In this document: in pieces, positions 1 to 64,000 of the stretch
Position numbering within the stretch: position 1 is the first letter of the stretch
Layout of the letters: every line of letters begins with the position of its first letter
Assembly: GCF_041919955.1 (NCBI RefSeq)
Contig: NZ_JAYRSU010000008.1
Coordinates: 2,943-66,942 of the forward strand
Direction: 5' to 3'
From: Phenylobacterium sp.
Lineage (GTDB): Bacteria; Pseudomonadota; Alphaproteobacteria; Caulobacterales; Caulobacteraceae
DNA: 64,000 bases
The notes under the pieces: generated by a model
Database searches by the model: none
Told to the model about the DNA's origin: nothing
The model's input: the letters and a program-made list of their open reading frames with translations, nothing else
Made by a program: the position numbers and the translations under genes

Positions 1-371
1 TCGGCCGGGTAGCGTTGCAGCGTGCCGCTGAAGAAACGCCCGCCGACAGCCTCGACCGCCCCCTTCAAGGCGCGAACCTGACGCGGACTCCCGGTCACCA
101 GATTGATGAAATCCACTCTGGCGAGTCGAGCGCCCGAGGCGCCTACGGCGGCCTCGACCTCCGCTGTCGAGGCGGTGATGGCGATCACGACGTCGGCGGC
201 GGCGAACAGAGCCGCTGGCGTCTCCACCCATTCGGCCCCAGCGTCGACAAGCGGCGCGGCCCTGGCGGCCGTGCGGTTCCAGACCACGACCGGGCTTCGC
301 ATTTCCAGAAGGCGCGCCGCAATGGCCGAGCCCATGAGGCCAAGCCCCATCACACCGATCGTCTTCGTCAT
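1..371 (-). CDS. NAD(P)-dependent oxidoreductase, imine reductase (IRED)-like / beta-hydroxyacid dehydrogenase fold; 3' end runs off the window
   Basis: Not in the ORF track. Manual translation from ATG at 371: MTKTIGVMGLGLMGSAIAARLLEMRSPVVVWNRTAARAAPLVDAGA...FINLVTGSPRQVRAL...GGRFFSGTLQRYP. GLGxMG and VWNRT Rossmann motifs. Confidence 0.8.
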   Translation of the reverse strand, partial: MTKTIGVMGLGLMGSAIAARLLEMRSPVVVWNRTAARAAPLVDAGAEWVETPAALFAAADVVIAITASTAEVEAAVGASGARLARVDFINLVTGSPRQVRALKGAVEAVGGRFFSGTLQRYPA

Positions 372-646
372 GGTTGCGATTTCCCCAAGCAGGCCGCCAG
401 CAGCGCGGTCGGCCCCTTTGAGCCAGGCGCCGGTCAGGGCATCGCGACGTGAACAGCATCGAGGCGCATCGTCAACGAAATATGATATTTATCGTGTAAT
501 TTTGCGCACAAGTCGCGCACCCGACCTGCATTCAGGAAAATTGCCTGTTCTAGATGGATAATTGTCGCCCTACAGTCAGCGTGCCGACCGCTGCGCGACC
601 AGTCGCAACCACCATAGAGCGCCTAAGCCGAAGGACTGCCGCCGTC

Positions 647-2086
647 ATGACCGATCCGTTCCGACTGGACGCAGCAGCCGGCCAGTTGCTTCGCGCCGGC
701 AAGCCCGCCGAGGCCCTCGCCCTGCTCCGCTCCCGACCTGCGCCGACCCAGGCGTTCGGATTGTCGAGCGCACTGGAACTCGAAGCGCTGATCGCGCTTG
801 GACGTCGCCGGGAGGCCAGAGCGGCCCTCGACGCCGCCCTGACCGTCAAAGAACCGACACCGGACGCTCTGGACGCCCTCGCCTTCTTCGCACGTCAACT
901 GGAACTGCACGACGTCTCCAACCGGCTCTACCAGCGCACGGTCGAGCTCGCCCCGCTCGATCCCAGATACTGGTTCAACCTCGCCACCAGCGAGCGCAGC
1001 CTTGGACGCCTGGAAGCGGCGGCGGACGCCTGCAACCGCGCCCTGGCGCTCGACCCCGATCATCGCGCAGCCCTATTGCTGCGCTCGGAAGTGTCGCGCG
1101 CCACAGCGAGCGCCAATCATGTGGACGACCTGAAGGCCCGGCTGGAGCGACGGCTCCCGCCGGGCGACGAGATCGTTTTCGCCTACGCCCTCGGCAAGGA
1201 ACTCCATGAGCTCGGGCGCTACGATGAGGCCTTCGGAGCTTTCGCCCGCGGCGCGGCCGCCCGGCGCCGCGCTCTCCAGTACGACGTGCGGCAGGACGAG
1301 TTGAAGCTGCAGCGCATTGCAGCAGCGTTTTCGCACGCGCCGCCCCAGCCCCCCCCACTGCCCCCCGGCCGGCACATCTTCATCGTCGGCCTGCCACGGT
1401 CGGGGACGACCCTGACGGAACGGATTCTGGGCGGCCTGCCGAACGTCCGCTCGAACAACGAGACGGACAACGTCTCGACCGCGTTGATGCGCTGGACGCC
1501 TCAAGGACCGGACGACGTGTTCGAGCGCGCCGCCAGGGCCGATTTCGTTCGCATGGGGCAAGACTATGAAGCCTTGGCGGACCTCGACGACTTCAAAGGC
1601 AAGATCATCGAGAAGCTGCCGTTCAACTTTCTCTATGTCGGGGCGATCCTGCGGGCGCTGCCCGACGCCTCGGTGGTCTGGTTGCGCCGCCACCCGATCG
1701 ACAGCTGTTTTGCAATGTTCCGCACACTGTTCGGCGCAGCCTACCCGTTCAGCTACGACTTCGAGGAGCTGGCGAGGTACTTCGCAGCCTACGAACGGCT
1801 GATGGCGCATTGGGTGAACCTCCACCCCCACCGCATACTGCCGGTCGAATACGAGCAGTTGGTCGCCGCGCCGGAGGCGATCGCGCCGCAGCTTGCCAAG
1901 CACTGCGGGCTGCCATGGGACGCCTCAGCGCTTGAGATCAGCCGCAATCGCTCGGCGTCGTTGACGGCAAGCGCGGCCCAGGTGCGCGGGGGCATCTATC
2001 AGTCTTCGTCGGGCATTTGGCGGAGCTACGGAGCGCACCTCCAGCCGCTGGCCGATCTATTGGCGAGGCAGGGCGTCACGCTCTGA
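647..2086 (+). CDS. TPR-repeat sulfotransferase family protein
   Basis: N-terminal TPR-like helices, PAPS-binding loop IFIVGLPRSGTTLTERIL, and EKLP and RHPIDSCFA motifs. Start set at ATG 647 (ORF track starts at 554). Confidence 0.85.
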   Translation: MTDPFRLDAAAGQLLRAGKPAEALALLRSRPAPTQAFGLSSALELEALIALGRRREARAALDAALTVKEPTPDALDALAFFARQLELHDVSNRLYQRTVELAPLDPRYWFNLATSERSLGRLEAAADACNRALALDPDHRAALLLRSEVSRATASANHVDDLKARLERRLPPGDEIVFAYALGKELHELGRYDEAFGAFARGAAARRRALQYDVRQDELKLQRIAAAFSHAPPQPPPLPPGRHIFIVGLPRSGTTLTERILGGLPNVRSNNETDNVSTALMRWTPQGPDDVFERAARADFVRMGQDYEALADLDDFKGKIIEKLPFNFLYVGAILRALPDASVVWLRRHPIDSCFAMFRTLFGAAYPFSYDFEELARYFAAYERLMAHWVNLHPHRILPVEYEQLVAAPEAIAPQLAKHCGLPWDASALEISRNRSASLTASAAQVRGGIYQSSSGIWRSYGAHLQPLADLLARQGVTL

Positions 2087-2105
2087 CCGCGCCGCCATCG
2101 CCGAT

Positions 2106-2137
2106 AAGAAAAGCGGCCCGGAACGTGTCCGGACCGC
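2106..2137 (-). terminator. Rho-independent terminator-like hairpin for the minus-strand TBDR transcript
   Basis: Stem GCGGCCCGGA / TCCGGACCGC (one mismatch), 5-nt loop, and AAGAAAA on the + strand (U-tract on the minus strand). Confidence 0.55.
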
Positions 2138-2190
2138 AAGGGCGACGTCGACAATCGACGCGGGGAGAAAGAGGTTCGCCGTGGGCGACC

Positions 2191-2532
2191 AGAGGCGTTC
2201 AGGCCACGCATGATCTGACGCTGGGCGCCCATGAACTGCGAGCCGCTTGAGGTCACCACCAGGTTTGGCACCTGGCGCGACAGATCCTCTACAGTGGCCA
2301 CGCCGGTGCGCGCGACCTGCGCCGCAGCGACCGCGGTGATGTTGTAGGGGATTTCCGTAACGTCCTGCGCGCGGCGAGCGGCGGTGACGACGACTTCATC
2401 GACGGTCGCGCCTTGTCCCGGCGCGGCTTCCGTCTGGGCGGCGGCGTGACCGCTCGCAATGACCATGAACAGGCCGCTCAGCGCCGACGCGCCGAGGAGC
2501 TGCCTCATTCGACTTTTGCTGTACTCCCGCAC
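2191..2532 (-). pseudogene. TonB-dependent receptor, N-terminal remnant (signal peptide, TonB box, start of plug)
   Basis: GTG start with GGGAGGGA RBS; signal peptide ending HAAAQ; DEVVVTAARRAQDVTEIPYNITAV; RQIMRGLNAS. The reading then runs into non-homologous sequence and the terminator, with no barrel. Confidence 0.85.
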
Positions 2533-2647
2533 GTTTCCCTCCCGAAACCTACGGCGCTACCGAGTTCGCCCTCGTGGCGGAACCCGCTTTCGCAGCGCCA
2601 AGCGACCGCATCGCTAAGCGATTTTTATCAGTTTCACAAAAGATAAA

Positions 2648-2673
2648 TCGAACAAAGATCGATAAAATTTCGC
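2648..2673. promoter_or_regulatory. Phased TCGA-N7-TCGA-N7-TCGC array upstream of the TBDR remnant
   Basis: TCGA ACAAAGA TCGA TAAAATT TCGC in an AT-rich patch. Confidence 0.45.
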
Positions 2674-2849
2674 TTTGTGGCGTAGGCGCCTCGCGCACCG
2701 CCACTTGCGCGGCACATCGGCGGCGATTTGCACGCAAACTCCTCAGCCAGGAGGGAAAAGGGCAAAATTCCGTGTTTTTCGAGAAAATTCCACTCCAAAA
2801 GGTTCGATTGGCCGGGCGCGAGCCGGTGACAGCCGCCCCTTAACCGCTC

Positions 2850-2897
2850 TTGACGCAGATTTCCGTCAAGGCGATGGTCACGATTGAAATCGAATTT
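2850..2897. promoter_or_regulatory. Inverted repeat TTGACG-N8-CGTCAA plus ACGA-N6-TCGA motif upstream of the SDR
   Basis: TTGACG (Caulobacter sigma70 -35-like hexamer) at 2850-2855 and its inverse at 2864-2869; AAATCGAATTT at 2887-2897. Confidence 0.4.
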
Positions 2898-3023
2898 TTT
2901 GCAATATGTAACCGATATCGATTGAATCTAGTGCGGTCGACCGCGACCGCCGGATCGCGACACCAAAGGCACCGCCGGCGCGCCCGCGCCGTCCTGGCTC
3001 AAAAGACAAGGGGACCAAAACCA

Positions 3024-3809
3024 ATGGCCGATCGAGACACCACGGTCCGGCAAATTCCTGCGCCGCTGCAAGGCAAGACCGCGCTCGTCACCGGCGGCAC
3101 GCGCGGCATCGGACGGGGGATCGCGCTGTCGATGGCGGCCGCCGGGGCCTATGTGATCATTTCGGGGCGCGACGAAGCGAACGCCCAGTCCGCGGTCGCT
3201 GAAATCCGCGACGCGGGCGGCCGGGCCGACTATCTGGTGGCCGACCTCTTCGACGAGGCGGCTGTCGACGCCCTGGTGCCGCGGACGATTTCCGAGTTCG
3301 GCGGCCTGGACGTCCTGGTCAACAACGCCGGCATCGACGCGGACGCCCCGGCGCGCGCCTATCCGCTGTCCAGCTGGAAGCGGGTTATGTTCATGAACCT
3401 GGAGGCCCCGTTCCGCCTCTGCATGGCGGCCGGCGAACACTTCTTCGAACGGGGCGGCGGCGCGATCGTAAACATCGCCTCCGTTCTCGGTTCGGTCGCG
3501 ACGGTGGAAGCCGTGGCCTATACGAGCGCCAAGCACGGCTTGCTCGGCCTGACCAAGAACCTCGCCATCGAATGGGCGCGCCATGGAATTCGCGTCAATG
3601 CGGTGGCGCCTGGCCTTATCCAGACCGACATGACCAAGGGCCTGTGGGAAAGTCCGGCCGGGGACGGCTATGTCGCCTCCCGCATTCCCGCCGGCCGGAT
3701 CGGACAGCCGAAGGACATCGGGGCCGCGGTCGTCTTCCTCGCCTCCGACGCCGCCGACTTCATTCATGGCGAGAGCATCACCGTCGACGGCGGCTTCCTG
3801 GCCACCTGA
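3024..3809 (+). CDS. SDR family oxidoreductase (KduD/gluconate 5-dehydrogenase-like)
   Basis: TGGTRGIG, NNAG, YTSAK (YxxxK) and VNAVAPG motifs. ATG 3024 follows a GGGGA RBS. Confidence 0.92.
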   Translation: MADRDTTVRQIPAPLQGKTALVTGGTRGIGRGIALSMAAAGAYVIISGRDEANAQSAVAEIRDAGGRADYLVADLFDEAAVDALVPRTISEFGGLDVLVNNAGIDADAPARAYPLSSWKRVMFMNLEAPFRLCMAAGEHFFERGGGAIVNIASVLGSVATVEAVAYTSAKHGLLGLTKNLAIEWARHGIRVNAVAPGLIQTDMTKGLWESPAGDGYVASRIPAGRIGQPKDIGAAVVFLASDAADFIHGESITVDGGFLAT

Positions 3810-3869
3810 CTGCGCCCTGGAGCCGCTCGGGTCGCCGCGGCGGCCCGGGCCAACCGTTCTGGAGGTCCC

Positions 3870-4682
3870 ATGCAGGCGCCCGCCCCGATCCCCGAAACAA
3901 GCAGGAAGAAGCGGCGCGCCTCACCGCGCCAGCCGTCACGCGGTCGCGGGCTGGCGCGCTATGCTGCGCTTCTGGACGCGGCCCACGACCTCCTCAAGCG
4001 GGAGGCGCCCGACGCCATCGGCCTCTATCAGATCGCCGAGCGGGCCGGCGTACCGCCTGCGTCGGCCTATCACTTCTTTCCGACCAAGGAGGCCGCCTAT
4101 GTCGGCCTGGCGGAACGCTATTGTGACGAGATCGTGCGCATTCACAGCGTGCCGATCCCAGCCCGCGACATTGCGAACTGGCAGGACGTGTTTCGCATCG
4201 ATCTGAGGCGGGCGATGGCCTATTTCAACAGCGAGCCTTCGGCCATGAAGATCCTCTACGGCGGCTACGGCGGCGTAGAGGCGCGGAACATCGACAAGAT
4301 CTTCTCTCGCAAGCTCGCCCAAGCGAACTACAGCCGCCTCGACAAAATCTTCCACATGCCGGTCATGCGCGACGCGGAGAAGAAATTCGAGCTCCGCCTG
4401 GCGATCCTCGACAGCATCTGGGAGGTGTCTGTTCGCCGGCACGGGCATATCACCGAGGACTACTTCACCGAGGCGCTGGACGCCTGCAACGCCTACATCC
4501 GACTGTTTCTGCCAGAACATCTGGAACCACGGGAGATCCTGGTGCGCGCCATGGAGCGCGACGCCGTGGTCCATCTTCATCTTCCCGGCGACCAGATCGA
4601 GATTTCACCACGGGACATCGAACTGGAGCATTGGAATGGCGATGACGGGCCGAGCCCGCCACCGCCCTTCGCCTATTCGTAG
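3870..4682 (+). CDS. TetR/AcrR regulator, paralog 1
   Basis: [31 protein letters not shown]-domain KILYGGYGG is shared with the 7382 and 13568 genes. Confidence 0.9.
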
Positions 4683-5629
4683 TCGATGGCGAAGCTGTAC
4701 TTCGGGTCGTAGTGGGCCTCCCAATAAGACTCCCAGACCTGACGGGTGATCGGCCCGACTTGGCCGCCCCCGACCGGTTGACCGTCGAGTTCTGTGATCG
4801 GCATGACCCCGCCTGCGGTCGTGCAGATGAAAATCTCGTCGGCATGGTAGAGCGCGTCCACCGGCACATAGGTCAGCTCGGCCTTGATCCCCTTGGCGGC
4901 GGCGATTTCCAGGACCGTGCGGCGGGTGACCCCTTCGAGCACGCCACGCGAAGGCGTCGTGAGCGCCCCGTCCCTGACCACGAAGATGTTGTATCCGCCG
5001 CCCTCGGTGATGTTTCCGTCCCCGTCCGGAAGCAGGGAATAGACCGCACCGCGATCCATGGCCTCAAGCCAGCCGCGTACGAAGTCGCCCCACTGCAGGT
5101 TCTTGATCGTCGGGTCCATAGCGCCCGGCGGCGTGCGGCGGACCGTCCGCGTGACGACCGCCTTGCCGCCCGTCGGATGAAGCTGCGGCGGCATCGCCCA
5201 GACGTAGGGCATGACCATCAGGTACAGGCTGTTTTCATAGCTTTGATACTCGCGAATGAACTTCAGGCCGCGCGTGACGATGAGCTCGACATAGGCGTCG
5301 CGGATGCCGCTCTTGACCACCATCTCGATGAGGGTCTTGCGGACGCTCTGGCGATCCAGCGGGATGCGAAGCCGCATCTTTTCGCAGCTTGCTTCGAGGC
5401 GATCGAGGTGATCGTCGAGGCGGAAGAAGCGCCCGTCCCAAACCGCGGGAACATCGTAGGTCAGGTCCGAGCGCAGGAAGCCCTGATCAAGGATCGGGAT
5501 TCGCGCCTCCGCCAGCGGGTAGAGTTCCCCCTGGATCCAGGCCACGCCCCCGGCCAGCGGATTCTCAGACACCTCGAGCGCGCTCCGGCGCGCCTCGTGC
5601 GCTCCAAGCACCTTCTCCATCGAGTACAT
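4673..5629 (-). CDS. PLP fold-type IV aminotransferase, (R)-selective amine transaminase type
   Basis: [30 protein letters not shown] (PLP Lys), LEGVTR, TTAGG. N-terminal helix MYSMEKVL...NPLAGG and C-terminus YSFAIDY resemble fungal R-ATAs as I recall them. Confidence 0.93.
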
Positions 5630-5657
5630 GGCCTTCTCCCGATCGCCCAGAAAATAG

Positions 5658-5734
5658 TCGTCAAATATCTACGATTATGACGAACGATGGCCAATCAAGG
5701 AGAAAATTTCAACACTAAAGTCGTCAATTATCGA
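5658..5734. promoter_or_regulatory. TCGT-N6-TC(G/T)A motifs upstream of the R-ATA
   Basis: TCGT CAAATA TCTA (5658) and TCGT CAATTA TCGA (5721). Confidence 0.5.
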
Positions 5735-5800
5735 ATAATTTGGGACTGGCAGCGGGCTGCACCGGCTGCGGGCGCATTCCCTCCCGCAGCCAGCCAACAA

Positions 5801-7108
5801 TCATTGGCTTGCGGGGGTCTGAACGGGCGCGGCCTGACGGCCAGCGGGCAGCGCCAGGCTGCAGATGGCGGCCGGCAGGTAGACAAGCGCCACAAAGACC
5901 AGGAAGCCGGAGGGGCCCAGATGGTCGAAGCTCCAGCCCGCGAGGCTTCCGCCCGCCGCGTAGCCGGCCTGCAAGGCGAAGTACCATCCGCCATAGGTCA
6001 CGGGAAACACCGCGTCCCCGAACTGGCGTCGGGTGAGCGTGATCCAGAGGACCTCGCCGGCGCCGAAGGCGAAGCCGAGAGCGAGCGCGCCGGCCCCTGC
6101 GAGGATCACGCTCCGGCTCTCAGGGGCGAGCGCCAGGGCAAAGACGCCAAAGCTGATCGCCGCCACGATCGCCAGCGCGCTCCACCTCGCGTTGAAGCGG
6201 TCGAGCATCCAGCCGATCGCGACCGAGCCCGTCGTGCTCCCGCCGGCGGTCATCCCCAGCAGAGTCGCCGCAGCAGCCGGCGAGAAGTGCGCGCGCCGCA
6301 ACAGCGCCAGCTCCTGGGTCAGGACGGCGATCGAAGCCATGCCGGCGCCGATCACCGCGACGAACATGCAGCCAGCCACCCACGGATTGATGGCTTTCAC
6401 GTCGCCGGACTGGGTATTGCCCGACTCGCCGCGCGCCGTCCGCGCGCCGTCGATCTCGCGCGCGGCGATCGGGTCGCCGTCCAGGCCCAGCCCCATCTCC
6501 GTCGGCGACGATGGACCGCGCGACAGGAGCGAGATGGCCACGGCGACCGCCAGAAGGCCGCCGGCGACGACCAGCGTCGCCGGCCGCCATCCCAGCGTCA
6601 GAACCAGCGCCTCAGTGGCCGGTGAGAGGGCCAGTCCGCCGGTCGAACCCCCGGCCCAAACCAGGGCCATGGCTGTGGCAAACCGCCTGGAGAACCAGCG
6701 GGCCGTCAGCATCGGGACAGCCGCGATCGCGAGGACCTTGCCGAAACCCATGACGATGCGCAGCAGATAGAGCTGCCAGAATTCCGTGACGAAGATCAGG
6801 GAGGCCAGCACCAGCGCTTCGGCGCAGAGACCGAACAGGATCAGGCCCCATGGGCTGAAACGCCGCGTCAACGGGCCATAGAACAGCGCCAATGGAGCGA
6901 CCAGCCACATCGCCGAAACGAGGCCGCCGGTTTGCGCCGCGCTCCACCCGTGCTCCTGAGCTAGGGGCTGGGCGACCACGATGAACGAATAAATGCTGGA
7001 GCCGAAGATCGCGAACGTACAGAGGAAGAGCGCCAGAACGACGCGCCATCCGAAGTAGACGCCACGCCCCAAGGACATCGACGCCGCCGCCGGCGGATAT
7101 TCCGTCAT
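5801..7108 (-). CDS. MFS transporter (OFA-like)
   Basis: About 12 hydrophobic segments; YFGWRVV N-terminus; ARWFSRRFATAMAL and GWMLDRFNAR motifs. Confidence 0.9.
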   Translation of the reverse strand: MTEYPPAAASMSLGRGVYFGWRVVLALFLCTFAIFGSSIYSFIVVAQPLAQEHGWSAAQTGGLVSAMWLVAPLALFYGPLTRRFSPWGLILFGLCAEALVLASLIFVTEFWQLYLLRIVMGFGKVLAIAAVPMLTARWFSRRFATAMALVWAGGSTGGLALSPATEALVLTLGWRPATLVVAGGLLAVAVAISLLSRGPSSPTEMGLGLDGDPIAAREIDGARTARGESGNTQSGDVKAINPWVAGCMFVAVIGAGMASIAVLTQELALLRRAHFSPAAAATLLGMTAGGSTTGSVAIGWMLDRFNARWSALAIVAAISFGVFALALAPESRSVILAGAGALALGFAFGAGEVLWITLTRRQFGDAVFPVTYGGWYFALQAGYAAGGSLAGWSFDHLGPSGFLVFVALVYLPAAICSLALPAGRQAAPVQTPASQ

Positions 7109-7381
7109 GCCGCTTTCCTCCCTCAGGGTCGTTCGCCCCGTTTGCGCGACTAGTATCGTCGCGCCACACAGAAAGTCGACAAAATTTGGCTTATTCCGGA
7201 CATTCGCAGATATTTTGAGCGAATTTGCGCATATATGTCGATTTTTATACAGACCAGGTGCAACCTGGACGAAGGCCTCGCCATGCAGCCCTGACCGCCC
7301 CAGGCCCGCATCCTCGGACCCCCAAGGGTTGCCGGGGAACGGCGATGCCGTTTAGCTCAGGCGCGAGGAGAGGAGACCTTG

Positions 7382-8131
7382 ATGCCGAGTCCGACCACCG
7401 CTGACGACGGCGCCTCCAAGCGCAAGCGCCGCGAAGGGCCGCGGACGCCGTCGCGCGGCCGAGGGGTCGCGCGGTACGGGGCGCTGCTGGACGCTACGGA
7501 GGCCCTGCTTCAGGTCGAGAACCCCGACACCATCGGTCTGTATCAAATCGCCGAACAGGCGGGCGTTCCACCTGCTTCGGTTTACCACTTCTTTCCCACA
7601 AAGGAGGCGGCGTATGTCGCCTTGGCTGAGCGCTACCTCGAAGGCCTGATGGAGGTTCACCGCGCGCCGATCGAGGCCCGTCTGCTAGGCGGATGGCAGG
7701 ACCTGCTGCGGATCGATTTCCGGCGGGCGATGGAGTTCTACAACGCCCGGCCGCCCATGAATAAGATTCTCTATGGCGGCTACGGGGGAATTGAGGCGCG
7801 CAACATCGACAAGCTGTTCTCCCTGAAACTGGCGAACGCGCACTACGATCGGCTGGACCGCATCTTCCATATGCCCTTCATGCGCAATCCCGGCGCCTTC
7901 TTCGAGAACCGCCTTGGAATCCTGGACGCGCTCTGGTCGATTTCGGTGCGTCGCTACGGCAGCATCACCGAGGAGTATCTCCTCGAAGCGCAGAGAGCCT
8001 GCAGCGCCTATACGCTGGTCTACCTCCCGCAATATCTCGAACCGCGCGAGTTGCTGGTCGAGGCCGCCGCGCGCGGCGAGGCGTTGACCCTGGCGTTCGA
8101 CCTGCCGGCGCAGGACGAACCCGCGGCCTGA
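7382..8131 (+). CDS. TetR/AcrR regulator, paralog 2
   Basis: [46 protein letters not shown] upstream; TTG 7379 is an alternative start. Confidence 0.9.
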   Translation: MPSPTTADDGASKRKRREGPRTPSRGRGVARYGALLDATEALLQVENPDTIGLYQIAEQAGVPPASVYHFFPTKEAAYVALAERYLEGLMEVHRAPIEARLLGGWQDLLRIDFRRAMEFYNARPPMNKILYGGYGGIEARNIDKLFSLKLANAHYDRLDRIFHMPFMRNPGAFFENRLGILDALWSISVRRYGSITEEYLLEAQRACSAYTLVYLPQYLEPRELLVEAAARGEALTLAFDLPAQDEPAA

Positions 8132-8254
8132 ACCTGCCGCCAGGATGACTTGCACGTCGCCGCTGTGAGAGGGCGCCCGTCCCCGACGTCGCTCATTCGC
8201 CAAACCGCACAAGATGCTGCACGCCAGCGCAATGAGGCCTGCGTGGCCGCATTC

Positions 8255-8344
8255 AAATTCGATTTATTTCGATTAAATATCGACCTTCACCGCGAAAACC
8301 TATTGATGGAGATGAAAAAATAAAATTTCATCGACAAAACTCGG
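8255..8344. promoter_or_regulatory. Phased TCGA array upstream of the second MFS gene
   Basis: TCGA at 8259, 8269 and 8280 (10-11 bp period), plus TCGA CAAAAC TCGG at 8331, in a very AT-rich patch. Confidence 0.55.
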
Positions 8345-8359
8345 TGCGCCTCGGGGGTC

Positions 8360-9562
8360 ATGGCTGTGCAGCAATCTGTCGATCTGGCCCAGGAGACCGC
8401 CCCGTCGCAGCGATCGGTGGACGCGCCGTCCGCCGTCGTTGCAGCGGCATACCTCATCGCCCTCAACCAACTGGTCGCGAACATCCAACCGCTGCTGCTG
8501 GGTGCGCTTGCGACGGATTATGGCTTGAGCGACCGACAGCTCGGCCATGTGAGCGCATTCTACGTCGGCGCAGTCACCCTGTGCACCTTGTCGGCTCCAT
8601 TGTGGATCCGCCGGATCAACTGGCGCCTGGCCACGCTCGTATCCGTCGCAGGCTGCGTCGCGGCCTTCGCCTGGGGCGCGACGCTGAACGGCGTGGGGAT
8701 GTTCCTCTTGCTGTTCGCCATCCTGGGCTTTGCGAAGGGCTTCTTCGGCGCCCCCGCGTTCGCCAGCCTCGGCGACGGTTCGAATCCTGACCGCGGCTAC
8801 GGGCTGTCCACCGTGCTGCAAAGCCTGATCGCCGCGGGCGCGGCGGCTCCAGTGGCGAGCTACATCATTCCGACCTACGGTGTCAGGGGCCTCTTCATTT
8901 CACTCGCCCTCGTCTACGCTACCGGGATCGTGGCCGCGCGGTGGATGCCAGTCGGCGCGCGCTCGCCGCGTGCGGCAAGCCTGAGCCCCGCCGAACCCGG
9001 AGAAGCATTGCTGTCTTGGGCGGCCATTCCGCCCCTGGTCGCGGGGTTCGCCGTCGCGCTGTTCGCCGGAGGGATTCTGGCTTTCTGGTATTTCGTCGAA
9101 CGGATCGGCGTCGCGCGCGGCGTGCCCGCACAGACCATCGGCCTGACCATCAGCCTGGCCGCTTTCGCTTCAATTCTCACCTCGGCGATCAACACCTGGC
9201 TGGGGGGCCGCGTACCGAGCCTTGCGTTCGTCGCCGCCGGGACGGCGCTGCTCCTGGCCTCCTACGCGGTTCTGCTCGTCCCGGGCGATCTGGCCTTTGT
9301 CGCCTGCAACCTGCTGTTCGCCCTCGGCTGGGGGTTTGCGCAGCCGGCCTACTGGACGATCGTCCGCAGGGTCGATCATACGGGGCGGCTGTTTGTGGCG
9401 GCTCCCGCCGCCTCTGGCGCCGCCGGCGTCGCCATCGGAATCTTCGCCGGGCCGGTGATCGAGTCGGGCGGATACTCCGGACTGATAGGCCTCAGCTCGG
9501 CGCTGATCGCGGCGGCCATCCTCTGCATCGTCGGCGTGCTGCGCTTTGCGGCGGCTCGCTGA
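8360..9562 (+). CDS. MFS transporter
   Basis: About 12 TM segments; PLLLGALATDYGLS...WIRRINWR, same subfamily pattern as the MFS domain fused to the P450. Confidence 0.9.
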   Translation: MAVQQSVDLAQETAPSQRSVDAPSAVVAAAYLIALNQLVANIQPLLLGALATDYGLSDRQLGHVSAFYVGAVTLCTLSAPLWIRRINWRLATLVSVAGCVAAFAWGATLNGVGMFLLLFAILGFAKGFFGAPAFASLGDGSNPDRGYGLSTVLQSLIAAGAAAPVASYIIPTYGVRGLFISLALVYATGIVAARWMPVGARSPRAASLSPAEPGEALLSWAAIPPLVAGFAVALFAGGILAFWYFVERIGVARGVPAQTIGLTISLAAFASILTSAINTWLGGRVPSLAFVAAGTALLLASYAVLLVPGDLAFVACNLLFALGWGFAQPAYWTIVRRVDHTGRLFVAAPAASGAAGVAIGIFAGPVIESGGYSGLIGLSSALIAAAILCIVGVLRFAAAR

Positions 9563-9598
9563 TCGGGTTCGCCGATCAGCGCCGTCGAGGCAGCCTGG

Positions 9599-10447
9599 CT
9601 AGTTCAGCAAAGTGATCGGGTCGACCATCTGCCCGTCCACCTCGACCCAGCCCATGTGATTGACGCCTGACGACCAGCCGAGCAGGCGCTGAATTGTCTC
9701 CGGATAGCTGGCCACGACGTCGCGCGACAGCGCCAGGTACATGTTCTCCTCCTGGCGGACATTGGCCGCATCGATCGTGATCGTCAGGCCGGTCCTTAGC
9801 TGGTCGGAGGTCGTGTTGGTCCCGCCGGCGTGATAACAGCTGCCGACGAACAGCAGCGCCGACCCGGACTTCATGATCGTGGGGCGGGCCTCCGACATTT
9901 TCGGGACGCGCTCGTCATCCCAAAGGTGGCTGCCCGGAATAACCAGCGTGCCGCCGTTCTCGGCGGTGAAGTCGGATATCGCCACCATGACCTGGAGGCG
10001 CGCCTCGCGGCCATAGGTCGGATGTCGCCAAAGGAAGGCCGTATCGTCCCGATGCAGCGGCTGGGCTCCCTGGCCGGGCCCGATCTGAATGAGCTGGGTC
10101 ACGCCGATCCGAATGCCGGGATAGAACTCCCGCCTCTGGTCTCCCGCCCCGTAGACCACCGGCCGATTGATCAGCGCTTCGGCTACCGGAAGATATAGGG
10201 GGTGCGTGGCGACGTCGGCCATGCGACGCGAGTGGGCGAAGAGCGCGCTCATCCGCTTGGTCTGAGCGCCCGAAAAGGGATCCCCGCCCGTCGATTTCGC
10301 CGCCAGCTTCGGCAGCAGATCCGCTTTCAGTTCGGAGATCGTTTCCGCGGGGAGAAAGTCCTCGATGATGACTCCTCCATCGCGCTCGAGGATCGCCAGG
10401 ACGTCCTGGGCGGTCGACGCCGCGGTCACCCTCTCGACTTCAGCCAT
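9599..10447 (-). CDS. Phytanoyl-CoA dioxygenase (PhyH) family Fe(II)/2OG dioxygenase
   Basis: QPLHRDD (HxD), AISDFTAENGGTLVIPGSH, CYHAGG (distal His). Confidence 0.92.
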   Translation of the reverse strand: MAEVERVTAASTAQDVLAILERDGGVIIEDFLPAETISELKADLLPKLAAKSTGGDPFSGAQTKRMSALFAHSRRMADVATHPLYLPVAEALINRPVVYGAGDQRREFYPGIRIGVTQLIQIGPGQGAQPLHRDDTAFLWRHPTYGREARLQVMVAISDFTAENGGTLVIPGSHLWDDERVPKMSEARPTIMKSGSALLFVGSCYHAGGTNTTSDQLRTGLTITIDAANVRQEENMYLALSRDVVASYPETIQRLLGWSSGVNHMGWVEVDGQMVDPITLLN

Positions 10448-10521
10448 GACAGTTCACTCCCCTACGGGCGGGCCGGCCAGACACGCCAATCAAACATCGT
10501 TAGTCGCGCTACCGCGACACA

Positions 10522-12051
10522 TCAGACCGTTTCCGAGGATGCGCGCAGGACCTGCGCAGCAGCCTGGCCGTCATATCGGAAGGCGGGACCGTCCAGGTCG
10601 ATCGCCGGAAAGGCTTCCTTGTCGGCCAGATAGTCCTGGCTATGGCGCCATTCGGGATGATCCAGGCTGCGCGGAAGTTGCGGTAGCGCGCGGGTCAGGT
10701 AGCCCGGATTGAAGTTCTCGGGGTCGATCCACGGTCGCCGCGGCAGACGATCGACGTCCGACGGCGGCGAGACCTCCACCCAATTGGCGCCCCGCGCATC
10801 GAGGTGCTCCAGCAGCCGGATCACGAACTGGGCCAACAGGTCCGAACGGAGCGTCCAGCTGGATCGGAAATAGCCGAACACCCAGGCGAGGTTCGGCAGG
10901 CCGCTGAACATCATGCCGCGATAGCCGACGCTGCTCGCGATATCGAAAGGCGCCCCGTCGACCGTAAAGGCGATGTCGCCGAAGACATTCATGTTGAAGC
11001 CGGTGGCCGCGATCACGACGTCCGCCGCCAGGGTCCGGCCTGACTTCAACAGCACTCCGTCGGGAACGAACCGCTCGATCTCGTCGGTGACCATGGCGGC
11101 GCGCCCGGCGCGGATCGCGTGCAGCATGTCGGCGTTCGGCAGGAAGGCCAGGCGCTGGCGCCAGGGCCGGTAGCTGGGCGAGAAGTGCGCCCGCGTGATC
11201 TCCGGCCCTACGATGGCTTCGACCGCCGCCAGCAGCTCGGCGCGGACCTCGTCGGGCGTATCGCGGCAACTGTCCGCGAGCGCAGCCTCCTGGGCGAGGA
11301 TGTCGCGCCGTACGATTTCGTGGATCCAGGCCTCGTCGACTTTCAGCGCCCGCAGCCGATCGGCGAGCTCATTGCTGTTGTCGGCATAGGCGAAATAGGT
11401 CGGCGAGCGCTGCAGCAAGGTGGTTTCCGCGCAGGTCTCGGCGATGTTCGGAACGATGGTCGCCGCTGTCGCGCCCGACCCCACCACCACGACCTTCTTG
11501 CCGGCCAGATCGAGGTCGTCGGGCCACTCCTGGGCGTGCACCAGCCGGCCCGCGAAGTCGGCTTTACCTGGCCAATCGGGCATATGGCCTTCGCGATGGC
11601 GAAAGTATCCCTGGCACATGAACAGGAAGCGGCCGGTGAATACGCGGACGCCGCCATCCGCGGTCTCGGCGATCACCGTCCAGAGGCCCGCCTCGCTGCT
11701 CCATCGCGCGTCCGCTACGCGGTGGCCGAAGCGCATGTGGCGGCGCAGATCGTTCTCGTCCACCGCTTCGCTCAGATAGTTCAGGATCTCCGCCCCTGTG
11801 GCGATCGGAGGGCCCGACCACGGCTTGAACCCGTAGCCGAAGGTGTAGAGGTCGCTGTCCGACCGGATCCCCGGGAAACGGTTGGTGCGCCAGGTTCCCC
11901 CGAACGAGGCCTCCGCATCCAGGATAACGAAGCTCCGTTGCGGCGCATCGCGTCGCAGGTGATAGGCCGCGGCGATCCCGGAGATCCCCGCCCCGACGAT
12001 CAGGACCTCAAAGTGCTCCGGCTTGGCCGCATCGGCGATCTGCGCGCTCAT
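10522..12051 (-). CDS. Flavin monooxygenase / Baeyer-Villiger monooxygenase, EthA/AlmA type
   Basis: GAGISG, FPGIRSDSD, BVMO fingerprint FAGRLVHAQEWP, GSGATA, LQRSPTY. ATG 12051; TTG 12060 is an alternative start. Confidence 0.92.
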   Translation of the reverse strand: MSAQIADAAKPEHFEVLIVGAGISGIAAAYHLRRDAPQRSFVILDAEASFGGTWRTNRFPGIRSDSDLYTFGYGFKPWSGPPIATGAEILNYLSEAVDENDLRRHMRFGHRVADARWSSEAGLWTVIAETADGGVRVFTGRFLFMCQGYFRHREGHMPDWPGKADFAGRLVHAQEWPDDLDLAGKKVVVVGSGATAATIVPNIAETCAETTLLQRSPTYFAYADNSNELADRLRALKVDEAWIHEIVRRDILAQEAALADSCRDTPDEVRAELLAAVEAIVGPEITRAHFSPSYRPWRQRLAFLPNADMLHAIRAGRAAMVTDEIERFVPDGVLLKSGRTLAADVVIAATGFNMNVFGDIAFTVDGAPFDIASSVGYRGMMFSGLPNLAWVFGYFRSSWTLRSDLLAQFVIRLLEHLDARGANWVEVSPPSDVDRLPRRPWIDPENFNPGYLTRALPQLPRSLDHPEWRHSQDYLADKEAFPAIDLDGPAFRYDGQAAAQVLRASSETV

Positions 12052-12142
12052 ATTCGACAATTGTCCGCAATGCTGACGAAGCGGCGGCGCCGGCCTGAAA
12101 AAAGCCCGCAGGCGCCGCTGCGAGAAGGGTTCTCAGGCGCGC

Positions 12143-13036
12143 CTACAGCGCCAGATGCTCTTCCAGAGGCCGCGTATGGGCTCGCCACAGGAAGCCGGGC
12201 TGCTCGCCCTTGTAGGAGATCGAGCGGAACCCGAGGTAGGACTGCAGGCGCTGCGGGTAGGTCCGCGCCTCGTCCGCCGTGATGACATGCGGCCACGCCT
12301 CTTCACCCAGGATGATCCCGGGGCTGAACGCGGTCGACAGCACCCGGCGTCGCCGATCCTTCGTGACGTTGGCGCCGCCGCCGTGCAGCACCTTGCCGCT
12401 GATGCAGAGCACGTCGCCGGGGAACATGGTCGCCGGAATGGTCTGGGACTGTTCTCCCGGCGTCTCGTAAGATTCCCAGTGGTTGCTGCCGGGGATCACG
12501 CGGGTCGCGCCCATTTCCTCGGTGACGTCGGTCAAGGCCAGCAGGAAGTTGACCTGGAGATTCGGACCGCCGGGGCCGCCGACGCCGAGGACCTCCATCA
12601 GGCCGCCGCCATCGCGGTGCAGTTCCTGGGGCCGCTCGCCGGGATAGATCTCGATCCCGTGGCTCGCATACATCGTATGGCTCCCCGCCGGCCCCGGCAT
12701 CATCGCAGCCAGATACTCCCGGATGATCGGTGCGTCGTAAAAGGCCTCCCGCAGGGTGCGGCTGTATTTGACGCAGTGGGCCAGGCGCTTGGTCTTGTGG
12801 CCCATGAAGTCGCCGACGAAGGTCTGTCCGCCATCCGAGAAATTGCCGCCCGCCAACCGATCGAACTCGCGGTCGAGATCGGCGTTGATCGCGGCCACCT
12901 CGGCCGCCGAGAGGGCGGCGGTCAGGATGACGCCTCCCTCCAGTTCGACGACGGCGGCGACCTCTTCGGCCGGCGCCCCGAACGGCAGGCGGCGCATGGT
13001 GGCCGAGGGGCGCGCGGAGACGGCGTTCTGGGACAT
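12143..13036 (-). CDS. PhyH family Fe(II)/2OG dioxygenase (second copy)
   Basis: QELHRDG, ALTDVTEEMGATRVIPGSNHW, VLHGGGAN. Start set at ATG 13036. Confidence 0.92.
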   Translation of the reverse strand: MSQNAVSARPSATMRRLPFGAPAEEVAAVVELEGGVILTAALSAAEVAAINADLDREFDRLAGGNFSDGGQTFVGDFMGHKTKRLAHCVKYSRTLREAFYDAPIIREYLAAMMPGPAGSHTMYASHGIEIYPGERPQELHRDGGGLMEVLGVGGPGGPNLQVNFLLALTDVTEEMGATRVIPGSNHWESYETPGEQSQTIPATMFPGDVLCISGKVLHGGGANVTKDRRRRVLSTAFSPGIILGEEAWPHVITADEARTYPQRLQSYLGFRSISYKGEQPGFLWRAHTRPLEEHLAL

Positions 13037-13097
13037 GTCATTCAAACTCCATTGGAGATCAGATGGGGGCATGGAGATCGCGCACCGCGCCCGGCAC

Positions 13098-13550
13098 TCG
13101 ACAAAAATCGTATGGGGAAGCACTCGGCTTCTGACTCGAAAGCCCACGCCGGTCGGGCCGCCCCTTCACGGCCGCGCCGGGGAATCTCACCGTCATAATA
13201 TTGATCCCAGGGGACAAAATGCCCACCGTCGACGGCCTTTTCATCTCGCGCGTATGGCCGGGACTGCAAGACGCCATGTGAGACCCTCAGCGAGTTTCTC
13301 CCGCTCCTGAAACTGATAGAAAATCAATTTAAATCGAATTTCAAGCGGTTCTTGAGCTTTTCAAAGAATAGCGAGCCGCGCCCACGCTCAGCGCCGGGGC
13401 GCGGCCCCACGCGGCGCCCAGCGCACGCCGCAGCCAATCCGCCTCACGAAGCACGAGCCGACAGCCCGCAGACGCGACCCAAGGCCTGAATTCTTGCCAA
13501 GTTGACGACTTTCCGCCATCTCAGACCGCAGGATAGTTGAATAATATCGA
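13098..13550. promoter_or_regulatory. Three TCGA-N6-type motifs in the divergent PhyH2/TetR3 intergenic region
   Basis: TCGA CAAAAA TCGT (13098), TCAA TTTAAA TCGA (13324), TTGA ATAATA TCGA (13537). Confidence 0.5.
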
Positions 13551-13567
13551 GTGGAGAGACTTGCAGG

Positions 13568-14314
13568 ATGGGGACATCGGACGCCGCCGCGGGGAAGGAG
13601 ACAAAGCCTCGCCGACGCGAAGGTCCGCGCACGCCGTCCCGCGGCCGGGGCCTGCTTCGGTTCAACGCGCTGCTGGACGCGACTGAGAGCCTGCTGCAGT
13701 CGACCAACCCGGACGAGATCGGTCTCTACCAGATCGCCGAGCGAGCCAACGTTCCGCCGCCGTCCGCTTACCACTTCTTTCCGACCAAGGAGGCGGCCTA
13801 CGACGCCCTGGCCCAGCGCTTCATAGTGCAGTTGCTGGACGTCCACAGGACGCCTATCGAAGCGCGCCGCCTGAACAACTGGACCGACCTGTTCCTGATC
13901 GACATCGACCGCGGCCGCGCCTTCTACAATCGCCACCCGCCGGCGCTGAAGATCTTCTACGGCGGCTATGGCGGCGTGAACGCCAAGAACATCGACCGGA
14001 TCGCGGCCGACAAGATCTCGACCTCGAACTACGACCGCATGAACCGCGTCTTCCACATGCCGATCCTTAGCGACACCCATCGCCTGTTCGAAGTGCGCCT
14101 GGGAATCCTCGACGCCATATGGACCCTGTCGGTGCGTCGCCACGGCTACATCACCCAGGACTATCAGGATGAAGCTGTGGAGGCGTGCCTGGCCTATAGC
14201 CGCGTCTACCTGCCGGCCCGGATCGAACGACGCGGCTCGTTGATCCAGGCCGCAGAGCGCGGGGAGAGCGTTACACTGCCCTTCGAGCCGAGCGCCGACG
14301 AACTGGAAGCCTAA
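13568..14314 (+). CDS. TetR/AcrR regulator, paralog 3
   Basis: [39 protein letters not shown]. Confidence 0.9.
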   Translation: MGTSDAAAGKETKPRRREGPRTPSRGRGLLRFNALLDATESLLQSTNPDEIGLYQIAERANVPPPSAYHFFPTKEAAYDALAQRFIVQLLDVHRTPIEARRLNNWTDLFLIDIDRGRAFYNRHPPALKIFYGGYGGVNAKNIDRIAADKISTSNYDRMNRVFHMPILSDTHRLFEVRLGILDAIWTLSVRRHGYITQDYQDEAVEACLAYSRVYLPARIERRGSLIQAAERGESVTLPFEPSADELEA

Positions 14315-14328
14315 CTGCGCCGCACCGC

Positions 14329-16398
14329 TCATCGCCCATGGGTGAACATCTGAGCGTGGGCCGGCGGGGGCCGGCGCGCTTCGGCCAGCAGATAGGCGCG
14401 CAGATCTTCGACATCGGTTTCGTTGAAGTAGCGCCGGAACGAAGCCATGCCCTGGGTCGAGAGCGCGCCCTCCAGGACGATCGCGCGGAACCCTTCAGGC
14501 TCCAGAATCGCCGAGGAACGCGCCAGGACCGGGAAGAACTGTTCGGCTCCGTGACACGTCACGCAGAACTGGTCGGCCAGCGCCTTGCCATGCGCGGGGT
14601 CCCCCTTCGACGGCGTGGCGGAACTGACGTCGAGGCGCGGCGCCACGAAGGGTTCAGGCAAGGCGGGCGGGCGGCCGTCTCCGCCAAGCTTGAAGACCAG
14701 AAGGCGTCCTTGCCTGCGCGGCTCTGGGCCGCCGATCGCGGCCGCGCCTCCATAGCCGACCATCAGAGCGACGAACTGCTCGCGGCCGACCGCGTATGAG
14801 ATCGGCGGAGCGATGGCGGCCGCGCCCACGTCGACGCGCCACAGCTTTGCGCCGCTCGCCGCATCAAAGGCGATCAGGTCGTGGCCCGCGGCGTGAAACA
14901 CCAGATCGCCCGCCGTCGCCAGCACCCCGCTGCGCCACGGCTCGGGAAAGTTCACGGTCCAGCGCGCGCGTTGCAGCACCGGATCCCAGGCGACGAGCGC
15001 GCCGCTCACGGGAGGTTCCCTGCCGTCCGCCGGCGGCGTCGCCGCCCCCTGCCCCATGTTCCATGCGCCAGGGACATAGGTGAAGCGGGCCGGGTCGCTG
15101 TAGCTCATGTGGAGGATCTGCGCCGGGATGTAGACGAGACGCCCCTTCGGATTGAAGGCCATCGGCTGCCAGTTGTGGCCGCCCAGCGCGCCTGGGGTCT
15201 GCAGGTTTTCCCTCAGATATCGCGCGTTCGCCGTCTCGACCGGCCGGCCGGTCCGGAGGTCGATGCGTTCGGCCCAATCGGCCGGGACATACTTCTCCGC
15301 CGAGAGCAGTCGCCCCGAGGCGGCGTCGAGAACGTAGAAGAAGCCGTTCTTGGGCGCCTGCATGACCACGCGGCGCTCGCGCCCGTCGATCGGCAGGTCC
15401 GCCACCATGATGTGCTGGGTCGCCGTGAAGTCCCAGCTTTCGCCCGGCGTGGTCTGGTAGTGCCAGACGTACTGTCCGGTGTCCGGCTTCAGCGCCACGA
15501 TCGACGAAAGGAAGAGGTTGTCGCCGCGCCCGCCGGACCGGATCTTGTGGTTCCAGGGCGAACCGTTGCCGACGCCGACGAACAGAAGATCGAGCTTCGG
15601 ATCGTAGGTGATAGCGTCCCACACCGTGCCGCCGCCGCCCGTCTGGCGCCACGCGCCCTCGCTCCAGGTCGAACCGGCTTTCTCGCGCAGGACGGCGTCA
15701 GAGGCCGCGCCATCGGCGCGCCCCTGGGGGTTGGGCGTGGTGTAGAAGCGCCAGACGAGCTTACCGCTCGCCGCGTCATAGGCCGAGACGTAGCCGCGGA
15801 CGCCATACTCCGCGCCGCCGTTGCCGATGATGATCAGGCCCTTCACCGCCCGCGGCGCGCCGGTGATCGTGTAGGGCTGGCCGGTCGGCGTCGTCTGGAC
15901 GCTCCAGGCCGGCGCGCCGGTCCGGGCGTCGAGCGCGATCAGCCGCCCGTCGAGGGTTCCGACATAGACACGCCCCTTCCACAGCGCCACGCCTCGGTTT
16001 ACCGCGTCGCAACAGGCGTCGAAGCCCTTGGCGCCCAGGACTTTCGGATCGAAGGCCCAGAGCCGCTTGCCGGTCTTGGCGTCGAACGCCAGCACCTTGG
16101 ACCAGGCCGTGGTCGTATAGAGGACCCCGTCCGCGACGAGCGGCGTGGCCTCCTGCCCCCGGTCCGTATCGAGATCGGCCCACCAGGCGACGCCCAGACG
16201 GACGACGTTGTCGCGCTTGATCGCATCGAGCGGCGAAAACCGCTGCTCGGCGTAGTCGCGGCCATAACTCAACCATTCGCCGGCCTTAGCCGCTTCGATG
16301 CGCCTGGCGTCAACGCCCTGACTGCAGGCGCAGAGCAACGACAGCGCCATGAGCGCCGCGCCGCCGATCAACCGTCGGACCTTCAGATTTCCCACCAT
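14329..16398 (-). CDS. Type II quinohemoprotein PQQ-dependent alcohol dehydrogenase (Ca2+ type), exported, possibly lipoprotein
   Basis: Signal ...ALSLLCAC; RGQEATPLV; vicinal CC (DACCDAVNRG); WDFTATQ; C-terminal heme c motif CVTCH. ATG 16398. Confidence 0.93.
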   Translation of the reverse strand: MVGNLKVRRLIGGAALMALSLLCACSQGVDARRIEAAKAGEWLSYGRDYAEQRFSPLDAIKRDNVVRLGVAWWADLDTDRGQEATPLVADGVLYTTTAWSKVLAFDAKTGKRLWAFDPKVLGAKGFDACCDAVNRGVALWKGRVYVGTLDGRLIALDARTGAPAWSVQTTPTGQPYTITGAPRAVKGLIIIGNGGAEYGVRGYVSAYDAASGKLVWRFYTTPNPQGRADGAASDAVLREKAGSTWSEGAWRQTGGGGTVWDAITYDPKLDLLFVGVGNGSPWNHKIRSGGRGDNLFLSSIVALKPDTGQYVWHYQTTPGESWDFTATQHIMVADLPIDGRERRVVMQAPKNGFFYVLDAASGRLLSAEKYVPADWAERIDLRTGRPVETANARYLRENLQTPGALGGHNWQPMAFNPKGRLVYIPAQILHMSYSDPARFTYVPGAWNMGQGAATPPADGREPPVSGALVAWDPVLQRARWTVNFPEPWRSGVLATAGDLVFHAAGHDLIAFDAASGAKLWRVDVGAAAIAPPISYAVGREQFVALMVGYGGAAAIGGPEPRRQGRLLVFKLGGDGRPPALPEPFVAPRLDVSSATPSKGDPAHGKALADQFCVTCHGAEQFFPVLARSSAILEPEGFRAIVLEGALSTQGMASFRRYFNETDVEDLRAYLLAEARRPPPAHAQMFTHGR

Positions 16399-16409
16399 CG
16401 CCAGCCCGA

Positions 16410-16730
16410 TCAGTGCTGGCTTTGCGGAAGACGCACGACCAGGCCGTCCAGCGCATCGACGATCCGGATCTGGCATGAGAGCCGCGAGTTCTCTTCGACG
16501 CCCTCGGCGAACTCCAGCATGCTCTCCTCCATGGCCGTGCGGCCGCCGACCTTCGTGAGCCAGGCCGGCTCCACATAGACGTGGCACGTCGCGCAGGCGC
16601 AGGCGCCGCCGCAGTCGGCGTCGATGCCGGGGACGTTGTTCTTCACGGCCGCGTCCATGACCGTCAGGCCGGCGTTGGCCTCGACGACGTGCGCATCGCC
16701 ACTGTGCTCGATGTAGGTGATTTTCGGCAT
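16410..16730 (-). CDS. fdx: 2Fe-2S ferredoxin (putidaredoxin/adrenodoxin type)
   Basis: [13 protein letters not shown]...SRLSCQI. Confidence 0.95.
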
Positions 16731-16823
16731 GGAGCGTTTCGCCGCCCTCCAGGGGCGCGCCTCTTCAGTATCTGCAGGAGGTTGAATGGTTGCGGAAGGC
16801 GCCTCCCGGCGCCCTCCTGCGGT

Positions 16824-19311
16824 TCAGGGGCGGCCCGAGGCGAGACGGCGCCCCAGCACCATGAACGCGGCGAGGCTGACCGCCGCCGCGCCCGCGAACA
16901 GGGCGTAGAGCGGCATGAAGCCGTGCGCGCCGGTCAGCAGCGAGCCTGCCAGCATCGGCCCGAGCGCGCCGCCGACGGCGAGCGCAGCCGGCATCAGCAC
17001 CGCCACATTGCCGCGGCCGTCCGACGAGGCGATCATCCCCATCTGATAGGCCATGGGGAAGTTCCACAGCCCCCCGGCCAGCACGACGCCGGCCAGATAG
17101 GCGCCGAGGCCCTGGCCCCACTGAAGCGCCGCAACACCGGCGATCGCCAGCAGCATCCCCACCGCCAGAGGCTTCGCACGCCCGAGCTTGTCTCCCAGGA
17201 AGGCGGCCGCGAGGCCCGCCACGCCGCTGACCACCAGGGTGGCGGTCAGGACGCCGTCGGCGGCCTGCGGGCTGACGCCGAACGTCGGGGCGAGTTCGGA
17301 GATGAACGCCCAGAGCGCGGCCAGGCCTGCGAAGGCGACGAACAGCGCCGACAGCCCGAGCCAAGGCGCCCAATCGCGCAGGACCGGCGAGCGGCCGCCG
17401 GCCAGACGCTGCATCGCAAAGCGTCGCTCGGGCGGGGTGAGCGCGCGGCCGGCCGGCATTCCGCGAAGTCCGCAGAGCGTCGCCACGCCAACCATGCCGG
17501 CCAGGGTCAGGACCGCGCCGGAGAACCCCCATCGCGCGGTGACGAACGTCGTCAGGGCCAGCAGGGCGACGATGGCGAGCCCCACCTCGCCTGCGAGCTT
17601 GAAGCCGAACGCCTGGTCAGGCCGATGATGTTCCGAGACCACGGCGATGCAGACGGTGTAGAGCACCCCCAGGCCGGCCCCGGCGATCACCAGGGCCGCC
17701 AGCAGCACCGCGTAGGATCCTACCGCCGCGCAACTCGCCAGGCCCGCCACAGATAGGGCCGAGGCGCCCGCCACCAGGCGGCGCCAGTTGAACCGGTCGA
17801 TCCATAGGTTCGAGGTCGTTGCGACGAGCGCGAAACCCGCCAGGTAGCTGGAGCCGACCAGTCCGATCTGGTTCTCATGAAGACCGAAGCGGGCCGCAGC
17901 GGCGACCAGCAGCGCCGGCATCAGGTTGAAGAGCAGCGCCGCGGCCGCCGATACCGCCGTGGCCGAGGCCAGGACCGTCTTGGACTGCCGATAGAGCGTC
18001 GGCCGCTCGACCGGCGGCGGCGCTTCGGCCGGCGCCGAGCGGGCTGGCAGCGCGCTCGAAGCCGGAATGCGGACCGGGAGGCTGGTGTAGCCTTTGACGA
18101 ATGGCGTGGCCGGGCGAACGGGCTCGCCCATGACCTCGATCACCGGGTAGCGTTTGAGAATCTCTTCCCAGACGATGCGCAACTGCATCTCGGCAAGGCG
18201 GTTGCCCACGCAGCGATGGATGCCGAAGCCGAACGACATGTGCTGGCGCGGTCGCTCGCGGTCGATGATGTAGCGGTCGGGGTTCTCGATCACCGTCTCG
18301 TCACGGTTGCCCGAGACGTACCACATGACCACCTTGTCGCCCTTCTTGATGGTCTTGCCGCCGAGTTCGGTGTCCCGCGTCGCCGTTCGCCGCATGTGCG
18401 CGAGCGGCGTCTGCCAGCGAACCGTCTCGGAGACCATGGACGGGATCAGCTCGGGATGATCGCGCAGCTTCTGGTACTGATCGGGGTTCTGGTTCAGCGC
18501 CAGGACGCTGCCGGTCATGGTGTTCCGGGTCGTGTCGTTGCCGCCGACGATCAGGAGAATGACATTCCCCAGATACTCCATCGGCGACATGTTCCGGGTG
18601 GCCTCGCCGTGCGCCAGCATGGAGATCAGGTTGAAGGCCGGCTCGGCGTTGACCCGTTCGTTCCACAGGCGGACGAAGTAATCGAGGCACTCCATCAGGA
18701 CTGCGGTCTGCTCCTCGACCGTCTCCACCAGCGCCCCGGGCGCCGGCAGGGTCGTGGCGACGTCGGACCAGTAGGTGAGCTTGCGTCGGTCCTCGAACGG
18801 AAAATCGAACAGGGTTCGCCAGCATCTGGGTCGTCAGCTCGATGGAGACCCTGTCGACCCAGTCAAACGTCTCGCCGATGGGCAGCTCGTCCAGGATCTT
18901 CGCTGCGCGTGACCGGATCAGATCTTCCATCCGCGCGAGATTGGCCGGGGCCACGATGGGCGCGACCACCTTGCGCTGGTGATCGTGCTTGGGCGGGTCC
19001 ATGGCGATGAACATCGGCAAGGCGTCCTTCGACAGGTCGTCGAGGATGGCGATGCCGCCGTAGCGGATGTCGGATGAGAACGCCTCGTGGTTGGTGTCGA
19101 CCGCCATGATGTCGTTGAACTTCGTCACCGACCAATAAGGACCGAACTGGCTCTTCGGGCAGAAGTGAACCGGGTCCTCGGCCCGCAGCCGCGCGAAGTA
19201 GGGCCAGTGGCTGTCGGTCCGCCAAAGCTCCGGATTACTGACGTCGATGTCCTCGAGCGCGATTGCAGCCGCATCCAGGCTCTCGCGGGCGACAGCGCCA
19301 TCGTCTGCCAT
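16824..19311 (-). pseudogene. CYP153-family cytochrome P450 fused in frame to a C-terminal MFS transporter; one +1 frameshift at 18815-18816 (real or sequencing error)
   Basis: P450 motifs [48 protein letters not shown]. After LPVRIPA a Pro/Ala linker leads without a stop into about 12 TM segments. Removing one A in GCGAACC restores [16 protein letters not shown] and a single 828-aa ORF. Confidence 0.85.
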
Positions 19312-19362
19312 GGGTCATGCTCCCTGCTGGCCGGTTATATCCGGCTGCATTGCCTAGGTCAT

Positions 19363-19402
19363 TCGTCCTAGATTGAGTAGGACGACCGTCCTAGACTGTC
19401 AA
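19363..19402. promoter_or_regulatory. TetR operator overlapping the P450 promoter
   Basis: Perfect dyads TAGGACG-AC-CGTCCTA (19378-19393) and TCGTCCTA-N7-TAGGACGA (19363-19385). Minus-strand TTGACA at 19397-19402. Confidence 0.75.
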
Positions 19403-19427
19403 GGAAGTCCTGCTATAGGCTGCCCGA

Positions 19428-20075
19428 ATGAGCGACATCGATTTGGCGAAGGCGAATCCGCGAGCGCGGAGGAGCCATGAGGCGGCGGCGGATTCACGGA
19501 GCGTGAGCGAGAAGATCCTCGACAGCGCCGAGATCGTTCTGCGGCGCCACGGCTATGCGGGCTTCTCGACCCGGCGCGTCGCGCAGGAGGCGGCGATTGC
19601 GTTGGGCAACCTCACCTATCACTATCCGACCAAGCCTGAGCTCGTCCAAGCGCTGATCAGCCGGCTGATCACGCGCTATCTGGATCGCTTTCAACAAGTC
19701 CTCAGGACGCCTGGGCGCGGTGTGGAGGATCTGGTTCGCTGGCTGCTGGAAGAGGCCGTCGCAGAAGAAGCGATGTGGCTGTTTCGCGAACTCTGGGCCA
19801 TGGCCCTGCATGACGAGATCGTGCGCGAAGCGATCGACGACCTCTACGATGAGCTGATGGGCAAGGTCGCCGCGACGCTGGAGGCCGCCTACCCCTCGGC
19901 GGACCCGCAGGCCGTGCGGGACCTCGTCCAATTCATCGCCCTGATCTCGGAGGGCAGCACGGTGCTCTACGGGACGAGACGATCCAGGGTCACGCCTCGC
20001 CAACGGATGATCGACCTCGCCGTGCGCCTCACCTCCGTGATCGCGCCCGAACTGGCGCCGGGCGGCGCGTCGTGA
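19428..20075 (+). CDS. TetR/AcrR regulator, divergent from the P450 operon
   Basis: HTH FSTRRVAQEAAIALGNLTYHYPTK. Confidence 0.92.
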   Translation: MSDIDLAKANPRARRSHEAAADSRSVSEKILDSAEIVLRRHGYAGFSTRRVAQEAAIALGNLTYHYPTKPELVQALISRLITRYLDRFQQVLRTPGRGVEDLVRWLLEEAVAEEAMWLFRELWAMALHDEIVREAIDDLYDELMGKVAATLEAAYPSADPQAVRDLVQFIALISEGSTVLYGTRRSRVTPRQRMIDLAVRLTSVIAPELAPGGAS

Positions 20076-20382
20076 GAAAGCGTCGATAGAGACTCGCCGA
20101 CCCCAAACTGCGCGCACCGCCAGCGCAAAGCCTTATCTGTGTTGGCGCAGGTTTGAACTGGCCACTTCGAAGCTTAAAGCTGGCCCTGGCGGAACCTAGT
20201 CCAGCCGCGAATCAGCGTGCGATCTCAATCCGTTAGCCAGGCCTAGAGCCACCGTCCTCGCGAGTTCAACGCAGGTCTCGCGGAGGTTGGCGAAGCCTGG
20301 GGCGCAACGCTCGGGCAGCTCGGCCCTATTCGCCCGACAAGTGGGAATTCGGAGCGCCGACCCGCGCCCTTCTCCAGGGACT

Positions 20383-20463
20383 TGGCGGGAATTCCCGCGC
20401 CCGTCTCCGACCGGGAAAGCTGCACCCCGGTTTCCCTGCTTATCAGGGAAGAACAGGGAGTTT
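20383..20463. repeat. Intergenic CCCGTCTC...TTCCCTG-N5-CAGGGAA...CAGGGA element
   Basis: Perfect inverted repeat TTCCCTG / CAGGGAA (20432-20450) and direct repeat CAGGGA (20454). It recalls a recurring alphaproteobacterial island-end motif (from memory, unverified). Confidence 0.4.
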
Positions 20464-20509
20464 CTCAAGGGCACGAAGGATGGCGCTGGCGCGCCGCGCC
20501 CGCGACGCC

Positions 20510-21121
20510 CTAAGCCCTCGCCTCCTTCCGCGGATGCATGGTCTCCATCAGGCGTCGTAGAAGCCCGATCGATTGCTGGACGTCGCCGACGCCGGGCTCC
20601 AGCACAGTGGAGATCGACAGGCCCCGGATCGCCCAGACGACCAGCCGCATCTCGGCCACGCTGCTTGCGAACTCGGGCGGGAACCACTTGGTCAGGCTTC
20701 GCGCCGCTTTCTTCGAGACCCGCTCGAGCACCGGCGCCAGCCGCGCCGCCATGGCCGGGTCGCTGCGCGAGCCCTGCAGGATCTCCAGCACCGCGACGCC
20801 GGCCGGGCGACTGAGAACCTCCCAGACCACCTCGGGGATGGCGTAGACCCGCTCCAACGGATCGGGGATGGCGGCGTAACGCGCGTCGTAGAGCGCCATC
20901 TCCTCCTCTGCGACGGCCTCCATCACCGCGGCCATCAGGTCGGCGCGAGTCGGGAACTGGTGCAGCATCGCCCCGCGGCTGCCCGAACGGTCGGCGACCA
21001 GCGAGGTGGTCGTCGCCGCATAGCCCAGAGTGTGCAGGCTGGTGATCGCCGTCTCGATCACCCGCGCCCGGGTCCGCGCGCTGCGCTCGGCCTGGGTCAG
21101 TCTGGGCGGTCGTTCGGTCAT
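20510..21121 (-). CDS. TetR/AcrR regulator with an apparent one-codon deletion in the HTH
   Basis: RLTQAERSARTRARVIETA...TTTSLVADRSG-SRGAMLHQFPTRADL. ATG 21121. Confidence 0.85.
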   Translation of the reverse strand: MTERPPRLTQAERSARTRARVIETAITSLHTLGYAATTTSLVADRSGSRGAMLHQFPTRADLMAAVMEAVAEEEMALYDARYAAIPDPLERVYAIPEVVWEVLSRPAGVAVLEILQGSRSDPAMAARLAPVLERVSKKAARSLTKWFPPEFASSVAEMRLVVWAIRGLSISTVLEPGVGDVQQSIGLLRRLMETMHPRKEARA

Positions 21122-21420
21122 CTGCGATTCCTGGCCGGCTGCCCGATATATCCACGCAGCGCGCAGGCCTTCGCAAGGCTGCGCCGACGACCTCAGATAC
21201 ATGCGGTATTGACCGGATGTAAATTGCCGATCTAGTTTGCGCCCGACTCCGGGGCATCGGGGCGCTTCAGAATTCGAGACAGCCGCCGCGGGCGCGCCGC
21301 TTTGCGCCCGCCCCAGTACCCGTTCCTTTCGGCTCCGCCTCCCATTCCGAAGCGCGTCGGCGCGTCATGATATCGATTACACAACCAGGCGGTGAAAAGG
21401 CCGCCGAAACAGGGGGAAAG

Positions 21421-23760
21421 ATGAGCATTTCCATTCGCGGGCTGTTGCTGGCCACTTCGGGCCTGGCCCTCGCGGCACTGGCCGCGCCGGCCGCCGCGCA
21501 GACCACGCCCGACAATATGTTGGCCGAGCTGGTGGTCACCGCCCAGAAGCGGGCCGAGAACGTCCAGGACATTCCCAAGCCCGTCCAGGTCGTCGGGTCC
21601 AACGAACTGGCCCAGAGCAACGTCACCGAGATCTCGGACCTGAAGAAGCTGGTGCCGGCGATTTCCGGGACCGGGCTCAGCATCCGCGGCGTGGCGACCT
21701 CGGCCTCCAGCATCGGGGCCGAGAACAAGGTCGGCGTCACGCTGGACGATGTGCCCCAGCCCTCGCGCGCCACCCTCGCCAACAACCTGATCGACATCGA
21801 GCGGGTCGAGGTGCTGCCCGGGCCGCAAGGCACCCTGTCGGGTCGCAACGCCACCGGCGGCCTGATCAACCTGGTCACCCGCGCGCCGTCCAAGACCTGG
21901 ACCGGCTTCGCCACCGCCATGGTCACCGACGACCACGAACGCCAGTTCGGCGCCTATGTCTCGGGCCCGGTCACCGACTGGGCCGCCTTCAGCCTGTCGG
22001 CCTATTCGCGCCACACCCGCGGCCTGTTGACCAACCTCACCACCGGCACGGACACCTATTCCGAGGTCAGCGGCCTGCGCGGCAAGCTGGAGCTGACCCC
22101 GACCGACGACCTGACCGTCACCCTCACCGCCTTCCATCAGCAGCGCAACGCGGTGGAACAGGGCCTGGGCGCCTTCATCCTCGCCTATTCGTCGATCCCG
22201 ACCTCGCAGATCTTCACGCCCTACGACTTCAACGGCCCGCGTCGGCCGTTCTCGGAGCTGCGCCCGGCCGCCGTCGGTCCCGGCCAGAACGGCTTCTCCT
22301 CGCCGCGCGACTCCAAGAGCCGCACCATGAACGACGGCGGCGTGATCCGGATCGACTACGACCTGGGTGAAAGCACCCTGACCTCGATCACCTCGTACCT
22401 GCGCGAGACCAATCCCTCGCGCACCGACCTGACCGCCTCGACCCTGGTCAACATGGCCATGCGGCCGGACTTCGACGGCTTCGCCCACATCTTCAACAAG
22501 ACCAACTACATGACCCAGGAGGTGCGGCTGACCTCGCCGACCACTACCGCCTTCCAGTACGTGGTCGGCGCCTTCTATTCGAAGACCGAGAACACCTACG
22601 ACTACACTCGCTTCCTGCTGCCGGTGGACTGGCACCGAGTGTTCGGCCAGGAGGCGGTCGCGATCTTCGCCCACGCCTCCTACGACGTCACCGACAAGCT
22701 GACCCTGGCCGGCGGCCTGCGCTACGAGAAGGACGAGATCGACTACGACTGGACCTTCAAGCCGATCGGCGCAACCAGCCGGCGGCTTGAGAACGGCATC
22801 ACAATCCCCTTCCCGAAGATCAACGACCTGATCGTCAGCCGCGGCTCGGCCTCGGGCGACTATGTCAACTACGACATCTCGGCCCAGTATCACCTTACCG
22901 ACGCGATCATGGCCTATGTCACCTATGGCAAGGCCTCGCAGGGGCCGGTCTACGACGCCGAGGACAACACCGTGGCCATGGTGCGCCCGCTCACGGCGCT
23001 CGAGCCTGAGAAGGTGAAGGCCGTCGAGGCGGGCCTGAAGACCGAATGGTTCGACCGTCGCCTAGTGCTGAACGCCAACTATTTCGACAGCCGCTACGAC
23101 AACTACCAGCTCCAGACGATCCTTTACGACGCCACCATGGCCAACACGATCCCGGTGCTGAAGCTGGCCTCGGTCGGCCAGGTGCGCACTCGCGGCGTGG
23201 AGCTGTCGGCCGCGGCCGTGGTGACCAGCGACTTCCGCCTGAACGCGGCGGTCTCCTACACCGACGCCAAGATCGAATCCTTCCCCTACGCTCCCTGCTA
23301 CACCGGCCAGACCGTGGCGCTGGGCTGCGAGACCATCGTGGTTCCGGGCGAGACGGCCGCGCGGCCGGTGCAGCGCGACCTGGCGGGCCGCTCGCTGGCC
23401 AGCGCGCCCAAGTGGCGGGGCACGTTCAGCGGCGCCTACACCTTCCGCCAGCTCGTCGGCGATTACGACCTGATCCTGAGCGGCACGGTCCGCGCCCAGA
23501 GCAAGTCCAACACCGATCTCCTCGGCGACCCAGCCAAGAACCTTGCGGCCACCACCTTCGTCGACGCCGCCGCCAGCCTCACCAACGGGACCTATCGGTT
23601 CGATCTGCTGGCCAACAACCTCTTCGAGGAGAGCGCCGAGACCTACGGCACGACCATGGGCATCTATCAGCCGCCCGCCGGCACGGTGATCCGCACCCGC
23701 ACCGGGATGAGCCGCGACAACACCCGCTACTTCGGGCTGCGCGTCACCGCGACCTACTGA
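21421..23760 (+). CDS. TonB-dependent receptor
   Basis: Signal peptide, ELVVTAQKRAENVQDIP, DIERVEVLPGPQGTLSGRNATGG, C-terminal RYFGLRVTATY. Confidence 0.95.
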   Translation: MSISIRGLLLATSGLALAALAAPAAAQTTPDNMLAELVVTAQKRAENVQDIPKPVQVVGSNELAQSNVTEISDLKKLVPAISGTGLSIRGVATSASSIGAENKVGVTLDDVPQPSRATLANNLIDIERVEVLPGPQGTLSGRNATGGLINLVTRAPSKTWTGFATAMVTDDHERQFGAYVSGPVTDWAAFSLSAYSRHTRGLLTNLTTGTDTYSEVSGLRGKLELTPTDDLTVTLTAFHQQRNAVEQGLGAFILAYSSIPTSQIFTPYDFNGPRRPFSELRPAAVGPGQNGFSSPRDSKSRTMNDGGVIRIDYDLGESTLTSITSYLRETNPSRTDLTASTLVNMAMRPDFDGFAHIFNKTNYMTQEVRLTSPTTTAFQYVVGAFYSKTENTYDYTRFLLPVDWHRVFGQEAVAIFAHASYDVTDKLTLAGGLRYEKDEIDYDWTFKPIGATSRRLENGITIPFPKINDLIVSRGSASGDYVNYDISAQYHLTDAIMAYVTYGKASQGPVYDAEDNTVAMVRPLTALEPEKVKAVEAGLKTEWFDRRLVLNANYFDSRYDNYQLQTILYDATMANTIPVLKLASVGQVRTRGVELSAAAVVTSDFRLNAAVSYTDAKIESFPYAPCYTGQTVALGCETIVVPGETAARPVQRDLAGRSLASAPKWRGTFSGAYTFRQLVGDYDLILSGTVRAQSKSNTDLLGDPAKNLAATTFVDAAASLTNGTYRFDLLANNLFEESAETYGTTMGIYQPPAGTVIRTRTGMSRDNTRYFGLRVTATY

Positions 23761-23806
23761 TCCCAGATCGGAGCCCCGGCGGACCTTCCTCCGCTGAGGT
23801 TTCACA

Positions 23807-23837
23807 GGGCGGCGAGGTGTTCCCCGCTTCGCCGCCC
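23807..23837 (+). terminator. Intercistronic hairpin between the TBDR and GH20 genes (attenuator or mRNA stabiliser)
   Basis: GGGCGGCGAGG...CTTCGCCGCCC stem with no clear U-tract. Confidence 0.4.
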
Positions 23838-23858
23838 GCACCTTTCCCGGAGGCTTCC

Positions 23859-26051
23859 ATGTCCCCTGCCCGCTTCGCTCTAGCCGCCTCCTGCGCAGCG
23901 GCCGCCCTGGCCCTCGGCCCCCCGGCCTTCGCCACCCCCACGCTCATGCCGCTGCCGCAGACGCTGAATCTCGGGGAGGGCGCGCTGCCGATCGCCGGCG
24001 CCTTCGTGGTCGCGTGGGACAAAGGTTGCCGCGACGCCTTTCTCGACCGTGCGCTGACGAGGTTCCAGGCCGATCTGGAGCGTCTCACCGGCGTCGAGCT
24101 CAAGCCTGGCGCCGGCCCGCGGCTGGAGATCGCGTGCCGCCCCGATCCAGCGCGGGCGGGGCTGGAGGCGCGAGAAGCCTACCGTTTGTCGATCACGCCG
24201 CAGGGCGTGCGCCTGGAGGCCGACGGCCCTCTCGGCGTGCTCCGCGGTCTGGCCACCCTGCGCCAGATCGTCGAGACCTCTCCCGTCGGCGTCAGCGCTC
24301 CAACCATGACCGTCGACGACCGGCCTCGTTTCGTCTGGCGCGGGGTGATGATCGACACCGCCCGCCATTTCATGGCCCTGCCGACCCTCAAGCGGCAGAT
24401 CGACGCCATGGAAGCGGTGAAGCTAAACGTCCTGCATCTGCACCTCAGCGACAACGAGGGCTTCCGCGTCGAGAGCCGCCGATACCCGCGTCTGCACGAG
24501 GTCGCCAGCGGCGGCCGCTACTACACCCAGGATCAGATCCGCGAACTGGTCGCCTACGCAGCCGACCGCGGCGTTCGGATCGTTCCCGAGTTCGACGTGC
24601 CCGGCCACACCAAGGCGCTGATCGAGGCGTATCCCGAACTCGGCGCCCGGCCGGCCAAGGCCGCCGGCCCGATGGCGATCGGCGGGCCAGCCCTGAGCCC
24701 CGCTTGCGAGACGACCTACCGCTTCCTCGACCGGTTGTTCGGCGAGATGGCCGACCTGTTTCCCGACGCCTATTTCCATGCCGGCGGCGACGAGGTGAAC
24801 GCCGCCTCCTGGGCCGGGGATCCGCAGATCGACGCGCTCAAGGCCAAGCACGGCCTAGCCGACAAGGCAGCCGTCGAGGCCTATTTCCACGGTCGCATTC
24901 GCGAAATCCTACGCCGGCACGGCAAGACCATGATCGGCTGGGAAGAGGTCGCCGCCAGCGGCGCCCTGCCCCGCGACGTCGTCGTCCAGGCCTGGCAGAC
25001 CTCCAACGCCACGGCGCATGCGACGGCCAAGGGCCACCGCACCATCGTCTCGGCCGGCTACTATCTCGATCTGCTGGACCCGGCCGCCCACCACTACGCC
25101 ATCGACCCGCTGGACACCTCGGCCGCGGGCCTCACGCCGGCCGAGGCCCAGGCCGGTCGTAAGCTGCACCCGCTGGTCGGCCTCATCCTCACCGACGCCC
25201 TCGTCGCCAATCCGCTGCCGGCGCTGACGCAGGAACAGGAGGCGCTGGTCCTGGGCGGCGAGGCGCCGGTGTGGGCCGAGTTGGTCACCGACGAGATGCT
25301 CGACGCGCGCCTTTGGCCGCGCGCGGCGACCCTGGCCGAGCGCTTCTGGTCGCGCCGCGACGTCCGCGATCCGGCCGACATGTACCGCCGCCTGGCCGTG
25401 CAGCAGGACCGCCTGCGGGCCGCCGGTCTGCAGGACCGTGCCAATCGCGCGCGCATGGCCTCGCGCCTGGCGCCGGGGGCGTCCGAGCCGCTGCTCACCC
25501 TGCTCGACCTGGTCGGCTCGGTCCGTCACATGGCCCACGACAAGCGGGTCGCGGCCATCCTGCGCGGCGAAAAGGTCGTCCAACACCTCAACGCCGCGGC
25601 CGACGCCGCGCCGGTCGACAGCCTGGTCGCCCGCGGCTTCGTCGACCGCGCCCGCCGCTACGCCGGCGGCGAGCGCAGTCTCGCACCCTCCCTGCGCGCC
25701 GACTTCGACCTCTGGGACGTCAACCACCGCCGTATGACGGCCATGTCAGCCCAATATCCGTCGCTCGCCGAGGTCCTGCCCGTCTCGGCCGACATCGCCG
25801 AGCTCGCCGCCATCGGAACGCTGGCGCTGGACGCCATCGAGACCGGTCGCCCGCTGACGCCGGAGGCGGCGGCCCGCGGCCAGGCGATCCTGGCGCGATG
25901 CGAGGCCTTCGAAGAGGCTTCCGCCCGGCCGATCTTTGCTTTCTTCGGCAAGCAGCCGCCCGGCGACCTAATCGTCATGGTCACGCCGGGCGTGCGCGCG
26001 CTCCTTGAGAAGGCGGCCGGCCTCAGCGCTAGCGCGGCGATCCCGGGGTGA
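23859..26051 (+). CDS. Beta-N-acetylhexosaminidase, GH20, exported
   Basis: Signal peptide; PRFVWRGVMIDTARHF; KLNVLHLHLSD; catalytic FHAGGDEV; LWPRAATLAERFWS. ATG 23859 follows a GGAGG RBS. Confidence 0.95.
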   Translation: MSPARFALAASCAAAALALGPPAFATPTLMPLPQTLNLGEGALPIAGAFVVAWDKGCRDAFLDRALTRFQADLERLTGVELKPGAGPRLEIACRPDPARAGLEAREAYRLSITPQGVRLEADGPLGVLRGLATLRQIVETSPVGVSAPTMTVDDRPRFVWRGVMIDTARHFMALPTLKRQIDAMEAVKLNVLHLHLSDNEGFRVESRRYPRLHEVASGGRYYTQDQIRELVAYAADRGVRIVPEFDVPGHTKALIEAYPELGARPAKAAGPMAIGGPALSPACETTYRFLDRLFGEMADLFPDAYFHAGGDEVNAASWAGDPQIDALKAKHGLADKAAVEAYFHGRIREILRRHGKTMIGWEEVAASGALPRDVVVQAWQTSNATAHATAKGHRTIVSAGYYLDLLDPAAHHYAIDPLDTSAAGLTPAEAQAGRKLHPLVGLILTDALVANPLPALTQEQEALVLGGEAPVWAELVTDEMLDARLWPRAATLAERFWSRRDVRDPADMYRRLAVQQDRLRAAGLQDRANRARMASRLAPGASEPLLTLLDLVGSVRHMAHDKRVAAILRGEKVVQHLNAAADAAPVDSLVARGFVDRARRYAGGERSLAPSLRADFDLWDVNHRRMTAMSAQYPSLAEVLPVSADIAELAAIGTLALDAIETGRPLTPEAAARGQAILARCEAFEEASARPIFAFFGKQPPGDLIVMVTPGVRALLEKAAGLSASAAIPG

Positions 26052-26288
26052 GGCCGGCCAGGTAGCGCGGTGGTCTTAATATCCTGATCGGACAGCGAGG
26101 CCGCGGTAGTATTCATCGCCTCGGTCGGATCTGGCCGCTCGCCGCGTTTGAAGGCCACAAGCTGTGCGACCCAGATAGGCCTCACCTTGCCCAGCCAGGC
26201 GCGGGCCGACCGACCGGCCCACGAAGCCCTCGCCATGGCAGCCGGCGCAGGCGTCGGTGGCGACCTGCGCCTTGCCCTCGGGCTTCAG
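26029..26288 (-). pseudogene. Cytochrome c4/c553 domain remnant with two frameshifts
   Basis: Manual translation: ACAGCHGEGFVGRSVGPRLAGQGEAYL / VAQLVAFKRGER...MNTTAASLSDQDIKT / YLAGL. CxxCH motif; no start codon. Confidence 0.8.
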
Positions 26289-26498
26289 CTACGCATCGAC
26301 CGCGACCGTATCGTTCGGATCAGGCGTCTGCCGCTCGAAATAGCCGGCCGGAGACTTGATCTGAGGCTCGCTCCAGGCGGTGAGGACAGCAGCCGACTTC
26401 CGCGGCCCGTAGGCGCTGCAGTTTGACAAGCCCGCCTTGCGCGCCCCGTCTGAGAACCAGTTGCCGAAGCCCTTGGCGGTGAAGCCCCGAGCTTCCAC
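26289..26498 (-). mobile_element. Tyrosine (phage) integrase C-terminal fragment
   Basis: FTAKGFGNWFSDGARKAGLSNCSAYGPRK matches the FGNWF...AGL..CSAHGLRK integrase pattern; HxxR has decayed to YxxR. Confidence 0.75.
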
Positions 26499-26602
26499 AC
26501 GGCTCGGCGGCGCGCCGGGGTAGTGGCGCTTCTGGTCCGCGCCAACAGGAGACGAAGGCTTCTAACCGAAGAGCAGACTCAGTTCGCGGCGAGACCGACC
26601 AG

Positions 26603-26914
26603 CTAAACGCGACGGCGCGCGGCGAAGGCTTCAATGCGAGCGCGGGAGTCTGGACCAACGCCTTCGCAGCGATGAACTTCGTGCGCGAGACCAACGGCGA
26701 GCGGCAAGCCGTCCGTGTCCGCCAGCAGGCGTTTATTGGCGGCGTGGCTGAATGGCGAATTCGCTGCGATCTCGGCGCAAAGCGCCGCGACAGCGTCTTC
26801 GAAACCAGCGTCCGGCGCCCAGGTGTCGGCCAACCCCATCTCGACGGCCTGACGCCCGTCATAGGTACGGCAGGTGAACATCATCTCGCGCGCCTTGGGC
26901 AACCCAGCCTGCAA
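26603..26914 (-). pseudogene. Enoyl-CoA hydratase/isomerase C-terminal fragment
   Basis: GLPKAREMMFTCRTYDGRQAVEMGLAD...IAANSPFSHAANKRLL; the N-terminal half is absent. Confidence 0.8.
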
Positions 26915-27059
26915 CCCTCCCGACTGACGCACGACGGCCTTCTTCGCGTTGGGGATGGTTCGGCCGTTCGATTGAGACGCTAGGGATTCCGATCTTCTTC
27001 GACGGTTCTGGAAACCTCTTGGCCTCGACCTCGTCGCGAAACCTCGTGGCCCTAGATCG

Positions 27060-28772
27060 TCAGTCGACAGCCGCGACCGCAGCATCCGGCCGGCGGCTGT
27101 CGGCGCCGCCTTCGAACACGCCCGCCTCGATGACGATCGACTGGGTCGACCCCATGGTGAGGCTGGATCTGGCCTTGTGGCCCTTGGCCTCCATCAACTT
27201 CAGCATATCGATGGGGAAGCCGGGCTCGAACTCCACGGGCGTGTCGCTGGCGGCCTGGAAGATGCGCGGCCGGCTGGTGGCCTCGGCGATGTTGAGCCTG
27301 TGATCGACCACATTGCTGATCAGCTGAGCCATCGCGCCGATGACGCGCGTCCCGCCGGGGGTGCCCGACGCCAACCAGGGCTTGCCGTCCTTGAAGGCGA
27401 TGATCGGGGTGATGGTCGAGATCACCCGCTTGCCCGGCGCCGGCGCATTGGCCGGTTCTGCACCGCTCCACGCGAAGTTGGCCATGGCGTCATTGAGGAA
27501 GAAGCCGGTGCCGGGCGCCATCACGTGCGCCCCGAACGAGGATCCCAGGGTGAAGGTGTTGCTGACGACGTTCCCTTCGGCGTCGGCGACGGAATAGTGG
27601 GTGGTGTCGCGGCTCTCGAAGGTCAGCGGATCGCCTGGGGCCACGGCCTTGTCCATCGCCTTGTCGAGGTCGATCAGCTTGGCCCGTTCGGCCGCATAGG
27701 CCTTGCTGGACAGCCCCCCCACCGGCGGCGTGTACTGGGGCCAGCCGCCCATGAAGCGCGCGCGGTCGGCGAAGACCAGCTTCATCGCCTCGGCCGTGAC
27801 GTGCAGCGACTGGACGCTGTTCTGGCCGTAGTCCGCCATGGGATAGCGTTCGACGATGTTCATCAGCTCGCAAAGCAGCACGCCGGCGGCCGGCGGCGGC
27901 ATGTATGCGACCGGGACGCCCCGATAGTCGCACCATAGCGGTTGCTCGATGCGGATCTGGTAGTCGGCCAAGTCCTGCTGCGTCAGCACGCCGCCGCCGG
28001 CCTGCACGCCGGCCACGACCCGACGCCCGAGCTCGCCGCGATAGAAGGCGTCGGCGCCGCCATCCCGGATCTGACGCAGCGACCAGGCGAGGTCGGGCTG
28101 CTTCAGCCGGTCGCCGGGCGCGTAGGCGCCGCCGCCTGGCCTGTAGAGCGCCTTGGCCGACGGCGCATCGGCGAGCAGCGCCTCGCTGTACACCTGGGTC
28201 GCATAGACCATGTCGTCGGTCAGAACGACGCCGCCCGCGGCCAGGTCCAGGGCCGGCTGCACAAGGTCGCGCCATGGCAGGCGGCCGTATTGCCGATGCA
28301 CTTCGTAGAAGCCTTTCACCGTCCCAGGAACGGCGACGGCGCGGTGGGAGTAGCGCTTGGCTGGGTCGAGCTTGCCGTTGACGCCGACGAGCAGGTCGCC
28401 GCGAGTCGCGGCTGGAGCCTGGCCATAGTAGTCGACGGCGAGCGTCTTCTGCGCCTTGGCCAGATGGACGAGCATGAAACCGCCGCCGCCCAGATTGCCG
28501 GCCCGCGGCAGGGTGACGGCCAGGGCCAGGCCCGTGGCGACCGCCGCATCCACCGCATTGCCGCCCCTGCGCAGGATGTCCGCGCCGATGCGCGAGGCGA
28601 TCTCGCTCTGGCTGACCACCATGCCCTTCCGCCCCATCACCGGATGATGGATCGCGTCATAGTCGAGGATGTACTCTGCGGCGCCCTTGGCTGGCGCTTG
28701 CGCGAAGGCAAGGTGCGGCGCCGTCAGGCTGGCGGCGGCGAGAAGGGCGGCCAGGGTCGCGGGAAGGCGCAT
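27060..28772 (-). CDS. Gamma-glutamyltransferase-family Ntn hydrolase, exported, with divergent substrate pocket
   Basis: Signal peptide; GGNAVDAAVA; GNLGGGGF; nucleophile motif DTTHYSVADAEGN; TPGG oxyanion loop. Confidence 0.93.
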   Translation of the reverse strand: MRLPATLAALLAAASLTAPHLAFAQAPAKGAAEYILDYDAIHHPVMGRKGMVVSQSEIASRIGADILRRGGNAVDAAVATGLALAVTLPRAGNLGGGGFMLVHLAKAQKTLAVDYYGQAPAATRGDLLVGVNGKLDPAKRYSHRAVAVPGTVKGFYEVHRQYGRLPWRDLVQPALDLAAGGVVLTDDMVYATQVYSEALLADAPSAKALYRPGGGAYAPGDRLKQPDLAWSLRQIRDGGADAFYRGELGRRVVAGVQAGGGVLTQQDLADYQIRIEQPLWCDYRGVPVAYMPPPAAGVLLCELMNIVERYPMADYGQNSVQSLHVTAEAMKLVFADRARFMGGWPQYTPPVGGLSSKAYAAERAKLIDLDKAMDKAVAPGDPLTFESRDTTHYSVADAEGNVVSNTFTLGSSFGAHVMAPGTGFFLNDAMANFAWSGAEPANAPAPGKRVISTITPIIAFKDGKPWLASGTPGGTRVIGAMAQLISNVVDHRLNIAEATSRPRIFQAASDTPVEFEPGFPIDMLKLMEAKGHKARSSLTMGSTQSIVIEAGVFEGGADSRRPDAAVAAVD

Positions 28773-28843
28773 GAAAACTCCGGGAAGGACACGGCCCGCG
28801 AGCGGCGATGCGGCGGCTCGCGGGCCTGGTAAAGGCTCTCAGA

Positions 28844-31800
28844 TCAGAAGCTCTTGCTGACCTGCGCGAACCAGTAGCGCCCACGATTGCTGTAGAGCTT
28901 GGTGAAATAGCCGAACGTCTCGTCGGCCAGCGGCGGGTCCTTGTCGGCGATATTGTTCACGCCGACCCGGAAGGCGACGCCGGCCAAGGCCCCCTCTTCC
29001 GGCGCATAGCCGACGGCCGCGTTGAAGGTCAGCCAATCGTCGCCTTTGTAGAGCAGGGCCGAGGAGTCCTTCACCGCCCCGACATAGCGGGCGTAGCCGG
29101 ACACTTCCCACGGACCAGACGACCAGGTGACATAGGCTTGGCCGCGGGTGCGGGGATTGTCGTCCTGCTCGATCAGCGAGCCGCCTGCGCTGGCCGGCAG
29201 GCCGGCGGCCAGAAGCGCGGCCGCCTCGGCCGAGGGCGTCTGGTCGAACTTCTGCAGCAGGGCGACATCGAGGCCCAGGCGGAAGTCGCCGAAGTCCGTA
29301 CCGTCGATGCGCCAGGTCGCGCCCAGGTCGATGCCCTCGATGGTGCGGGAGTCGAGATTGAGGAACTGGTTGGCGATGCGGACCGGCTCGCCCAGCGCAT
29401 TGCGGGTGAGAGCCGGGTTCGGCCCCGAACCGCCGAGCCGGCCGATGGCGTCGAGGTTCAGGTGGTCCTGCGACTCGAACACCCCGACCACGCCCTCCTG
29501 CTCGATGCGCCACCAGTCGACGGAGAACAGGAGGTCAGGCGTCGGCGTAAAGACGATGCCGGCGCTGAAGTTTTCGCTGGTCTCGGACTTGAGCGCCCGG
29601 TTGCCGGCCCGCACGTCCTCGACATTGAACCGATAGGTCGAACAGGCGGAGCGGTTGAGGTTGGCGAACTGCGTAACGCCCTGGGCCACCGCGCAGGCGT
29701 AGTAGTCGGTGAGGTTCTCCTGCACGCGACGGATCTCGGACGCGTTCACCGTCTCGAGGTTCGGCGCGCGGAAGCCCTGGGAATAAGCGGCCCGCACCAG
29801 GAGATAGTCGTTCAGCCGCCAACCCAGCGCCGCCTTCGGGCGGACGATCTGCTCGTCGATGTCGGAATAGTCCTCGAAGCGTGCGGCCAGCTGCAGGTCC
29901 AGGCTGCGGACGAACGGGATGTCGGCCTCTTCGGGGATCAGCTTTGTCTGAAGTTCCGCATACGCCGAGAACACCTTGCGCGAGCCGGACGTATCGGGCG
30001 TCGGGCTGGACCCCATCGCGTCGCTCGTCGGCCCGCCGGAGGTCGCGAAAGTGATCGTGCCATCGATCCGCGGGTCGCGGTCGTCCTTGAAGGTCTCGCG
30101 CCGCCATTCAGCGCCGAAGGCCAGACCGACGTCGCGGCCGGCGAGGGTGAAGGCCTGGGGATTGCTGATCTTGGCGTCCCACAGCGCCAGGCTGGTGGTC
30201 CCATCGCGGGTGATGCTGACCCGCAGCGGATCGACCACCGCGGCCGGGTTCAGGGTCGCGTCGAAGCCGCCCGGATTGGCCAGGTTCCCGCCGTTGAAGG
30301 GATTGTAGGCGCGTGCGGGGTCGCTGCTGTTCAACGCCGCCTGGAGGGCGGTGTTGCTGACGCGGTTGCTTTCGACGTCCTTGGTGCGAGCGTGCGAGTA
30401 GAGCAGCGCGCTCTCCCACGCCCAGCCGCCCAGCTTGCCGCGCACGCCGCTCAGCAGGCGGTAGGCGTCGGAGTCCACGTCGATCCGGCGGCGACCGACA
30501 TCGTCGACGCGCAACCCGACCACGGTGATGGCCTGGGCCGGCCCCGTATATCCCGCCAGTCGCCCAGGGCCGGAGCCGAACGGATTGTAGGGGTTGTTCG
30601 CCCCGATGCTCAGCGGCGCGGAGGTCAGATTCGTAGTGCCGCCGCGGACAGAGCTCGACGTCGCGCCATAGTAGAGCGCCTGGCCGAACCACTCGACACC
30701 GCCGAAGTCATGGCTGGCCACCGCCATCAGGCTGTAGCGGTCGGAGCTGGGCGACATGGTGCGCTCAGGCCCCTCGTCGGTGCGCAGGGTTCCGTCCAGG
30801 GTTGTGGAGCCACCGTCGATACAGACGCTCCCGCCAAGCTGAGCGTCGGAACCGGTGTAGGAACAGGGCTGGATATGAAACGCCGTGAACGACGGTCCAA
30901 AGCCGGTCACGGCGGTCCCGACCCGGCCAGTCAGCCAAGGCGTGAGGCTCGATCGGTTGTCGAAGCTGCCGGCGTACTGCGCTGAAACACGGCTGCTGAG
31001 GTTGTCGGTCGCCGCATAGTCGCGATCGCTGGCGGGCATGTCGGTGCGGCTGAAGTACTCCCCGAACAGCGCGACGTGCGTGGCGCCGTCGTTGAAGCGT
31101 GCGCCCCACTTGGCGCCGAGCGAGGCCTCGGTGAGGTTCGTGCCCTCCGATCCGCCATAACGGGCGACGACCTCGGCGCCGACATAGCCGTCGTCCAGAA
31201 CGTTGTTCAGCACGCCGGCGACAGCGTCGGAGCCGTAGAGCGCCGCCCCGCCGTCCCGCAGGACCTCCAGGCGCTTCAGGGCCGTGGCCGGGATGGTGTT
31301 GAGGTTGACCACCTGGACCGGGACCGAGCCTTCCTGCTGGGTGCCGGGGTGAGCGACCATGCGCCGCCCGTCCAACAGCACCAGCGTGTTGCCAGAACCG
31401 AGCCCGCGCAGGTTCGCCGACGCCACGTCGCCGCGAGCCTGATTGGGGCCCTGCTGCTCGTTGTTGAACGCCTGCCCGCCAGACTGCGGCAGAGCGGCGA
31501 TCATTTCACCCGCCGTGACCGCCCCGCTCATCTCGAGTTCGCTACGATCCACCACCGAGACCGGCAACAGGCCCCGCTCGGTGACGCCGGCGATGTTCGA
31601 GCCGACCACCACGATCTCCTCGATCTCGGCGGGCGCGACGTTCTCCACCGTCCCGGAAGGTGCGACCGGCGCAGCCGCTGTCGACACCTTGCTGACCGTA
31701 GCCGGCGCCGGCGCGCGTTCGATGACGATGGTGCGGCCGCTTTCGCGCGAGCGAAGAGGCTGGCCGGCCAGCAGCCGTTGGACCGCCGCGGAAACGGCCA

Positions 31801-32023
31801 GGTCCCCTTGAATCGCCGGCGCACGCCGCCCATCGACCAGGGCAGGATCGAACAGCACCTCGCGTCCGGCCTGTACGCCAAGCGTGCGCAGAGCCGCGCC
31901 GAGGTCCTGGGCGGGAATGTCGAACTGCGCGCGCACGGGCGCTTGGGCCCAAGCCGCCGATCCGACCAGCGCGACAGCCGCCGAGCTGGCCAAGGCCATG
32001 GTCCTGAGATGATGAACTTGCAT
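28844..32023 (-). CDS. TonB-dependent transducer with N-terminal STN signalling domain
   Basis: FDIPAQDLGAALRTLGVQAG (STN), EEIVVVGS, RLEVLRDGGAALYGSDAVAGV, C-terminal RYWFAQVSKSF. ATG 32023; the ORF-track extension upstream is spurious. Confidence 0.95.
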   Translation of the reverse strand: MQVHHLRTMALASSAAVALVGSAAWAQAPVRAQFDIPAQDLGAALRTLGVQAGREVLFDPALVDGRRAPAIQGDLAVSAAVQRLLAGQPLRSRESGRTIVIERAPAPATVSKVSTAAAPVAPSGTVENVAPAEIEEIVVVGSNIAGVTERGLLPVSVVDRSELEMSGAVTAGEMIAALPQSGGQAFNNEQQGPNQARGDVASANLRGLGSGNTLVLLDGRRMVAHPGTQQEGSVPVQVVNLNTIPATALKRLEVLRDGGAALYGSDAVAGVLNNVLDDGYVGAEVVARYGGSEGTNLTEASLGAKWGARFNDGATHVALFGEYFSRTDMPASDRDYAATDNLSSRVSAQYAGSFDNRSSLTPWLTGRVGTAVTGFGPSFTAFHIQPCSYTGSDAQLGGSVCIDGGSTTLDGTLRTDEGPERTMSPSSDRYSLMAVASHDFGGVEWFGQALYYGATSSSVRGGTTNLTSAPLSIGANNPYNPFGSGPGRLAGYTGPAQAITVVGLRVDDVGRRRIDVDSDAYRLLSGVRGKLGGWAWESALLYSHARTKDVESNRVSNTALQAALNSSDPARAYNPFNGGNLANPGGFDATLNPAAVVDPLRVSITRDGTTSLALWDAKISNPQAFTLAGRDVGLAFGAEWRRETFKDDRDPRIDGTITFATSGGPTSDAMGSSPTPDTSGSRKVFSAYAELQTKLIPEEADIPFVRSLDLQLAARFEDYSDIDEQIVRPKAALGWRLNDYLLVRAAYSQGFRAPNLETVNASEIRRVQENLTDYYACAVAQGVTQFANLNRSACSTYRFNVEDVRAGNRALKSETSENFSAGIVFTPTPDLLFSVDWWRIEQEGVVGVFESQDHLNLDAIGRLGGSGPNPALTRNALGEPVRIANQFLNLDSRTIEGIDLGATWRIDGTDFGDFRLGLDVALLQKFDQTPSAEAAALLAAGLPASAGGSLIEQDDNPRTRGQAYVTWSSGPWEVSGYARYVGAVKDSSALLYKGDDWLTFNAAVGYAPEEGALAGVAFRVGVNNIADKDPPLADETFGYFTKLYSNRGRYWFAQVSKSF

Positions 32024-32094
32024 GCCGCGCCCCCTTTGATCCCTTCCCGCGCGATGCGGGTGTCCAGGCGAAGACGCCAAGGGGCCTTGGCCCC

Positions 32095-33093
32095 TCATCG
32101 CGGTGATGAAGTTTTTTTGTCGTGCGCGGCGCCGATCCGGACCGCGTCGGCGCCGGTCTCCACCGACACCGGATGCGTCAGCGGCAAGGCGCTCAGGAAG
32201 CCGCTGGTCTCCCCGGCATAGAAGACGCCGCTGACCTTCATGCGCGCCACCGCCGGGTCGGTGACGACGATCGGGGTCCGCCGATAGCGGTTCATCTCGG
32301 CCACTGCCTCGGCAAGCGTCGCGGAGGCGAATTCGATGCGCCCCTCGCGCCAGTCGCCCGCAACCGGGCCCGCGGGCCGCAGGATGGCGCTGCGACCGGA
32401 GACGTCGATGCGCTCGCCGGCCCGGACCTCCGAGATCCGCCCCTGGCCGGCGGCCTCCACCGCGACGCGGCCTTCGACGACGGCCACGCGCAGTCCCGTC
32501 TTCTCCAACCGCACATCGAAGGAGGTGCCGACCGCCGTCACCGTGTGCCGACCGGCCGCGACCACGAAAGGCCGGGAGGAGTCCTTGGCGACATCGAACC
32601 ACGCCTCGCCGGAGACGAGCTGAAGACCGCGCCGTCGGGCGGAATAGTCGACCTTGACCTCGGTGGCGGTGTTGAGCAGCAGGCGCGAGCCGTCGGCCAG
32701 GCTTACCGTCGCCCGTTCTCCCACGCCGGTCTTGTAGGTCTGAGGCGATCCTTCGCCGAAGCCTCTGTCGCGCAGCGCCATCAGGCCGAGGCCGCCCCCC
32801 GCCACGACCAGCGCCAGGGTCGCGGCGATCGCCGCCCAACGCCGCGTCGCGCCCTGGGGCCGGGCTGCGAGGGCCTCGGCCCGAAGCATCCTGAGAGTCT
32901 CCGAACCCGCCGCCTCGCCTGAAGCGGCCCACATTCGCTCCACGCTCTCGAACGCCTCGCGATGAGCAGGCGAGGCCTCCAGCCACGCTTCCAGGTCGTG
33001 GGCGTCGGCCACGCCCCAGTTGGCCGAGCGCCGCGCGAGGAAGAGCCGCGAGGCGGCTTCATAGGGATCGATCGCGGTCGTGGTGCGGCTCAT
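32095..33093 (-). CDS. FecR-family anti-sigma factor
   Basis: AWLEASPAHREAF; TGVGERATVSLADGSRLLLN; GEAWFDVAKDSSRPFVV; WREGRIEF. ATG 33093 overlaps the sigma stop codon. Confidence 0.93.
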   Translation of the reverse strand: MSRTTTAIDPYEAASRLFLARRSANWGVADAHDLEAWLEASPAHREAFESVERMWAASGEAAGSETLRMLRAEALAARPQGATRRWAAIAATLALVVAGGGLGLMALRDRGFGEGSPQTYKTGVGERATVSLADGSRLLLNTATEVKVDYSARRRGLQLVSGEAWFDVAKDSSRPFVVAAGRHTVTAVGTSFDVRLEKTGLRVAVVEGRVAVEAAGQGRISEVRAGERIDVSGRSAILRPAGPVAGDWREGRIEFASATLAEAVAEMNRYRRTPIVVTDPAVARMKVSGVFYAGETSGFLSALPLTHPVSVETGADAVRIGAAHDKKTSSPR

Positions 33094-33614
33094 CCCTGGC
33101 TCCCGCGCCTGGCCAGATGGGCCAGGGCCTTGATCATGTGCTTCTCGATTGCGCTTACCGAGACTTGCAGCCTGCGCGCGATCTGGGCGTAGCTCATCTC
33201 CTCGAACCTGTGGAGCGTGAAGACCACGCGCGTGCGCTCGGGCAACTCGTGCAAAGCCCGCTCGACCACCCGCAATTGCTCCTGACCGAGGAACATGCGC
33301 TCCGGCGAGAAGTCGGCCTCGGCGTGCAGCCGCTCGTCGAACAGCGCGTGGGTTCCCCCGCGGCGTGCGGCCCGGCGGAAGCTGTCGTTCAGCACGCTGG
33401 CCGCAACCGTGAAGAGATAGTTCTCCGGCGCCTCCAGCGTCGCGCCCTTGCGGGCGGCGAGCCGCAGGAACACTTCCTGCACCATGTCGTCGATGTCGGC
33501 GGCCGAGCGGACACGCGCACGAAAATAGCGCGCGAGCGGCGCGGCGTACCGGCGCGCCATCTCGTCCACGTTCGCATCGCCCTTCGGCGCCATGTCCTCG
33601 GCTCCAACCGCCAT
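33090..33614 (-). CDS. ECF sigma-70 factor (FecI-like)
   Basis: DIDDMVQEVFLR; LHELPERTRVVFTLHRFEEMSYAQIARRLQVSVSAIEKHM. Confidence 0.93.
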   Translation of the reverse strand: MAVGAEDMAPKGDANVDEMARRYAAPLARYFRARVRSAADIDDMVQEVFLRLAARKGATLEAPENYLFTVAASVLNDSFRRAARRGGTHALFDERLHAEADFSPERMFLGQEQLRVVERALHELPERTRVVFTLHRFEEMSYAQIARRLQVSVSAIEKHMIKALAHLARRGSQG

Positions 33615-33835
33615 TGTAGACGGCGCCCGCGCGCCTTCCCTCAGCGGACACTCGAAAAAAGTAGACGCTTGTCGATCAGCCGACCCAAGACTTCAGCGGA
33701 GGAAGGCGGGCGATCCTCCCCTCGCGGAACCTCGCGAGCATCGCTAGGGTGGAGAACAGTTCGCGCCAAACCGCGGGACCCGCCAGGGGTCGTGTCGGCC
33801 CGCGACCGACTTCAGTGACCCGAGGCAGGCCCGCC

Positions 33836-34171
33836 ATGATTCAGCCAGGTGCGACGTTCAAGGAAAACCTTCAGCAAATCCCCTCGGTGGACGGCGTGCG
33901 GCGCATCGACCTCGTGGACCGCAACGGGGACGTGGTCGGCTGCATTGAGAACCAACCAGGCAAGCAGGGCTCGCTAGCCGTATACCAGTACCTCAAGCAG
34001 ACCTTCGGCGCCCTGGACGGAACCGCGGCCGAGCATGGCCTGGCCGTGTTCGCTGAACATACGGCTGACGCGCGCAACCGCCCGGGCGCGCACCCGAACG
34101 TCGACCGTCTTCTGGAGATCGCCGCCGGCGGGGACCCGCTGCAGGTCGAGATCGTCGCCGACAGCCGCTGA
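33836..34171 (+). CDS. DUF2322 family protein
   Basis: IENQPGKQGSLAVY...FAEHTADARNRPGAHPNVDRL. Confidence 0.85.
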   Translation: MIQPGATFKENLQQIPSVDGVRRIDLVDRNGDVVGCIENQPGKQGSLAVYQYLKQTFGALDGTAAEHGLAVFAEHTADARNRPGAHPNVDRLLEIAAGGDPLQVEIVADSR

Positions 34172-34338
34172 TCCGGCGGTCTAAGTGCCAGCGAGGAAGA
34201 CCCCGCTCGCGCTGCACTGATCCCTTTTCGATCATGGCGGCCGGCTGTTCGTCACGCGCGCGTCATGCACAGCTTGCCTTCACCTTCTCAATCTAGGATC
34301 AGGACCACCCGAGCAAAGATCGACCGAACGGAACCGCC

Positions 34339-35679
34339 TTGCGTACCGCCATTGTCCATCCCGGAGCCGACAACCTCCGCTACGAAATCCGCCAGATCGT
34401 CGAAGTCGCCAAGGCCATCGCGGCCGCAGGCCAGCCGATCCGCTGGGAGAACATCGGCGACCCGGTCGCTAAGGGCGAGCGGCCGCCGGCCTGGATCAAG
34501 GAGATCGTCGGCGAGGTGGCTCGGGACGACCTGAGCTTCGCCTATTCGCCGACTAAGGGCCTCGACGAGACCCGCGCCTACATCGCGAACGAGCGGAACC
34601 TGGAGGGCGGCATCCAGATCACCGCCGAGGACATCCTGTTCTTCAACGGCCTGGGCGACGCCATCTCAACCATCTACGGCGCGCTGCATCCGACCGCCCG
34701 GGTGATCGGGCCGAACCCGGCCTATCCGACCCACTCGTCCGCCGAGGCCGCTCACGCGGGCCTGCCGCACATCACCTATCGCCTGGATCCGCAAGCCGGC
34801 TGGAGGCCGGACCTGGAGGACCTGGAGACCAAGGTCGCCGCCAATCCGCAGATCGCGGCGATCCTGATCATCAACCCCGACAATCCGACCGGCTTCGTCT
34901 ATCCGCAGGAGACCCTGGCGGCGATCGTCGATATCGCCCGCCGCTACGGCCTGTTCCTGATCTCGGACGAGATCTACTCGAACCTAGCCTACGCCGGCTC
35001 CGGCATGCACAAGCTGGCCTCGGTGATCGGCGAGGTGCCGGCCATCGCCATGCGCGGCATCTCCAAGGAATTCCCCTGGCCCGGCGCGCGCTGCGGCTGG
35101 ATCGAGATTTATAATCGCGACCAGGACGCCGACTTCGACCGCTTCGCCCGTTCGCTGCTTGAGACCAAGATGCTGGAGGTCTGCGCCACAACCCTGCCCC
35201 AGCGGGTGCTGCCGAAGGTGATGGGCGATCCGCGCTACTATCCGTATCTGGAAGAGCGCGTAGCGGCCTACGACCGTCGCGCCAAGCGTGCGGCCGAAGT
35301 GCTGTCGGCCATTCCGGAGATCGCCATCCACCCGGCCCGCGGCGCCTTCTACATGACTGCGGTCTTCCGTCACGGCGCGCTGAACCTGGATCAGTCGCTG
35401 CCGGCGACTCCCAGCGCCTCGGCGATCATCGCCCCACATCTCAGCCCGGCGCTCGACCAGAGGTTCGTGCTGCACCTGCTGGCGAACACCGGAATCTGCG
35501 TGGTGCCGCTCTCGACTGGCTTCAACTCTGACCTCCAGGGCTTCCGCTTCACCCTGCTCGAGGCCGACGAGGCGAAGTTCGAAATCCTGCTGACCGATCT
35601 GGCCGCCGCCTTGCGCGCCTACCTGGCGAGCGCCGCCTCGACGGGGAACGTCACGCGGCCGAACGTCACGGCCGCGTAG
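34339..35679 (+). CDS. PLP-dependent aminotransferase class I/II (AlaA-like)
   Basis: NIGDP, INPDNPTG, SDEIY, ISKEFPWPGARCGW. TTG start. Confidence 0.9.
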   Translation: MRTAIVHPGADNLRYEIRQIVEVAKAIAAAGQPIRWENIGDPVAKGERPPAWIKEIVGEVARDDLSFAYSPTKGLDETRAYIANERNLEGGIQITAEDILFFNGLGDAISTIYGALHPTARVIGPNPAYPTHSSAEAAHAGLPHITYRLDPQAGWRPDLEDLETKVAANPQIAAILIINPDNPTGFVYPQETLAAIVDIARRYGLFLISDEIYSNLAYAGSGMHKLASVIGEVPAIAMRGISKEFPWPGARCGWIEIYNRDQDADFDRFARSLLETKMLEVCATTLPQRVLPKVMGDPRYYPYLEERVAAYDRRAKRAAEVLSAIPEIAIHPARGAFYMTAVFRHGALNLDQSLPATPSASAIIAPHLSPALDQRFVLHLLANTGICVVPLSTGFNSDLQGFRFTLLEADEAKFEILLTDLAAALRAYLASAASTGNVTRPNVTAA

Positions 35680-35692
35680 CGTTCCCAGCGCC

Positions 35693-37054
35693 TCAGGCGC
35701 CGAGCGCCTTGAAGACGTCGATCCGCACCGAGCCGAGACGCTGCGCCGACAGGGCCAGATCCGTGCGCGCCGCGACCAGGTCCCGCTGGGCCGTGAGCAG
35801 TTGCAGGAACGAAATCTCGCCCACCCGGTAGCGATGGTCCGCCAGCTGATAGGCGGCTTCGGCCCGCCTCGACGCCTCGGCGAGCGCCAGATTGCGGTCG
35901 GACTCAGCGCCATAAAGGGCGAGCGACCGCTCTACGTCCTTCAGCGCGCCCAGCACCGCACCGTCGAACAGGGCCAGCGAGACCTGGTTCTGCGCGCGGG
36001 CCTGGGCCAGCCGCGCTCGGGCCGCGACGATGTTGGGGAAGTTCCAGGACACCACCGGCCCAACCGAGAACGTCGTCCCCCTTGCACTGGCCAGCTCGCC
36101 TCCAGCGTCCTCAAGCCCCGCCCCCAGCGAGATGCGCGGATAGAGGTCGGCGGTCGCCACGCCGATGCGGGCGGCGTCGGCGGCCAGCCGCCGCTCGGCT
36201 TCGCGCACGTCCGGACGACGGCGCAGCAGGCCGGCGCCGTCACCGACCGGCAAGACCGCCTGCGTCCGGGGCGGACGGACGCAGGCGGTCGCCTCGGCCG
36301 GCGCCTCGGCAGGGGGAACGCCGATCAGGGCGGCCAGGCCGAAGAGGGAGGCCTTGCGCTGGGCCTCGATGGGAGCGACGAGCGCCCGGGCGTTGGCGAC
36401 GTCGGTGGCGGCCTGCTCGACCTCCAGCCGCGACGCCGCGCCGGCGCTTTCCTGGGCGGTGACGAGCTTCAGGCTGTCTTGCGCGACCGCCAGGGCCGAA
36501 CGCGACGCCGCGGCGGCGTCCGCAAAGGCGCAGGCGTCGGCATAGGCGCGCGCGGTCTCCGCCGCGACGGTGACGCGAACCTGATCACGAACCGCCGCCA
36601 CTGCGTCCGCATCGGCCTTGGCCGCGGCGATGGTCGACGAGAGGCGACCGAAGAGATCGACCTCCCAGTTCATCGAGAACCCGGCGCTCCGGACCCAGTC
36701 CTCGCGGCCCTGGCCTTGTGGATCGCCATTGCCATAGCGCGCCTGGGCCGACACCGTGGTCAGCGGCGGCCGCTCGCCCCGCGCTCCGCGCAGAACGGCC
36801 TGCGCACGCAGGAGGTTGGCGTTGGCTGCGCGCAAATCCGTGTTGGCCGCCAACGCCCGCTCGATCAGGGCCTCCAGCACCGGGTCGTGGTAGAGCCGCC
36901 ACCAGTCGGCGACGGGCTCGGCCCCGGTGGTGTCGGCCGGCATGGTCTGGAAGGGACCGGTCGCCGCGGCGACCGGCGCCTGGACGCTCCGCCCGCCTGC
37001 CGAGGCGCAGGCGCTGGTCAGCAGGGCCAACGTCAGGACGATCAGCTTACGCAT
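35693..37054 (-). CDS. RND efflux outer-membrane lipoprotein (NodT/OprM family)
   Basis: Lipobox LTSAC; WEVDLFGRL; LLRRRPDVREAERRL; FKALG. Confidence 0.93.
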   Translation of the reverse strand: MRKLIVLTLALLTSACASAGGRSVQAPVAAATGPFQTMPADTTGAEPVADWWRLYHDPVLEALIERALAANTDLRAANANLLRAQAVLRGARGERPPLTTVSAQARYGNGDPQGQGREDWVRSAGFSMNWEVDLFGRLSSTIAAAKADADAVAAVRDQVRVTVAAETARAYADACAFADAAAASRSALAVAQDSLKLVTAQESAGAASRLEVEQAATDVANARALVAPIEAQRKASLFGLAALIGVPPAEAPAEATACVRPPRTQAVLPVGDGAGLLRRRPDVREAERRLAADAARIGVATADLYPRISLGAGLEDAGGELASARGTTFSVGPVVSWNFPNIVAARARLAQARAQNQVSLALFDGAVLGALKDVERSLALYGAESDRNLALAEASRRAEAAYQLADHRYRVGEISFLQLLTAQRDLVAARTDLALSAQRLGSVRIDVFKALGA

Positions 37055-40000
37055 GGGCGGCCTCCGACAGCGCCTTGGCTCGCTCGCTTTGGGCTTCATG
37101 GCCATGGTCCTTGGCGATCAGGCTGTAGACGGTGGGCAGCACGAACAGGGTGAAGAGCGTGCCGACCAGCATGCCCATCACCACCACGATGCCGATGGCG
37201 AAGCGGCTGGCCGCGCCCGCCCCTGCCGCGAACAGCAGCGGCACCAGACCCGCCACCATGGCCGCGGTGGTCATCAGCACCGGCCGCATCCGCACGGCCG
37301 CGGCCTTGCGGATCGCCTCGGCGCGTCCCACCCCCTCGTGGCGCTGCATTTCGTTGGCGAAGCTCACCATCAGGATGCCGTGCTTGGAGATCAGGCCGAT
37401 CAGCGTCACCAGTCCGATCTGGGTGTAGATATTGAGGGTCGCGAAGCCGAGATAGAGCGGGACCAGGGCGCCGCAGATCGCCAGCGGCACGGTGACCAGG
37501 ATCACCAGCGGATCGCGCACGCTCTCGAACTGCGCGGCCAGCACCAGGAAGATGACGACCAGGGCGAAGGCGAACGAGACGGTCAGGCGATCACCCTCGG
37601 TCACGTACTGGCGACTGTCGGACAGCCAGTCGATCGAGGCGCCCGGCGGCAGGGGCTGAGCCTTCAGGAACTCCACCGCCTGCCCCATGGTGACGTTGGG
37701 CGCCAGTACTGCCGACAGCGTCGCCGAGTTCATCTGGTTGAACTGCGGCAGGCTGTTGGCCTGGGGATGCACCTCGATCCGCGCCACGGTCGCCAGCGGC
37801 ACGAGGTCGCCGCTGGCGGTCTTCACGTAGTACTGGGCGAGGTCTTCAGGCGAGACGCGCCGCTCGCGCGGGACCTGGGTGATCACGTCGTAGGAGCGGT
37901 CGCGCCAGTTGAAGCGGTTGACGTAGTTCTCGCCCACCAGCAGGGCCAGGGTGTCGGCGATGGCCTCCATGCTGACCCCCATCTCGCCGGCCTTGGCCCG
38001 ATCGATGGTGATGCGGGCCTCGGGGCTGTCGAAGGCCAGGTCGCTGTCGACGAAGGCGAACAGGCCGCTGCCCCACGCCGCGCCTTTCACCTTCTCCATC
38101 GCCGCATAGATCGCGGCGAAGTCCTCGGGCGAACGAATGACCATCTGCACCGGCAGTCCGCCGCTGCCGGCGGGCAGCGGCGCCGGCTGAAAGGCGGCGA
38201 CATAGACGCCCGTGACGCCGGCGCCCCGCGCGTTGAGCTGAGCCTGTACATCGTCCGCGCTGCGCTCGCGCTCGCCCCATTCCTTGAGGATCACCCCGCC
38301 GAAGCCGTTGTTGGCCCCGCCGGTTCCGCTCTCGAACCAGCTGCTCACGTATTCCGGCAGGTCGCGGAACATGTGCTCGACCTGATCGGCGTAGCGGGCG
38401 GTGTAATCGACGTTGGCGTACTGCGGCGCCTTGGTCTGGACGAAGACGAAGCCCTGGTCCTCCTGAGGCGCCAGTTCGCGACGGGCGCCGGCGAACAGCA
38501 CGACGATCGCCACCAGCACCATGCCGCCGACCAGCAGCACCGCGCCGCGGGCCTGCAGCGTGCGGCCGAGCAGGCGCTCGTAGCCGGCGGTCAGCGCGCC
38601 CATGCGGTGCTCGATGATCTTGGCAAAGCGGCCTTCCGACACGCGGTCGTTCAGCAGCCACGAACTCATCATCGGCGAAAGGGTCAGGGCGACGACGCCG
38701 GAAACCACCACCGACCCGGCCAGAGTGAACGCGAACTCGCGGAACAGCGCGCCGGTCAGGCCGCCCATCAGGCCGATGGGGGCGTAGACCGCCGCCAGGG
38801 TGATGGTCATGGCGATGACCGGACCGACGATCTCGCGCGCGCCGACCAGCGCCGCGTGGACCGGCGAAAGGCCCTCCTCGATGTGGCGGTGGATGTTCTC
38901 GACCACCACGATGGCGTCGTCGACTACGAGGCCGATGGCCAGCACCATGGCGAGCAGGGTCAGGAGATTCAGCGAGAAGCCGAAGGCCAGCATCAGGGCC
39001 GCCGTGCCGACCAGCGACAGCGGGATGGTGATCACCGGGATCGCCACCGCGCGGAACGAGCCGAGGAACAGGAAGATCACGACCACCACGATGACGACAG
39101 CCTCGACCAGGGTGTGCACTACCTCGGCGATGGAGGCGTTGACGAAGTGGGCCACGTCGAACTGGTTGAAGATCTTCATGCCGGGCGGGGCGACGCGCTG
39201 GATGTCGGGCAGCAGGTCCTTAACCGCCTTGACGATCTCCAGGGGATTGCCGTCGGGGGTCGGCGAGATGCCGATCCAGACCGAGCGGCGTCCGTCGGTC
39301 ATCGCCTGGGTGTCGTAGTTCTGGCCGCCCAGTTCCACGGTCGCGACGTCAGACAGCCGGATCATGCCGCCCGGGCCGCTGCGGATCACCATGTTGCGGA
39401 ACTCGTCGATACCGGTCAGGTCGGTGGCGGCGGTGATATTGATCAGGGTGTCGGCGCCCTTCAGCCGGCCGGGCGCGGCCTGCACGTTGTTGGCGCGCAG
39501 GGCGGCGGCGACCTCGCCGGCGGTCAGGCCGCGGGCGGCCAGCCGCGTGGGATCCAGCCAGACGCGCATGGCCAAGGATTGGGCCCCGCCGATCTCGACC
39601 GAGGCGACGCCCGGCACGGCGGTCACCAGCGGCTGGGCGACGCGGGTGACGAAGTCGGTGATCTGCGGAACAGTCAGGCTGTCGCTGACGAAGGCGACGT
39701 ACTGAACCGCGGCGGCCCCATCGGTGATCTTGGTGATGACCGGATCGGTGGCGCCCGGCGGCAGGCGGTACTTCACCTGCTGGATCTTGGCCAGGATCTC
39801 CGTCATCGACCGGTCGGCGTCGGCGTTGAGGACCAGCTTGGCCTTGATCTGGCTGCGGCCCTGGCTGGAGGTCGAGGTCAGGTACTCGATGCCGTTGGCG
39901 GTCGCGATCGCCTGGGCGATCGGCGTGGTCACGAAACCCTGCATGACGGTCTGGGTCGCGCCGGGGAAGCTGGTGTCGACCACGATGGTCGCGCTTTCCA

Positions 40001-40118
40001 TGCGCGGATATTCGCGCACCGGCAGCGAGAACAGCGCCGCCCCGCCGCTGAGCAGGATCAGCAGGCTGACCACCACGGCCAGGATCGGCCGGCGGATGAA
40101 GAGGTCGGTGAACTTCAT
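37047..40118 (-). CDS. RND efflux permease (AcrB family, MexI/MexW-like)
   Basis: FIRRPILA; AIGLVVDDAIVVVENI; AVRMRPVLMT. 1023 aa. Confidence 0.96.
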   Translation of the reverse strand: MKFTDLFIRRPILAVVVSLLILLSGGAALFSLPVREYPRMESATIVVDTSFPGATQTVMQGFVTTPIAQAIATANGIEYLTSTSSQGRSQIKAKLVLNADADRSMTEILAKIQQVKYRLPPGATDPVITKITDGAAAVQYVAFVSDSLTVPQITDFVTRVAQPLVTAVPGVASVEIGGAQSLAMRVWLDPTRLAARGLTAGEVAAALRANNVQAAPGRLKGADTLINITAATDLTGIDEFRNMVIRSGPGGMIRLSDVATVELGGQNYDTQAMTDGRRSVWIGISPTPDGNPLEIVKAVKDLLPDIQRVAPPGMKIFNQFDVAHFVNASIAEVVHTLVEAVVIVVVVIFLFLGSFRAVAIPVITIPLSLVGTAALMLAFGFSLNLLTLLAMVLAIGLVVDDAIVVVENIHRHIEEGLSPVHAALVGAREIVGPVIAMTITLAAVYAPIGLMGGLTGALFREFAFTLAGSVVVSGVVALTLSPMMSSWLLNDRVSEGRFAKIIEHRMGALTAGYERLLGRTLQARGAVLLVGGMVLVAIVVLFAGARRELAPQEDQGFVFVQTKAPQYANVDYTARYADQVEHMFRDLPEYVSSWFESGTGGANNGFGGVILKEWGERERSADDVQAQLNARGAGVTGVYVAAFQPAPLPAGSGGLPVQMVIRSPEDFAAIYAAMEKVKGAAWGSGLFAFVDSDLAFDSPEARITIDRAKAGEMGVSMEAIADTLALLVGENYVNRFNWRDRSYDVITQVPRERRVSPEDLAQYYVKTASGDLVPLATVARIEVHPQANSLPQFNQMNSATLSAVLAPNVTMGQAVEFLKAQPLPPGASIDWLSDSRQYVTEGDRLTVSFAFALVVIFLVLAAQFESVRDPLVILVTVPLAICGALVPLYLGFATLNIYTQIGLVTLIGLISKHGILMVSFANEMQRHEGVGRAEAIRKAAAVRMRPVLMTTAAMVAGLVPLLFAAGAGAASRFAIGIVVVMGMLVGTLFTLFVLPTVYSLIAKDHGHEAQSERAKALSEAAHA

Positions 40119-40120
40119 GA

Positions 40121-41251
40121 TCAGCCCTTCGCCGCCAGCAGCTTCGAGACCTGCACCGGCGCGCCAGGCTGCACGCGCAGCTGGCCTTCGGTGATCACCA
40201 CGTCGCCCGGCTTCAGGCCGCGGACCACGGCTACGCGGTCGCCGATGCGCCGGCCCGGCGTCACCGGCACGATCTCGGCCTTGCCGCCCTTGGCCGCGTT
40301 GGCGCCGCGGATGACGGTCACGCTCTCGCCTGCCGCCGAGGTCTGGATCGCCGTCGCCGGCACGAGCAGCGCGCCCTTCTCGGGCGGCAGTTCCAGGGCG
40401 ACGGCCACGTACATGCCAGGCCGCAGGATTCGCCCGGCGTTGGGCAGCCTGGCCTGCACCGCGACGTTGCGGGTGTTCTCGCTGACCCGCGGCTCGACCG
40501 CGTTGACCGTGGCGACGAAGACCTTGCCCGGCCAGGCGTCGGCGGTCAGCCGGACTTGGCCGCCGATCTTCAGCCGCGCCAGCTCCTGCTGAGGCACGGT
40601 GAAGTCGACATAGAGGGTGTCGAGGTCGGTCAGGGTGGCGATCGGATCACCGGGGTTCAGGTACTGTCCCAGATCGACCTTGCGCACGCCCAACTCGCCG
40701 GCGAACGGCGCGGAGATCCGCTTCTGGGCGATGCGCGCGTCCAGCTGGCGCACGTTCGCGCGGGCCTGGTCGAGGTCGGCGCGGCGCTCCTCCAGCCGGT
40801 CGCGGGGCTCGGCCCCGGTCGGCATCAGGCTCACCGAACGTTCGTGCCGCAGCCGCGCCAGCTCGGCGCGGGCCTGAGCCGCGGCGCGGTCGGCGCGTTC
40901 GGGCTCGTCATAGAGCTGCACGAGCGGCGCGCCGGCCCCGACCCGCGTCCCGGCGTCGAAGTGGATGGCCACGACCCGCCCGGCGGTTTCCGGGCTGAGC
41001 ACCACCTGGCGCACCGCGCGCAAGCTGCCCACCGCCTCGAGCGCAGCCGGCGCGTCGCTGGCGGTCACCACGGTGGCGACCACCGGCAGGGCCTGCGCGG
41101 GGGGCGGAGCGGCTGGCGCGGCGCGCACCGTGCGCCAGCCATAGAGCCCGCCCAGCAGGACGGCCGTCGCCAGTCCGGCGACGATCATGGGTTTGGACGC
41201 GCCGCCCGGCCGGCGCGGCGCGCCATCAGGAACGTTGCGAGACGTCGGCAT
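40121..41251 (-). CDS. RND periplasmic adaptor (membrane fusion protein)
   Basis: ISAPFAGELG; LRPGMY; GLKPGDVVITEGQ. Confidence 0.94.
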   Translation of the reverse strand: MPTSRNVPDGAPRRPGGASKPMIVAGLATAVLLGGLYGWRTVRAAPAAPPPAQALPVVATVVTASDAPAALEAVGSLRAVRQVVLSPETAGRVVAIHFDAGTRVGAGAPLVQLYDEPERADRAAAQARAELARLRHERSVSLMPTGAEPRDRLEERRADLDQARANVRQLDARIAQKRISAPFAGELGVRKVDLGQYLNPGDPIATLTDLDTLYVDFTVPQQELARLKIGGQVRLTADAWPGKVFVATVNAVEPRVSENTRNVAVQARLPNAGRILRPGMYVAVALELPPEKGALLVPATAIQTSAAGESVTVIRGANAAKGGKAEIVPVTPGRRIGDRVAVVRGLKPGDVVITEGQLRVQPGAPVQVSKLLAAKG

Positions 41252-41275
41252 GGGAGCCCCCTTGTCGGAGAGAAA

Positions 41276-41292
41276 ATCGACTTAGAGTCGAT
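41276..41292. promoter_or_regulatory. Probable TetR operator of the RND operon
   Basis: Perfect dyad ATCGACT-TAG-AGTCGAT between the divergent MFP and TetR genes. Confidence 0.7.
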
Positions 41293-41372
41293 ATTGTTGC
41301 GAATAGCTATTAATTCAAGGGGCGACGTCAAGTCGCTCGCGCCGGCGCGGCGAAGGGGGCTAGAAAAGACCG

Positions 41373-42029
41373 ATGATGAGGAAGGACATCGGGCGCGTGC
41401 GCCGCCGCGGCCGCCCGCCGGTCAGGACCGTCGGAGCCCCAGCCCGTCCGAGGTCTTCCGAGACGCGCCGCGCCCACCTGCTTGACGCAGCGGCGAAGCT
41501 CTTCGTCGAGCGCGACGCCGCCGAGGTGACCATCGACGACATCGCCGCCGAGGCCGGCGTCGCCAAGGGCACGTTCTACCACTACTTCGCGACCAAGGCG
41601 GACCTGCTGGGCGGGCTGCAGCACCGCTTCATCGACGCCTTCGACCGGCGGCTGGAGACGGCGGTCGGCGCTCACGCGCCGGGCGACTGGAACGGCAAGC
41701 TCGCCGCCTGGGTCGAGGCGACGATCACCGCCCTCTTCGAGATGCAGGCGCTGCACGACGTGGCCTTCCACCAGGCGCCCTCGCACGGAGCGCCGCAGTT
41801 CGCGCAGTTGCCCTTCGTAACACGTCTGGCCGAATTGCTGGCGGGCGGGGAAGACGCCGGCGCCTGGCGGGTCGGCGATCCCCTGGCGGTGGCTCTGATG
41901 GTGTTCCACGGCCTGCACGGCGTGGCCGATGAGACCGCCATCGCCCGGAGCATGGACGCGCAGAGCCTGCGCGCGCTGTGCGTGCAACTCGTCTGCGGCA
42001 TGGTCGGATCGGCGCCGGCCGAACGATAG
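41373..42029 (+). CDS. TetR/AcrR regulator of the RND pump
   Basis: HTH VTIDDIAAEAGVAKGTFYHYFATK. Confidence 0.92.
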   Translation: MMRKDIGRVRRRGRPPVRTVGAPARPRSSETRRAHLLDAAAKLFVERDAAEVTIDDIAAEAGVAKGTFYHYFATKADLLGGLQHRFIDAFDRRLETAVGAHAPGDWNGKLAAWVEATITALFEMQALHDVAFHQAPSHGAPQFAQLPFVTRLAELLAGGEDAGAWRVGDPLAVALMVFHGLHGVADETAIARSMDAQSLRALCVQLVCGMVGSAPAER

Positions 42030-42148
42030 ACAGGGCGAAACCGGGGCCACCGAAACACTCCCATGATGTCAGGGAGCAGCTTCGTAAAACCTCAAGCACA
42101 CTTGAGGTAAAGCGGAATTTTTTTCGGATGGCCCTGGAAGACGCCGGA

Positions 42149-43834
42149 CTAGGAGAACGCGCCCTGCTCGAGCAGGTCCGCCGCATGGTTGGCGGTGCGT
42201 GCCGAGAGCGCCATGTAGGTGAGCGAGGGGTTCATCGAGGCGCTGGAGGTCATCACCGAGCCGTCGGAGCAGAAGAGGTTCGGGACCTCATGCGCCTGGC
42301 CCCAGCCGTTGAAGACCGAGGTCGCCGGATCGCGGCCCATGCGGGCCGTGCCCATCTCGTGGATGCGATCGCCCGGCGGGGTCAGCTTGGCGCCGGCCTC
42401 CTCCCACGGCGAGATGTCGACGCAGCCGGCGGCGGCGAGCATCTCGGCTGCGTCGCGGGCGGCCTCGCGCATCATCGCCTTCTCGTTCGGGCCATGCTCG
42501 GCGGCGATGTGAGGGAGAGGCACGCCCCAGGAATCGACTCGCGCCGACAGGGTGACGCGGTTGTCGGGATTGGGCAGGACCTCGCCGAACGGCGCCAGGG
42601 ACATGACCCATACGCGCCGCGGCTTGCCGCTGTCGTCGAGTTCGCCGCCAGGCCGGCGGAACCGGCTGGCGCCGCCCTGAATGCCGAAGCCGCGCAGGTA
42701 AGGCTTGTCGGTCTCGGTGATGTTCGAATAGCGCGGGATGTAGATGCCGGTCGGACGATCGGCCTGGTAGGGCTGATCCTCGAACCCGTTATAGGTCCCG
42801 AGCAGCGGCGCGCAGCCGACGTGATCCATGAGGTTGCGGCCGACCTGGTCGCTGCCGTTGGCCAGGCCCCGGGGGAACGCCTCGGAGCGCGAGTTCAGCA
42901 GCAGGGCGGCGGTGTTGATGGTCGAGGCGTTGAGGAACACCAGGCGCGCCTCATAGGTCACGCCCTGCTTGCTCAGGCGGTCGACCGTGCGCACGCCGGT
43001 GGCGCGGTTCGTCACCGGATCGTAGGTCACGCTCTCGACGATGGCGTCTGTGATGACGGTCAGGTTGCCGGTCGCCCGGGCGGCCGGCAACGTCGCGGCC
43101 AGCGAGGAGAAATAGGCGCCGAGCGGGCAGCCGTGGGCGCAGCGGACATAGCCCTCGCAGCGCTTTCGCCCCAGGTCCATCTGCGGCTTGGCCACCCGGC
43201 TGAGGTTGGCGGTGCGCCCCATGAGGAAGCGCCGGGTCGGGAACGCCGCCTCGATGCGCGCCTTGGCGTCCTCCTCCACGCAGTTGAAGGGGAACGGCGG
43301 CAGGAAGTCGCCGTCGGGAAGCTGGGGGACCTCGTCGTAGTCGCCGCTGACGCCGGCGAAGGCCTCGACGTGGTCGTACCAGGGCTCCAGGTCCTCGTAG
43401 CGGATCGGCCAGTCGACGCCGTGCCCGTCCTTCAGATTGGATTCGAAGTCGTCCGGCGCCCAGCGGTAGGACTGCCGCGCCCAGGTCAGGGAGCGGCCGC
43501 CCAGGTGATAGCCGCGGATCCAGCGATAGGGCTTTCCGGGCTCGGTCTCGTAGGGATGGTCGTGGTCGCTGACCCAGAACTTCTTGTTCGAGTTGAACAT
43601 CGCGTAGCTGACCCCCTCGTAATAGGGGTAGTGCAGCTGGCGCTCCTCGAGCAGGATCTGGTCCTCGAACCGGCGCAGGCGGCCGGCGATCTCGTGGCTG
43701 TAGTCGGGCCCGTGCTCGATGTTCGGGCCACGCTCCAGCATCAGCACCTTCAGGCCCCGCTCGCACAGCTCCTTGGCGACCCAGCCGCCGCTGATGCCTG
43801 ACCCCACCACGATCGCGTCGAACTGCATCGTCAA
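42149..43834 (-). CDS. GMC oxidoreductase (glycoside 3-dehydrogenase-like)
   Basis: VVGSGISGGWVAKEL; RGYHLGGRSLTWARQ; GRNLMDH; IHEMGTARMG. Confidence 0.92.
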   Translation of the reverse strand: MTMQFDAIVVGSGISGGWVAKELCERGLKVLMLERGPNIEHGPDYSHEIAGRLRRFEDQILLEERQLHYPYYEGVSYAMFNSNKKFWVSDHDHPYETEPGKPYRWIRGYHLGGRSLTWARQSYRWAPDDFESNLKDGHGVDWPIRYEDLEPWYDHVEAFAGVSGDYDEVPQLPDGDFLPPFPFNCVEEDAKARIEAAFPTRRFLMGRTANLSRVAKPQMDLGRKRCEGYVRCAHGCPLGAYFSSLAATLPAARATGNLTVITDAIVESVTYDPVTNRATGVRTVDRLSKQGVTYEARLVFLNASTINTAALLLNSRSEAFPRGLANGSDQVGRNLMDHVGCAPLLGTYNGFEDQPYQADRPTGIYIPRYSNITETDKPYLRGFGIQGGASRFRRPGGELDDSGKPRRVWVMSLAPFGEVLPNPDNRVTLSARVDSWGVPLPHIAAEHGPNEKAMMREAARDAAEMLAAAGCVDISPWEEAGAKLTPPGDRIHEMGTARMGRDPATSVFNGWGQAHEVPNLFCSDGSVMTSSASMNPSLTYMALSARTANHAADLLEQGAFS

Positions 43835-44607
43835 CCTTGCGCCTCGCGACCGTCCGCCTCGAACAGCGCGACGGCCTGCCTGAGCGCGGCGATGGGCTCG
43901 CCGCGCGGAATGAACTCGTGGCCGACCCAGCGGTCGTAGCCCAGATGGCGGAGCAGACCGGCGATGGCGCGCCAGTTGATCTCCTGCCGGTCGTCCAGGT
44001 CGCGCCGCCCCGGCGCGCCGGCCGTGTGGACATGGCCGATCAGCTCGAGGTTGGCCTTGATGGTGCGGCTGAGATCGCCCTCCATCAACTGCATATGGTA
44101 GCCGTCATAGAGCAGCCGGAGCGTCGGGGAGCCGACCCCGCGCACCACCGCCGCGCCGAAGGCGGTGCGGTCGCACTGCTGGCCCGGATGGTCGACCTTG
44201 CTGTTGAGCAGCTCGATGAGCAGCCGAACCCCGGCGCCCTCAGCGTGCGACACCACCGGGGCCAGGCCCTCGACGCAGGCGGCGATGGCGCGTGCATCGT
44301 CGCCGTCGCCGAAGCGGTTTCCGGCGAAGACGATCACCGCCTCGACGCCGCCCTGGACGGCCGCGTCGATCTGGCGGCGCACCTCGGCTTGCAGCGCGGC
44401 ATGGCGCGAGGGGTCGTTGAACCCCTCCTCCAGCTTGTGGCCGCTGGTGTTGACGAGCGTCAGGCCCACGTCGCGGGCGATGGGCCGCAGGTCCTGCGGC
44501 AGCATCTCGACGCCCTGGACGCCGGCGGCGGCGGCCTGGCGCAGGAACGGCGCGGGCTCGATCTCGCGCCCCATGGCGAACGACCACCAGGTAAAGCTCT
44601 GCCGCAT
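43831..44607 (-). CDS. Hydroxypyruvate isomerase / sugar-phosphate isomerase-epimerase TIM barrel
   Basis: ELLNSKVDHPG; LLYDGYHMQLMEGD; HVHTAGAPGR; GHEF. Stop overlaps the GMC start. Confidence 0.88.
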   Translation of the reverse strand: MRQSFTWWSFAMGREIEPAPFLRQAAAAGVQGVEMLPQDLRPIARDVGLTLVNTSGHKLEEGFNDPSRHAALQAEVRRQIDAAVQGGVEAVIVFAGNRFGDGDDARAIAACVEGLAPVVSHAEGAGVRLLIELLNSKVDHPGQQCDRTAFGAAVVRGVGSPTLRLLYDGYHMQLMEGDLSRTIKANLELIGHVHTAGAPGRRDLDDRQEINWRAIAGLLRHLGYDRWVGHEFIPRGEPIAALRQAVALFEADGREAQG

Positions 44608-44900
44608 CGCTACGCGCCCGCTCCCCTTCCCGGTGTCTGCTTCGATCATGGTTTCCGCCCTGCGGCCGCCCGTCCAGGGGCGACCGTCGCTTGTTGCGCC
44701 TCAATGGCCATACAATCGATTACACGGCAAGGTGCGGCGGAACTTTGGCGGCGGGGGTCGGCGCCTGGCCTTGGACGCTCGGCGCTACGCCAAGCCGAGA
44801 GAGAGGCAGGCGGCGGGCCGGCGCGCGACGTCGGAGGGCGCGGGACTGGCCAAGGGCCGATCGCGGGCTTCGGTCCGTTGTGCACACCGCGATGTCCGTT

Positions 44901-45248
44901 TCAGGCGCGCACGTGCCGCCGCGCCTCACGCGATAGCCGCGAGTAGAGGACGTTCCGCCGGTCGATCTGGCGAAGATGTTCAAGGAAGCATGTGGAGACT
45001 GCGTTTGCGAGTTGGTCATCAACAGCGACAGCCTGCTCGACAAACTCCGCCAGACCTTCGATCTGATCTTGAGTCGCCTCCTCCGCGCCGAACGCGGCGG
45101 AAAACTCCAGCACAATCCCGTGCAGGCTCCGATCGCCGCCTTGCACTTCCCTCGTGAGTTCATCATCGCCGAACATCGGAAAGAGGGACTGAAGGCGCGT
45201 CAGAAGATGGCTTGGTTTTGTGGGGCGCTGCTCGTAGGTCCTGGGCAA
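44901..45248 (-). CDS. Small acidic hypothetical protein, DUF7674/immunity-like
   Basis: C-terminal LANAVSTCFLEHL pattern. Start uncertain. Confidence 0.5.
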   Translation of the reverse strand: MPRTYEQRPTKPSHLLTRLQSLFPMFGDDELTREVQGGDRSLHGIVLEFSAAFGAEEATQDQIEGLAEFVEQAVAVDDQLANAVSTCFLEHLRQIDRRNVLYSRLSREARRHVRA

Positions 45249-45480
45249 GATACGGCTCCCGCGAAGTGGCTGGAACGCTTTACGTCGAGCGTGCTGGGCT
45301 CACGTGGTTTGCACCATTCTACCAGTTCGGTTCGTACTGCTTCACAAGCCGCCGGCTTGAAGAGACGCTGATCGGCTGTCGGTCGGGCAACGCTCGATGG
45401 CCGCGCCCTCCCCTTTAGCGGACAATCAATCCCTAGGCGCGAAGCATGAGCGCCAGCGAAACTCTGGTCAGGGCGGATCG

Positions 45481-46017
45481 ATGAAGAGGGGCAAGAAGAG
45501 CGCCGCGGGTCTTCGAGCCATCCGGACGCTCGCCGAGATCAGCACGAGCTACGAGCTCGATGCTTCTCAGCCTCGGTTCACTTCCGTCGCTGCGCGTGAC
45601 GTGGATGACGACACCCTGCTGCATCGGGCGGTGTTCGGCGAGAACCGAAGGGACGTAGAAGACCTGCTGCGCCTCGGCGCCGACGTGAACGCCCATGGGG
45701 ACATGGGACATACGCCGCTGCACTACGCGGCGATGCAGGGACACCTGAATCTGGTCGAAATTCTCCTCGCTGCGGGCGCCAGTCCTTCGGCGCTGAACGA
45801 GTGGGGGCAGACCCCGGCGGTAACCGCCGAGCTGGGGGGACATGTCGAAGTCGCCCGCCTGCTGCGGTCGCCGCGAGGGCGGCAGAGGGGCCCACCTCGG
45901 GCCTTGGGGAGCTCGGTCGTCATGGACCTGCGCCGAGACAGCTACGGGCGCACCGCCGTCATTGGCTCGCCGGCGCTCGCCGGACGGCCATCAGGCAGAA
46001 GATCGCCGCCGCGATGA
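45481..46017 (+). CDS. Short ankyrin-repeat protein
   Basis: DTLLHRAV...GADVNAHGDMGHTPLHYAA...NEWGQTP: about three ankyrin repeats. Confidence 0.85.
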   Translation: MKRGKKSAAGLRAIRTLAEISTSYELDASQPRFTSVAARDVDDDTLLHRAVFGENRRDVEDLLRLGADVNAHGDMGHTPLHYAAMQGHLNLVEILLAAGASPSALNEWGQTPAVTAELGGHVEVARLLRSPRGRQRGPPRALGSSVVMDLRRDSYGRTAVIGSPALAGRPSGRRSPPR

Positions 46018-46474
46018 GACCGACGCCGCCCATCATCACAGCGCCGCCAAGCACGCCGGGCAAGTCAGCCCAGGTTCGCTCCGTGTTGGGGACAATCATC
46101 TCGCCGTTCACGACGTAGCGCCGGCTTGGATCGGGCGGCCATAGCCCGGCGACCAGGAAGGGGACCGCCCCCAGCGAAAATCCGATGGCCAGCGCAGACC
46201 AGCCGTTCAGCCATCGCCAGCGGTATCGGCTGAACCCGACCAGGATCGGCGTGATGACCACCGCTTCGACGGCGAGGCACACGCCGCCTCCCATCACGAG
46301 GAGCAGCACCCATAAATCAATGGCGCTCGACGCATCGAAGTCTTCTGCAGGAGGCGAAAGGACCGCTGACATCGCAACGAATAGCCAAAACGCGGTCAGC
46401 GCGACGACCGGGGCCACGATGTACGCGAGGCCGATCACCCACCACCGGCGAAGTTCGAGAGCGCTCCTGGACAT
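45959..46474 (-). CDS. Hypothetical integral membrane protein (about 4 TM)
   Basis: Four hydrophobic stretches; no recognisable family. Confidence 0.65.
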   Translation of the reverse strand: MSRSALELRRWWVIGLAYIVAPVVALTAFWLFVAMSAVLSPPAEDFDASSAIDLWVLLLVMGGGVCLAVEAVVITPILVGFSRYRWRWLNGWSALAIGFSLGAVPFLVAGLWPPDPSRRYVVNGEMIVPNTERTWADLPGVLGGAVMMGGVGLIAAAIFCLMAVRRAPASQ

Positions 46475-46555
46475 TCAGCAGCTTTGCCATGGGGGCGCAT
46501 TGCTGTCGAACTTGCGCCGCTCTCGTCCGCCGCCAGGCGCGTTGCGGGGACTCCC

Positions 46556-47731
46556 CTACGCCACCACGCTGATCGGCTTGTGGGTGAGGTAGCGGTCGAC
46601 GGCGGCGTCGTCGAGGTCGACGCCCCAGCCGGGGCCGGTGGGGACGTGGCCGAAGCCGTCCTGGTAGGTGATGCGGTCCAGGATCAGGTCGTCCTCCAGC
46701 ATCAGGTGCCCCTGCAGCTCGGTCGCGTGGCGGATGTTGCGCGCGCGGGCGGCGTGCATGTGCAGGATCACGGCGCTGCCGACGCCCGAGGGCTGGTTGT
46801 GCAGGACCACATCGAGGCCGCGCGCCGCGGCGTAGTCGATGGCGCGCAGGGCGCGGCTCATGCCGCCCGGGCGCTCGGCGTTGAGGCCGAAGGTGCGCAC
46901 GGCGTCCATCTCGGCCAGGGTGTGCAGGTCGCGCAGGCCGAAGGCGCCCTCGTGCGCCATCAGCGGAATGCGGGTCTGGGCCTGGAGCTTGGCCATGCCG
47001 GCGAAGTCGTCGGCGCGCACCGGCTGTTCGGCGAAGTCGATCCCGTAGGGGGCGATGGCGTCGAGCACGGCCAGGGCCTGGTTGGGGCCATAGGCCTGGT
47101 TGAAGTCGACCCGCAGAGCGACGTCGGGGCCGACCAGCTCGCGCATGGCCGACATGATCGCCACGTCCTGCGTCAGGCCGTCGCCGAGCTTGCAGCGGAA
47201 GGCGCGCACGCCCATGGCGAGGCCCTGGCGGGCCAGGGCGCAGATGACGTCCACCGAGGCCAGCGGCAGCACCATGCAGAGCGGAACCTTGTCGAGCTGG
47301 GCGCCGCCGCAGAGGTCATGGACCGGCCGCCCGATGCTGCGCGCGGCGACGTCGTGCAGGGCGAGGTCGAGCACGCCCTTGGCCATTTCGTTGCGGGCGA
47401 CGTTGTCGTCGAACTTGGCGTTGATCGCCTCGATGTCGAAGGCCGAGCGGCCGAGCACGAAGCGCGCGAGGTGGTCGCGGATGAGGTCGGCCATCAGGAT
47501 CGGCGAGACGCCGCTCTCGACCAGCCAGACGAAGGCCTCGCCGACGCCGGCGACGCCGCCCTCGGTGGTCATGCGGCAGATCAGGAAATCGCCGCCCAGC
47601 CAGTGGTCGTCGACATTGAGGCTCATGGCGACCTTGCCGCTGCCGCCCTGGAGCGCGGCGCGGACCTCCTCGCGGAACGGCACGTGCAGCGGATAGAGGT
47701 CGATGCGGACGATCGGGTCGCGCGGGCTCAT
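46556..47731 (-). CDS. Enolase superfamily (mandelate racemase/muconate lactonizing enzyme subgroup) with non-canonical active site
   Basis: GVGEA; AKGVLDLALHD; FRCKLG; RVDFNQ; FAEQP; VPTGPGWG. ATG 47731. Confidence 0.9.
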   Translation of the reverse strand: MSPRDPIVRIDLYPLHVPFREEVRAALQGGSGKVAMSLNVDDHWLGGDFLICRMTTEGGVAGVGEAFVWLVESGVSPILMADLIRDHLARFVLGRSAFDIEAINAKFDDNVARNEMAKGVLDLALHDVAARSIGRPVHDLCGGAQLDKVPLCMVLPLASVDVICALARQGLAMGVRAFRCKLGDGLTQDVAIMSAMRELVGPDVALRVDFNQAYGPNQALAVLDAIAPYGIDFAEQPVRADDFAGMAKLQAQTRIPLMAHEGAFGLRDLHTLAEMDAVRTFGLNAERPGGMSRALRAIDYAAARGLDVVLHNQPSGVGSAVILHMHAARARNIRHATELQGHLMLEDDLILDRITYQDGFGHVPTGPGWGVDLDDAAVDRYLTHKPISVVA

Positions 47732-48825
47732 CGGGTCAGCCTTTCTTCGAGATCGGGGGCGGCCAGGCCGCTCAGAGCTTGGGCGAAGACCTGGCGGCCG
47801 CGCGCCAGGACGGCTTCGCGCCAGGCGGGATCGGCGGGATAGAAGGCGGCCAGCAGCCGCGCCTTGATCGCCCTGCCCCGCTCGCCGGCCAGGTCGCCGT
47901 GATGGACCAGCCAATTGTCCTCGATCATGGCGCCCAGCACGGCCTCCCCCGGCTCGGTGCCGTATTCGAGCGTCATGGGCACGACGCGCACGCCGGCAAG
48001 CTGCGTCTCCATCGCCCCGTTCATGTAGCCGCCGAGGATGGTGTCGGCCGCCGAGCGCGGCCGCGGGGTGACGAACATCGGGCCGAACCACTGGGCGGTC
48101 AGGGCCTTGTGCGGCTCGTCGTCGCCAGCGGCCATCATCAGCATGCCGACGCCGCTTTCGCCGAGGCCGCTGTGCAGGTCGATCTGAACGACCACGCGGC
48201 GGCCGGCGAGGCGCCGGGCCCAGAGCTCCTCCACCGCCCGCCGCGACCAGCTGGGGCCCGCGCCGCCGTACTGGACGCCGCGCGGGAAGGCGTACTGGCC
48301 GCCTGAGACGGCCTTCATCATGGTCAGGTAGTCGCTCTGGGCTCGCATCCGGTCGAGCTCGGCGGCGATGGCGGCGAGCGCGCCGTCCGGCAGCTCCTCC
48401 GGGTTCAACAGGGCGTCGATAGCGGCGTAGGCCTCGTTCGCAGGGGCGCCGGCGGCGAAGTCGATGAAGTTGCGGTTGAGGTCGACATTGTCCTCGTTCA
48501 CCCGGCGCAGGTGCGAGAAGCCGTAGGGATTGACCGCATGGACCAGCATCAGGGCGGTGTCCGGCGGCAGGTCCGGGGCGTCCTGGACGAACTGGAGCTG
48601 AAGGGCCGAGCCGCAGAAGCCCTCCACGCCGTGGACGCCGCTGGAGATGGTCAGCACGCGGCCGGCGTCCTGCGGACCGCGCCAGAGCACGTCCATGTAA
48701 AGCGGCGCGCCGTCGGCGCCGGCCTGCGGGTGGTCGAGCGCCTCGTGCGTCCAGCCGCCGGCGGCGTCCGCGGCCGCGAGCAGGCGGTTGCGCGCCTCGC
48801 GATAGTCTTGCGAATAACAGGTCAT
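47728..48825 (-). CDS. DUF2817 / M14 zinc carboxypeptidase-like protein
   Basis: SGVHGVEG (HxxE); NPYGFSHLRRVNEDNVDLNRNF; DLHSG. Confidence 0.88.
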   Translation of the reverse strand: MTCYSQDYREARNRLLAAADAAGGWTHEALDHPQAGADGAPLYMDVLWRGPQDAGRVLTISSGVHGVEGFCGSALQLQFVQDAPDLPPDTALMLVHAVNPYGFSHLRRVNEDNVDLNRNFIDFAAGAPANEAYAAIDALLNPEELPDGALAAIAAELDRMRAQSDYLTMMKAVSGGQYAFPRGVQYGGAGPSWSRRAVEELWARRLAGRRVVVQIDLHSGLGESGVGMLMMAAGDDEPHKALTAQWFGPMFVTPRPRSAADTILGGYMNGAMETQLAGVRVVPMTLEYGTEPGEAVLGAMIEDNWLVHHGDLAGERGRAIKARLLAAFYPADPAWREAVLARGRQVFAQALSGLAAPDLEERLTR

Positions 48826-50435
48826 GCGGCGGCGTCCGTCTGGATGAAGGCGCCGGCGATCATGGTGCGCAGCACCGCGATCTGGCCGATGCGCTCGGGC
48901 GGGACGTCCAGGGGGCTGGCGCTGAGGACCACCAGGTCGGCGACCTTGCCGGCCTCGAGCGTCCCCTTCTCGGCCTCCTCGAACTGGATGAAGGCGGCGT
49001 TGCGGGTGAACATCGCCACCGCCTGCTCGGGGGTCACGCCCTGTTCGGGATGGAAGCCGCCGCGATTGACCGCATAGTCGATGGCCGCGATCACGTCGGG
49101 CCGCTCGATGGGCGCGTCAGACGAGCCGGCGAGCGCGATCCCGGCGGCCAGGAAGTCGCGGAACGGATAGACGTGCGGCGTCCGCTCCGGCCCCAGCCGG
49201 GCGGGCAGCCAGTCCTTCTCCGAGCGGATGAACAGCGGCTGGGTGCAGACCTGCAAGCCGATGCGGGCGATCCGCGCGATCATCCGGGGATCGGCGATGG
49301 AGGCGTGCTCGATGCGATGGCGATGGTCGTCGCGCGGATGCTCGGCCAACAGGCGCTCGAACAGCCGCACGCAGTTGGCGACGCCCTGATCGCCGATGGC
49401 GTGGATGCAGACCTGGTAGCCGGCCAGGTGGGCGGCCTCCATCCGGCGATAGATCTCGTCGTCCGGCAGGGTCATGTAGCCATGGGTGCAGGCTTTGTCG
49501 GCGTAGGGCTCGCTCATGCAGGCGGTGCAGGAACCGAAGGTGCCGTCGGCGAAGATCTTGATCGCCCGCGCTCGGGTGCGTTTGGCGGGATCGTTCAGCG
49601 GTGAGTCGATGACCGCGCGCACGCCGTCCAGGGTCTTGCCGATGACGATGGCGTAGATGGATTGCGGCATGCGGTCCCGCACCATCTGGACGACCATGCT
49701 TTCCATCCGGGCCGAGGCGCCGCCCGGCCCTTCCTCGTCACTCTGCATCATGGCCCCGATGGAGGTGACGCCGCCGGCGGCCAGGGCGGCGAAGCAGGCG
49801 CGGCTGGCCTCGAACATCCGTGCAGGATCGGGACCGGGCATGTGGCCGAGCGGCAGGCCGGTCGCAGCCTCGTAGAATATCCCATCGAGCCGGCCCCGCG
49901 CGTCGCGGCCGAGCGAGCCGCCCGGCGGGGCCTCGACGTCTTCGCCGACACCCGCCGCAGCCAGCGCCGCGGAGTTGACGATCACCGCGTGACCGTCGCG
50001 GGTGTAGACCAGGGCCGGACGATCAGGGAACCAGACGTCCAGTACGGCGCGGTCCAGCCGCTCGGCGGGCGGCAGGCGCTTGGCCTCGAACTGAACGCCG
50101 ATCAGCCACTCGGCGTCGGTCAGCCGCGGTTCGAGCGCATCGAGACTGGCGCGGACCTGGGCCAGCGAGGTCGCGTCTTCCAGATCCGCATTGGCGGCGA
50201 AGAACATCATCGGCAGCGGATGCAGGTGGGGGTCGATGAAGCCCGGCAGCAGGGCGCGGCCGGCCAGGTCGATCTCTTCCGGCGCAGCGCCTACTTCGCG
50301 CGCCTGCGCGCGCGCCGCATCCAGGTCGCCGACGAAGGTGATGCGGTCGCCTGTGGTGAGCAGCGCCTGCGCGCCGGGCGCGCCATCGGCCATGGTGACG
50401 ATCGGGCCGCCGTGAAACAGAAATGAGCTCGCCAC
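48822..50435 (-). CDS. Metal-dependent amidohydrolase (YtcJ/NfdA-like, Amidohydro_3)
   Basis: PGFIDPHLH; KIFADG; HAIGD; RHRIEHA; SSDAP. GTG 50435 follows a GGAG RBS; TTG 50456 is an alternative start. Confidence 0.92.
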   Translation of the reverse strand: MASSFLFHGGPIVTMADGAPGAQALLTTGDRITFVGDLDAARAQAREVGAAPEEIDLAGRALLPGFIDPHLHPLPMMFFAANADLEDATSLAQVRASLDALEPRLTDAEWLIGVQFEAKRLPPAERLDRAVLDVWFPDRPALVYTRDGHAVIVNSAALAAAGVGEDVEAPPGGSLGRDARGRLDGIFYEAATGLPLGHMPGPDPARMFEASRACFAALAAGGVTSIGAMMQSDEEGPGGASARMESMVVQMVRDRMPQSIYAIVIGKTLDGVRAVIDSPLNDPAKRTRARAIKIFADGTFGSCTACMSEPYADKACTHGYMTLPDDEIYRRMEAAHLAGYQVCIHAIGDQGVANCVRLFERLLAEHPRDDHRHRIEHASIADPRMIARIARIGLQVCTQPLFIRSEKDWLPARLGPERTPHVYPFRDFLAAGIALAGSSDAPIERPDVIAAIDYAVNRGGFHPEQGVTPEQAVAMFTRNAAFIQFEEAEKGTLEAGKVADLVVLSASPLDVPPERIGQIAVLRTMIAGAFIQTDAAA

Positions 50436-50465
50436 GGCTGTCCGTCTCTCCCGCAAATCGCAATA

Positions 50466-50477
50466 TAGTAATTACTA
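50466..50477. promoter_or_regulatory. Perfect 12-bp palindrome upstream of the amidohydrolase operon
   Basis: TAGTAATTACTA. Confidence 0.55.
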
Positions 50478-50653
50478 GGTTCCAGCCTGTGCGGGGTCAA
50501 TTGGCGGTGTGACGCGGCAAGGCCTCAAAAGCTCGCCGCGGAGGCGCGGCCTGTTGCGGACCGCCGCCGCTCGCCGCACGCTCACCTCCATGCGACGGGG
50601 CCGGGGCGACGGGCCATGCCAAAGCGCCTGTCCAACCGCGACGGAGACCCTCC

Positions 50654-51013
50654 TTGTTCACCTGTGTCATCCGCTATCATGTCGATCTCGAAGAGCTGCA
50701 GGCGTTCCGAGAATACGCGCGGGCCTGGATCGGGCTGATCCGCAAGTACGGCGGAATCCACCACGGCTACTTCGTACCCGGAACCGGCGACGAGGTTCTG
50801 CCGGCGACGACCTTCAGCTTTCCCGGACTGGGAACCGCCGCCCCGGCGGATGTGGCGTTCGCGCTCTTCAGCTTTCCCGACATCGCGGCCTACGAACGCT
50901 ATCGCGTAGCGGTGGCCGAGGACGAGGCCTGCAAGGCGGCCACAGCGAAGTTCAACGAAACGCCGTGCTTTTCGGGCTACGAGCGCTCATTCCTCATCCC
51001 CATGTTCGATTGA
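50654..51013 (+). CDS. NIPSNAP family protein
   Basis: FTCVIRYHVD...YARAWIGLIRKYGGIHHGYF...ALFSFPDIAAYERYR. Confidence 0.8.
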   Translation: MFTCVIRYHVDLEELQAFREYARAWIGLIRKYGGIHHGYFVPGTGDEVLPATTFSFPGLGTAAPADVAFALFSFPDIAAYERYRVAVAEDEACKAATAKFNETPCFSGYERSFLIPMFD

Positions 51014-51016
51014 GCG

Positions 51017-51619
51017 TCAGAAGAGGTCGAGCACAGCGGCGAGGGCTGTGGCGGTGCGGTCGAGGACTTCCGCCTCGCCGGCGAAGTCGGTCTCGAACAG
51101 CATCTCGACGGCGGCATAGCCGAGATGCAACGCCAGCCCCGCGCGCACTCTCAGCGTCTCGCCGTCAGAGGCCAGGCCCTGTTCGGCGAAGTAGTCGACC
51201 AACAGGACGGCCATGCGCTCCTGGTGTCTCAAGCGCACGTCGCGCAGTTCGGGAATGGCGCGAAGGGCGACGAGCAGTTCGAAGCCGCCGGTGAAGGCGC
51301 GGCTCATTCGCAGCGACTCGCTGAGCATGTCGCGGCAGATGGCGCGCAGGTCGTCCGGCGTGCGGACGCGTCGTCCGGTGTCGGTGCGGATCGCGGTGCT
51401 CTGGGCGCTCAGCATACGTTCGCCCAGCTCGCGCAGCAGCGCATGCTTGTTGGGGAAGTAGTGATAGAAGGTCGGCGGGGTCAGGCCTGCTCGTTCGGCC
51501 ACGGCGTTGGAATTGACGCCCTCAACCCCTGTCTCGGCGAGCAGCGCCTGGGCGGCCGTAACGAGGCGCTCGATGCCGCTGGGCTTCGCACCGGGACGCG
51601 CTTTTTGCTTCGAGCTCAT
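51017..51619 (-). CDS. TetR/AcrR regulator
   Basis: VNSNAVAERAGLTPPTFYHYFPNKHAL. ATG 51619. Confidence 0.9.
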   Translation of the reverse strand: MSSKQKARPGAKPSGIERLVTAAQALLAETGVEGVNSNAVAERAGLTPPTFYHYFPNKHALLRELGERMLSAQSTAIRTDTGRRVRTPDDLRAICRDMLSESLRMSRAFTGGFELLVALRAIPELRDVRLRHQERMAVLLVDYFAEQGLASDGETLRVRAGLALHLGYAAVEMLFETDFAGEAEVLDRTATALAAVLDLF

Positions 51620-51707
51620 AGGTCGATCTAGGGGCGCCGCCCCAGGCGGGCAAGACGCGCCCCTGCGATCGTCCTCGCCGCGCGCCGGGCCCATTTAAGA
51701 TACTTTC

Positions 51708-51721
51708 GAGTTGACATATTA
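51708..51721 (+). promoter_or_regulatory. TTGACA-containing element upstream of the TBDR, near-identical to 56005-56018
   Basis: GAGTTGACATATTA. Confidence 0.55.
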
Positions 51722-51808
51722 TCCCCTCCCAAAATAACGCTGTGCGCCACAGCCGGACGCCCACGCGCCCAAGGGCCGCGCAGGGCGCAGATTTCAGGGG
51801 GGAATGAT

Positions 51809-54124
51809 ATGATCCACACAGCTCTCACGCGCTCGGCCTTGAAGCGCGCGCTGTTCGCCGGCGCGGCCGCGGGCCTCACGCTGGGCGCGGCCTCGGCGGC
51901 GGGCGCCCAGGCGGCGGACGACACGACCACGCTCGGCGAGCTGGTCGTCACCGCCCAGAAGCGCTCCGAGCGCCTGCAGGACGTGCCGGTCTCGGTGAAC
52001 GTCGTCTCTGCCCAGGCCCTGGCCGACAGCCACGTCTCGGGCCTGCAGCAGCTTCAGCAGCTCTCGCCGTCGCTGGGCTTCACCCCCTCGGCCAACACCC
52101 GCGGCCAGGGGCTGTCGGTGCGTGGTCTCGGCACGCTCAACTTCTCGGACGGCGTGGAGCCGACTGTTTCGGTCGTGCTGGACGGCGTCGTCATCGGCCG
52201 CAGCGCCGGCTCGTTCTTCGACTTCAACGACGTCGAGCGGATCGAGGTGCTGCGCGGGCCGCAGGGCATGCTGTTCGGCAAGAACGCCGCTGCCGGCGTC
52301 ATCAACATCGTCACCGCCCGCCCCAACCTGACGGAAGTCGAGGCCGACGCCTCGATCAGCTATGCGACCTTCGATGAAGTTCGCGCCAAGGGCTCGGTCT
52401 CGGTGCCGATCAAGAGCGGCGAACTGGCCGCACGGATCTCGGGTTTCTACAATGAATCCGAGGGCTTCATCACCAACCGCTTCGACGGCAAGAAATATAA
52501 CGGCCTCAATTCCTACGGCCTGCGCGGCAAGCTGGTCTGGAGCCCGACCGACAGCTTCGACCTCTACGCCACCCTCGACTACAGCCGCGCCGACCAGGAC
52601 TGCTGCGTCAGCACGGTGCGGTCGATCCTGCCGACCACCCGTTATCTGGGTCCCACCGGCCCGACCCGCGCCTCGCTCTTCACCGGCGTCAATGTCGGCC
52701 CTTTCAGCCGTGAGGCGAACTTCGACGGCCGCGCCTTCAACGACCAGAACACCTGGGGCGCCTCGGTCGAGATGAACAAGGAGTTCGAGGCCTTCACCCT
52801 GACCTCGATCACCGCCTACCGGGCCTTCGAGGTCGAGGACAACAACGACGCCGACGGCGGCCGCCTGGCCCTGCTGAACGTCAACAGCGCCCACCAGAAG
52901 CAGGACCAGTTCACCCAGGAACTGCGCATCACCTCCCCGACCGGCCAGCGGCTGGAGTACGTGGCGGGCCTGTTCTACTTCGACCAGGACGTCTCCACGA
53001 CGACCGAGGTGCGCGGCAATTTCGGCCAGGTCCTGCCGGCCGGCGCCTACCTCCAGAATTTCATCGACCGGGCGATCAGCACCCGCAACTACGCCGTCTT
53101 CGGCCAGGCGACCTTCAACGTCACCGACGAGCTGAGGCTGATCGGCGGCCTGCGCTACACCAACGAAGAGCTGAAGGCCCGCTTCCTGCGCACCATCCCG
53201 ACCGGCGCCTTGGGCGCGGTCCCGGGCCTGGGCGGCCCCGCGCTCAACGCCCCGAACCTGCACGCCAAGGACGACGACCTCTCGGGCAAGCTTGGCGTGC
53301 AGTACAAGTTCAACAGCGACGTCATGGCCTACGCGACCTACTCGCGCGGCTACAAGGGCCAGGCGATCAACCTGCTGAACAACCTCAGCGCCGCCACCGT
53401 GAACTCGGGCCAATACGTCCTCGCGCCCGAGCGGGTGAACAACTACGAGGTCGGCCTGCGCACCACGCCGTTCGACCGCCAGGTGATCTTCAACGTCACG
53501 CTGTTCCAGACCGAGATCGAGAACTTCCAGGCTCAGACCTTCGATGCGAACACCACCAGCTTCGCCCTGGCCAACGCCGGCAAGCTGCGCTCGCGCGGGG
53601 TCGAGCTGGAGACCCAGTACCGCCCCAACCAGGCCTTCCAGTTCTCGGGCAACGTCGCCTATGCCGACACCCGCGTCGAAGGCTTCGCCCCGGCCTGCTA
53701 CCCCGGCCAGACGGCGGCGCTCGGCTGCGTGGGCGGGCGCCAGGAGGTCACCGGCAGCGCCCTGACCAATGCGCCCATGTGGTCCTACACCCTGGCCGCC
53801 AGCTACAACCGCGCGCTGGAATCCATCCCGTTCGACCTGACGGCCGACCTCTCCTACAGCTACCGCTCGTCGGTGTTCTTCACCTTCCGCGACCCCAACA
53901 CCGTCCAGCCCGGCTACGGCCTGCTGAACCTGAACGTCGGGCTGAAGAGCCAGGACGGCCGCTACGGCGTCACCGTCTTCGCGCGCAACCTGCTGGACGA
54001 GCAGTTCGTCTCGGGCATCGGCACCGGCTTCCTGGACACCAACGCCACCGGCGCCGGCTACACCCAGAGCATGACCGTCGACGCGTTCCGCCGGGTCGGC
54101 GTCGAGGCCCGTATGCACTTCTGA
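51809..54124 (+). CDS. TonB-dependent receptor
   Basis: Signal peptide; ELVVTAQKRSERLQDVP; ERIEVLRGPQGMLFGKNAAAG; C-terminal RMHF. Confidence 0.95.
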   Translation: MIHTALTRSALKRALFAGAAAGLTLGAASAAGAQAADDTTTLGELVVTAQKRSERLQDVPVSVNVVSAQALADSHVSGLQQLQQLSPSLGFTPSANTRGQGLSVRGLGTLNFSDGVEPTVSVVLDGVVIGRSAGSFFDFNDVERIEVLRGPQGMLFGKNAAAGVINIVTARPNLTEVEADASISYATFDEVRAKGSVSVPIKSGELAARISGFYNESEGFITNRFDGKKYNGLNSYGLRGKLVWSPTDSFDLYATLDYSRADQDCCVSTVRSILPTTRYLGPTGPTRASLFTGVNVGPFSREANFDGRAFNDQNTWGASVEMNKEFEAFTLTSITAYRAFEVEDNNDADGGRLALLNVNSAHQKQDQFTQELRITSPTGQRLEYVAGLFYFDQDVSTTTEVRGNFGQVLPAGAYLQNFIDRAISTRNYAVFGQATFNVTDELRLIGGLRYTNEELKARFLRTIPTGALGAVPGLGGPALNAPNLHAKDDDLSGKLGVQYKFNSDVMAYATYSRGYKGQAINLLNNLSAATVNSGQYVLAPERVNNYEVGLRTTPFDRQVIFNVTLFQTEIENFQAQTFDANTTSFALANAGKLRSRGVELETQYRPNQAFQFSGNVAYADTRVEGFAPACYPGQTAALGCVGGRQEVTGSALTNAPMWSYTLAASYNRALESIPFDLTADLSYSYRSSVFFTFRDPNTVQPGYGLLNLNVGLKSQDGRYGVTVFARNLLDEQFVSGIGTGFLDTNATGAGYTQSMTVDAFRRVGVEARMHF

Positions 54125-54127
54125 CGC

Positions 54128-54162
54128 AAAAAGGCCGGCTCGCACCACGGCGAGCCGGCTTT
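54128..54162. terminator. Bidirectional Rho-independent terminator between the convergent TBDR and sulfatase genes
   Basis: AAAAAGGCCGGCTCGC-loop-GCGAGCCGGCTTT. Confidence 0.75.
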
Positions 54163-54211
54163 CACGATCTTCCCCCTCGGGCGCTGCGCAGGCCGCGCCC
54201 TTCTTTTTTGC

Positions 54212-55906
54212 CTACTCGTCGAAGTAGCGGGCGAAGCGGCAGAGCAGGTCCGAGGGCTGGGCCAGCGGGCCTGAGCCATAGCGCTCCCACTCCTGCGCCC
54301 ACAGCCGTTGAAGCCGCGCCAGCACCTGCGGATGGCGCTGCGCCAGGTCGACCGTCTCGGCGTAGTCGACCTCGGTGTTGTAGAGTTCCCAGCGGTCGGC
54401 CTCGAACGGCGTTCCGCACTTGTGCATGGCCACCGCGCGCCAGCCGCCGTCGGTGATCGCCCGATTGCCGCGCAGCTCGAAGTATTGGGTGGTGCGGGCC
54501 GGAGCCCGCGGATTGGCGAAGCTCGCCCCGAACGAACGGCCGGCCACCGGCAACTGGCGCTCGCCATCGACGACTTCGGCGAACCTCGCGCCCGCCGCCT
54601 CCAGCAGGGTCGGGCCGATGTCGATGACGTCGACATATTGGCTGCGGACGGCGCCGCCATCCTTGATCCTCGCCGGCCAGCTGACGATCAGCGGCGTGCG
54701 CACCCCGCCCAGATAGGGCCATAGCTTATAGCGGCGGAAGGGCGTCACGCCGGCCATGGCCCACGGCCGCGGATAGGCCGCCTGGGTTTGCGCCGTGCCG
54801 AGTTCGGCCAGCCGGGCGCGTTGCTTGGCGGGCGCCAGGGTGTTGGGCCGGTAGAGCCCGTTGAACTCGCCCGCTTGCCCGGCCTCCGAAGCCGCGCCGT
54901 TGTCGGAGAAGAGGACGACGAGGGTGTCGTCGTCGAGGATGTCGAGCAGCCGTCCGACCTGCTCGTCGGCGTGTTGCATGAAGCCCGCATAGACTTCCAT
55001 ATAGCGGGTGAAGACCGCCTTTTCGTCCTCACTCAGCGCGGTCCAGGGACGGTCGCCCTCGTTAGGGGGCGGCAGGGCGGTGTCGGCGGGGATCACGCCC
55101 AGCTCTTTCATCCGCGCGAAGCGCTGGCGGCGGATCTCGTCCCAGCCCTTGTCGTAGACCCCGGCATAGGCGTCGGCGTAGCGGGCCGGAACCTGCAGCG
55201 GCGCATGCGCGACGCCCAGCGCCAGGTGCAGGAAGAACGGCTGGTCGGGCGCCTTGCGGCGATGTTCGCCGACCAGAGCGATCGCCTTGTCCGCCAAGTC
55301 GCTGGACAGGTGATAGTCGGCCGGCAGCGTCGGGCGGATGTAGCCGTTGTTCTCGACCAGATCGGGTCTGTACTGGTCCGTCCAGCCGCGCGCGAAGCCG
55401 TAGAAATAGTCGAAGCCGCGTTGCAGCGGCCAGTCGCCGCGCTCGGCGTCCGCGCCCAACTGCTCCTTGGGGATCAGGTGCCACTTGCCGACGATCCAGT
55501 TGGCGTAGCCGGCGCCCTTCAGAGCCTGGGCGAAGGTCTGGGCGTTGTGCGGGATGTGGAAGGCGTTCTTCGGGAACGAGCCTGCCGGGGCGACCATGCC
55601 GAGGTCGGGGACGTCGGGCATGTTCACCGTGTGGCCGTTGCGACCGGTGAACATCGCCGCCCGGGTGGTCGAGCACACCGCCTTGGTGTCGAAGCGGTTG
55701 TAGCGCAGGCCTCTGGCGGCCAGGCGATCCATGTTCGGCGTGCGGATCTCCGAGCCGAAGCATCCGAGATCTGAGAAACCCACGTCGTCCAGCACTATGG
55801 TGACGATGTTCGGCCGCTTGGCCGCCTTGCGCGGCGCGGCCGTGGCCGCCCGAGCCAATGCGGTGGACGCCAACAGCGAGGTGAGCAGGACGCGGCGGTG
55901 GATCAT
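54212..55906 (-). CDS. Arylsulfatase (formylglycine type), probably Tat-exported
   Basis: HRRVLL signal; PNIVTIVLDDVGFSD; CSTTRAAMFTGR; GKWH; FSDNG; WELYN. Confidence 0.92.
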   Translation of the reverse strand: MIHRRVLLTSLLASTALARAATAAPRKAAKRPNIVTIVLDDVGFSDLGCFGSEIRTPNMDRLAARGLRYNRFDTKAVCSTTRAAMFTGRNGHTVNMPDVPDLGMVAPAGSFPKNAFHIPHNAQTFAQALKGAGYANWIVGKWHLIPKEQLGADAERGDWPLQRGFDYFYGFARGWTDQYRPDLVENNGYIRPTLPADYHLSSDLADKAIALVGEHRRKAPDQPFFLHLALGVAHAPLQVPARYADAYAGVYDKGWDEIRRQRFARMKELGVIPADTALPPPNEGDRPWTALSEDEKAVFTRYMEVYAGFMQHADEQVGRLLDILDDDTLVVLFSDNGAASEAGQAGEFNGLYRPNTLAPAKQRARLAELGTAQTQAAYPRPWAMAGVTPFRRYKLWPYLGGVRTPLIVSWPARIKDGGAVRSQYVDVIDIGPTLLEAAGARFAEVVDGERQLPVAGRSFGASFANPRAPARTTQYFELRGNRAITDGGWRAVAMHKCGTPFEADRWELYNTEVDYAETVDLAQRHPQVLARLQRLWAQEWERYGSGPLAQPSDLLCRFARYFDE

Positions 55907-56004
55907 GGCGGGCTCCTGGATACGATCCGCCCGCCGAGGCTGCGAGCGGGGCCTCGTGCAGACGGCCAGCGCCGCCCTCCACCGCAGGTTTCGGCCTGCG
56001 CGAC

Positions 56005-56018
56005 TATTATGTCAACTC
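56005..56018 (-). promoter_or_regulatory. TTGACA-containing element upstream of the sulfatase
   Basis: Minus strand reads GAGTTGACATAATA, 13/14 identical to 51708-51721. Confidence 0.55.
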
Positions 56019-56032
56019 TATAGCATCGTAAT

Positions 56033-56638
56033 TCAACGCGCGCCGGGCGGGGCCAGCAGGCTCTGGATCAGCGTCCGCAGCTCCTCGTCGCTGACGGGCC
56101 AGTTCAGCGAAAGGAAGTTGCGCGCGATGCCGTTCAGGACATTTAGGATCACCGGCGCCGGCAGCGCCGGCGGCGGCTCCATTCGCGCCAGCGCCTCGGC
56201 CAGCGCGCCGGAGTTGCGACCGCGGCGGAACCGCGAGCCGGCTGTCATCGCGGCGCCGATCTCCGTGTTCACCCGGCCCTCCGTCTGCAACGCCACCGAA
56301 CAGGCGCCGAGTTGGGGATGGGTGTAGAGCTCGATGAGCTTGTGGGCGAAGACCTCCAGGTCCGCCGCGGGCGCGCCGGTGTCCTTGAACTCGGCGTCGT
56401 TCCAGACTTCGAGGAAGGCTTCGACCACACAGGCCGTCGGGGTCTCCCAGCGGCGATAGAAGCTGGCCTTGGTGACGCCCGCCTCGGCGCAGACCCGCTC
56501 CAGGGTCATGCCTGAGAACCCGTGCCGGGCCAGCACCGACAGGGCGGCGGCCTTGATCCGCCCTTCGAGCGCAGTGTCACGCGGGCGGCCGCGCCCACGC
56601 CGCGCCGGCTCGGCCGTCTTGGCCTCGGTCGAACTCAT
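56033..56638 (-). CDS. TetR/AcrR regulator
   Basis: GRGRPRD...MTLERVCAEAGVTKASFYRRW. Confidence 0.9.
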   Translation of the reverse strand: MSSTEAKTAEPARRGRGRPRDTALEGRIKAAALSVLARHGFSGMTLERVCAEAGVTKASFYRRWETPTACVVEAFLEVWNDAEFKDTGAPAADLEVFAHKLIELYTHPQLGACSVALQTEGRVNTEIGAAMTAGSRFRRGRNSGALAEALARMEPPPALPAPVILNVLNGIARNFLSLNWPVSDEELRTLIQSLLAPPGAR

Positions 56639-56735
56639 GACCTTGGATATCTCCCGCACCGAATCCGCGCCGGCCAGGCGGGGCCGGCGCACGCCTCCAG
56701 AGGCCCCTCCTGCCCAGCTCCGTCAACCCCTGCGC

Positions 56736-58340
56736 CTAGGCCAGCTGCGCCTCGACGCTGGCGCGGGCGGCGGGATAGTCGGCCTTGCCGTTCGCCGCGC
56801 GCAGGTTGCGGTCGGCGATGACGATGCGCTTGGGAGTCTTGTAGCCGGCCAGGGTCTTGCGCACGTGGGCGCGCAAGGCCTCCTCGTCCAGCGCCGCGCC
56901 CTCGGCCAGGCGCACCACGCCAGTGACCGCCTGCCCCCACTTCTCGTCGGGCAGGCCGATGACCAGGGCGTCCTCGACGCTGGGGTGGGTCTTCAGCGCC
57001 TCCTCGACCTCTTCGGGAAAGACCTTCTCGCCGGCGGTGTTGATGCAGGCGCTGCCGCGGCCCAGCAGGGTCAGCGAGCCGTCCGGCTCGACCACGCACC
57101 AGTCGCCAGGGATCGAGTAGCGCACGCCGCCGATGGTGCGGAAGGTGCGCGCGGTCTTCTCCTCGTCCTTGTAGTAGCCGAGCGGATTGGGCGGGCCGAT
57201 GGCGACGATCCCGGGCACGCCCGAGCCGGGCTCCACCGGCCGGTCCTGCTCGTCGAACACCTTGCACCGCTCGCCCAGCATGAACTTGGCGGTCTGCACC
57301 TCCATGCCCTTGGCCATCAGCGACACGCCCATGCCCAGCGCCTCGGACGAGGAGAAGGCGTCCGACAGCACCGCCTGCGGCATGTGCTCCAGCATCCCCT
57401 GCTTGACCTCGTAGGACCACATGACCCCCGACGAGACGATCATCTTCACCGACGAGACGTCCCAGCGGCCCGGATGCGCATTCAGGGCGTTGAGGATCGG
57501 GGTGGCGAAGGAGTCGCCGACGATCACCAGGGTGTCGGGCTGGTTTCGGTCGATGGCGGCCAGCAGTTCCTCAGCCTCGAACTTCACGCCTTCGAGCGTG
57601 ATGACCGTGCCGCCGCCCAGCATGGCGTTCATGCCGGTGAGCAGGCCGGTGCCGTGCATCAGCGGCGGGGCGGGCAGGACGCGTCCCTGCGGCCCGACGG
57701 CCTTAACGTGCTCGGCCAGGGCCTCGAGCGTCTCCGGCACCGAGCCCATCTTGCGGGCCGCCGCCAGGGTGATCTCGCGCAGGTCGTGATGCGTCCACAT
57801 CACGCCCTTGGGCATGCCGGTGGTGCCGCCGGTATAGATGAAGAACTCGTCCTCGCCCGACCGCTCAATGCCGAGCGGCGAACCGTCGCCCTCCGCCGCC
57901 AGGTCCTCGAACCGCTCGGCGAAGTCGGCGACCTGACCGTCGTTGCTGACCTCAACCCAGGTCTTCACCTTGGGCAGGCGCGGGCGGATCTGCTCGATCG
58001 CATCGCGGAACTCCGAGGCGTAGACCACCGTCTGGGCGTCGGAATTGTCGAAGATGTACCAGACCTCTTCGGGGGTGTAGCGGTAGTTGACGTTGACGTG
58101 GGTCAGCCGCGCCTTCCAGCCGGCCGCGACCGACATGAGGTATTCGGGCCGGTTGCGCATGTAGATCGCGATCTTGTCGCGAGGTCGCGCGCCGCGGGCG
58201 ATCAGGGCGCGGGCCAGGTTGTTGGTCGCCGCCCTCGCCTCTCCCAGTGTGATGATCCGCTCGCCGTGGATGAAGGCCGGATGATCCTGGGGCAGGACCG
58301 GCTCCACGGCGTCGAGAATGTCTCCGAAATTCCAGGGCAT
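56736..58340 (-). CDS. Acyl-CoA synthetase (FadD19-like AMP-binding protein)
   Basis: YTGGTTGMPKG; SSSE; PGD; RGSACINTAGEKVFPEEVE; YKTPK. Confidence 0.93.
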   Translation of the reverse strand: MPWNFGDILDAVEPVLPQDHPAFIHGERIITLGEARAATNNLARALIARGARPRDKIAIYMRNRPEYLMSVAAGWKARLTHVNVNYRYTPEEVWYIFDNSDAQTVVYASEFRDAIEQIRPRLPKVKTWVEVSNDGQVADFAERFEDLAAEGDGSPLGIERSGEDEFFIYTGGTTGMPKGVMWTHHDLREITLAAARKMGSVPETLEALAEHVKAVGPQGRVLPAPPLMHGTGLLTGMNAMLGGGTVITLEGVKFEAEELLAAIDRNQPDTLVIVGDSFATPILNALNAHPGRWDVSSVKMIVSSGVMWSYEVKQGMLEHMPQAVLSDAFSSSEALGMGVSLMAKGMEVQTAKFMLGERCKVFDEQDRPVEPGSGVPGIVAIGPPNPLGYYKDEEKTARTFRTIGGVRYSIPGDWCVVEPDGSLTLLGRGSACINTAGEKVFPEEVEEALKTHPSVEDALVIGLPDEKWGQAVTGVVRLAEGAALDEEALRAHVRKTLAGYKTPKRIVIADRNLRAANGKADYPAARASVEAQLA

Positions 58341-58400
58341 CGCTCACCTCCCGTCCGCGCCCCGGTCTTCGCCGGGTGCGCGTGTGACTGACCTGGGATG

Positions 58401-59618
58401 CTATCGACCATTCCTGACGTCGCGGAAGGGAATATCTCTGTCGACTTCCGGCTCCTTGGGCAGACCCAGGACCCGCTCGCCGATGATGTTGCGCTGGATC
58501 TGGTCTGTGCCGCCCCCGATCGAGGTGAAGTAAGCGTTGAGCGCCAGGAAGTTGGCGTCCTCGGCCCGTGGGTGATCGGGACCTTCCAACAGGCTGCCCG
58601 CGCCCAGGATCGCTGCGCGCACCCGCGCCTCCTCGTGCAGGATGCGGCTCATGGCCAGCTTGCCAAGGCTCATCACCGGCGAGGAACTGCCCTGGGCCAG
58701 GTCGGCCTTGGCGCGGGCCGTGTTGAGGGCGTTCAGCCGCTTGTAGGCGATGACCTGGGCGATGTCCTGCCGCAGCAGCGGGTCCTCCAGGCGCCCCGCC
58801 TCGCGCGCCAGCGCAATCAGCGGTTCCTCGGTCTTCGATTCCGCCGCGCCGCTGCGCGGCCCTCGCGCGCCCTCGCCCATCACCGAGCGCTCGTAGGCCA
58901 GCGCGGTCTGCAGCACCCCCCAGCCCTCGCCCAGGTTCTTGAGCAGGTTCTCCTCGGGGACGACCGCCTCGGTGATGAACACCTCGTTGAAGTGGCGCTC
59001 GTCGGTAATCTGCCGCAGCGGCCGCACCTCGACCCCCGGCTGCTTCATCGGCAGGAAGAAGAAGCTGATGCCCTTGTGCTTGGGAACGTCCCAATCGGTG
59101 CGCGCGATCAGCATGCCGTAGTCGGCGGTGGCCGCGCCGGACGTCCACACCTTTTGGCCCGTCACCACGAAGTGGTCGCCCTGGCGGTCGGCCCGCGTGC
59201 GGATGCCGGCCAGGTCCGATCCCGCGCCCGGCTCGGAATAGAGGAGGCACATGCCGACCTCCTGGCGCAGCAGCGGCAGGATCAGCTTCTGCTTCAGCGC
59301 CTCGGTCCCGCAGGCCAGCAGGGTGTTGGCCCAAAGGTTTGTCCGATCCTGGCCCGTACCCGGCGCGCCGACGGCGGCGAATTCGCGCTCGATGATCTTG
59401 GCCTGGGCGTTGGAAAGCCCGCGCCCCGACCATTCCGGCGACCAGCGCGGAACCGCCCAGCGCGCCTCGACCACCTTGGCCATCCAGGCCTTCTGCTCGG
59501 CCGAGACGGTCCAGCCGGCCCCCTCGCCGCCGCTGCGCTTGGGCAGCCCTTTCCAGTTGTCGGCCAGCCAGGCGCGGACCTCGTCGCGCAGGGCCTCGTC
59601 GGTGACGGTCTCCACCAT
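58401..59618 (-). CDS. Acyl-CoA dehydrogenase
   Basis: YSEPGAGSDLA; GQKVWTS; FNEVF; IGGGTDQIQRNII. Confidence 0.93.
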   Translation of the reverse strand: MVETVTDEALRDEVRAWLADNWKGLPKRSGGEGAGWTVSAEQKAWMAKVVEARWAVPRWSPEWSGRGLSNAQAKIIEREFAAVGAPGTGQDRTNLWANTLLACGTEALKQKLILPLLRQEVGMCLLYSEPGAGSDLAGIRTRADRQGDHFVVTGQKVWTSGAATADYGMLIARTDWDVPKHKGISFFFLPMKQPGVEVRPLRQITDERHFNEVFITEAVVPEENLLKNLGEGWGVLQTALAYERSVMGEGARGPRSGAAESKTEEPLIALAREAGRLEDPLLRQDIAQVIAYKRLNALNTARAKADLAQGSSSPVMSLGKLAMSRILHEEARVRAAILGAGSLLEGPDHPRAEDANFLALNAYFTSIGGGTDQIQRNIIGERVLGLPKEPEVDRDIPFRDVRNGR

Positions 59619-59620
59619 GG

Positions 59621-60718
59621 TCAGGCTCCCAGCGCCTTAAGGAAACGTTCGCGGTGCAGGTTCGAGGCGCCGAACAGCTGCGCCCCCGAGCGGGCCCGCC
59701 GCAGATAGAGGTGGGCGGGGTGCTCCCAGGTGAAGGCGATGCCGCCGTGCATCTGCACCGCGTCGGCCGTGGTCCGCACATAGGCGTCGGCGCAGGCGAA
59801 GGCGGCCAGGGCGACGGCGGCCTCGGCGTCCGGGGCGGCGTCGGCCAGCTTGGCCGCGGCGTTGCGCGCCGCCGAGATCGCGCTCTCGCTCTCAAGCAGC
59901 AGGTCGGCGGCCATGTGCTTGATCGCCTGGAACGAGCCGATGGCGCGGCCGAACTGGAAGCGGGTCTTGGCGTAGTCGACGGTGAACGCCAGGCACCGCT
60001 GGGCGCCGCCGGCTTGGTCTCCGGCCAGGGCGACCAGAGCCAGGTCGAGCGCGGCCTGCACCGCCGGCCAGGCCGCGCCCTGCAGCCGCCGCGCGGGCGT
60101 CTCCTCGAAGGTGATCCGCGCCAGCCGCAGGGTGTGGTCGAAGGTCGGAAGGGCCGCGATCTCTACGCCGGCCGCATCGGGCGCGACCTCGAAGACCGCC
60201 AGGCCGTCCGGCGCATGGGCCAGCACCAGCAGCACGCCGGCGTTCTGGCCGTGGAGGACATAGCTCGCAAGGCCGCTGAGCGCGCCCCCGGCCGAGGCGC
60301 TCACCGCCACGCCCTCGGGCGACCAGCTTCCGGCGTCGCCGGTCAGGGCGGCGGCGGCCAGGGTGGTCCCGGCGGCCATGCCCGGCAGCAGCCGCGCCTT
60401 GGCCTCGGCGTCGTCCAACCCCTGGAGCAGCCCGGCCGCCAGCACGCTGGAGCCCAGCAGGGGCGCGCAGAGCAGGCTGGCGCCGGCCGCCTCCATGACG
60501 TTTTCCAGCTCCAGCGGCCCGGCCCCCGCGCCGCCATAGGCCTCTTCGATCACCAGGCCGGCGACCCCCATGTCCGAAAGCTGGGCCCACAACGCCTCGT
60601 CGTAGCCACTAGCGGTCTCCATCGTCCGGCGGACATCCGCCTCGGTGCTGCGGTCGGCGAGCAGACGGGTGACCGCATCCCTCAGCGCCGTACGTTCCTC
60701 TGCCGACAGGCTCGCCAC
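59621..60718 (-). CDS. Acyl-CoA dehydrogenase (partner subunit of a probable heteromeric pair)
   Basis: RFQFGRAIGSFQAIKH; HGGIAFTWEH. GTG 60718 follows a GGAG RBS. Confidence 0.9.
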   Translation of the reverse strand: MASLSAEERTALRDAVTRLLADRSTEADVRRTMETASGYDEALWAQLSDMGVAGLVIEEAYGGAGAGPLELENVMEAAGASLLCAPLLGSSVLAAGLLQGLDDAEAKARLLPGMAAGTTLAAAALTGDAGSWSPEGVAVSASAGGALSGLASYVLHGQNAGVLLVLAHAPDGLAVFEVAPDAAGVEIAALPTFDHTLRLARITFEETPARRLQGAAWPAVQAALDLALVALAGDQAGGAQRCLAFTVDYAKTRFQFGRAIGSFQAIKHMAADLLLESESAISAARNAAAKLADAAPDAEAAVALAAFACADAYVRTTADAVQMHGGIAFTWEHPAHLYLRRARSGAQLFGASNLHRERFLKALGA

Positions 60719-60740
60719 GTCGCGCTCTCCTTGATTATCG

Positions 60741-60753
60741 GACGGCTTCCGTC
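60741..60753. promoter_or_regulatory. Dyad between the divergent ACAD and TetR starts; candidate operator
   Basis: GACGG-CTT-CCGTC. Confidence 0.5.
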
Positions 60754-60760
60754 TAAAAAT

Positions 60761-61396
60761 ATGCACATGGCGGATGTGATCGCAAGCAGGAGCGCCGGCC
60801 GGGGCCGGCCGCGCGATCCGGGACTGGAAGACCGCGTCTTCGACGCCGCCATCGCCCTCTATGCCGAGGCGGGCTGGGCCGGCTTTTCCTTCGAGGCCCT
60901 TGCCAGGCGCTCGGGCGTCGGCAAGGCTGGGCTCTATCGCCGCTGGAGCGACCGCCAGGAGCTGCTGCGCCAGACGCTGGAGGCCCGCTGGCTGGCCCCG
61001 GCTAGGATCGAGACCGGCGCCCTGCGCGGCGACCTGCTGGCCCTGGCCCGCCAGGTCTTCGCCGCCTATGCCGGCGAAAACGCCCGCGTCGCTCGCTGGA
61101 TGGCGATGGACGGCGAGCGTCATCCCGAGGTCCGCAGCGCCACCGCCCCCTATGTCGAGACGACCATTCGCCAGGGCCGCGCCATCGTGCGGCGCGCCAT
61201 CGCCCGTGGCGAGATCGCCGGCGGGACCAATCCGGGCCTGCTGATGGACCTGGTGGTCGGCGGCGTGATCAATCACGTGGCCACCACCCCCTTGCGTTTA
61301 CGCGGCGCGATGGTCGCAAAGATGGACGCCTTCACCACCGACCTGGTCGACACGGCGCTGAGAGGGATCGGCGCCGCCCCGAGCGAGGACAGATGA
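60761..61396 (+). CDS. TetR/AcrR regulator
   Basis: GRGRPRDP...FSFEALARRSGVGKAGLYRRW. Confidence 0.9.
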   Translation: MHMADVIASRSAGRGRPRDPGLEDRVFDAAIALYAEAGWAGFSFEALARRSGVGKAGLYRRWSDRQELLRQTLEARWLAPARIETGALRGDLLALARQVFAAYAGENARVARWMAMDGERHPEVRSATAPYVETTIRQGRAIVRRAIARGEIAGGTNPGLLMDLVVGGVINHVATTPLRLRGAMVAKMDAFTTDLVDTALRGIGAAPSEDR

Positions 61397-62931
61397 GCAT
61401 CAGCGACAACACTCCCGTCATCATCGGCGTCGGCGAGGCCTCAGAGCGGATCGGCGCGCCCGGCTACGCCGCGCTGTCGCCGGCCGCCCTCGCGGCCGGC
61501 GCCGCCAAGGCCGCTATCGAGGACGCCGGGGCCGGCGACATCGCCGGCCAGATCGACGTCATCGCCGCCATCCGTCAATTCGAGGTCTCCGGCCCCGGCG
61601 CCAAGCCGCCGTTCGGCGCCGCCGACAACTTCCCCCGCTCGGTCGCCGCCCGCATCGGGGCTGATCCGCGCCATGCGATCCTGGAGATCGTCGGCGGCCA
61701 GGGGCCACAGCACCTGGTGAACGAGTTCGCCCACGCCATCGCCGCCGGCGAGACCCGCATGGCGCTGATGGTCGGTTCCGAGGCGATCTCCACCGTTCGC
61801 CACCTGGCGACCCAGGGCGAGAGCCGCGATTGGAGCGAGGCGATCGGCGGTCAGCTTGAGGACCGCGGCTACGGACTGGAAGGGCTGCTGACCTCCGACC
61901 TTGCCGGCCACGGCGCGCGCACGCCGATCTCGGTCTACGCCCTGTTCGAGAACGCCCGCCGCGCACGCATGGGCAAGGATCGGGCGAGCTACGGCCTGGA
62001 GATGGGCGAGTTGTTCGCCCCCTTCACCAAGGTCGCTCACGGAAACCCCCACGCCATGAGCCAGGAGGTCTACACGCCCGAGGAGCTGGCGACCGTAACC
62101 GGCCCCAACCGCCTGACCAGCGATCCCTTCCCCCGCCGGATGGTTGCGCGCGACCAGGCGAACCAGGGCGCGGCAGTGCTGATGACCTCGGCCGGAAAGG
62201 CGCGCGAACTGGGCGTGCCCGAGGATCGCTGGATCTATCTTTGGGGCGGGGCGGACGTGAAAGAGCGCACGCCCGTCCAGCGACAGGACCTGTCGAAGAG
62301 CCCGGCCTCGACCGCCGCCGTCCAGCGCGCCCTGGACGCGGCGGGCGTGCGTCTTTCCGACATCGGCGTCTTCGACCTCTATTCCTGCTTTCCGATCGCG
62401 GTGTTCAACATCTGCGACGCCCTGGGCCTCTCGCCGACCGATCCGCGCGGTCTGACGGTGACCGGCGGCCTGCCGTTCTTCGGCGGCGCAGGGAACAACT
62501 ACTCCATGCACGCCATCGCCGAGATGGTCCGCCGCCTGCGCGCAAAGCCGGATACGGTGGGTCTGGTCGGCGCCAACGGCGGCTTCCTGTCGAAATATTC
62601 CGTGGGCGTCTATTCGGCCAAGGCCCGCGACTTCGCACCGTTCGATTCCAAGCCGCTGCAGGCCGAAGTTGATAGCTGGGCGGCGCCGGCTCTCGACCAG
62701 GCCTATTCCGGCGAGGCGGCGGTAGAGACCTACACCATCGACTATGCCGGCCCCGCCCCGCGCGGGGTGGTGGTCGCCCGCACGCCCGCCGGCGCCCGGA
62801 TCATCGCCATGACGCCGCCCGACGACGCCGCGGTGGTCGGCGAAATGATCGCGACCGACCCGCTGGGCCGCCGCGCCATCCTGGCTCCCGGCGAGGGCGG
62901 CAAGGTGCTGGTGACGGGGCTCGCGGGCTGA
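61393..62931 (+). CDS. Thiolase-like protein (acetyl-CoA acetyltransferase family, non-canonical)
   Basis: PVIIGVGE; NQGAAVLMTS; DLYSCFP; LTVTGGLPFFGGAGNNY. Confidence 0.85.
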   Translation: MSISDNTPVIIGVGEASERIGAPGYAALSPAALAAGAAKAAIEDAGAGDIAGQIDVIAAIRQFEVSGPGAKPPFGAADNFPRSVAARIGADPRHAILEIVGGQGPQHLVNEFAHAIAAGETRMALMVGSEAISTVRHLATQGESRDWSEAIGGQLEDRGYGLEGLLTSDLAGHGARTPISVYALFENARRARMGKDRASYGLEMGELFAPFTKVAHGNPHAMSQEVYTPEELATVTGPNRLTSDPFPRRMVARDQANQGAAVLMTSAGKARELGVPEDRWIYLWGGADVKERTPVQRQDLSKSPASTAAVQRALDAAGVRLSDIGVFDLYSCFPIAVFNICDALGLSPTDPRGLTVTGGLPFFGGAGNNYSMHAIAEMVRRLRAKPDTVGLVGANGGFLSKYSVGVYSAKARDFAPFDSKPLQAEVDSWAAPALDQAYSGEAAVETYTIDYAGPAPRGVVVARTPAGARIIAMTPPDDAAVVGEMIATDPLGRRAILAPGEGGKVLVTGLAG

Positions 62932-63353
62932 TGGACGCGACCGTGCAGGACCTGAACAAGACCCTCGGCTTCGTGCGCCGCGTCTCCATGGATCCGGAAG
63001 GCCGCGCCGTCATCGAATACGAGGCCGGCATGCACATGTGCCACTCGGGCGGCGTGGTGCAGGGCGGCTTCGTCACCGGCTGGATCGACGCGGCGATGGC
63101 GCATGCGGCCATGGCCATGGCCGGCCCGGACGTCACCCCGATGTCGCTGGAGCTGAAGGTCAGCTTCTTCGCGCCGGCCAGACCCGGCCGGGTGATCGCC
63201 GAGGCCTGGGTCGAGCGGCGGGGCAAGCGCACCTGCTTCTTCGAAGGCCGTTTGCTGGACGGCGAGGGCAAGGTGCTGGCCAAGGCCAGCTCCACCCTGA
63301 TGTTGGCCGCCCGCGACCGCGTCGAAGCGGCGGCGAAGGCCGCAGCGCAGTAG
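62931..63353 (+). CDS. PaaI-family thioesterase
   Basis: HSGGVVQGGFVTGWIDAAM; ELKVSFFAPA. Confidence 0.88.
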   Translation: MDATVQDLNKTLGFVRRVSMDPEGRAVIEYEAGMHMCHSGGVVQGGFVTGWIDAAMAHAAMAMAGPDVTPMSLELKVSFFAPARPGRVIAEAWVERRGKRTCFFEGRLLDGEGKVLAKASSTLMLAARDRVEAAAKAAAQ

Positions 63354-63359
63354 GCGACC

Positions 63360-63830
63360 CTAGAGCGCTGAAATGTCGAGTCGGGCCAACCGAGCCCGGC
63401 GTTCGGCGTAACGGTCACCGAGCGCCGCAGTGCTCAGGAACGTGGCGAGGATGCGCTCGGCCACGGCGGGCTCGGTGACGTCGGCGCCCAGCACCAGCAC
63501 GTTGGCGTCGCCATGCTCGCGAGCGGGGGCGGCTTCCTCCAGCGTGTGCAGCAGCGTGGCGCGGACGAAGGGGAAACGGTTGGCGGTGATCGCCATCATC
63601 TGCCCGCTTCCGCAGATCCCCACGGCGAAGTCCGACCGGCCGGCCTTCAGCTCGGCCGCCAAGCGCAGCGCATAGTCCATGGCGTTGACTCGCTCGCCTT
63701 CGCTGTCGGCCCCGCAGTCGGTCACCCCATAGCCGTTGGCGGCCAGCCAGGCCTTCAGCCGCGCCTTCAGGGCGACTCCACGATGGTCGGTCGCAATGGC
63801 GATCGGCTTGTCGGTCAGCTTGCGGATCAT
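63360..63830 (-). CDS. rpiB: RpiB/LacA/LacB sugar-phosphate isomerase
   Basis: ATDHRG; DY; GICGSG; ANRF; HGDANVLVLG. ATG 63830. Confidence 0.85.
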   Translation of the reverse strand: MIRKLTDKPIAIATDHRGVALKARLKAWLAANGYGVTDCGADSEGERVNAMDYALRLAAELKAGRSDFAVGICGSGQMMAITANRFPFVRATLLHTLEEAAPAREHGDANVLVLGADVTEPAVAERILATFLSTAALGDRYAERRARLARLDISAL

Positions 63831-63871
63831 GGCGCGACCGTAGCGTCCCCGCCGGCCTTCCGCCATCGGCG

Positions 63872-64000
63872 TTAGGGGGTGGGCTGGGACGCGGCCCGCG
63901 CCTCGACGGACGGTGCGAAACCAACGGCGCGGGCGCGGGCCTCGCCGCGAGCCATCTCCTTCACAAGATCGGCGACATAGAGGTTGAAGTCGACCTGAAT
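63872..64000 (-). CDS. C-terminus of a gene entering from the right edge, probably a flavin-containing monooxygenase
   Basis: IQVDFNLYVADLVKEMARGEARAR...TAA, like FMO C-termini (QVDF..Y..DL.KE). Confidence 0.5.
   Translation of the reverse strand: MQVDFNLYVADLVKEMARGEARARAVGFAPSVEARAASQPTP

Follow-up and report, generated by a model that had tools for sequence, protein, structure and literature searches.

A frameshifted CYP153–MFS permease fusion gene next to ferredoxin and quinohemoprotein alcohol dehydrogenase genes in an alphaproteobacterial operon

Gene content of the locus

The window, i.e., the whole stretch of 64 kb analyzed here, carries a repressor-controlled operon for a class I, CYP153A-type cytochrome P450 joined to a major facilitator superfamily (MFS) permease, followed by a [2Fe-2S] ferredoxin and a type II quinohemoprotein alcohol dehydrogenase (ADH) (Table 1). 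This gene content, including the TetR gene divergent from P450-MFS, ferredoxin and ADH, had been described in an earlier sequence-only reading and is borne out by Pfam and PDB sequence matches. The three genes are co-directional and closely spaced, with 93 nt between the P450-MFS and ferredoxin genes and 11 nt, rather than the 12 bp given earlier, between ferredoxin and ADH, and no terminator-like site was found in either gap. The earlier reading had also treated P450-MFS as a single open reading frame and overlooked an extra A that breaks the frame in the window.

Table 1. Features of the P450-MFS locus and its surroundings (positions in the window)
Feature	Position	Strand	Basis or remark
PhyH-BVMO-PhyH operon	9599..13165	-	PhyH 12143-13165, Baeyer-Villiger monooxygenase (BVMO) 10522-12132, PhyH 9599-10453; Pfam and PDB matches
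Second TetR regulator	13541..14314	+	Pfam TetR_N; divergent from PhyH-BVMO-PhyH operon, convergent with ADH
Type II quinohemoprotein ADH with putative export signal	14329..16398	-	TIGR03075, PDB 1kv9
[2Fe-2S] ferredoxin, putidaredoxin/adrenodoxin type	16410..16730	-	Pfam Fer2; PDB matches
CYP153-MFS fusion gene, frameshifted here	16824..19311	-	828 aa once one base is removed; Pfam p450 and MFS_1
MFS permease domain, 12 helices	16824..17975	-	Pfam MFS_1 4.2e-19; AF2 model
Conserved linker, ~25-30 residues	17976..18061	-	Alignment of 62 fusion proteins with query
P450 domain, CYP153A-like, residues 1-416	18062..19311	-	Identity to CYP153A7 3rwl
Extra base (A, coding strand)	18815..18815	-	+1 frameshift after P450-domain codon 165
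Divergent promoter region	19312..19427	.	TTGACA box and two palindromic operator-like sites, about 19354-19405
TetR-family repressor	19428..20075	+	Pfam TetR_N 5.8e-09 and TetR_C_6
TetR 20510-21364 (-) divergent from TonB-dependent receptor 21367-23760 (+)	20510..23760	.	Pfam

Over 402 aligned positions of the PDB sequence match, the P450 domain and CYP153A7 share 68% identity, which is above the thresholds for the CYP153 family (>40%) and subfamily (>55%), and its next best PDB matches are further CYP153 structures. In the repaired translation the heme-thiolate loop FxxGxHxCxG is present as FGFGIHRCVGNRLAE and the acid-alcohol pair of the I-helix lies within GGNDTTRN; both signatures are invariant in 61 fusion proteins. 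A linker of fixed length (~25 residues) with the pattern RIPxS..LP.R......RP....P.YRQ follows, which in the AF2 model of the fusion protein P0001 (about residues 415–443) has no regular secondary structure. The MFS domain was modeled (pLDDT 89, pTM 0.88) with its helices in two six-helix halves. Motif A of MFS permeases, G-x3-D-R/K-x-G-R-R/K, occupies the loops between helices 2-3 and 8-9, and the corresponding motif A-like loops are IDRFNWRR and GDKLGRAKP, with the D/R/G/R positions invariant in alignment A1.

The ferredoxin (106 aa) has the cluster ligands Cx5Cx2C...C, the last cysteine lying in LSCQ, and it matches 3hui, 1e9m and putidaredoxin (1e-22 to 1e-39), which places it in the putidaredoxin/FdVI type. 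Of the linked ferredoxin and FAD reductase expected of a class I three-component system only the former is present: Pfam scans of the 64-kb window revealed no ferredoxin-reductase-type flavoprotein, as the sequence-only reading had stated for the locus, and the sole Pyr_redox-like match is the type I BVMO. The ADH scores 609.3 bits against TIGR03075 (cutoff 480) and contains a PQQ propeller of the eight-bladed methanol/ethanol family (Pfam, 2.1e-77), vicinal cysteines (DACCD) and a C-terminal Cytochrome_CBB3 domain (residues 600–670) with the haem c motif CVTCH. Its best PDB match is the type II quinohemoprotein ADH IIB 1kv9 (689 bits, residues 28–673), while 1kb0 gives 577 bits. Judged by eye, its N-terminus MVGNLKVRRLIGGAALMALSLLCAC, also given as MVGNLKVRRLIGGAALMALSLLCACSQG, resembles a signal peptide in its n/h/c layout. 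It also contains a lipobox-like LLCAC (LCAC), so that the enzyme may be membrane-anchored, and this N-terminus is kept in the related locus L031. The compartments presumed earlier thus appear to hold: as judged from the positive-inside loops of the 12-helix permease, the P450 forms the cytoplasmic N-terminal part of the fusion, and the ADH carries a putative export signal, possibly with a lipobox.

The divergent promoter contains the inverted repeats I1 and I2, and the TetR protein contains a helix-turn-helix domain; we infer that these repeats are its operators. The operator-like pattern TTGACAGTCTAGG(A/T)C..TCGTCCTA ... CTAGGTC..ATGACCTA is kept upstream of the fusion in L031, L001, L006 and L007/L039, and TetR orthologues (55–92% identity) occupy the same divergent position in L001, L006, L007 and L031. 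The second TetR regulator has a 64% identical orthologue in L001.

The extra base lies in the context ATGCTGGCGA[A]CCCTG and interrupts the reading frame over the P450 fold, leaving an ORF at 19311–18301 (165 native residues, then out of frame) and another at 18728–16824, while the homologues have intact frames of 819–846 aa. As the P450 half is cut by a one-base insertion, the hydroxylase step is probably inactive in the window's strain, and this copy of the fusion would be a recent loss-of-function allele if the extra base is biological. We consider it unlikely that the organism has an intact gene into which a systematic read or assembly error has put the base. An error would fit its absence from five near-identical populations (X2, X3, X4, X6, and X12) and from L031, the isolated frameshifts seen in other MAG loci as well, e.g., in the MFS part of L027, and the fact that the library type of run X1, a source-like activated-sludge sample, is not on record. 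However, the independent k-mer assembly of this run (Logan contigs) contains the base (98% of words, depth 18) and no Logan contig of X1 without it was found, the site (GCGAACC) has a run of just two bases and no long homopolymer, and the NCBI record already gives a truncated 634-aa product.

The CYP153-MFS family and its genomic neighborhoods

The fusion is a real, conserved alphaproteobacterial family. It comprises at least 61 full-length clusters (about 827 aa, 67–97% identity), and in all 25 CYP153-MFS loci found in 185,579 species genomes the P450 domain is directly upstream of the MFS domain. No publication on CYP153-MFS fusions was found in the literature and the family is apparently undescribed so far; public annotation conceals it, since the records read plain "cytochrome P450" or name the MFS part only. 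Across the loci the P450 domain (76–88%) is more conserved than the MFS domain (59–74%), the latter having 90 or more invariant positions that include charged and polar residues and both motif A-like loops.

Synteny was counted over 27 distinct loci, the window locus included. The commonest partners are a PhyH-type dioxygenase (13 loci) and RidA (12 loci), both cytoplasmic, and a tight operon PhyH-RidA-[P450-MFS]-PhyH divergent from TetR, with gaps of 13–14 nt, occurs in 9–10 loci. The window's PhyH gene at 9599–10453 represents this most conserved partner, with an orthologue in the same 13/27 loci. As in the window, a BVMO gene occurs in the neighborhood of the fusion in L003, and L038 has a BVMO-hydrolase fusion there. 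In L001, L003, L004, L038, and L039 a TonB-dependent receptor gene lies no more than 10 kb away from the fusion. No linked ferredoxin reductase is present in any of the 27 loci, so its absence is normal for the family; class I P450 systems of alphaproteobacteria often have their reductase unlinked.

The order P450-MFS, ferredoxin, ADH recurs in L031 (97% identity at the amino acid level) and the ferredoxin-ADH junction is contiguous in X2, X3, X4, and X12 as well; it is thus more than chance. Nevertheless, synteny of the gene set elsewhere, which the sequence-only reading had itself named as a check, largely fails: an ADH adjoins the fusion in three loci and a ferredoxin in six, compared to the far more frequent PhyH and RidA, so that synteny gives no support to an obligatory relay from P450 to ADH. 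The three ADH cases comprise the window and L031, which belong to one species-level lineage, and L003, whose ADH is divergently oriented. The ADH family has more than 8000 close homologues, most of them without the fusion. From these distributions the ADH appears to be a lineage-specific periplasmic accessory and no defining partner of the fusion.

Proposed function of the intact system and alternative readings

The reading we prefer, to which we assign a probability of roughly 40%, is uptake: an amphipathic substrate would enter through the permease and be passed on to the P450 tethered to it, all as part of a catabolic island under TetR control to which this lineage has added the ADH as a periplasmic accessory. 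The permease would be the uptake or flipping part of an island composed of TonB-dependent receptor, MFS protein and cytoplasmic oxygenases. It would carry the substrate, a compound with an alkyl or alicyclic moiety, through the inner membrane or withdraw it from there and present it to the P450. The P450 would then hydroxylate it, drawing electrons from the ferredoxin and from a shared ferredoxin reductase encoded elsewhere. The pathway might be continued by the PhyH-type dioxygenases, RidA, the BVMO and dehydrogenases, and TetR, bound to the two palindromes over the promoter, would free the operon once the substrate is present. The periplasmic ADH would oxidize alcohol groups outside the cytoplasm, either of the incoming compound or of P450 product released from the cell.

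This uptake reading is consistent with the 9–10-locus core operon, in which all other enzymes are cytoplasmic and the MFS domain is the sole transporter, with the rarity of an adjoining ADH, with TonB-dependent receptors nearby in at least six lineages, the window included, and with the finding that no biosynthetic core enzymes occur in the loci inspected. Unfused MFS paralogues stand beside cytoplasmic oxidases in the arrangements amine oxidase-PhyH-TetR-MFS (L032) and PhyH-cupin-MFS (L004), which points in the same direction. The promoter/operator pattern shared by five related loci and the MFS loops, which obey the positive-inside rule with an arginine-rich N-terminus, central loop and C-terminus, also agree with it. 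The MFS domain has no PDB sequence match at E≤0.01. Foldseek gives a probability of 1.00 to many MFS structures (TM up to 0.78); among the bacterial ones, two solute carriers, OxlT and SfMCT, rank first, ahead of the drug exporters NorA and SotB. However, importers, antiporters and exporters score almost alike, at 14–20% identity, a divergent TetR-MFS pair is the classic layout of efflux systems, the GxxxGPM of helix 11 resembles a motif of 12-helix drug exporters, GxxxGP(M/L), and seven of the 27 loci lack the recurrent partners. Antiporter motif C (GxxxGPxxGG) was sought by eye in helix 5, PDQAFGFKLAGEVGLAIVALLALT, on the AF2 helix boundaries and no GP..GG was seen there, which is weak evidence. 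The two separate recruitments of a quinohemoprotein ADH beside the fusion, in the window/L031 lineage and in L003, whose ADHs are only 52% identical, hint at a real functional link to a periplasmic step and likewise count against the uptake reading.

Export of the P450 product by the fused MFS domain, as the sequence-only reading had proposed, is in our view unlikely. Here the cytoplasmic P450 would hydroxylate a hydrophobic compound, the permease would expel the alcohol, and the periplasmic ADH would oxidize it, with the respiratory chain as electron acceptor. The resulting ketone or aldehyde could re-enter for the BVMO where one is encoded nearby, as in the window and L003. Such a relay would fit the tight operon of the three genes, whose order is kept in L031 and in the runs X2, X3, X4, and X12, and it draws on the second, independent pairing of ADH and BVMO with the fusion in L003, the putative export signal of the ADH and the efflux-like TetR-MFS layout, as well as on the butane pathway of Thauera butanivorans, in which a cytoplasmic monooxygenase precedes periplasmic PQQ alcohol dehydrogenases. 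Yet small alcohols pass membranes by themselves, so that the butane precedent works without an exporter. In 24 of the 27 loci the ADH is missing and the partners are all cytoplasmic, and its huge family is mostly unlinked to the fusion. PDB searches and Foldseek established no exporter-specific signature, and the sequence and structure comparisons do not tell export from import. Moreover, with the P450 frameshifted in the window the relay could not run as encoded there. Still less probable appears a role of the MFS domain as a mere membrane tether or as a portal opening to the bilayer, with no solute carried across and the P450 taking lipophilic substrates such as alkanes, terpenoids or lipid tails from the membrane like eukaryotic microsomal P450s. 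The typically hydrophobic substrates of CYP153 enzymes and the closeness of the P450 domain to CYP153A7, its better conservation relative to the MFS domain, and several loci without any pathway partners would fit this, but the many invariant MFS positions, the DRFNWRR and GDKLGRAKP loops among them, exceed what an anchor needs, and the unfused paralogues occur as ordinary permease genes.

Beyond the single locus, we tentatively suggest that CYP153-MFS proteins might form a new, transporter-coupled class of P450s performing vectorial hydroxylation, in which secondary transporter and monooxygenase would act as a single machine. Passage of an amphipathic substrate through the inner membrane would be mechanistically coupled to its first oxidation, and in the window's lineage the machine would also be wired to a periplasmic quinohemoprotein ADH. 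Bacterial P450s are generally taken to be soluble enzymes, and the natural fusions known for them are with redox partners; if true, a conserved P450-permease fusion would represent a different design principle, i.e., substrate channeling from transporter to P450. In some alphaproteobacteria such a design could account for the handling of substrates that are amphipathic or dissolve poorly, and it could serve whole-cell biocatalysis, where CYP153 processes are limited by substrate uptake.

Comparison with known systems

Known CYP153 enzymes are soluble proteins of about 420–470 aa, and their operons usually contain genes for a ferredoxin and a ferredoxin reductase. With CYP153A7 ("P450pyr") from Sphingopyxis/Sphingomonas sp. 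HXN-200 (3rwl) the system shares the heme loop, the I-helix signature and a [2Fe-2S] ferredoxin next door, whereas it differs from CYP153A systems by the 12-helix permease, the lack of a linked reductase in all 27 loci, the frameshift in the window's copy and a regulator of TetR instead of the usual AraC type. The ADH resembles ADH IIB of Pseudomonas putida HK5 (1kv9) and qhEDH of Comamonas testosteroni (1kb0) in its full-length match, PQQ propeller and DACCD and CVTCH motifs, and probably in having an export signal, while its lipobox-like LLCAC contrasts with these enzymes being soluble in the periplasm. The butane pathway of T. butanivorans, with its PQQ alcohol dehydrogenases BOH and BDH, likewise separates hydroxylation inside the cell from alcohol oxidation by a quinohemoprotein in the periplasm, but it has no dedicated exporter and its genes are neither fused nor arranged as in the window.

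P450 BM3, CYP116B/P450RhF and CYP51-ferredoxin also occur in nature as single chains in which a P450 carries a C-terminal partner domain, yet that partner is a redox domain, whereas in the present fusion it is a transporter and the redox chain is separate. Modules of the TetR/TetA type have a divergent TetR and palindromic sites over a shared promoter in common with the locus; the regulated product is a plain efflux pump there and a P450-permease fusion with ferredoxin here. In LplT-Aas, an MFS lysophospholipid flippase works with an acyltransferase/acyl-ACP synthetase, and both are fused in some bacteria. This system, compared here by design, differs in enzyme class but likewise couples an MFS permease, by fusion or within an operon, to a cytoplasmic enzyme acting on the transported amphipathic molecule, with transport directed inward.

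A conserved fusion family and its probably broken copy

The locus is valuable mainly for the family to which its first gene belongs, in which a CYP153-type P450 is joined to an MFS permease; the copy in the window appears freshly broken. Sequences covering 98–100% of the repaired protein form 62 clusters (90% identity) with 67–97% identity to it, 61 of them full-length with 819–846 aa, and they originate from Sphingomonas sp. CL5.1, Hyphomonadaceae, Caulobacteraceae and Rhizomicrobium. Between ...LPVRIP and the first helix, the linker keeps its length and part of its sequence. Culturable carriers of an intact fusion gene are Sphingomonas sp. CL5.1 (CP050137.1), Sphingopyxis soli BL03 and an organism in run X12. 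A scan with MFS-domain patterns of one genome per species, comprising 185,579 species, yielded 25 loci, and in every one a P450 domain lies directly upstream and in frame. Two candidate standalone MFS orthologues (P0271, P0274) were rejected as annotation artefacts over intact fusion ORFs of 828–829 aa. Public records for L038:6741-9227 and L039:6765-9254 call the MFS part alone (408 and 417 aa) despite an intact P450-MFS ORF of 828–829 aa, so annotation hides family members. The contigs of P0124, P0125 and P0128 are too short to be informative. True unfused MFS paralogues show 57–60% identity and neighbour cytoplasmic oxidases, in the arrangements amine oxidase-PhyH-TetR-MFS (L032) and PhyH-cupin-MFS beside a fusion gene (L004). 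Full-text searches found no mention of a P450-MFS fusion, and CYP153-MFS fusions are apparently a conserved, undescribed family. Outside the window, P0102 (1246 aa) and P0105 (1234 aa) combine a CYP153-like P450 with a long TPR/SPINDLY-type O-GlcNAc-transferase-like region, a further CYP153 fusion architecture of which we know no description, and a Caulobacteraceae MAG contig (L016:874-14131) carries three more CYP153 paralogues around its fusion gene, 56–62% identical to the P450 domain.

The sequence-only reading overlooked that the P450-MFS gene is no single ORF in the window, its frame being shifted after codon 165 by one extra A. At this site the coding strand has ATGCTGGCGAACCCTGTTCGATTTT, while every homologue reads ...GCG ACC CTG TTC GAT TTT. 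Translation from the ATG as encoded would give 165 native residues followed by approximately 170 out-of-frame residues, and in the ORF of the public record (634 aa, from a GTG) the P450 fold misses its N-terminal ~200 residues. Logan's independent contigs of an activated-sludge metagenome containing 98% of the locus words (X1) have the extra base too, at a depth of 18 and without an alternative contig. It is missing from near-identical contigs of five other runs (X2, X3, X4, X6, X12) and from the 97%-identical locus L031, in which the fusion gene is intact, so that the insertion is confined to the source population. A recent inactivating mutation is most likely, and a systematic read error is possible since the library type of X1 is not on record. 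Programmed frameshifting was rejected, as the sequence offers neither a slippery site nor a stop context and none of the relatives has the extra base. Through the inserted A a 5-bp hairpin (CGAAC/GTTCG) with a T-rich tail arises, which the terminator scan flags and which is probably meaningless. Another frameshift, in the MFS part of the fusion gene of a Caulobacteraceae MAG (L027:7018-7024), is either a MAG error or a second decayed copy.

In repaired form, the P450 domain shares 68% identity with CYP153A7 (3rwl) over 402 positions and retains the heme loop and the GGNDTTRN I-helix signature; judged by identity and motifs it is CYP153A-like, yet it is not intact in the window. The full-length AF2 model has a pLDDT of 78.6 and a pTM of 0.67, and the MFS domain is modeled with high confidence (pLDDT 89) as 12 helices. 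Its arginine-rich parts are the N-terminal stub, the central loop and the C-terminus, which fits the usual N-in/C-in topology and thereby places the P450 in the cytoplasm. A profile search of the MFS domain against the PDB gave no match at E<=0.01, and in Foldseek importers and exporters did not separate, with OxlT and SfMCT ranking slightly ahead of VMAT, NorA and SotB (14–20% identity throughout); the structural comparison does not decide the direction of transport.

Operon, electron supply and the probably exported dehydrogenase

The genes and their orientation, as read from the sequence, agree with ORFs and Pfam domain content (see table). The fusion gene and the ferredoxin gene are separated by 93 nt, ferredoxin and dehydrogenase by 11 nt. 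No terminator-like site was found between the operon genes; matches in the region lie inside genes and do not exceed shuffled expectation, and a hairpin in the 93-nt spacer was discarded as no better than shuffles (z = -1.16). The three genes, the last encoding a probably exported dehydrogenase, probably share one transcription unit; a search for transcript evidence found the locus in no RNA run. In the 116-nt divergent region towards the TetR gene, a TTGACA box precedes two imperfect palindromes (about 19354-19405), and this pattern recurs ahead of the fusion gene in L031, L001, L006 and L007/L039. The palindromes are consistent with TetR operators over a promoter, at which TetR would bind.

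Features of the operon and its surroundings in window positions
Feature	Position	Strand	Remark
CYP153-like P450-MFS fusion	19311-16824	-	first gene of operon
Extra A	18815		
GTG start of public-record ORF	18728		
Hairpin made by extra base	18806-18818		
[2Fe-2S] ferredoxin	16730-16410	-	second gene, 106 aa
PQQ dehydrogenase with C-terminal haem c domain	16398-14329	-	third gene, 689 aa
Signal-peptide-like N-terminus of dehydrogenase	16315-16398		
TetR gene	19428-20075	+	divergent from P450-MFS
PhyH gene	9599-10453		
Larger island	554-26051		
ECF sigma factor gene and 1404-aa ORF	28844-33692		
ECF sigma factor gene	33090-33692		
RND efflux set	35693-42029		

That the operon lacks a reductase was likewise read correctly: Pfam scans of all coding-looking ORFs in the 64-kb window revealed no ferredoxin-reductase-type flavoprotein, and such a gene is absent from every fusion locus compared. 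ORFs with a GxGxxG motif, considered as concealed reductases, are a Baeyer-Villiger monooxygenase (BVMO), DadA-like, transhydrogenase-like or an FAD monooxygenase. The ferredoxin is of the putidaredoxin/FdVI type. The dehydrogenase exceeds the TIGR03075 cutoff, matches the type II quinohemoprotein alcohol dehydrogenase (ADH) IIB (1kv9) over its full length and carries the vicinal Cys pair and CVTCH. Both are ordinary members of their families, the ADH having more than 8000 homologues at E<1e-100 with the nearest named ones in Phenylobacterium. Its signal-peptide-like N-terminus ends in LLCAC, which may be a lipobox and is shared with L031. The ADH beside a fusion gene in a Hyphomonadaceae MAG (L003:9570-9639) has a lipobox-like end as well, MAAAC, and judging from these motifs both enzymes may be lipoproteins instead of soluble periplasmic proteins. 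A plasmid origin was discarded, PLSDB giving distant P450 or ADH matches only and no fusion.

The operon lies in a larger island that is partly syntenic with Sphingomonas sp. CL5.1 (TPR-sulfotransferase 63%, SDR 60%, class IV aminotransferase 79% identity) and includes two more MFS genes, five TetR genes, a TonB-dependent receptor and a GH20 hexosaminidase. Elsewhere in the window, an ECF sigma factor gene adjoins a 1404-aa ORF with STN, Plug and TonB-barrel domains; the first ~400 residues of this ORF could belong to a distinct FecR-like anti-sigma gene that the ORF finder did not split off. The window also has a complete RND efflux set, comprising an outer-membrane factor, an AcrB-like pump and a membrane-fusion protein, next to a divergent TetR gene of its own; it is unrelated to the fusion, yet it is an alternative exporter nearby.

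Gene company and the role of the permease

Across 27 distinct loci, the window included, the fusion gene is accompanied most often by an orthologue of the window's PhyH gene (13 loci) and by a RidA-family gene (12), followed by a second PhyH type and a second TetR type (10 each), ferredoxin (6) and the window's TetR type (5). Quinohemoprotein ADH occurs in only 3/27, which does not support an obligatory partnership of fusion and ADH. The most frequent operon has the order TetR<>PhyH-RidA-[P450-MFS]-PhyH, its genes being 13–14 nt apart. The clade of the window has the layout TetR<>[P450-MFS]>ferredoxin>variable gene. In the window and L031 this last gene encodes the ADH, in Sphingopyxis soli it encodes PhyH, in Sphingomonas CL5.1 a RedAm-like dehydrogenase and in a Caulobacter MAG MerR. 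The ferredoxin-ADH junction is retained in four other populations of the window's species-level lineage, and the sole other ADH case is L003, with an ADH (52% identical) and a BVMO (64%) divergent from the fusion. In a Hyphomonas sp., the 852-aa protein adjoining the fusion (L038:9571-12129) consists of a BVMO and an alpha/beta-hydrolase, which suggests that an ester or lactone is made and then hydrolysed in one pathway.

What the sequences show is a cytoplasmic CYP153 domain joined to a permease in one chain, a dedicated ferredoxin in this clade, a probably exported ADH in the same probable transcription unit and, in the window, a P450 that is broken as encoded. The permease itself could act as an uptake or hand-off component in an import-coupled hydroxylation, a reading to which we assign a probability of roughly 0.4. 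It is favoured by three observations: the core operon has no transporter besides the MFS domain among its cytoplasmic oxidative enzymes, unfused MFS paralogues keep the same company, and TonB-dependent receptors recur nearby with biosynthetic core genes absent. An uptake permease among catabolic enzymes is the normal layout of catabolic operons, and TonB-dependent receptors are outer-membrane importers. The accompanying enzymes point to the breakdown of an amphipathic compound, which may be alicyclic or nitrogen-bearing: among them are PhyH-type dioxygenases, which have their nearest solved relatives in enzymes tailoring terpenoid and alkaloid scaffolds, a type I BVMO that is hydrolase-fused in one genome, RidA, a class IV aminotransferase, SDRs, and amine or D-amino-acid oxidases.

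The sequence-only reading had instead proposed that the P450 product is exported by the MFS domain and oxidised by the periplasmic ADH. Its compartments and operon hold, and a divergent TetR-MFS pair is an efflux archetype too; moreover, a quinohemoprotein ADH was recruited beside the fusion twice independently, suggesting that periplasmic alcohol oxidation can serve the module, and the order P450, ADH, BVMO would need an intermediate to exit the cytoplasm and re-enter it. As an obligatory relay, however, it does not stand given the rarity of the ADH among the loci, and we regard an export relay as possible but less likely than uptake. That the MFS domain serves as a tether or lateral portal is less likely still. 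The system differs from the usual CYP153 operon in its fused permease, missing reductase and TetR regulator. Its nearest functional analogies are LplT-Aas, where the enzyme that modifies a lipid is coupled or fused to the MFS flippase transporting it, and butane oxidation in Thauera butanivorans, with a cytoplasmic monooxygenase and a periplasmic quinohemoprotein dehydrogenase.

What the first reader, a model, noticed from the sequence alone, without database searches (positions are those of the whole stretch)
16824..19311. CYP153 cytochrome P450 fused in frame to a complete MFS transporter
Seen: a full CYP153-type domain continues past its usual end (LPVRIPA) through a Pro/Ala linker into about 12 TM segments. 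There is no stop, and no ATG/GTG/TTG in the linker, so the MFS has no independent start. Known: CYP153s are soluble alkane/fatty-acid omega-hydroxylases, and their described natural fusions are to redox partners. Inference: a membrane-tethered hydroxylase coupled to substrate import or product export. I know of no characterised P450-transporter fusion, but that needs a search.
Basis: partly seen in the sequence, partly recalled or inferred. Interest (0 to 1): 0.88.

Follow-up and report, generated by a model that had tools for sequence, protein, structure and literature searches.

The report
Natural P450 hydroxylase–membrane transporter fusion gene
A CYP153-type cytochrome P450 hydroxylase is joined in one reading frame to a 12-helix MFS membrane transporter. 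The fusion is real and conserved in a clade of Alphaproteobacteria, and I found no description of it in the literature, but the copy in this window is broken by a one-base insertion.

Summary
On the minus strand (19311..16824) a complete CYP153A-type P450 runs past its normal end (…LPVRIPA) through a ~22-residue linker into a 12-TM MFS transporter. There is no stop and no ATG/GTG/TTG before TM1.

It is not an artefact:
- At least 62 protein clusters of 792–844 aa carry both domains.
- All 29 complete related loci hold an uninterrupted 827–840-aa ORF.
- The fused P450 domains form one clade, which points to a single origin.
- Both halves are under purifying selection (dN/dS 0.03–0.24).
- Catalytic P450 motifs and MFS motifs are invariant.
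- The apparent stand-alone MFS homologues that I checked are annotation artefacts.

Caveat: the window's own copy has a 1-nt insertion at 18815/18816 that splits the P450. Near-identical relatives lack it, so this copy is probably a very recent pseudogene.

The recurrent neighbours are PhyH-family dioxygenases, TetR regulators, RidA and a 2Fe-2S ferredoxin, not the classical alkane-degradation genes. The most likely mechanism is transport-coupled hydroxylation, with import favoured. This is inferred, not shown. Eight literature searches aimed at the fusion found no description of it. I class it as a new variant of known kinds, of moderate to high interest.

The parts
18817..19311 (-). P450 domain, residues 1-165 (frame A), from ATG 19311-19309
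   Evidence: Translation. Aligns to the CYP153A7 N-terminal part.
18815..18816 (-). Frameshift site: one extra base (TT on the + strand, AA on the coding strand, where relatives have a single base)
   Evidence: read laying reports one base 'left out' at 18815 in X2, X3 and X6 but not in X1. The pairwise alignment with L047 has a single internal gap, at 18816.
18060..18815 (-). P450 domain, residues 166-417 (frame B): I-helix GGNDTTRN, ExxR (ETVRW), heme-binding FGFGIHRCVGNRLAE, ending LPVRIPA
   Evidence: These motifs are invariant in 62-63 of 63 fused sequences.
17994..18059 (-). Linker, residues 418-439 (SSALPARSAPAEAPPPVERPTL). Pro/Ala-rich, with no stop and no ATG/GTG/TTG
   Evidence: Codon list. 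Length is conserved to within a few residues, and S418, L421, R424 (63/63) and the following Y-R-Q-P are conserved. dN/dS is 0.07-0.63.
16827..17993 (-). MFS transporter domain, residues 440-828, 12 TM helices. Motif-A-like GD(K/R)xGRx(K/R)P in loop 8-9. Invariant E560, D565, K571, E575, D764. Stop codon at 16824-16826
   Evidence: Pfam MFS_1. AlphaFold model pLDDT 94.3, pTM 0.92. Foldseek top hits are OxlT, SfMCT and MCT1. Conservation. dN/dS 0.09-0.24.
16410..16730 (-). 2Fe-2S ferredoxin (106 aa) immediately downstream, the probable electron donor to the P450 domain
   Evidence: Pfam Fer2 2.9e-11. An orthologue sits directly downstream of the fusion in L001, L006, L007, L023, L035 and L047.
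19354..19394 (.). Inverted repeat CTAGGTCATTCGTCCTA / TAGGACGACCGTCCTAG in the divergent promoter region. Candidate TetR operator
   Evidence: the repeat finder. Similar repeats occur at the same place in L001 and L035.
19428..20075 (+). Divergently transcribed TetR-family regulator
   Evidence: Pfam TetR_N and TetR_C_6. Orthologues of 55-70% identity lie next to the fusion in L001, L006, L007 and L035. TetR_N is found in 14 of 119 neighbour ORFs.
9599..10447 (-). PhyH-family Fe(II)/2-oxoglutarate dioxygenase, the most conserved partner of the fusion across genomes
   Evidence: Pfam PhyH 3e-30. Orthologues of 58-66% identity are in more than half of the related loci, often directly downstream of the fusion. 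PhyH is found in 23 of 119 neighbour ORFs.
12143..13147 (-). Second PhyH-family dioxygenase
   Evidence: Pfam PhyH 9e-23. Orthologues of 42-57% identity are in L005, L006, L007, L009 and L019.
14329..16398 (-). PQQ quinohaemoprotein alcohol dehydrogenase (PQQ propeller plus C-terminal cytochrome c). The listed ORF overlaps the ferredoxin gene, so the real start is probably the internal Met before a hydrophobic signal-like segment
   Evidence: Pfam PQQ 3.4e-77 and Cytochrome_CBB3. Among the loci compared by tblastn, a homologue is adjacent only in L003/L010, which are one genome. The closest relative L047 has an unannotated 680-aa gene at the same position.
21367..23760 (+). TonB-dependent outer-membrane receptor
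   Evidence: Pfam Plug and TonB_dep_Rec_b-barrel. TonB-dependent receptors also lie near the fusion in L001, L003, L005 and L006.

Best explanation
The locus encodes a natural single-polypeptide fusion. The N-terminal half is a CYP153A-type cytochrome P450 monooxygenase. The C-terminal half is a 12-TM MFS secondary transporter of an uncharacterised subfamily whose fold is closest to carboxylate transporters of the OFA/MCT type.

Shown here:
- The architecture arose once within alphaproteobacterial CYP153A.
- It is kept intact in Caulobacterales, Sphingomonadales, Hyphomonadaceae and Rhizomicrobium.
- Both halves and the linker length are under purifying selection.
- The gene sits in TetR-associated clusters with a 2Fe-2S ferredoxin and PhyH-family dioxygenases.

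Inferred:
- MFS N-termini are cytoplasmic, and the loops rich in Arg/Lys fit that topology, so the P450 sits on the cytoplasmic face and takes electrons from the adjacent ferredoxin.
- The MFS half brings a still unknown organic substrate across the inner membrane, possibly a carboxylate or an amine-bearing lipid-like compound that enters through a nearby TonB-dependent receptor.
- The tethered P450 hydroxylates the substrate as it arrives. This 'vectorial hydroxylation' would trap the substrate metabolically and feed the cytoplasmic PhyH dioxygenases.

In this window the gene carries a 1-nt insertion after codon 165, so this strain most likely has a very recent pseudogene.

My confidence in the architecture and its conservation is about 0.95. 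My confidence that the frameshift is real is about 0.8. My confidence in import-coupled hydroxylation as the mechanism is about 0.45. The overall figure given below is for the whole statement, mechanism included.
For: Architecture:
- Pfam finds p450 plus MFS_1 in one frame.
- The P450 half matches CYP153A7 at E=8.6e-184. The model of the 96%-identical P0001 aligns to 3RWL and 7AO7 at 66-67% identity with target TM-scores of 0.92-0.95.
- The MFS-only model has pLDDT 94.3 and pTM 0.92 and shows 12 helices.

Conservation:
- 62 clusters of 792-844 aa carry both Pfam domains at 65-96% identity.
- A single-frame tblastn match spans both halves in every locus not cut by a contig end, except L027 and its near-duplicate L037, and 29 ORFs of 827-840 aa are uninterrupted.
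- The fused P450 domains form one neighbour-joining clade. The only 'stand-alone' members inside it are three short entries: one is annotated partial, one lies on a 1.9-kb contig, and one is nearly identical to a fused protein.
- dN/dS is 0.03-0.16 for the P450 half and 0.09-0.24 for the MFS half.
- The heme Cys, I-helix, ExxR, MFS motif-A-like loop and charged MFS residues are invariant in 62-63 of 63 sequences.

Argument for import:
- The partners are cytoplasmic-type enzymes: PhyH in 23 of 119 neighbour ORFs, RidA in 6, and FAD oxidoreductases in 6.
- The ferredoxin is directly downstream.
- TonB-dependent receptors recur nearby.

Frameshift. Between the window and L047, dN/dS downstream of the shift is still 0.07, so decay has not begun.
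Against: - No experiment or expression data exist. The RNA run search gave nothing usable.
- The direction of transport is undetermined. A divergent TetR next to an MFS gene is also the classic arrangement of efflux pumps.
- The inter-domain geometry is uncertain. The full-length model has pTM of only 0.66 and linker pLDDT of 63-78, and no coordinates or PAE were available.
- Similarity of the MFS half to carboxylate transporters is weak: about 18% identity, and an NCBIfam SfMCT score of 29 bits against a cut-off of 320.
- Gene context varies between genomes apart from PhyH and TetR.
- The two sister stand-alone CYP153 loci examined show no adjacent MFS, so no pre-fusion operon supports a functional link.
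Confidence: 0.5

Rival explanations
1. Hydroxylation coupled to export. The P450 oxidises a cytoplasmic or membrane-dissolved compound, and the fused MFS expels the product. This could serve detoxification, or it could deliver an alcohol to periplasmic enzymes such as the PQQ alcohol dehydrogenase encoded two genes downstream in this window.
For: - A divergent TetR regulator with a candidate operator lies next to the MFS-containing gene. From general knowledge, this is the usual layout of TetR-controlled efflux pumps.
- A PQQ quinohaemoprotein alcohol dehydrogenase with a signal-like N-terminus lies downstream here and in L003.
- Foldseek and profile hits include exporters and antiporters: OxlT, NorA, SotB and VMAT.
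Against: - A PQQ-ADH homologue was found by tblastn only in L003/L010 (one genome) besides the window.
- The conserved partners (PhyH, RidA, ferredoxin) are cytoplasmic-type catabolic enzymes.
- TonB-dependent receptors nearby suggest uptake.
- The TM5 region (AFGFKLAGEVGLAIV) has no antiporter motif C (GxxxGPxxGG) when the sequence is read directly.
Confidence: 0.22
2. The MFS half serves mainly as a membrane anchor or scaffold, much like the N-terminal anchor of eukaryotic microsomal P450s. It would place the P450 at the membrane, where hydrophobic substrates partition, without itself transporting the P450 substrate.
For: - CYP153 substrates are typically hydrophobic (general knowledge).
- The fusion fixes the P450 at the cytoplasmic membrane face.
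- No transport data exist.
Against: - All 12 helices, the motif-A-like loop GD(R/K)xGRx(K/R)P and five charged residues (E560, D565, K571, E575, D764) are invariant across 63 sequences.
- dN/dS of 0.09-0.24 holds over the whole domain. That is far more constraint than an anchor needs, since one helix would be enough.
- Stand-alone relatives of the same MFS subfamily exist as ordinary ~390-aa transporters.
Confidence: 0.15
3. The fusion is an artefact, arising from a mis-assembly, a lost stop codon or a sequencing error in this window that joined two adjacent genes.
For: - The window copy does contain one indel, so local sequence quality could be questioned.
- Some database entries list the MFS half alone (P0065, P0067, P0070).
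Against: - 62 independent clusters and 29 complete loci, from isolates, MAGs and metagenomes produced by different sources, have the same uninterrupted ORF with a linker of conserved length.
- The 'MFS only' entries P0065 and P0067 sit on DNA that encodes the full 828/829-aa fusion.
- The isolate genome Sphingomonas sp. CL5.1 (CP050137) carries it.
Confidence: 0.02

Closest known systems
CYP153A alkane/fatty-acid omega-hydroxylases (for example CYP153A7/P450pyr, PDB 3RWL; Polaromonas CYP153A, 7AO7)
   Same: - The P450 half matches CYP153A7 at E=8.6e-184 over its whole length.
- The model of the close relative P0001 aligns at 66-67% identity with target TM-scores of 0.92-0.95.
- The heme-thiolate, I-helix and ExxR motifs are the same.
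- A class I type 2Fe-2S ferredoxin is adjacent.
   Different: - Characterised CYP153s are soluble stand-alone proteins of about 400-480 aa (chain lengths). This one continues into a 12-TM transporter.
- Its neighbours are PhyH, TetR and RidA, rather than the AraC-type regulator seen beside one of the two stand-alone CYP153 loci examined (L046).
- The substrate is unknown.
Natural P450 fusion enzymes with redox partners (CYP102/BM3 P450-CPR, CYP116B P450-PFOR, XplA flavodoxin-P450). Recalled from general knowledge.
   Same: A bacterial P450 joined to a functional partner in one polypeptide by a short linker.
   Different: The partner here carries no flavin or Fe-S domain. Pfam finds only MFS_1. 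The electron donor is still a separate ferredoxin, so the fusion couples the enzyme to transport or membrane location, not to electron supply.
LplT (MFS lysophospholipid transporter) with Aas acyltransferase
   Same: An MFS transporter is coupled to a cytoplasmic-face enzyme that modifies the transported molecule. LplT and Aas form a complex, and in some bacteria the two are fused into a single ORF (PMC11416262). This is the closest functional analogy for 'transport, then modify'.
   Different: The enzyme is unrelated (acyltransferase/acyl-ACP synthetase versus P450), the MFS subfamily is different, and the fused LplT-Aas forms are themselves uncharacterised. No homology to the present protein was tested or is claimed.
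MFS carboxylate transporters: OxlT (OFA family), SfMCT and MCT1/2 (monocarboxylate transporters)
   Same: - They are the best structural matches of the MFS half: Foldseek E of 1e-10 to 1e-9 and TM-scores of 0.68-0.78.
- They give the best full-length profile matches: MCT2 at 7.6e-12 and SfMCT at 4e-11.
- The best NCBIfam hit is SfMCT.
   Different: - Identity is only about 16-19%.
- The NCBIfam score is 29 bits against a cut-off of 320.
- A single-sequence search of the PDB finds nothing.
- The family-specific motifs (PDxAFGxK, WNFPxAYQMG) are shared only with an uncharacterised ~390-aa MFS subfamily.

Membership tests
CYP153 family (subfamily A) cytochrome P450 | Sequence identity above 40% (family) or above 55% (subfamily) to named CYP153A members, by the P450 nomenclature convention | tested here: met
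   E=8.6e-184 to CYP153A7 over residues 14-416. Foldseek alignments of the close relative P0001 to 3RWL and 7AO7 give 66-67% identity.
CYP153 family (subfamily A) cytochrome P450 | Heme-thiolate signature FxxGxHxCxG, I-helix acid-alcohol pair, and ExxR | tested here: met
   [23 protein letters not shown] and ETVRW are present. They are invariant in 62-63 of 63 fused sequences.
CYP153 family (subfamily A) cytochrome P450 | Soluble stand-alone protein of about 400-480 aa | tested here: not met
   The reading frame continues for 411 more residues into a 12-TM domain.
CYP153 family (subfamily A) cytochrome P450 | Terminal (omega) hydroxylation of alkanes, fatty acids or alicyclic compounds | not testable with these tools
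Gene context does not resemble that of the stand-alone CYP153 loci examined.
Major facilitator superfamily | 12 TM helices in two six-helix bundles joined by a cytoplasmic loop | tested here: met
   AlphaFold model with pLDDT 94.3: helices span residues 8-179 and 211-389, with a loop at 180-210. Foldseek matches MFS structures only.
Major facilitator superfamily | Pfam MFS_1 above the gathering score, and a motif-A-like loop (GxxxD(R/K)xGR(R/K)) | tested here: met
   MFS_1 scores 69.1 bits against a cut-off of 33.4. GD(K/R)xGRx(K/R)P in loop 8-9 is invariant, and WI(D/G)RFxWR is present in loop 2-3.
Monocarboxylate (MCT/SfMCT) or oxalate:formate (OFA) transporter families | Score above the family-specific model cut-off | tested here: not met
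   NCBIfam SfMCT scores 29.2 bits against a cut-off of 320. The resemblance is at fold level only.
Drug:H+ antiporter (DHA1/DHA2) efflux pumps | Antiporter motif C (GxxxGPxxGG) in TM5 | tested here: not met
   The TM5 region AFGFKLAGEVGLAIVALLAL has no GP motif (sequence). EmrD and MxcK NCBIfam hits score only 17-22 bits.
Redox-partner-fused ('self-sufficient') P450s | A flavin or Fe-S reductase domain in the same polypeptide | tested here: not met
   Pfam finds only p450 and MFS_1 in the 828-aa protein. The ferredoxin is a separate gene.

The most novel reading that the evidence does not exclude
This would be the first natural P450-transporter fusion that works as a single machine. The MFS cavity would hand its substrate directly to the access channel of the tethered CYP153 domain, so that uptake and C-H hydroxylation are mechanistically coupled ('vectorial hydroxylation'). 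That would be a natural answer to the substrate-uptake limit that hampers CYP153 whole-cell biocatalysis.
Probability: 0.35. Interest if true: 0.8.

Novelty: new variant of a known kind. Interest (0 to 1): 0.62.

Why it matters
From general knowledge, the P450 fusions characterised so far are mostly to electron-transfer partners. A conserved, selected fusion to a secondary transporter would add a new logic: coupling oxidation to membrane passage.

It would give P450 and transporter researchers a tractable system for asking whether an enzyme can take substrate straight from a transporter. An isolate genome carries the fusion (Sphingomonas sp. CL5.1), and a Sphingopyxis soli BL03 record also does.

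It also points to an unexplored catabolic module (CYP153-MFS, PhyH dioxygenases, RidA, TetR) in freshwater, soil and sludge Alphaproteobacteria. For biocatalysis, a natural uptake-linked CYP153 could be a useful chassis part.

For this particular window the practical message is more modest: the gene is there, but it is broken.

Tried and rejected
1. Stand-alone MFS homologues as evidence of split genes. P0065 and P0067 are annotated 'MFS transporter' (408 and 417 aa), but their DNA (L005:4741-7227, L006:4765-7254) is an uninterrupted fusion ORF. P0121 aligns from its second residue into the linker of fusions and is probably another such partial call, which I did not verify.

2. Export to the periplasmic PQQ alcohol dehydrogenase as the main rationale. 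A PQQ-ADH homologue was detected next to the fusion in only one other genome.

3. A pre-fusion state with adjacent CYP153 and MFS genes. Two sister stand-alone CYP153 loci (L045, L046) have no MFS beside them. Stand-alone MFS relatives (L030, L038-L040) have no P450 beside them.

4. Programmed ribosomal frameshifting at 18815/6. There is no slippery heptamer, and near-identical relatives simply lack the base.

5. A single-sequence PDB search with the MFS half found nothing relevant. A 20-sequence MFS alignment was too diverse for a collection scan.

6. The 50%-identity representative library lists no fused representative of 800 aa or more, so it could not be used to count fusions.

7. RNA evidence. 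Only one metatranscriptome was found, holding 5% of the words, which was not usable.

8. The Rfam and tRNA scans of the window were empty.

9. Literature. Eight searches for a P450/CYP153-MFS fusion found nothing relevant.
Full report
**1. What is in the sequence**

The feature lies on the minus strand. The ORF listing gives two overlapping minus-strand ORFs:
- 18301..19311, 336 aa.
- 16824..18728, 634 aa.

Six-frame translation shows that the first 165 residues of the upstream ORF are the N-terminus of a P450 (…[10 protein letters not shown]). The P450 then continues in another frame ([16 protein letters not shown]…) into the 634-aa ORF. Removing one A from GCGAACCC restores a single 828-aa protein.

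Pfam finds p450 (6.4e-26) and MFS_1 (4.2e-19) in the repaired protein. The P450 part matches the CYP153A7 structure 3RWL at E=8.6e-184. It aligns to residue 425 of that 426-residue chain, so the P450 domain is complete and normally would end at …VRIPA.

Beyond LPVRIPA (18080-18060) the frame stays open. The next in-frame ATG/GTG/TTG is ATG 17921, already inside the first transmembrane helix. What the title leaves out is the frameshift inside the P450 half.

**2. The frameshift**

Contigs of four public runs were laid on the region.
- Run X1 (activated sludge) matches the window exactly at word depth ~18 and contains the extra base.
- Runs X2, X3 and X6 carry close relatives, and each lacks one base at 18815.

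Locus L047 encodes P0001, which is 96% identical at protein level and sits in the same gene order (TetR, fusion, ferredoxin, then an unannotated 680-aa gene). Aligned to the window, its only internal gap is at 18816.

Between the window and L047, dN/dS is 0.01-0.07 in the P450 and MFS segments, including the part downstream of the shift at 0.07, and 0.22 in the short linker (three substitutions). No decay has accumulated.

I read this as a very recent inactivating insertion in this strain. A residual chance, about 0.2, remains that it is an error shared by the assembly and the run it came from. There is no slippery site, and relatives simply lack the base, so programmed frameshifting is not supported.

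**3. Is the fusion real?**

A search with the 634-aa ORF returned 62 clusters (at 90% identity) of 792-844 aa. All carry PF00067 plus PF07690, with 65-96% identity and 99-100% query coverage. They include an isolate (Sphingomonas sp. CL5.1), Hyphomonadaceae, Caulobacteraceae and Rhizomicrobium.

A scan of one genome per species (GTDB), using an MFS-only alignment, found 23 loci. This is a lower bound, because it depends on two peptide patterns. A metagenome scan found more.

tblastn with the repaired protein gives one single-frame match across both halves in every locus not cut by a contig end. The exception is L027 and its near-duplicate L037, which have a frameshift in the MFS half. 29 loci hold uninterrupted ORFs of 827-840 aa.

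Two apparent stand-alone MFS homologues (P0065, P0067) are annotation artefacts. Their DNA encodes the full 828/829-aa fusion, and the P450 half was simply not called.

The linker is conserved in length, with R424 invariant and the Y-R-Q-P segment before TM1 conserved. Y-R-Q-P also occurs at the N-terminus of stand-alone relatives, so it belongs to the MFS family. The true linker is therefore about 22 residues.

**4. Origin and selection**

In a neighbour-joining tree of 62 fused and 45 stand-alone CYP153 domains, all fused domains fall in one clade. The only 'stand-alone' sequences inside it are three short entries:
- P0081, annotated as partial.
- P0075, on a 1.9-kb contig.
- P0074, nearly identical to the fused P0042.

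This indicates a single fusion event.

Nei-Gojobori dN/dS over 12 pairs is 0.03-0.16 (and 0.30 in one near-identical pair with almost no substitutions) for the P450 half, 0.09-0.24 for the MFS half and 0.07-0.63 for the linker.

Across 63 fused sequences the following are invariant or nearly so:
- The I-helix GGN(D/E)TTRN, ExxR, and the heme loop with Cys367.
- The MFS loop GD(R/K)xGRx(K/R)P.
- Residues E560, D565, K571, E575 and D764.
- The segment WNFPxAYQMGxIA.

Both halves therefore look functional.

**5. The MFS half**

The MFS-only AlphaFold model is confident (pLDDT 94.3, pTM 0.92). It shows two six-helix bundles joined by a loop.

- A single-sequence PDB search finds nothing relevant.
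- A family profile gives full-length but weak matches to MCT2 (7.6e-12) and SfMCT (4e-11).
- Foldseek ranks OxlT, SfMCT and MCT1 first, with TM-scores of 0.68-0.78 and about 18% identity.
- NCBIfam's best hit, SfMCT, is far below its cut-off.

A full-library HMMER search finds 1929 relatives. Nearly all are stand-alone proteins of ~390 aa. The closest genuine ones are 43-46% identical, and a 59% paralogue lies next to the fusion in L019.

The transporter therefore belongs to an uncharacterised MFS subfamily with a slight lean towards carboxylate carriers.

MFS N-termini are cytoplasmic (general knowledge), and the Arg/Lys-rich segments fit that topology. Those segments are the stretch before TM1, loop 2-3, the central loop, loop 8-9 and the C-terminus. 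The P450 must therefore face the cytoplasm, where its ferredoxin is.

The full-length model has good domain confidence (pLDDT 83.5) but pTM of only 0.66. The relative orientation of the two domains is not settled.

**6. Context**

In the window the gene order on the minus strand is: fusion, 2Fe-2S ferredoxin, PQQ quinohaemoprotein alcohol dehydrogenase, then (after a TetR gene on the other strand) PhyH, an FMO-like monooxygenase, and PhyH. A TetR gene is divergent upstream, and a TonB-dependent receptor lies beyond it.

I took a Pfam census of 119 ORFs within 3 kb of the fusion in the 27 of 28 loci that yielded neighbour ORFs:

| Family | ORFs |
|---|---|
| PhyH | 23 |
| TetR_N | 14 |
| RidA | 6 |
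| DAO (FAD oxidoreductase) | 6 |
| Pyr_redox_2 | 6 |
| MFS_1 | 5 |
| TonB receptor barrel | 4 |

An orthologue of window PhyH 9599-10447 (58-66% identity) is present in more than half of the loci, often immediately downstream of the fusion.

A PQQ-ADH homologue recurs by tblastn in only one other genome. The closest relative L047 has an unannotated 680-aa gene at the same position.

The two stand-alone sister CYP153 loci examined have other contexts, one with an AraC-type regulator, and no MFS.

The TetR/fusion intergenic region holds an inverted repeat (19354-19394). Similar repeats occur in L001 and L035, which makes it a candidate operator.

**7. Mechanism**

Shown:
- A cytoplasm-facing, catalytically intact CYP153A domain is permanently tethered to a conserved, intact-looking MFS transporter.
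- It is encoded next to its ferredoxin and alongside cytoplasmic-type oxygenases.

Inferred:
- The transporter moves the P450's substrate or product.

I favour import followed by immediate hydroxylation (about 0.45). The recurrent partners are cytoplasmic-type catabolic enzymes, and outer-membrane TonB receptors recur nearby. Export of the product (about 0.22) fits the TetR-MFS layout and the local PQQ-ADH. A pure anchor role (about 0.15) is hard to square with the invariance of transport motifs.

The substrate is unknown. Three weak leads exist:
- The carboxylate-transporter-like fold.
- The PhyH partners.
- Amine-related neighbours: RidA, a class IV aminotransferase, and an amine oxidase in L019.

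**8. Comparison and novelty**

The P450 half is a member of CYP153A by identity and motifs, but it fails the 'soluble stand-alone' feature. The fusion partner is not a redox domain, so it is not one of the self-sufficient P450 classes.

The nearest functional analogy is LplT-Aas, an MFS transporter working with a cytoplasmic-face enzyme. In some bacteria the two are fused into one ORF (PMC11416262).

Eight full-text searches for a P450/CYP153-MFS fusion found nothing. Databases label these proteins only automatically, as 'cytochrome P450' or 'cytochrome P450/predicted MFS family arabinose efflux permease'.

I class it as a new variant of known kinds: real, conserved and uncharacterised. The example in this window is probably a fresh pseudogene.

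Noticed in passing
window 554-23760: The fusion sits in a larger island that partly recurs in Sphingomonas sp. CL5.1 (L001) and a Hyphomonadaceae MAG (L003). Its genes are a TPR-sulfotransferase (554-2086), an SDR, five TetR genes, a class IV aminotransferase (4673-5629), two further MFS genes (5801-7108 and 8360-9562), two PhyH genes, an FMO-like monooxygenase, a PQQ-ADH and a TonB-dependent receptor. The pathway is unknown.
   Followed up: partly
window 28844-32986 (-): A very long (1380 aa) TonB-dependent receptor with an STN domain starting only at residue ~377. This leaves an N-terminal extension of about 370 residues with no Pfam match.
   Followed up: no
L005:4741-7227 and L006:4765-7254: Public annotation calls only the MFS half (408 and 417 aa, 'MFS transporter') and leaves the P450 half unannotated, although the DNA is one uninterrupted 828/829-aa ORF. 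Counts of this architecture taken from annotated proteins will be too low.
   Followed up: yes
L018 (Caulobacteraceae MAG), 862-14119: Three further CYP153 paralogues (56-62% identical to the window P450) lie within 14 kb of the fusion gene, making four CYP153 genes in one cluster.
   Followed up: no
L019:3770-16730: Here the fusion is flanked by an integrase and a serine recombinase, which hints at mobility. It is followed by a stand-alone paralogue of the same MFS (59% identical, 12143-13471, minus strand), PhyH genes and a flavin amine oxidase.
   Followed up: partly
L005:7571-10129 (-): Next to the fusion lies another two-domain enzyme of 852 aa, which combines an alpha/beta-hydrolase (Abhydrolase_3/BD-FAE) with an FMO-like monooxygenase.
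   Followed up: no
L027:5381-7872 (and near-duplicate L037): A second independently broken copy: the frame shifts within the MFS half around residue 540. I did not check whether this is real or an assembly error.
   Followed up: no
window 1-64000: No tRNA gene and no Rfam family reaches threshold anywhere in the 64-kb window.
   Followed up: yes
Search of protein representatives result: The 50%-identity representative library returns no protein of 800 aa or more for the MFS half, although fused proteins are plentiful in the 90% library. The fused family appears to be hidden under other representatives.
   Followed up: no

Follow-up and report, generated by a model that had tools for sequence, protein, structure and literature searches.

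We identify in Phenylobacterium sp. a gamma-glutamyltransferase (GGT)-fold enzyme that keeps the catalytic residues of its superfamily, has exchanged the residues that bind the gamma-glutamyl donor, and is encoded as the last gene of a module with a TonB-dependent transducer. We propose, with a probability of about 0.6, that it is a ligand-induced periplasmic amidase acting on a compound imported by the partner transducer, and that the acyl group it recognizes is not free gamma-glutamyl.

A GGT fold with a remodelled donor pocket

The gene was analysed within a 64-kb stretch of DNA (64,000 nucleotides, here called the window). The features of the gene and its product are as follows:

27060..28772, minus strand: gene for a GGT-fold Ntn-hydrolase of the Tyr114/Asn433 type, 570-aa precursor (ORF list, profile and structure matches)
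28701..28772, minus strand: predicted Sec-type signal peptide, residues 1–24, predicted cleavage between AFA and Q (read by eye from the sequence)
28425..28427, minus strand: Tyr116 (in VDYYG) at the position of the alpha-carboxylate-binding Arg114 (alignment)
27603..27605, minus strand: Thr390, predicted N-terminal nucleophile and autoprocessing site, equivalent to E. coli Thr391 and kept (alignment; invariant in the clade)
27474..27557, minus strand: remodelled alpha-amino site with Gly410 (for Asn411), Ala429 (Gln430) and Asn432 (Asp433); catalytic Thr408 kept (alignment)
27423..27476, minus strand: shortened lid region, 18 residues compared with 27 in E. coli, lacking an equivalent of Tyr444 (alignment)
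27405..27422, minus strand: ISTITP motif, Ser452-Thr453-Ile454 for Ser462-Ser463-Met464 (alignment)
27351..27356, minus strand: Gly473-Gly474 oxyanion loop, equivalent to E. coli Gly483-Gly484 and kept (alignment)

Pfam family PF01019, the GGT superfamily (MEROPS T03), matches the protein from end to end (E 2e-148, profile positions 2–511 of 512). Residues 31–565 align with the E. coli GGT precursor 2e0w (E 4e-119), and the identity to E. coli GGT is about 38–40%. The AlphaFold model (pLDDT 88.7) has the Ntn alpha-beta-beta-alpha fold of solved GGTs and superimposes with Foldseek TM values of 0.86/0.89 on 4y23 (B. licheniformis GGT precursor) and 0.80/0.92 on 2e0w, confirming the GGT fold that a sequence-only reading of this DNA had proposed. 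Databases label the protein, like all its relatives, as gamma-glutamyltransferase or glutathione hydrolase. Its score against the equivalog model TIGR00066 is 467.6 bits, above the cutoff of 357.85, and this counts against our main reading; the E. coli-type model NF007187 stays below its cutoff (437.7 versus 990).

The N-terminus, MRLPATLAALLAAASLTAPHLAFA followed by QAP, has the appearance of a Sec signal peptide when read by eye, and the enzyme is therefore most likely periplasmic, in agreement with the secreted location suggested earlier. A GGAG Shine-Dalgarno motif lies 8 nt upstream of the ATG. The precursor would process itself between Asp389 and Thr390; linker 378–388, directly before Thr390, has pLDDT values below 50, as expected for the P-segment of a precursor. 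RNA-type runs from wastewater yield a few contigs of 150–240 nt on the gene, which are too thin to report on expression or co-transcription and may include DNA carry-over.

To place the active-site residues, E. coli numbering was checked against literature positions and then mapped onto the protein and the window. As in E. coli Ggt (2dbu, 2dbx and 2e0w), which is periplasmic and similar in fold, length and precursor architecture, the nucleophile Thr390, the second threonine Thr408 (E. coli Thr409) and the Gly473-Gly474 oxyanion loop are present; the nucleophile and the loop had already been recognized from the sequence. Arg114, Asn411, Gln430, Asp433, Ser463 and Met464 of the E. coli enzyme, on the other hand, are all replaced. 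Arg114, which a bona fide GGT requires for the donor alpha-carboxylate, has become Tyr116. The alpha-amino-binding set, Asn/Glu at 411, Gln/Glu at 430 and Asp at 433, has become Gly410 in the motif TFTLG and Ala429 and Asn432 in NDAMANF. Ser-Thr-Ile stands in place of the Ser-Ser(-Met) motif at 462–464, and the lid is 9 residues shorter than the E. coli lid, whose Tyr444 aligns with a gap. Every one of the motifs quoted in the sequence-only reading (DYYG, TFTLG, NDAMANF, ST and the short lid) is found in its place. The Ser-Ser-Met motif is a weak criterion on its own, since E. coli S463T alone retains 60% activity. Arg501, at E. coli position 511, is specific to the Tyr-type clade and may be an example of a basic residue that compensates for the lost Arg114.

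In E. coli GGT, the R114L and R114D mutants are inactive, and D433N abolishes transpeptidation, opens the pocket to glutaryl amides and on its own confers GL-7-ACA acylase activity; GGTs without a lid accept bulky substrates (PMC8062742). Hydrolysis of gamma-glutamyl substrates is nevertheless seen in extremophile GGTs that have Ser in place of Arg114 and His-Thr at 462/463 (PMC8062742), and the present enzyme may therefore have gamma-glutamyl hydrolase activity, whether residual or good. The claim that the gamma-glutamyl recognition residues are lost thus holds for the side chains, which are replaced throughout the clade, whereas the loss of recognition as such is overstated.

A clade defined by Tyr114 and Asn433

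All of the 120 best database homologues (53–90% identity) have Tyr114 and Asn433; their residue at 411 is small (G, S or T), the one at 430 is A, S, T or H, and the catalytic positions are constant in this set. They belong to Caulobacterales, Sphingomonas and Steroidobacteraceae. A scan of genome contigs with the single protein returned eight close Phenylobacterium-group loci; the wider gene context is drawn from individual contigs and a metagenome scan. Tyr114 is present in 135/135 clade members; Arg114 is present in every member of the sister grade and in 173/173 canonical sequences. The Tyr-type sequences form a monophyletic clade (77/100 bootstraps) that lies within an Arg114/Asn433 grade, which retains Arg114 yet already has N411G, D433N and S463T. 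On the strength of these alignments, the residue pattern is neither chance nor a sequencing artefact, and the protein belongs to a conserved clade rather than being a one-off.

The members of the sister grade (SAR86, Sphingomonadales and Pseudoteredinibacter; uncharacterised) are 43–49% identical to the protein. They share with the Tyr-type enzymes N411G/S, D433N, S463T and the transducer family described below. They differ in keeping Arg114 and Gln430, in a transducer without an STN domain, in lacking the ECF/FecR pair, and in often having a canonical GGT and a DASS symporter alongside.

Since our literature searches gave no paper describing the clade, it is reasonable to regard it as a possibly new GGT subfamily. 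The earlier suggestion to this effect has to be narrowed for the individual substitutions: Asn433 has precedents in class IV cephalosporin acylases and 2nlz, and the YwrD/extremophile branch offers known cases of Arg114 loss.

Linkage to a TonB-dependent transducer

The GGT-like gene comes last in the order ECF sigma factor, FecR anti-sigma factor, STN-domain TonB-dependent transducer and GGT-like enzyme:

33090..33593, minus strand: FecI-like ECF sigma factor (domain matches)
32095..33093, minus strand: FecR-type anti-sigma factor (DUF4880 and FecR; domain matches)
32063..32095, minus strand: candidate ECF-dependent promoter, TGAGG-N16-CGTCTT, between the FecR and transducer genes (conserved block)
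28844..32023, minus strand: partner TonB-dependent transducer, STN, plug and barrel, about 1051–1059 aa (Pfam STN, Plug and TonB_dep_Rec_b-barrel)

The transducer gene starts at 31999 or, as comparison with locus L002 makes likelier, at 32023, and ends 71 nt before the GGT-like gene; across the module loci this gap ranges from an overlap to 71 nt. A scan predicted no terminator between the two genes, no sigma-70-like promoter was found, and the 64-kb window contains no Rfam family. The TGAGG-N16-CGTCTT block is kept in seven Phenylobacterium-group loci and may serve as the promoter.

A transducer gene lies within 2.5 kb of the enzyme gene in 18/19 Tyr-type loci and 11/12 Arg/Asn-type loci (8/9 and a further 3/3), compared with 0/70 canonical GGT loci (41 of these 70 with at least 3 kb of flank). 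The transducers of the Tyr-type and sister-grade loci form one family: a family-specific HMM scores 1547–1867 bits in the former and 119–1041 bits in the latter, and gives no score with 8 unrelated proteins of TonB-dependent-receptor size. All four genes of the module occur together in independent lineages: in Phenylobacterium, Peristeroidobacter, Steroidobacter, Sphingomonas and Alkalicaulis, and on a contig from a JGI metagenome. Two Tyr-type members, one from Caulobacter sp. X and a distant Legionellales-like one, are without a transducer. Literature searches for a transporter-linked GGT-like enzyme returned nothing relevant.

Genes for S9, S46, M1 and M20 peptidases and a C26 gene are neighbours of Tyr-type loci, one of which also has a CitMHS gene. 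The sister-grade loci are accompanied by DASS or SDF dicarboxylate symporters and Amidohydro_3, DAO and PF00144 genes, and often by a canonical GGT paralogue beside the variant, which argues for non-redundant functions of the two. Beyond the four-gene core, the gene content differs from genome to genome, and hints from neighbouring genes are therefore weak. A GH20 hexosaminidase and a second TonB receptor (21223–26051) were considered as parts of the system and discarded, as their adjacency is absent from all relatives.

Proposed function and mechanism

We suggest that the four genes form a cell-surface-signalling unit in which a ligand at the outer-membrane transducer frees the sigma factor, which would in turn activate the transducer and enzyme genes. 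The enzyme would therefore be made only when its substrate is present outside the cell. It is most likely a Sec-exported, self-processing N-terminal-nucleophile amidohydrolase of the periplasm, supplied with substrate by the transducer encoded upstream. Since it is paired with a dedicated outer-membrane importer, it probably cleaves an imported amide and not glutathione; likewise, a transducer linkage never seen for canonical GGTs suggests a different physiological substrate. Catalysis would be of the GGT type, with attack of Thr390 on the amide carbonyl, stabilization of the oxyanion by the Gly473-Gly474 backbone and hydrolysis of the acyl-enzyme.

With Tyr for Arg114, Asn for Asp433, Gly and Ala for Asn411 and Gln430, and a short lid, the acyl pocket appears wider and uncharged, and a free alpha-amino-acid end should therefore not be held. 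Hydroxyl groups remain for a carboxyl or carboxamide group (Tyr116, Ser452 and Thr453), and for this reason an amine-blocked gamma-glutamyl-like acyl is as likely as a non-glutamyl one. The sequence-only reading had favoured an amidase or acylase for a non-glutamyl amide; the transducer linkage agrees with it in pointing to another substrate, and the exclusion of glutamyl-like acyl groups goes too far. The likelier acyl group would be gamma-glutamyl- or glutaryl-like, with the amine substituted or absent and the distal carboxyl neutralised or only hydrogen-bonded. Since peptidases, D-amino-acid enzymes and dicarboxylate symporters occur near relatives' genes, scavenging of a peptide-like nutrient is the likeliest role, rather than glutathione turnover.

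A more specific version, which we regard as speculative and rather unlikely, is that the Tyr-type clade and the sister grade, which abounds in marine SAR86, together are unrecognised transporter-coupled periplasmic GGT-fold amidases for gamma-glutamyl bonds in which the glutamate amine is acylated. The changes Asp433 to Asn and Asn411 to Gly would give space for the N-acyl group. The most attractive substrates of this kind would be peptidoglycan stem peptides (L-Ala-gamma-D-Glu-mDAP/Lys, cleaved after the D-Glu) taken up by the partner transporter, and the change of Arg114 to Tyr would fit the site to the amidated D-isoglutamine of Gram-positive walls; fragments of poly-gamma-glutamate or folyl-polyglutamate are other N-blocked candidates. 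If this version were true, many ocean and soil 'ggt' genes would stand for cell-wall or peptide scavenging, not glutathione utilisation.

Returning to the transporter-coupled amidase in its general form, the first consequence concerns annotation, since proteins of this type pass the NCBI equivalog cutoff as GGTs yet lack the specificity-defining residues. The abundant 'ggt' genes of SAR86 have served as an argument for glutathione use in the ocean. The Arg114/Asn433 grade includes such SAR86 genes, and part of this inference may therefore be wrong. The enzyme–transporter pair has become fixed in both alpha- and gammaproteobacteria, which suggests a specific environmental compound that would be actively imported and cleaved in the periplasm, and the ligand-sensing sigma/anti-sigma switch of the Tyr-type loci offers a ready-made reporter in the search for it. 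The clade can also be seen as nature's own redesign of the specificity of the GGT donor pocket. The changes exceed those of the D433N and triple mutants engineered for cephalosporin acylase activity, and the clade may therefore be a useful scaffold for amide biocatalysis.

Alternative explanations

Known FecIRA-type systems import iron carriers and are controlled by Fur. The module resembles them (E. coli Fec; Pseudomonas Fpv, Fox and Has) in bringing together an ECF sigma factor, a FecR-type anti-sigma factor and a transducer with an N-terminal STN domain, an arrangement kept in six lineages. As this architecture is classically tied to iron carriers, the substrate would be a metallophore and not a nutrient: the transducer would import a ferric siderophore or other metallophore, and the enzyme would cut its amide to free the metal or recycle the carrier. 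MacB-type ABC exporters, encoded next to the enzyme and transducer genes in Alkalicaulis and at one sister-grade locus, are compatible with such a role. We nevertheless consider it unlikely. None of the Fur-box-like sites upstream of the sigma and transducer genes in seven loci rises above background (best match 8–12/19), with the proviso that iron regulators of alphaproteobacteria may recognize different sites. The transducers are unusually large (about 1050–1140 aa, some 250–350 residues longer than FecA, FpvA and FoxA), no siderophore-receptor NCBIfam model comes near its cutoff, and the presumably co-transcribed cargo gene encodes a putative GGT-fold amidase. Moreover, transducers of this family occur in the sister grade in the absence of the sigma/anti-sigma pair, together with dicarboxylate symporters and a canonical GGT, and no siderophore biosynthesis or reductase genes are found nearby. 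In an iron-response study of Caulobacter, the GGT CC_0984 is down in low iron; CC_0984 may or may not be of the Tyr type.

An acylase for glutaryl- or succinyl-type (dicarboxylyl) amides, of the class IV GL-7-ACA acylase kind and releasing dicarboxylates in the periplasm, would account for Asn433, which the literature treats as characteristic of class IV cephalosporin acylases and which is present here as Asn432. It would also be in line with the GL-7-ACA activity that D433N gives to E. coli GGT, with the DASS and SDF symporters adjoining sister-grade pairs and with the CitMHS gene of the one Tyr-type locus. The nearest labelled structure, 2nlz (B. halodurans 'cephalosporin acylase'), resembles the protein in its GGT fold, in Asn433 and Thr463 and in the loss of Arg114 (Ser in 2nlz). 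It is only 31% identical, however, lies on a separate, distant branch and has Arg430 and His462 where the protein has Ala and Ser. We know of no transporter linkage for class IV acylases or the 2nlz branch, and of no natural role for the class IV enzymes. The latter would need a basic residue at 114 or 430, positions occupied here by Tyr116 and Ala429; the distal-carboxylate Arg is thus Tyr in the whole clade, without the substitute Arg430 of 2nlz. For this reason, the Arg114/Asn433 sister grade is a better match for this reading than the Phenylobacterium protein, for which we find it rather improbable. Reviews put class IV acylases at only about 30% identity to GGTs; because of this value and the distant position of 2nlz, we dropped the idea that the sister grade itself consists of class IV cephalosporin acylases. 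No match in our protein database searches bore the name of AcyI, the class IV acylase of Pseudomonas sp. SE83. Helicobacter bilis Bgh1, which has natural D-to-N and S-to-T changes at the equivalents of 433 and 463, also speaks against a dicarboxylyl acylase: it shows neither GGT nor GL-7-ACA acylase activity and is not autoprocessed (PMC3279353). Bgh1 differs from the protein in keeping the lid and the other residues, and belongs to the epsilonproteobacterial GGT branch.

The protein could also be an ordinary gamma-glutamyltransferase/glutathione hydrolase in which the changed residues only tune affinity. The TIGR00066 score, the identity to E. coli GGT, the complete set of catalytic residues and the naming of homologues in the sources would all be expected of such an enzyme, and gamma-glutamyl hydrolysis persists in the extremophile GGTs without Arg114 and Ser-Ser. 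Against this, every one of the five side chains responsible for binding the donor's alpha-amino and alpha-carboxyl groups is substituted, and the substitutions are fixed across the clade. They include positions that are also altered in the inactive R114L/D mutants, in D433N with its lost transpeptidation and in the H. bilis paralogue devoid of GGT activity. The absence of transducer linkage from canonical loci and the canonical GGT beside the variant in sister-grade loci point the same way, and an ordinary GGT is in our view quite improbable.

That only the fold is kept, in a catalytically dead binding protein or pseudoenzyme, would agree with the lack of autoprocessing in the similarly substituted Bgh1 and with the Asp that a Steroidobacteraceae subgroup has at the first oxyanion Gly (position 473), but is very improbable indeed, given that Thr390, Thr391, His392, Thr408, Gly474 and the PR motif are invariant in an alignment of 35 diverse clade members and that the Phenylobacterium protein, which keeps Gly473, has the complete catalytic set.

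Fold and active-site residues

The enzyme, currently annotated as a gamma-glutamyltransferase (GGT), is encoded by a single ORF.

27060-28772, minus strand, GGT-like ORF encoding 570 residues

A GGAG motif lies 8 nt ahead of the ATG, and the N-terminus reads as a typical Sec signal peptide with a site between AFA and Q. The protein matches the Pfam GGT family end to end (E 2e-148), and residues 31-565 align to the E. coli GGT precursor (E 4e-119). An AlphaFold model built from 35 clade members has a mean pLDDT of 88.7, and its superposition on two GGT precursors, those of B. licheniformis and E. coli, gives TM-scores of 0.86-0.92; such a structural comparison was proposed in the sequence-only reading. 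By every structural test, the enzyme is a member of the GGT superfamily.

We rebuilt the E. coli numbering from the alignment of the two proteins, which reproduces the literature positions, and mapped it to the enzyme and the window. The nucleophile Thr391 (Thr390 in the window's enzyme), Thr409 (Thr408), Ser462 (Ser452) and the oxyanion loop Gly483-Gly484 (Gly473-Gly474) are kept. Arg114 is replaced by Tyr116, Asn411 by Gly410, Gln430 by Ala429, Asp433 by Asn432, Ser463 by Thr453 and Met464 by Ile454, and the stretch corresponding to E. coli residues 434-460 has 18 residues instead of 27, with Tyr444 inside the deletion. The alignment thus bears out what had been read from the sequence by eye: the motifs DYYG, TFTLG, NDAMANF and ST, the retained nucleophile and glycine pair, the altered binding residues and the short lid loop.

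In GGTs, the donor alpha-carboxylate is held by Arg114, Ser462 and Ser463, and the alpha-amine is held by Asn411, Gln430 and Asp433; R114L/D mutants are inactive, the D433N change costs E. coli GGT its transpeptidation and confers hydrolysis of glutaryl-7-ACA, and lid-less GGTs take bulky substrates such as poly-gamma-glutamate (PMC8062742). Judged residue by residue in the alignment, the window's enzyme does not qualify as a glutathione-type gamma-glutamyltransferase. Put together, the substitutions would give a larger, uncharged pocket whose remaining groups are the hydroxyls of Tyr116, Ser452 and Thr453 and the amide of Asn432. Such a pocket would fit a glutamyl- or glutaryl-sized acyl group with the amine substituted or missing and the distal carboxyl neutral or merely hydrogen bonded. 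The clade-specific Arg501 may play a compensating role.

The earlier proposal of an amidase or acylase for non-glutamyl amides is partly supported: the remodelled donor pocket, the conserved clade and the transporter linkage (below) speak for it, but extremophile GGTs without Arg114 and Ser-Ser still hydrolyse gamma-glutamyl substrates (PMC8062742). Together with the TIGR00066 cutoff, which the enzyme passes, this leaves ordinary gamma-glutamyl activity, despite the changed residues, as a caveat to the reading that we prefer, namely a conserved amidase of the GGT fold that is coupled to a transporter and has a remodelled donor pocket.

A conserved clade within the GGT family

A search of 1.84 billion cluster representatives resolves three tiers. 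The first is the Tyr type, to which all 120 nearest clusters of the separate homologue search belong (53-90% identity): they carry Tyr114 and Asn433, position 411 is Gly, Ser or Thr, and position 430 is Ala, Ser, Thr or His. Those with a named source belong to Phenylobacterium, Caulobacter, Sphingomonas, Alkalicaulis, Steroidobacter and Peristeroidobacter. The second tier (Arg/Asn grade, 43-49% identity) keeps Arg114 and Gln430 and already has Gly411, Asn433 and Thr463, and the canonical tier shows Arg, Asn or Glu, Glu or Gln, Asp, and Ser-Ser. Changes fixed in the Tyr type relative to canonical GGTs are R114Y, D343G, D345P, D433N, M464I, V491M, L492A, A511R and H516Q. Going by these homologues, the window's enzyme belongs to a conserved clade and is neither a broken nor an odd copy.

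Neighbour-joining recovers the Tyr type as monophyletic (77/100 bootstraps). Since it is nested within a paraphyletic Arg/Asn grade, the likely history runs from a canonical GGT through loss of the amine site to loss of the carboxylate-binding arginine.

A Steroidobacteraceae subgroup of the Tyr type (L004 10001-11779, L014 8001-9788 and 28 database clusters of the P0080/P0090/P0100 type) has Asp at the first oxyanion-loop glycine (E. coli 483), His at 430, Ala at 463 and a full-length lid without the tyrosine, and may represent a further functional shift. Separately, the GGT domain forms the C-terminal half of much longer database proteins (P0122, 1129 aa; P0128, 960 aa; P0154; P0206; P0252), one of which has two GGT stretches; we take these to be domain fusions.

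Asn433 is shared with class IV cephalosporin acylases, which we compared through B. halodurans 2nlz, deposited as a cephalosporin acylase. This protein is only 31% identical to the window's enzyme and has Ser114, Arg430, Asn433 and His-Thr at 462/463; unlike 2nlz, with its Arg430, the window's enzyme has no basic residue at either carboxylate-binding position. As 2nlz is distant and its pocket residues differ, Asn433 has arisen more than once. The Helicobacter bilis GGT paralogue Bgh1 has natural D-to-N and S-to-T changes and no GGT activity (PMC3279353). CapD, LmbA and a T. acidophilum protein are other neofunctionalised GGT-fold proteins, so a shift in specificity has precedent. Our literature search found no description of the Tyr-type clade or its transporter coupling.

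Linkage to a TonB-dependent transducer

The main new finding is the gene context. The GGT-like gene is the last of four minus-strand genes, preceded by the following features.

33090-33593, minus strand, ECF sigma factor
32095-33093, minus strand, FecR-type anti-sigma factor
32063-32095, minus strand, TGAGG-N16-CGTCTT block between anti-sigma and transducer genes, conserved across seven Phenylobacterium-group loci
28844-32023, minus strand, TonB-dependent transducer (~1055 residues; STN signalling domain at the N-terminus)

The block is a candidate ECF-dependent promoter by its sequence and position. The transducer probably starts at ATG 32023 (MQVHHLRTMALASS...) rather than at 31999. It is separated from the GGT-like gene by 71 nt, with no terminator predicted between them; in relatives, the spacing from transducer stop to enzyme start is often just 0-12 nt. 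The module recurs in Phenylobacterium sp. LjRoot164, Peristeroidobacter soli, Steroidobacter agaridevorans, Sphingomonas pituitosa, Alkalicaulis satelles and, with rearranged gene order, a JGI metagenome contig.

We built HMMs from the module transducers, anti-sigma factors and sigma factors, scanned 98 loci and classed each GGT by its residue signature. Of the 19 Tyr-type loci, 18 have a member of the transducer family within 2.5 kb, as do 8 of 9 Arg/Asn-type loci; none of the 70 canonical loci does, 41 of them with 3 kb or more of flanking sequence on one side. Three more Arg/Asn-type loci (Sphingomonadales, Pseudoteredinibacter and SAR86) have the transducer (668-1041 bits), and the other TonB receptors of these loci and of the window give no score with the transducer HMM. 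Tyr-type exceptions without a linked transducer are Caulobacter sp. X, where S46 and M1 peptidase genes precede the gene, and a deep-branching member on a Legionellales-like contig.

Other Tyr-type neighbours are two S9 peptidases (Steroidobacteraceae loci), an M20 peptidase directly downstream, accompanied by a C26 gene (Sphingomonas), a sulfatase (Phenylobacterium LjRoot164), a MacB-type ABC system (Alkalicaulis), and a CitMHS transporter with a D-serine-dehydratase-like gene (JGI contig). Arg/Asn-type loci lack the sigma/anti-sigma pair, and their transducer lacks the STN domain; a DASS or SDF dicarboxylate symporter is recurrent, and an Amidohydro_3 gene, a DAO-family oxidase or a PF00144 serine hydrolase each occur in single loci. 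In three Arg/Asn-type loci, a canonical GGT (full Arg/Asn/Glu/Asp/Ser-Ser set and lid) adjoins the variant, which argues that the two enzymes are not redundant.

The Arg114/Asn433 grade is very abundant in marine SAR86 (L100 6273-14188; also L099, L019, L064, L072 and L058), in tandem with a canonical GGT, with a transducer of the same family and a DASS symporter alongside. A sediment metagenome locus (L019 5293-17740) holds three GGT paralogues of differing signatures with a transducer, a MacB-type ABC system, a hybrid histidine kinase and a response regulator.

Proposed function

To the observed fold, residues, clade conservation and linkage, established GGT and FecIRA-type systems add by analogy a picture of export, self-processing, induction and chemistry, and we take the locus to be an uptake-and-cleavage unit induced by its ligand. 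The transducer would bind and import a specific compound and signal to the ECF sigma factor via the anti-sigma factor; the sigma factor would boost transcription from the candidate promoter between the anti-sigma and transducer genes. The GGT-fold enzyme would be co-transcribed, exported, cleave itself between Asp389 and Thr390 and, in the periplasm, hydrolyse an amide bond in the compound taken up.

The signalling architecture itself would also suit a metallophore, and this alternative is still alive. We nevertheless favour a peptide-like nutrient because peptidase, D-amino-acid and dicarboxylate-transport genes adjoin, because seven loci show no Fur-box-like site above background, and because the transducer exceeds solved siderophore transducers by 250-350 residues and scores below the cutoff of every siderophore-receptor model.

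Papers on SAR86 genomes (PMC3358033, PMC11582366) interpret every ggt gene as serving glutathione utilisation. The present finding would gain interest if the compound cleaved were a major one in the environment, or if the related SAR86 genes had another role.

Surroundings of the module

The GGT-like gene is approached convergently by a plus-strand pair (21223-26051) and followed directly downstream by 1 kb without a convincing gene (26051-27060), unique to the source genome among relatives.

21223-23760, plus strand, TonB-dependent receptor
about 23850-26051, plus strand, GH20 beta-N-acetylhexosaminidase, after the TonB receptor
26603-27085, minus strand, ORF matching an enoyl-CoA hydratase gene in its 3' part (ECH_1 profile positions 143-215 of 251), the sole content of the 1-kb stretch

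The GH20 gene and this second TonB receptor were rejected as conserved neighbours, their adjacency not being kept in relatives; they look like a separate amino-sugar uptake pair. The hydratase fragment is probably a gene remnant from a rearrangement beside the module. Just past the module, and unrelated to it, lies an RND efflux operon (outer-membrane factor, AcrB-type pump and membrane-fusion protein) with a divergent TetR regulator (35693-42029). A single stop-to-stop frame at 16824-18833 (minus strand) matches the C-terminal part of a cytochrome P450 profile and then an MFS transporter, and is either two same-frame genes or a truncated P450 fused to a transporter. The Phenylobacterium-like source bacterium is found chiefly in activated-sludge and wastewater metagenomes.
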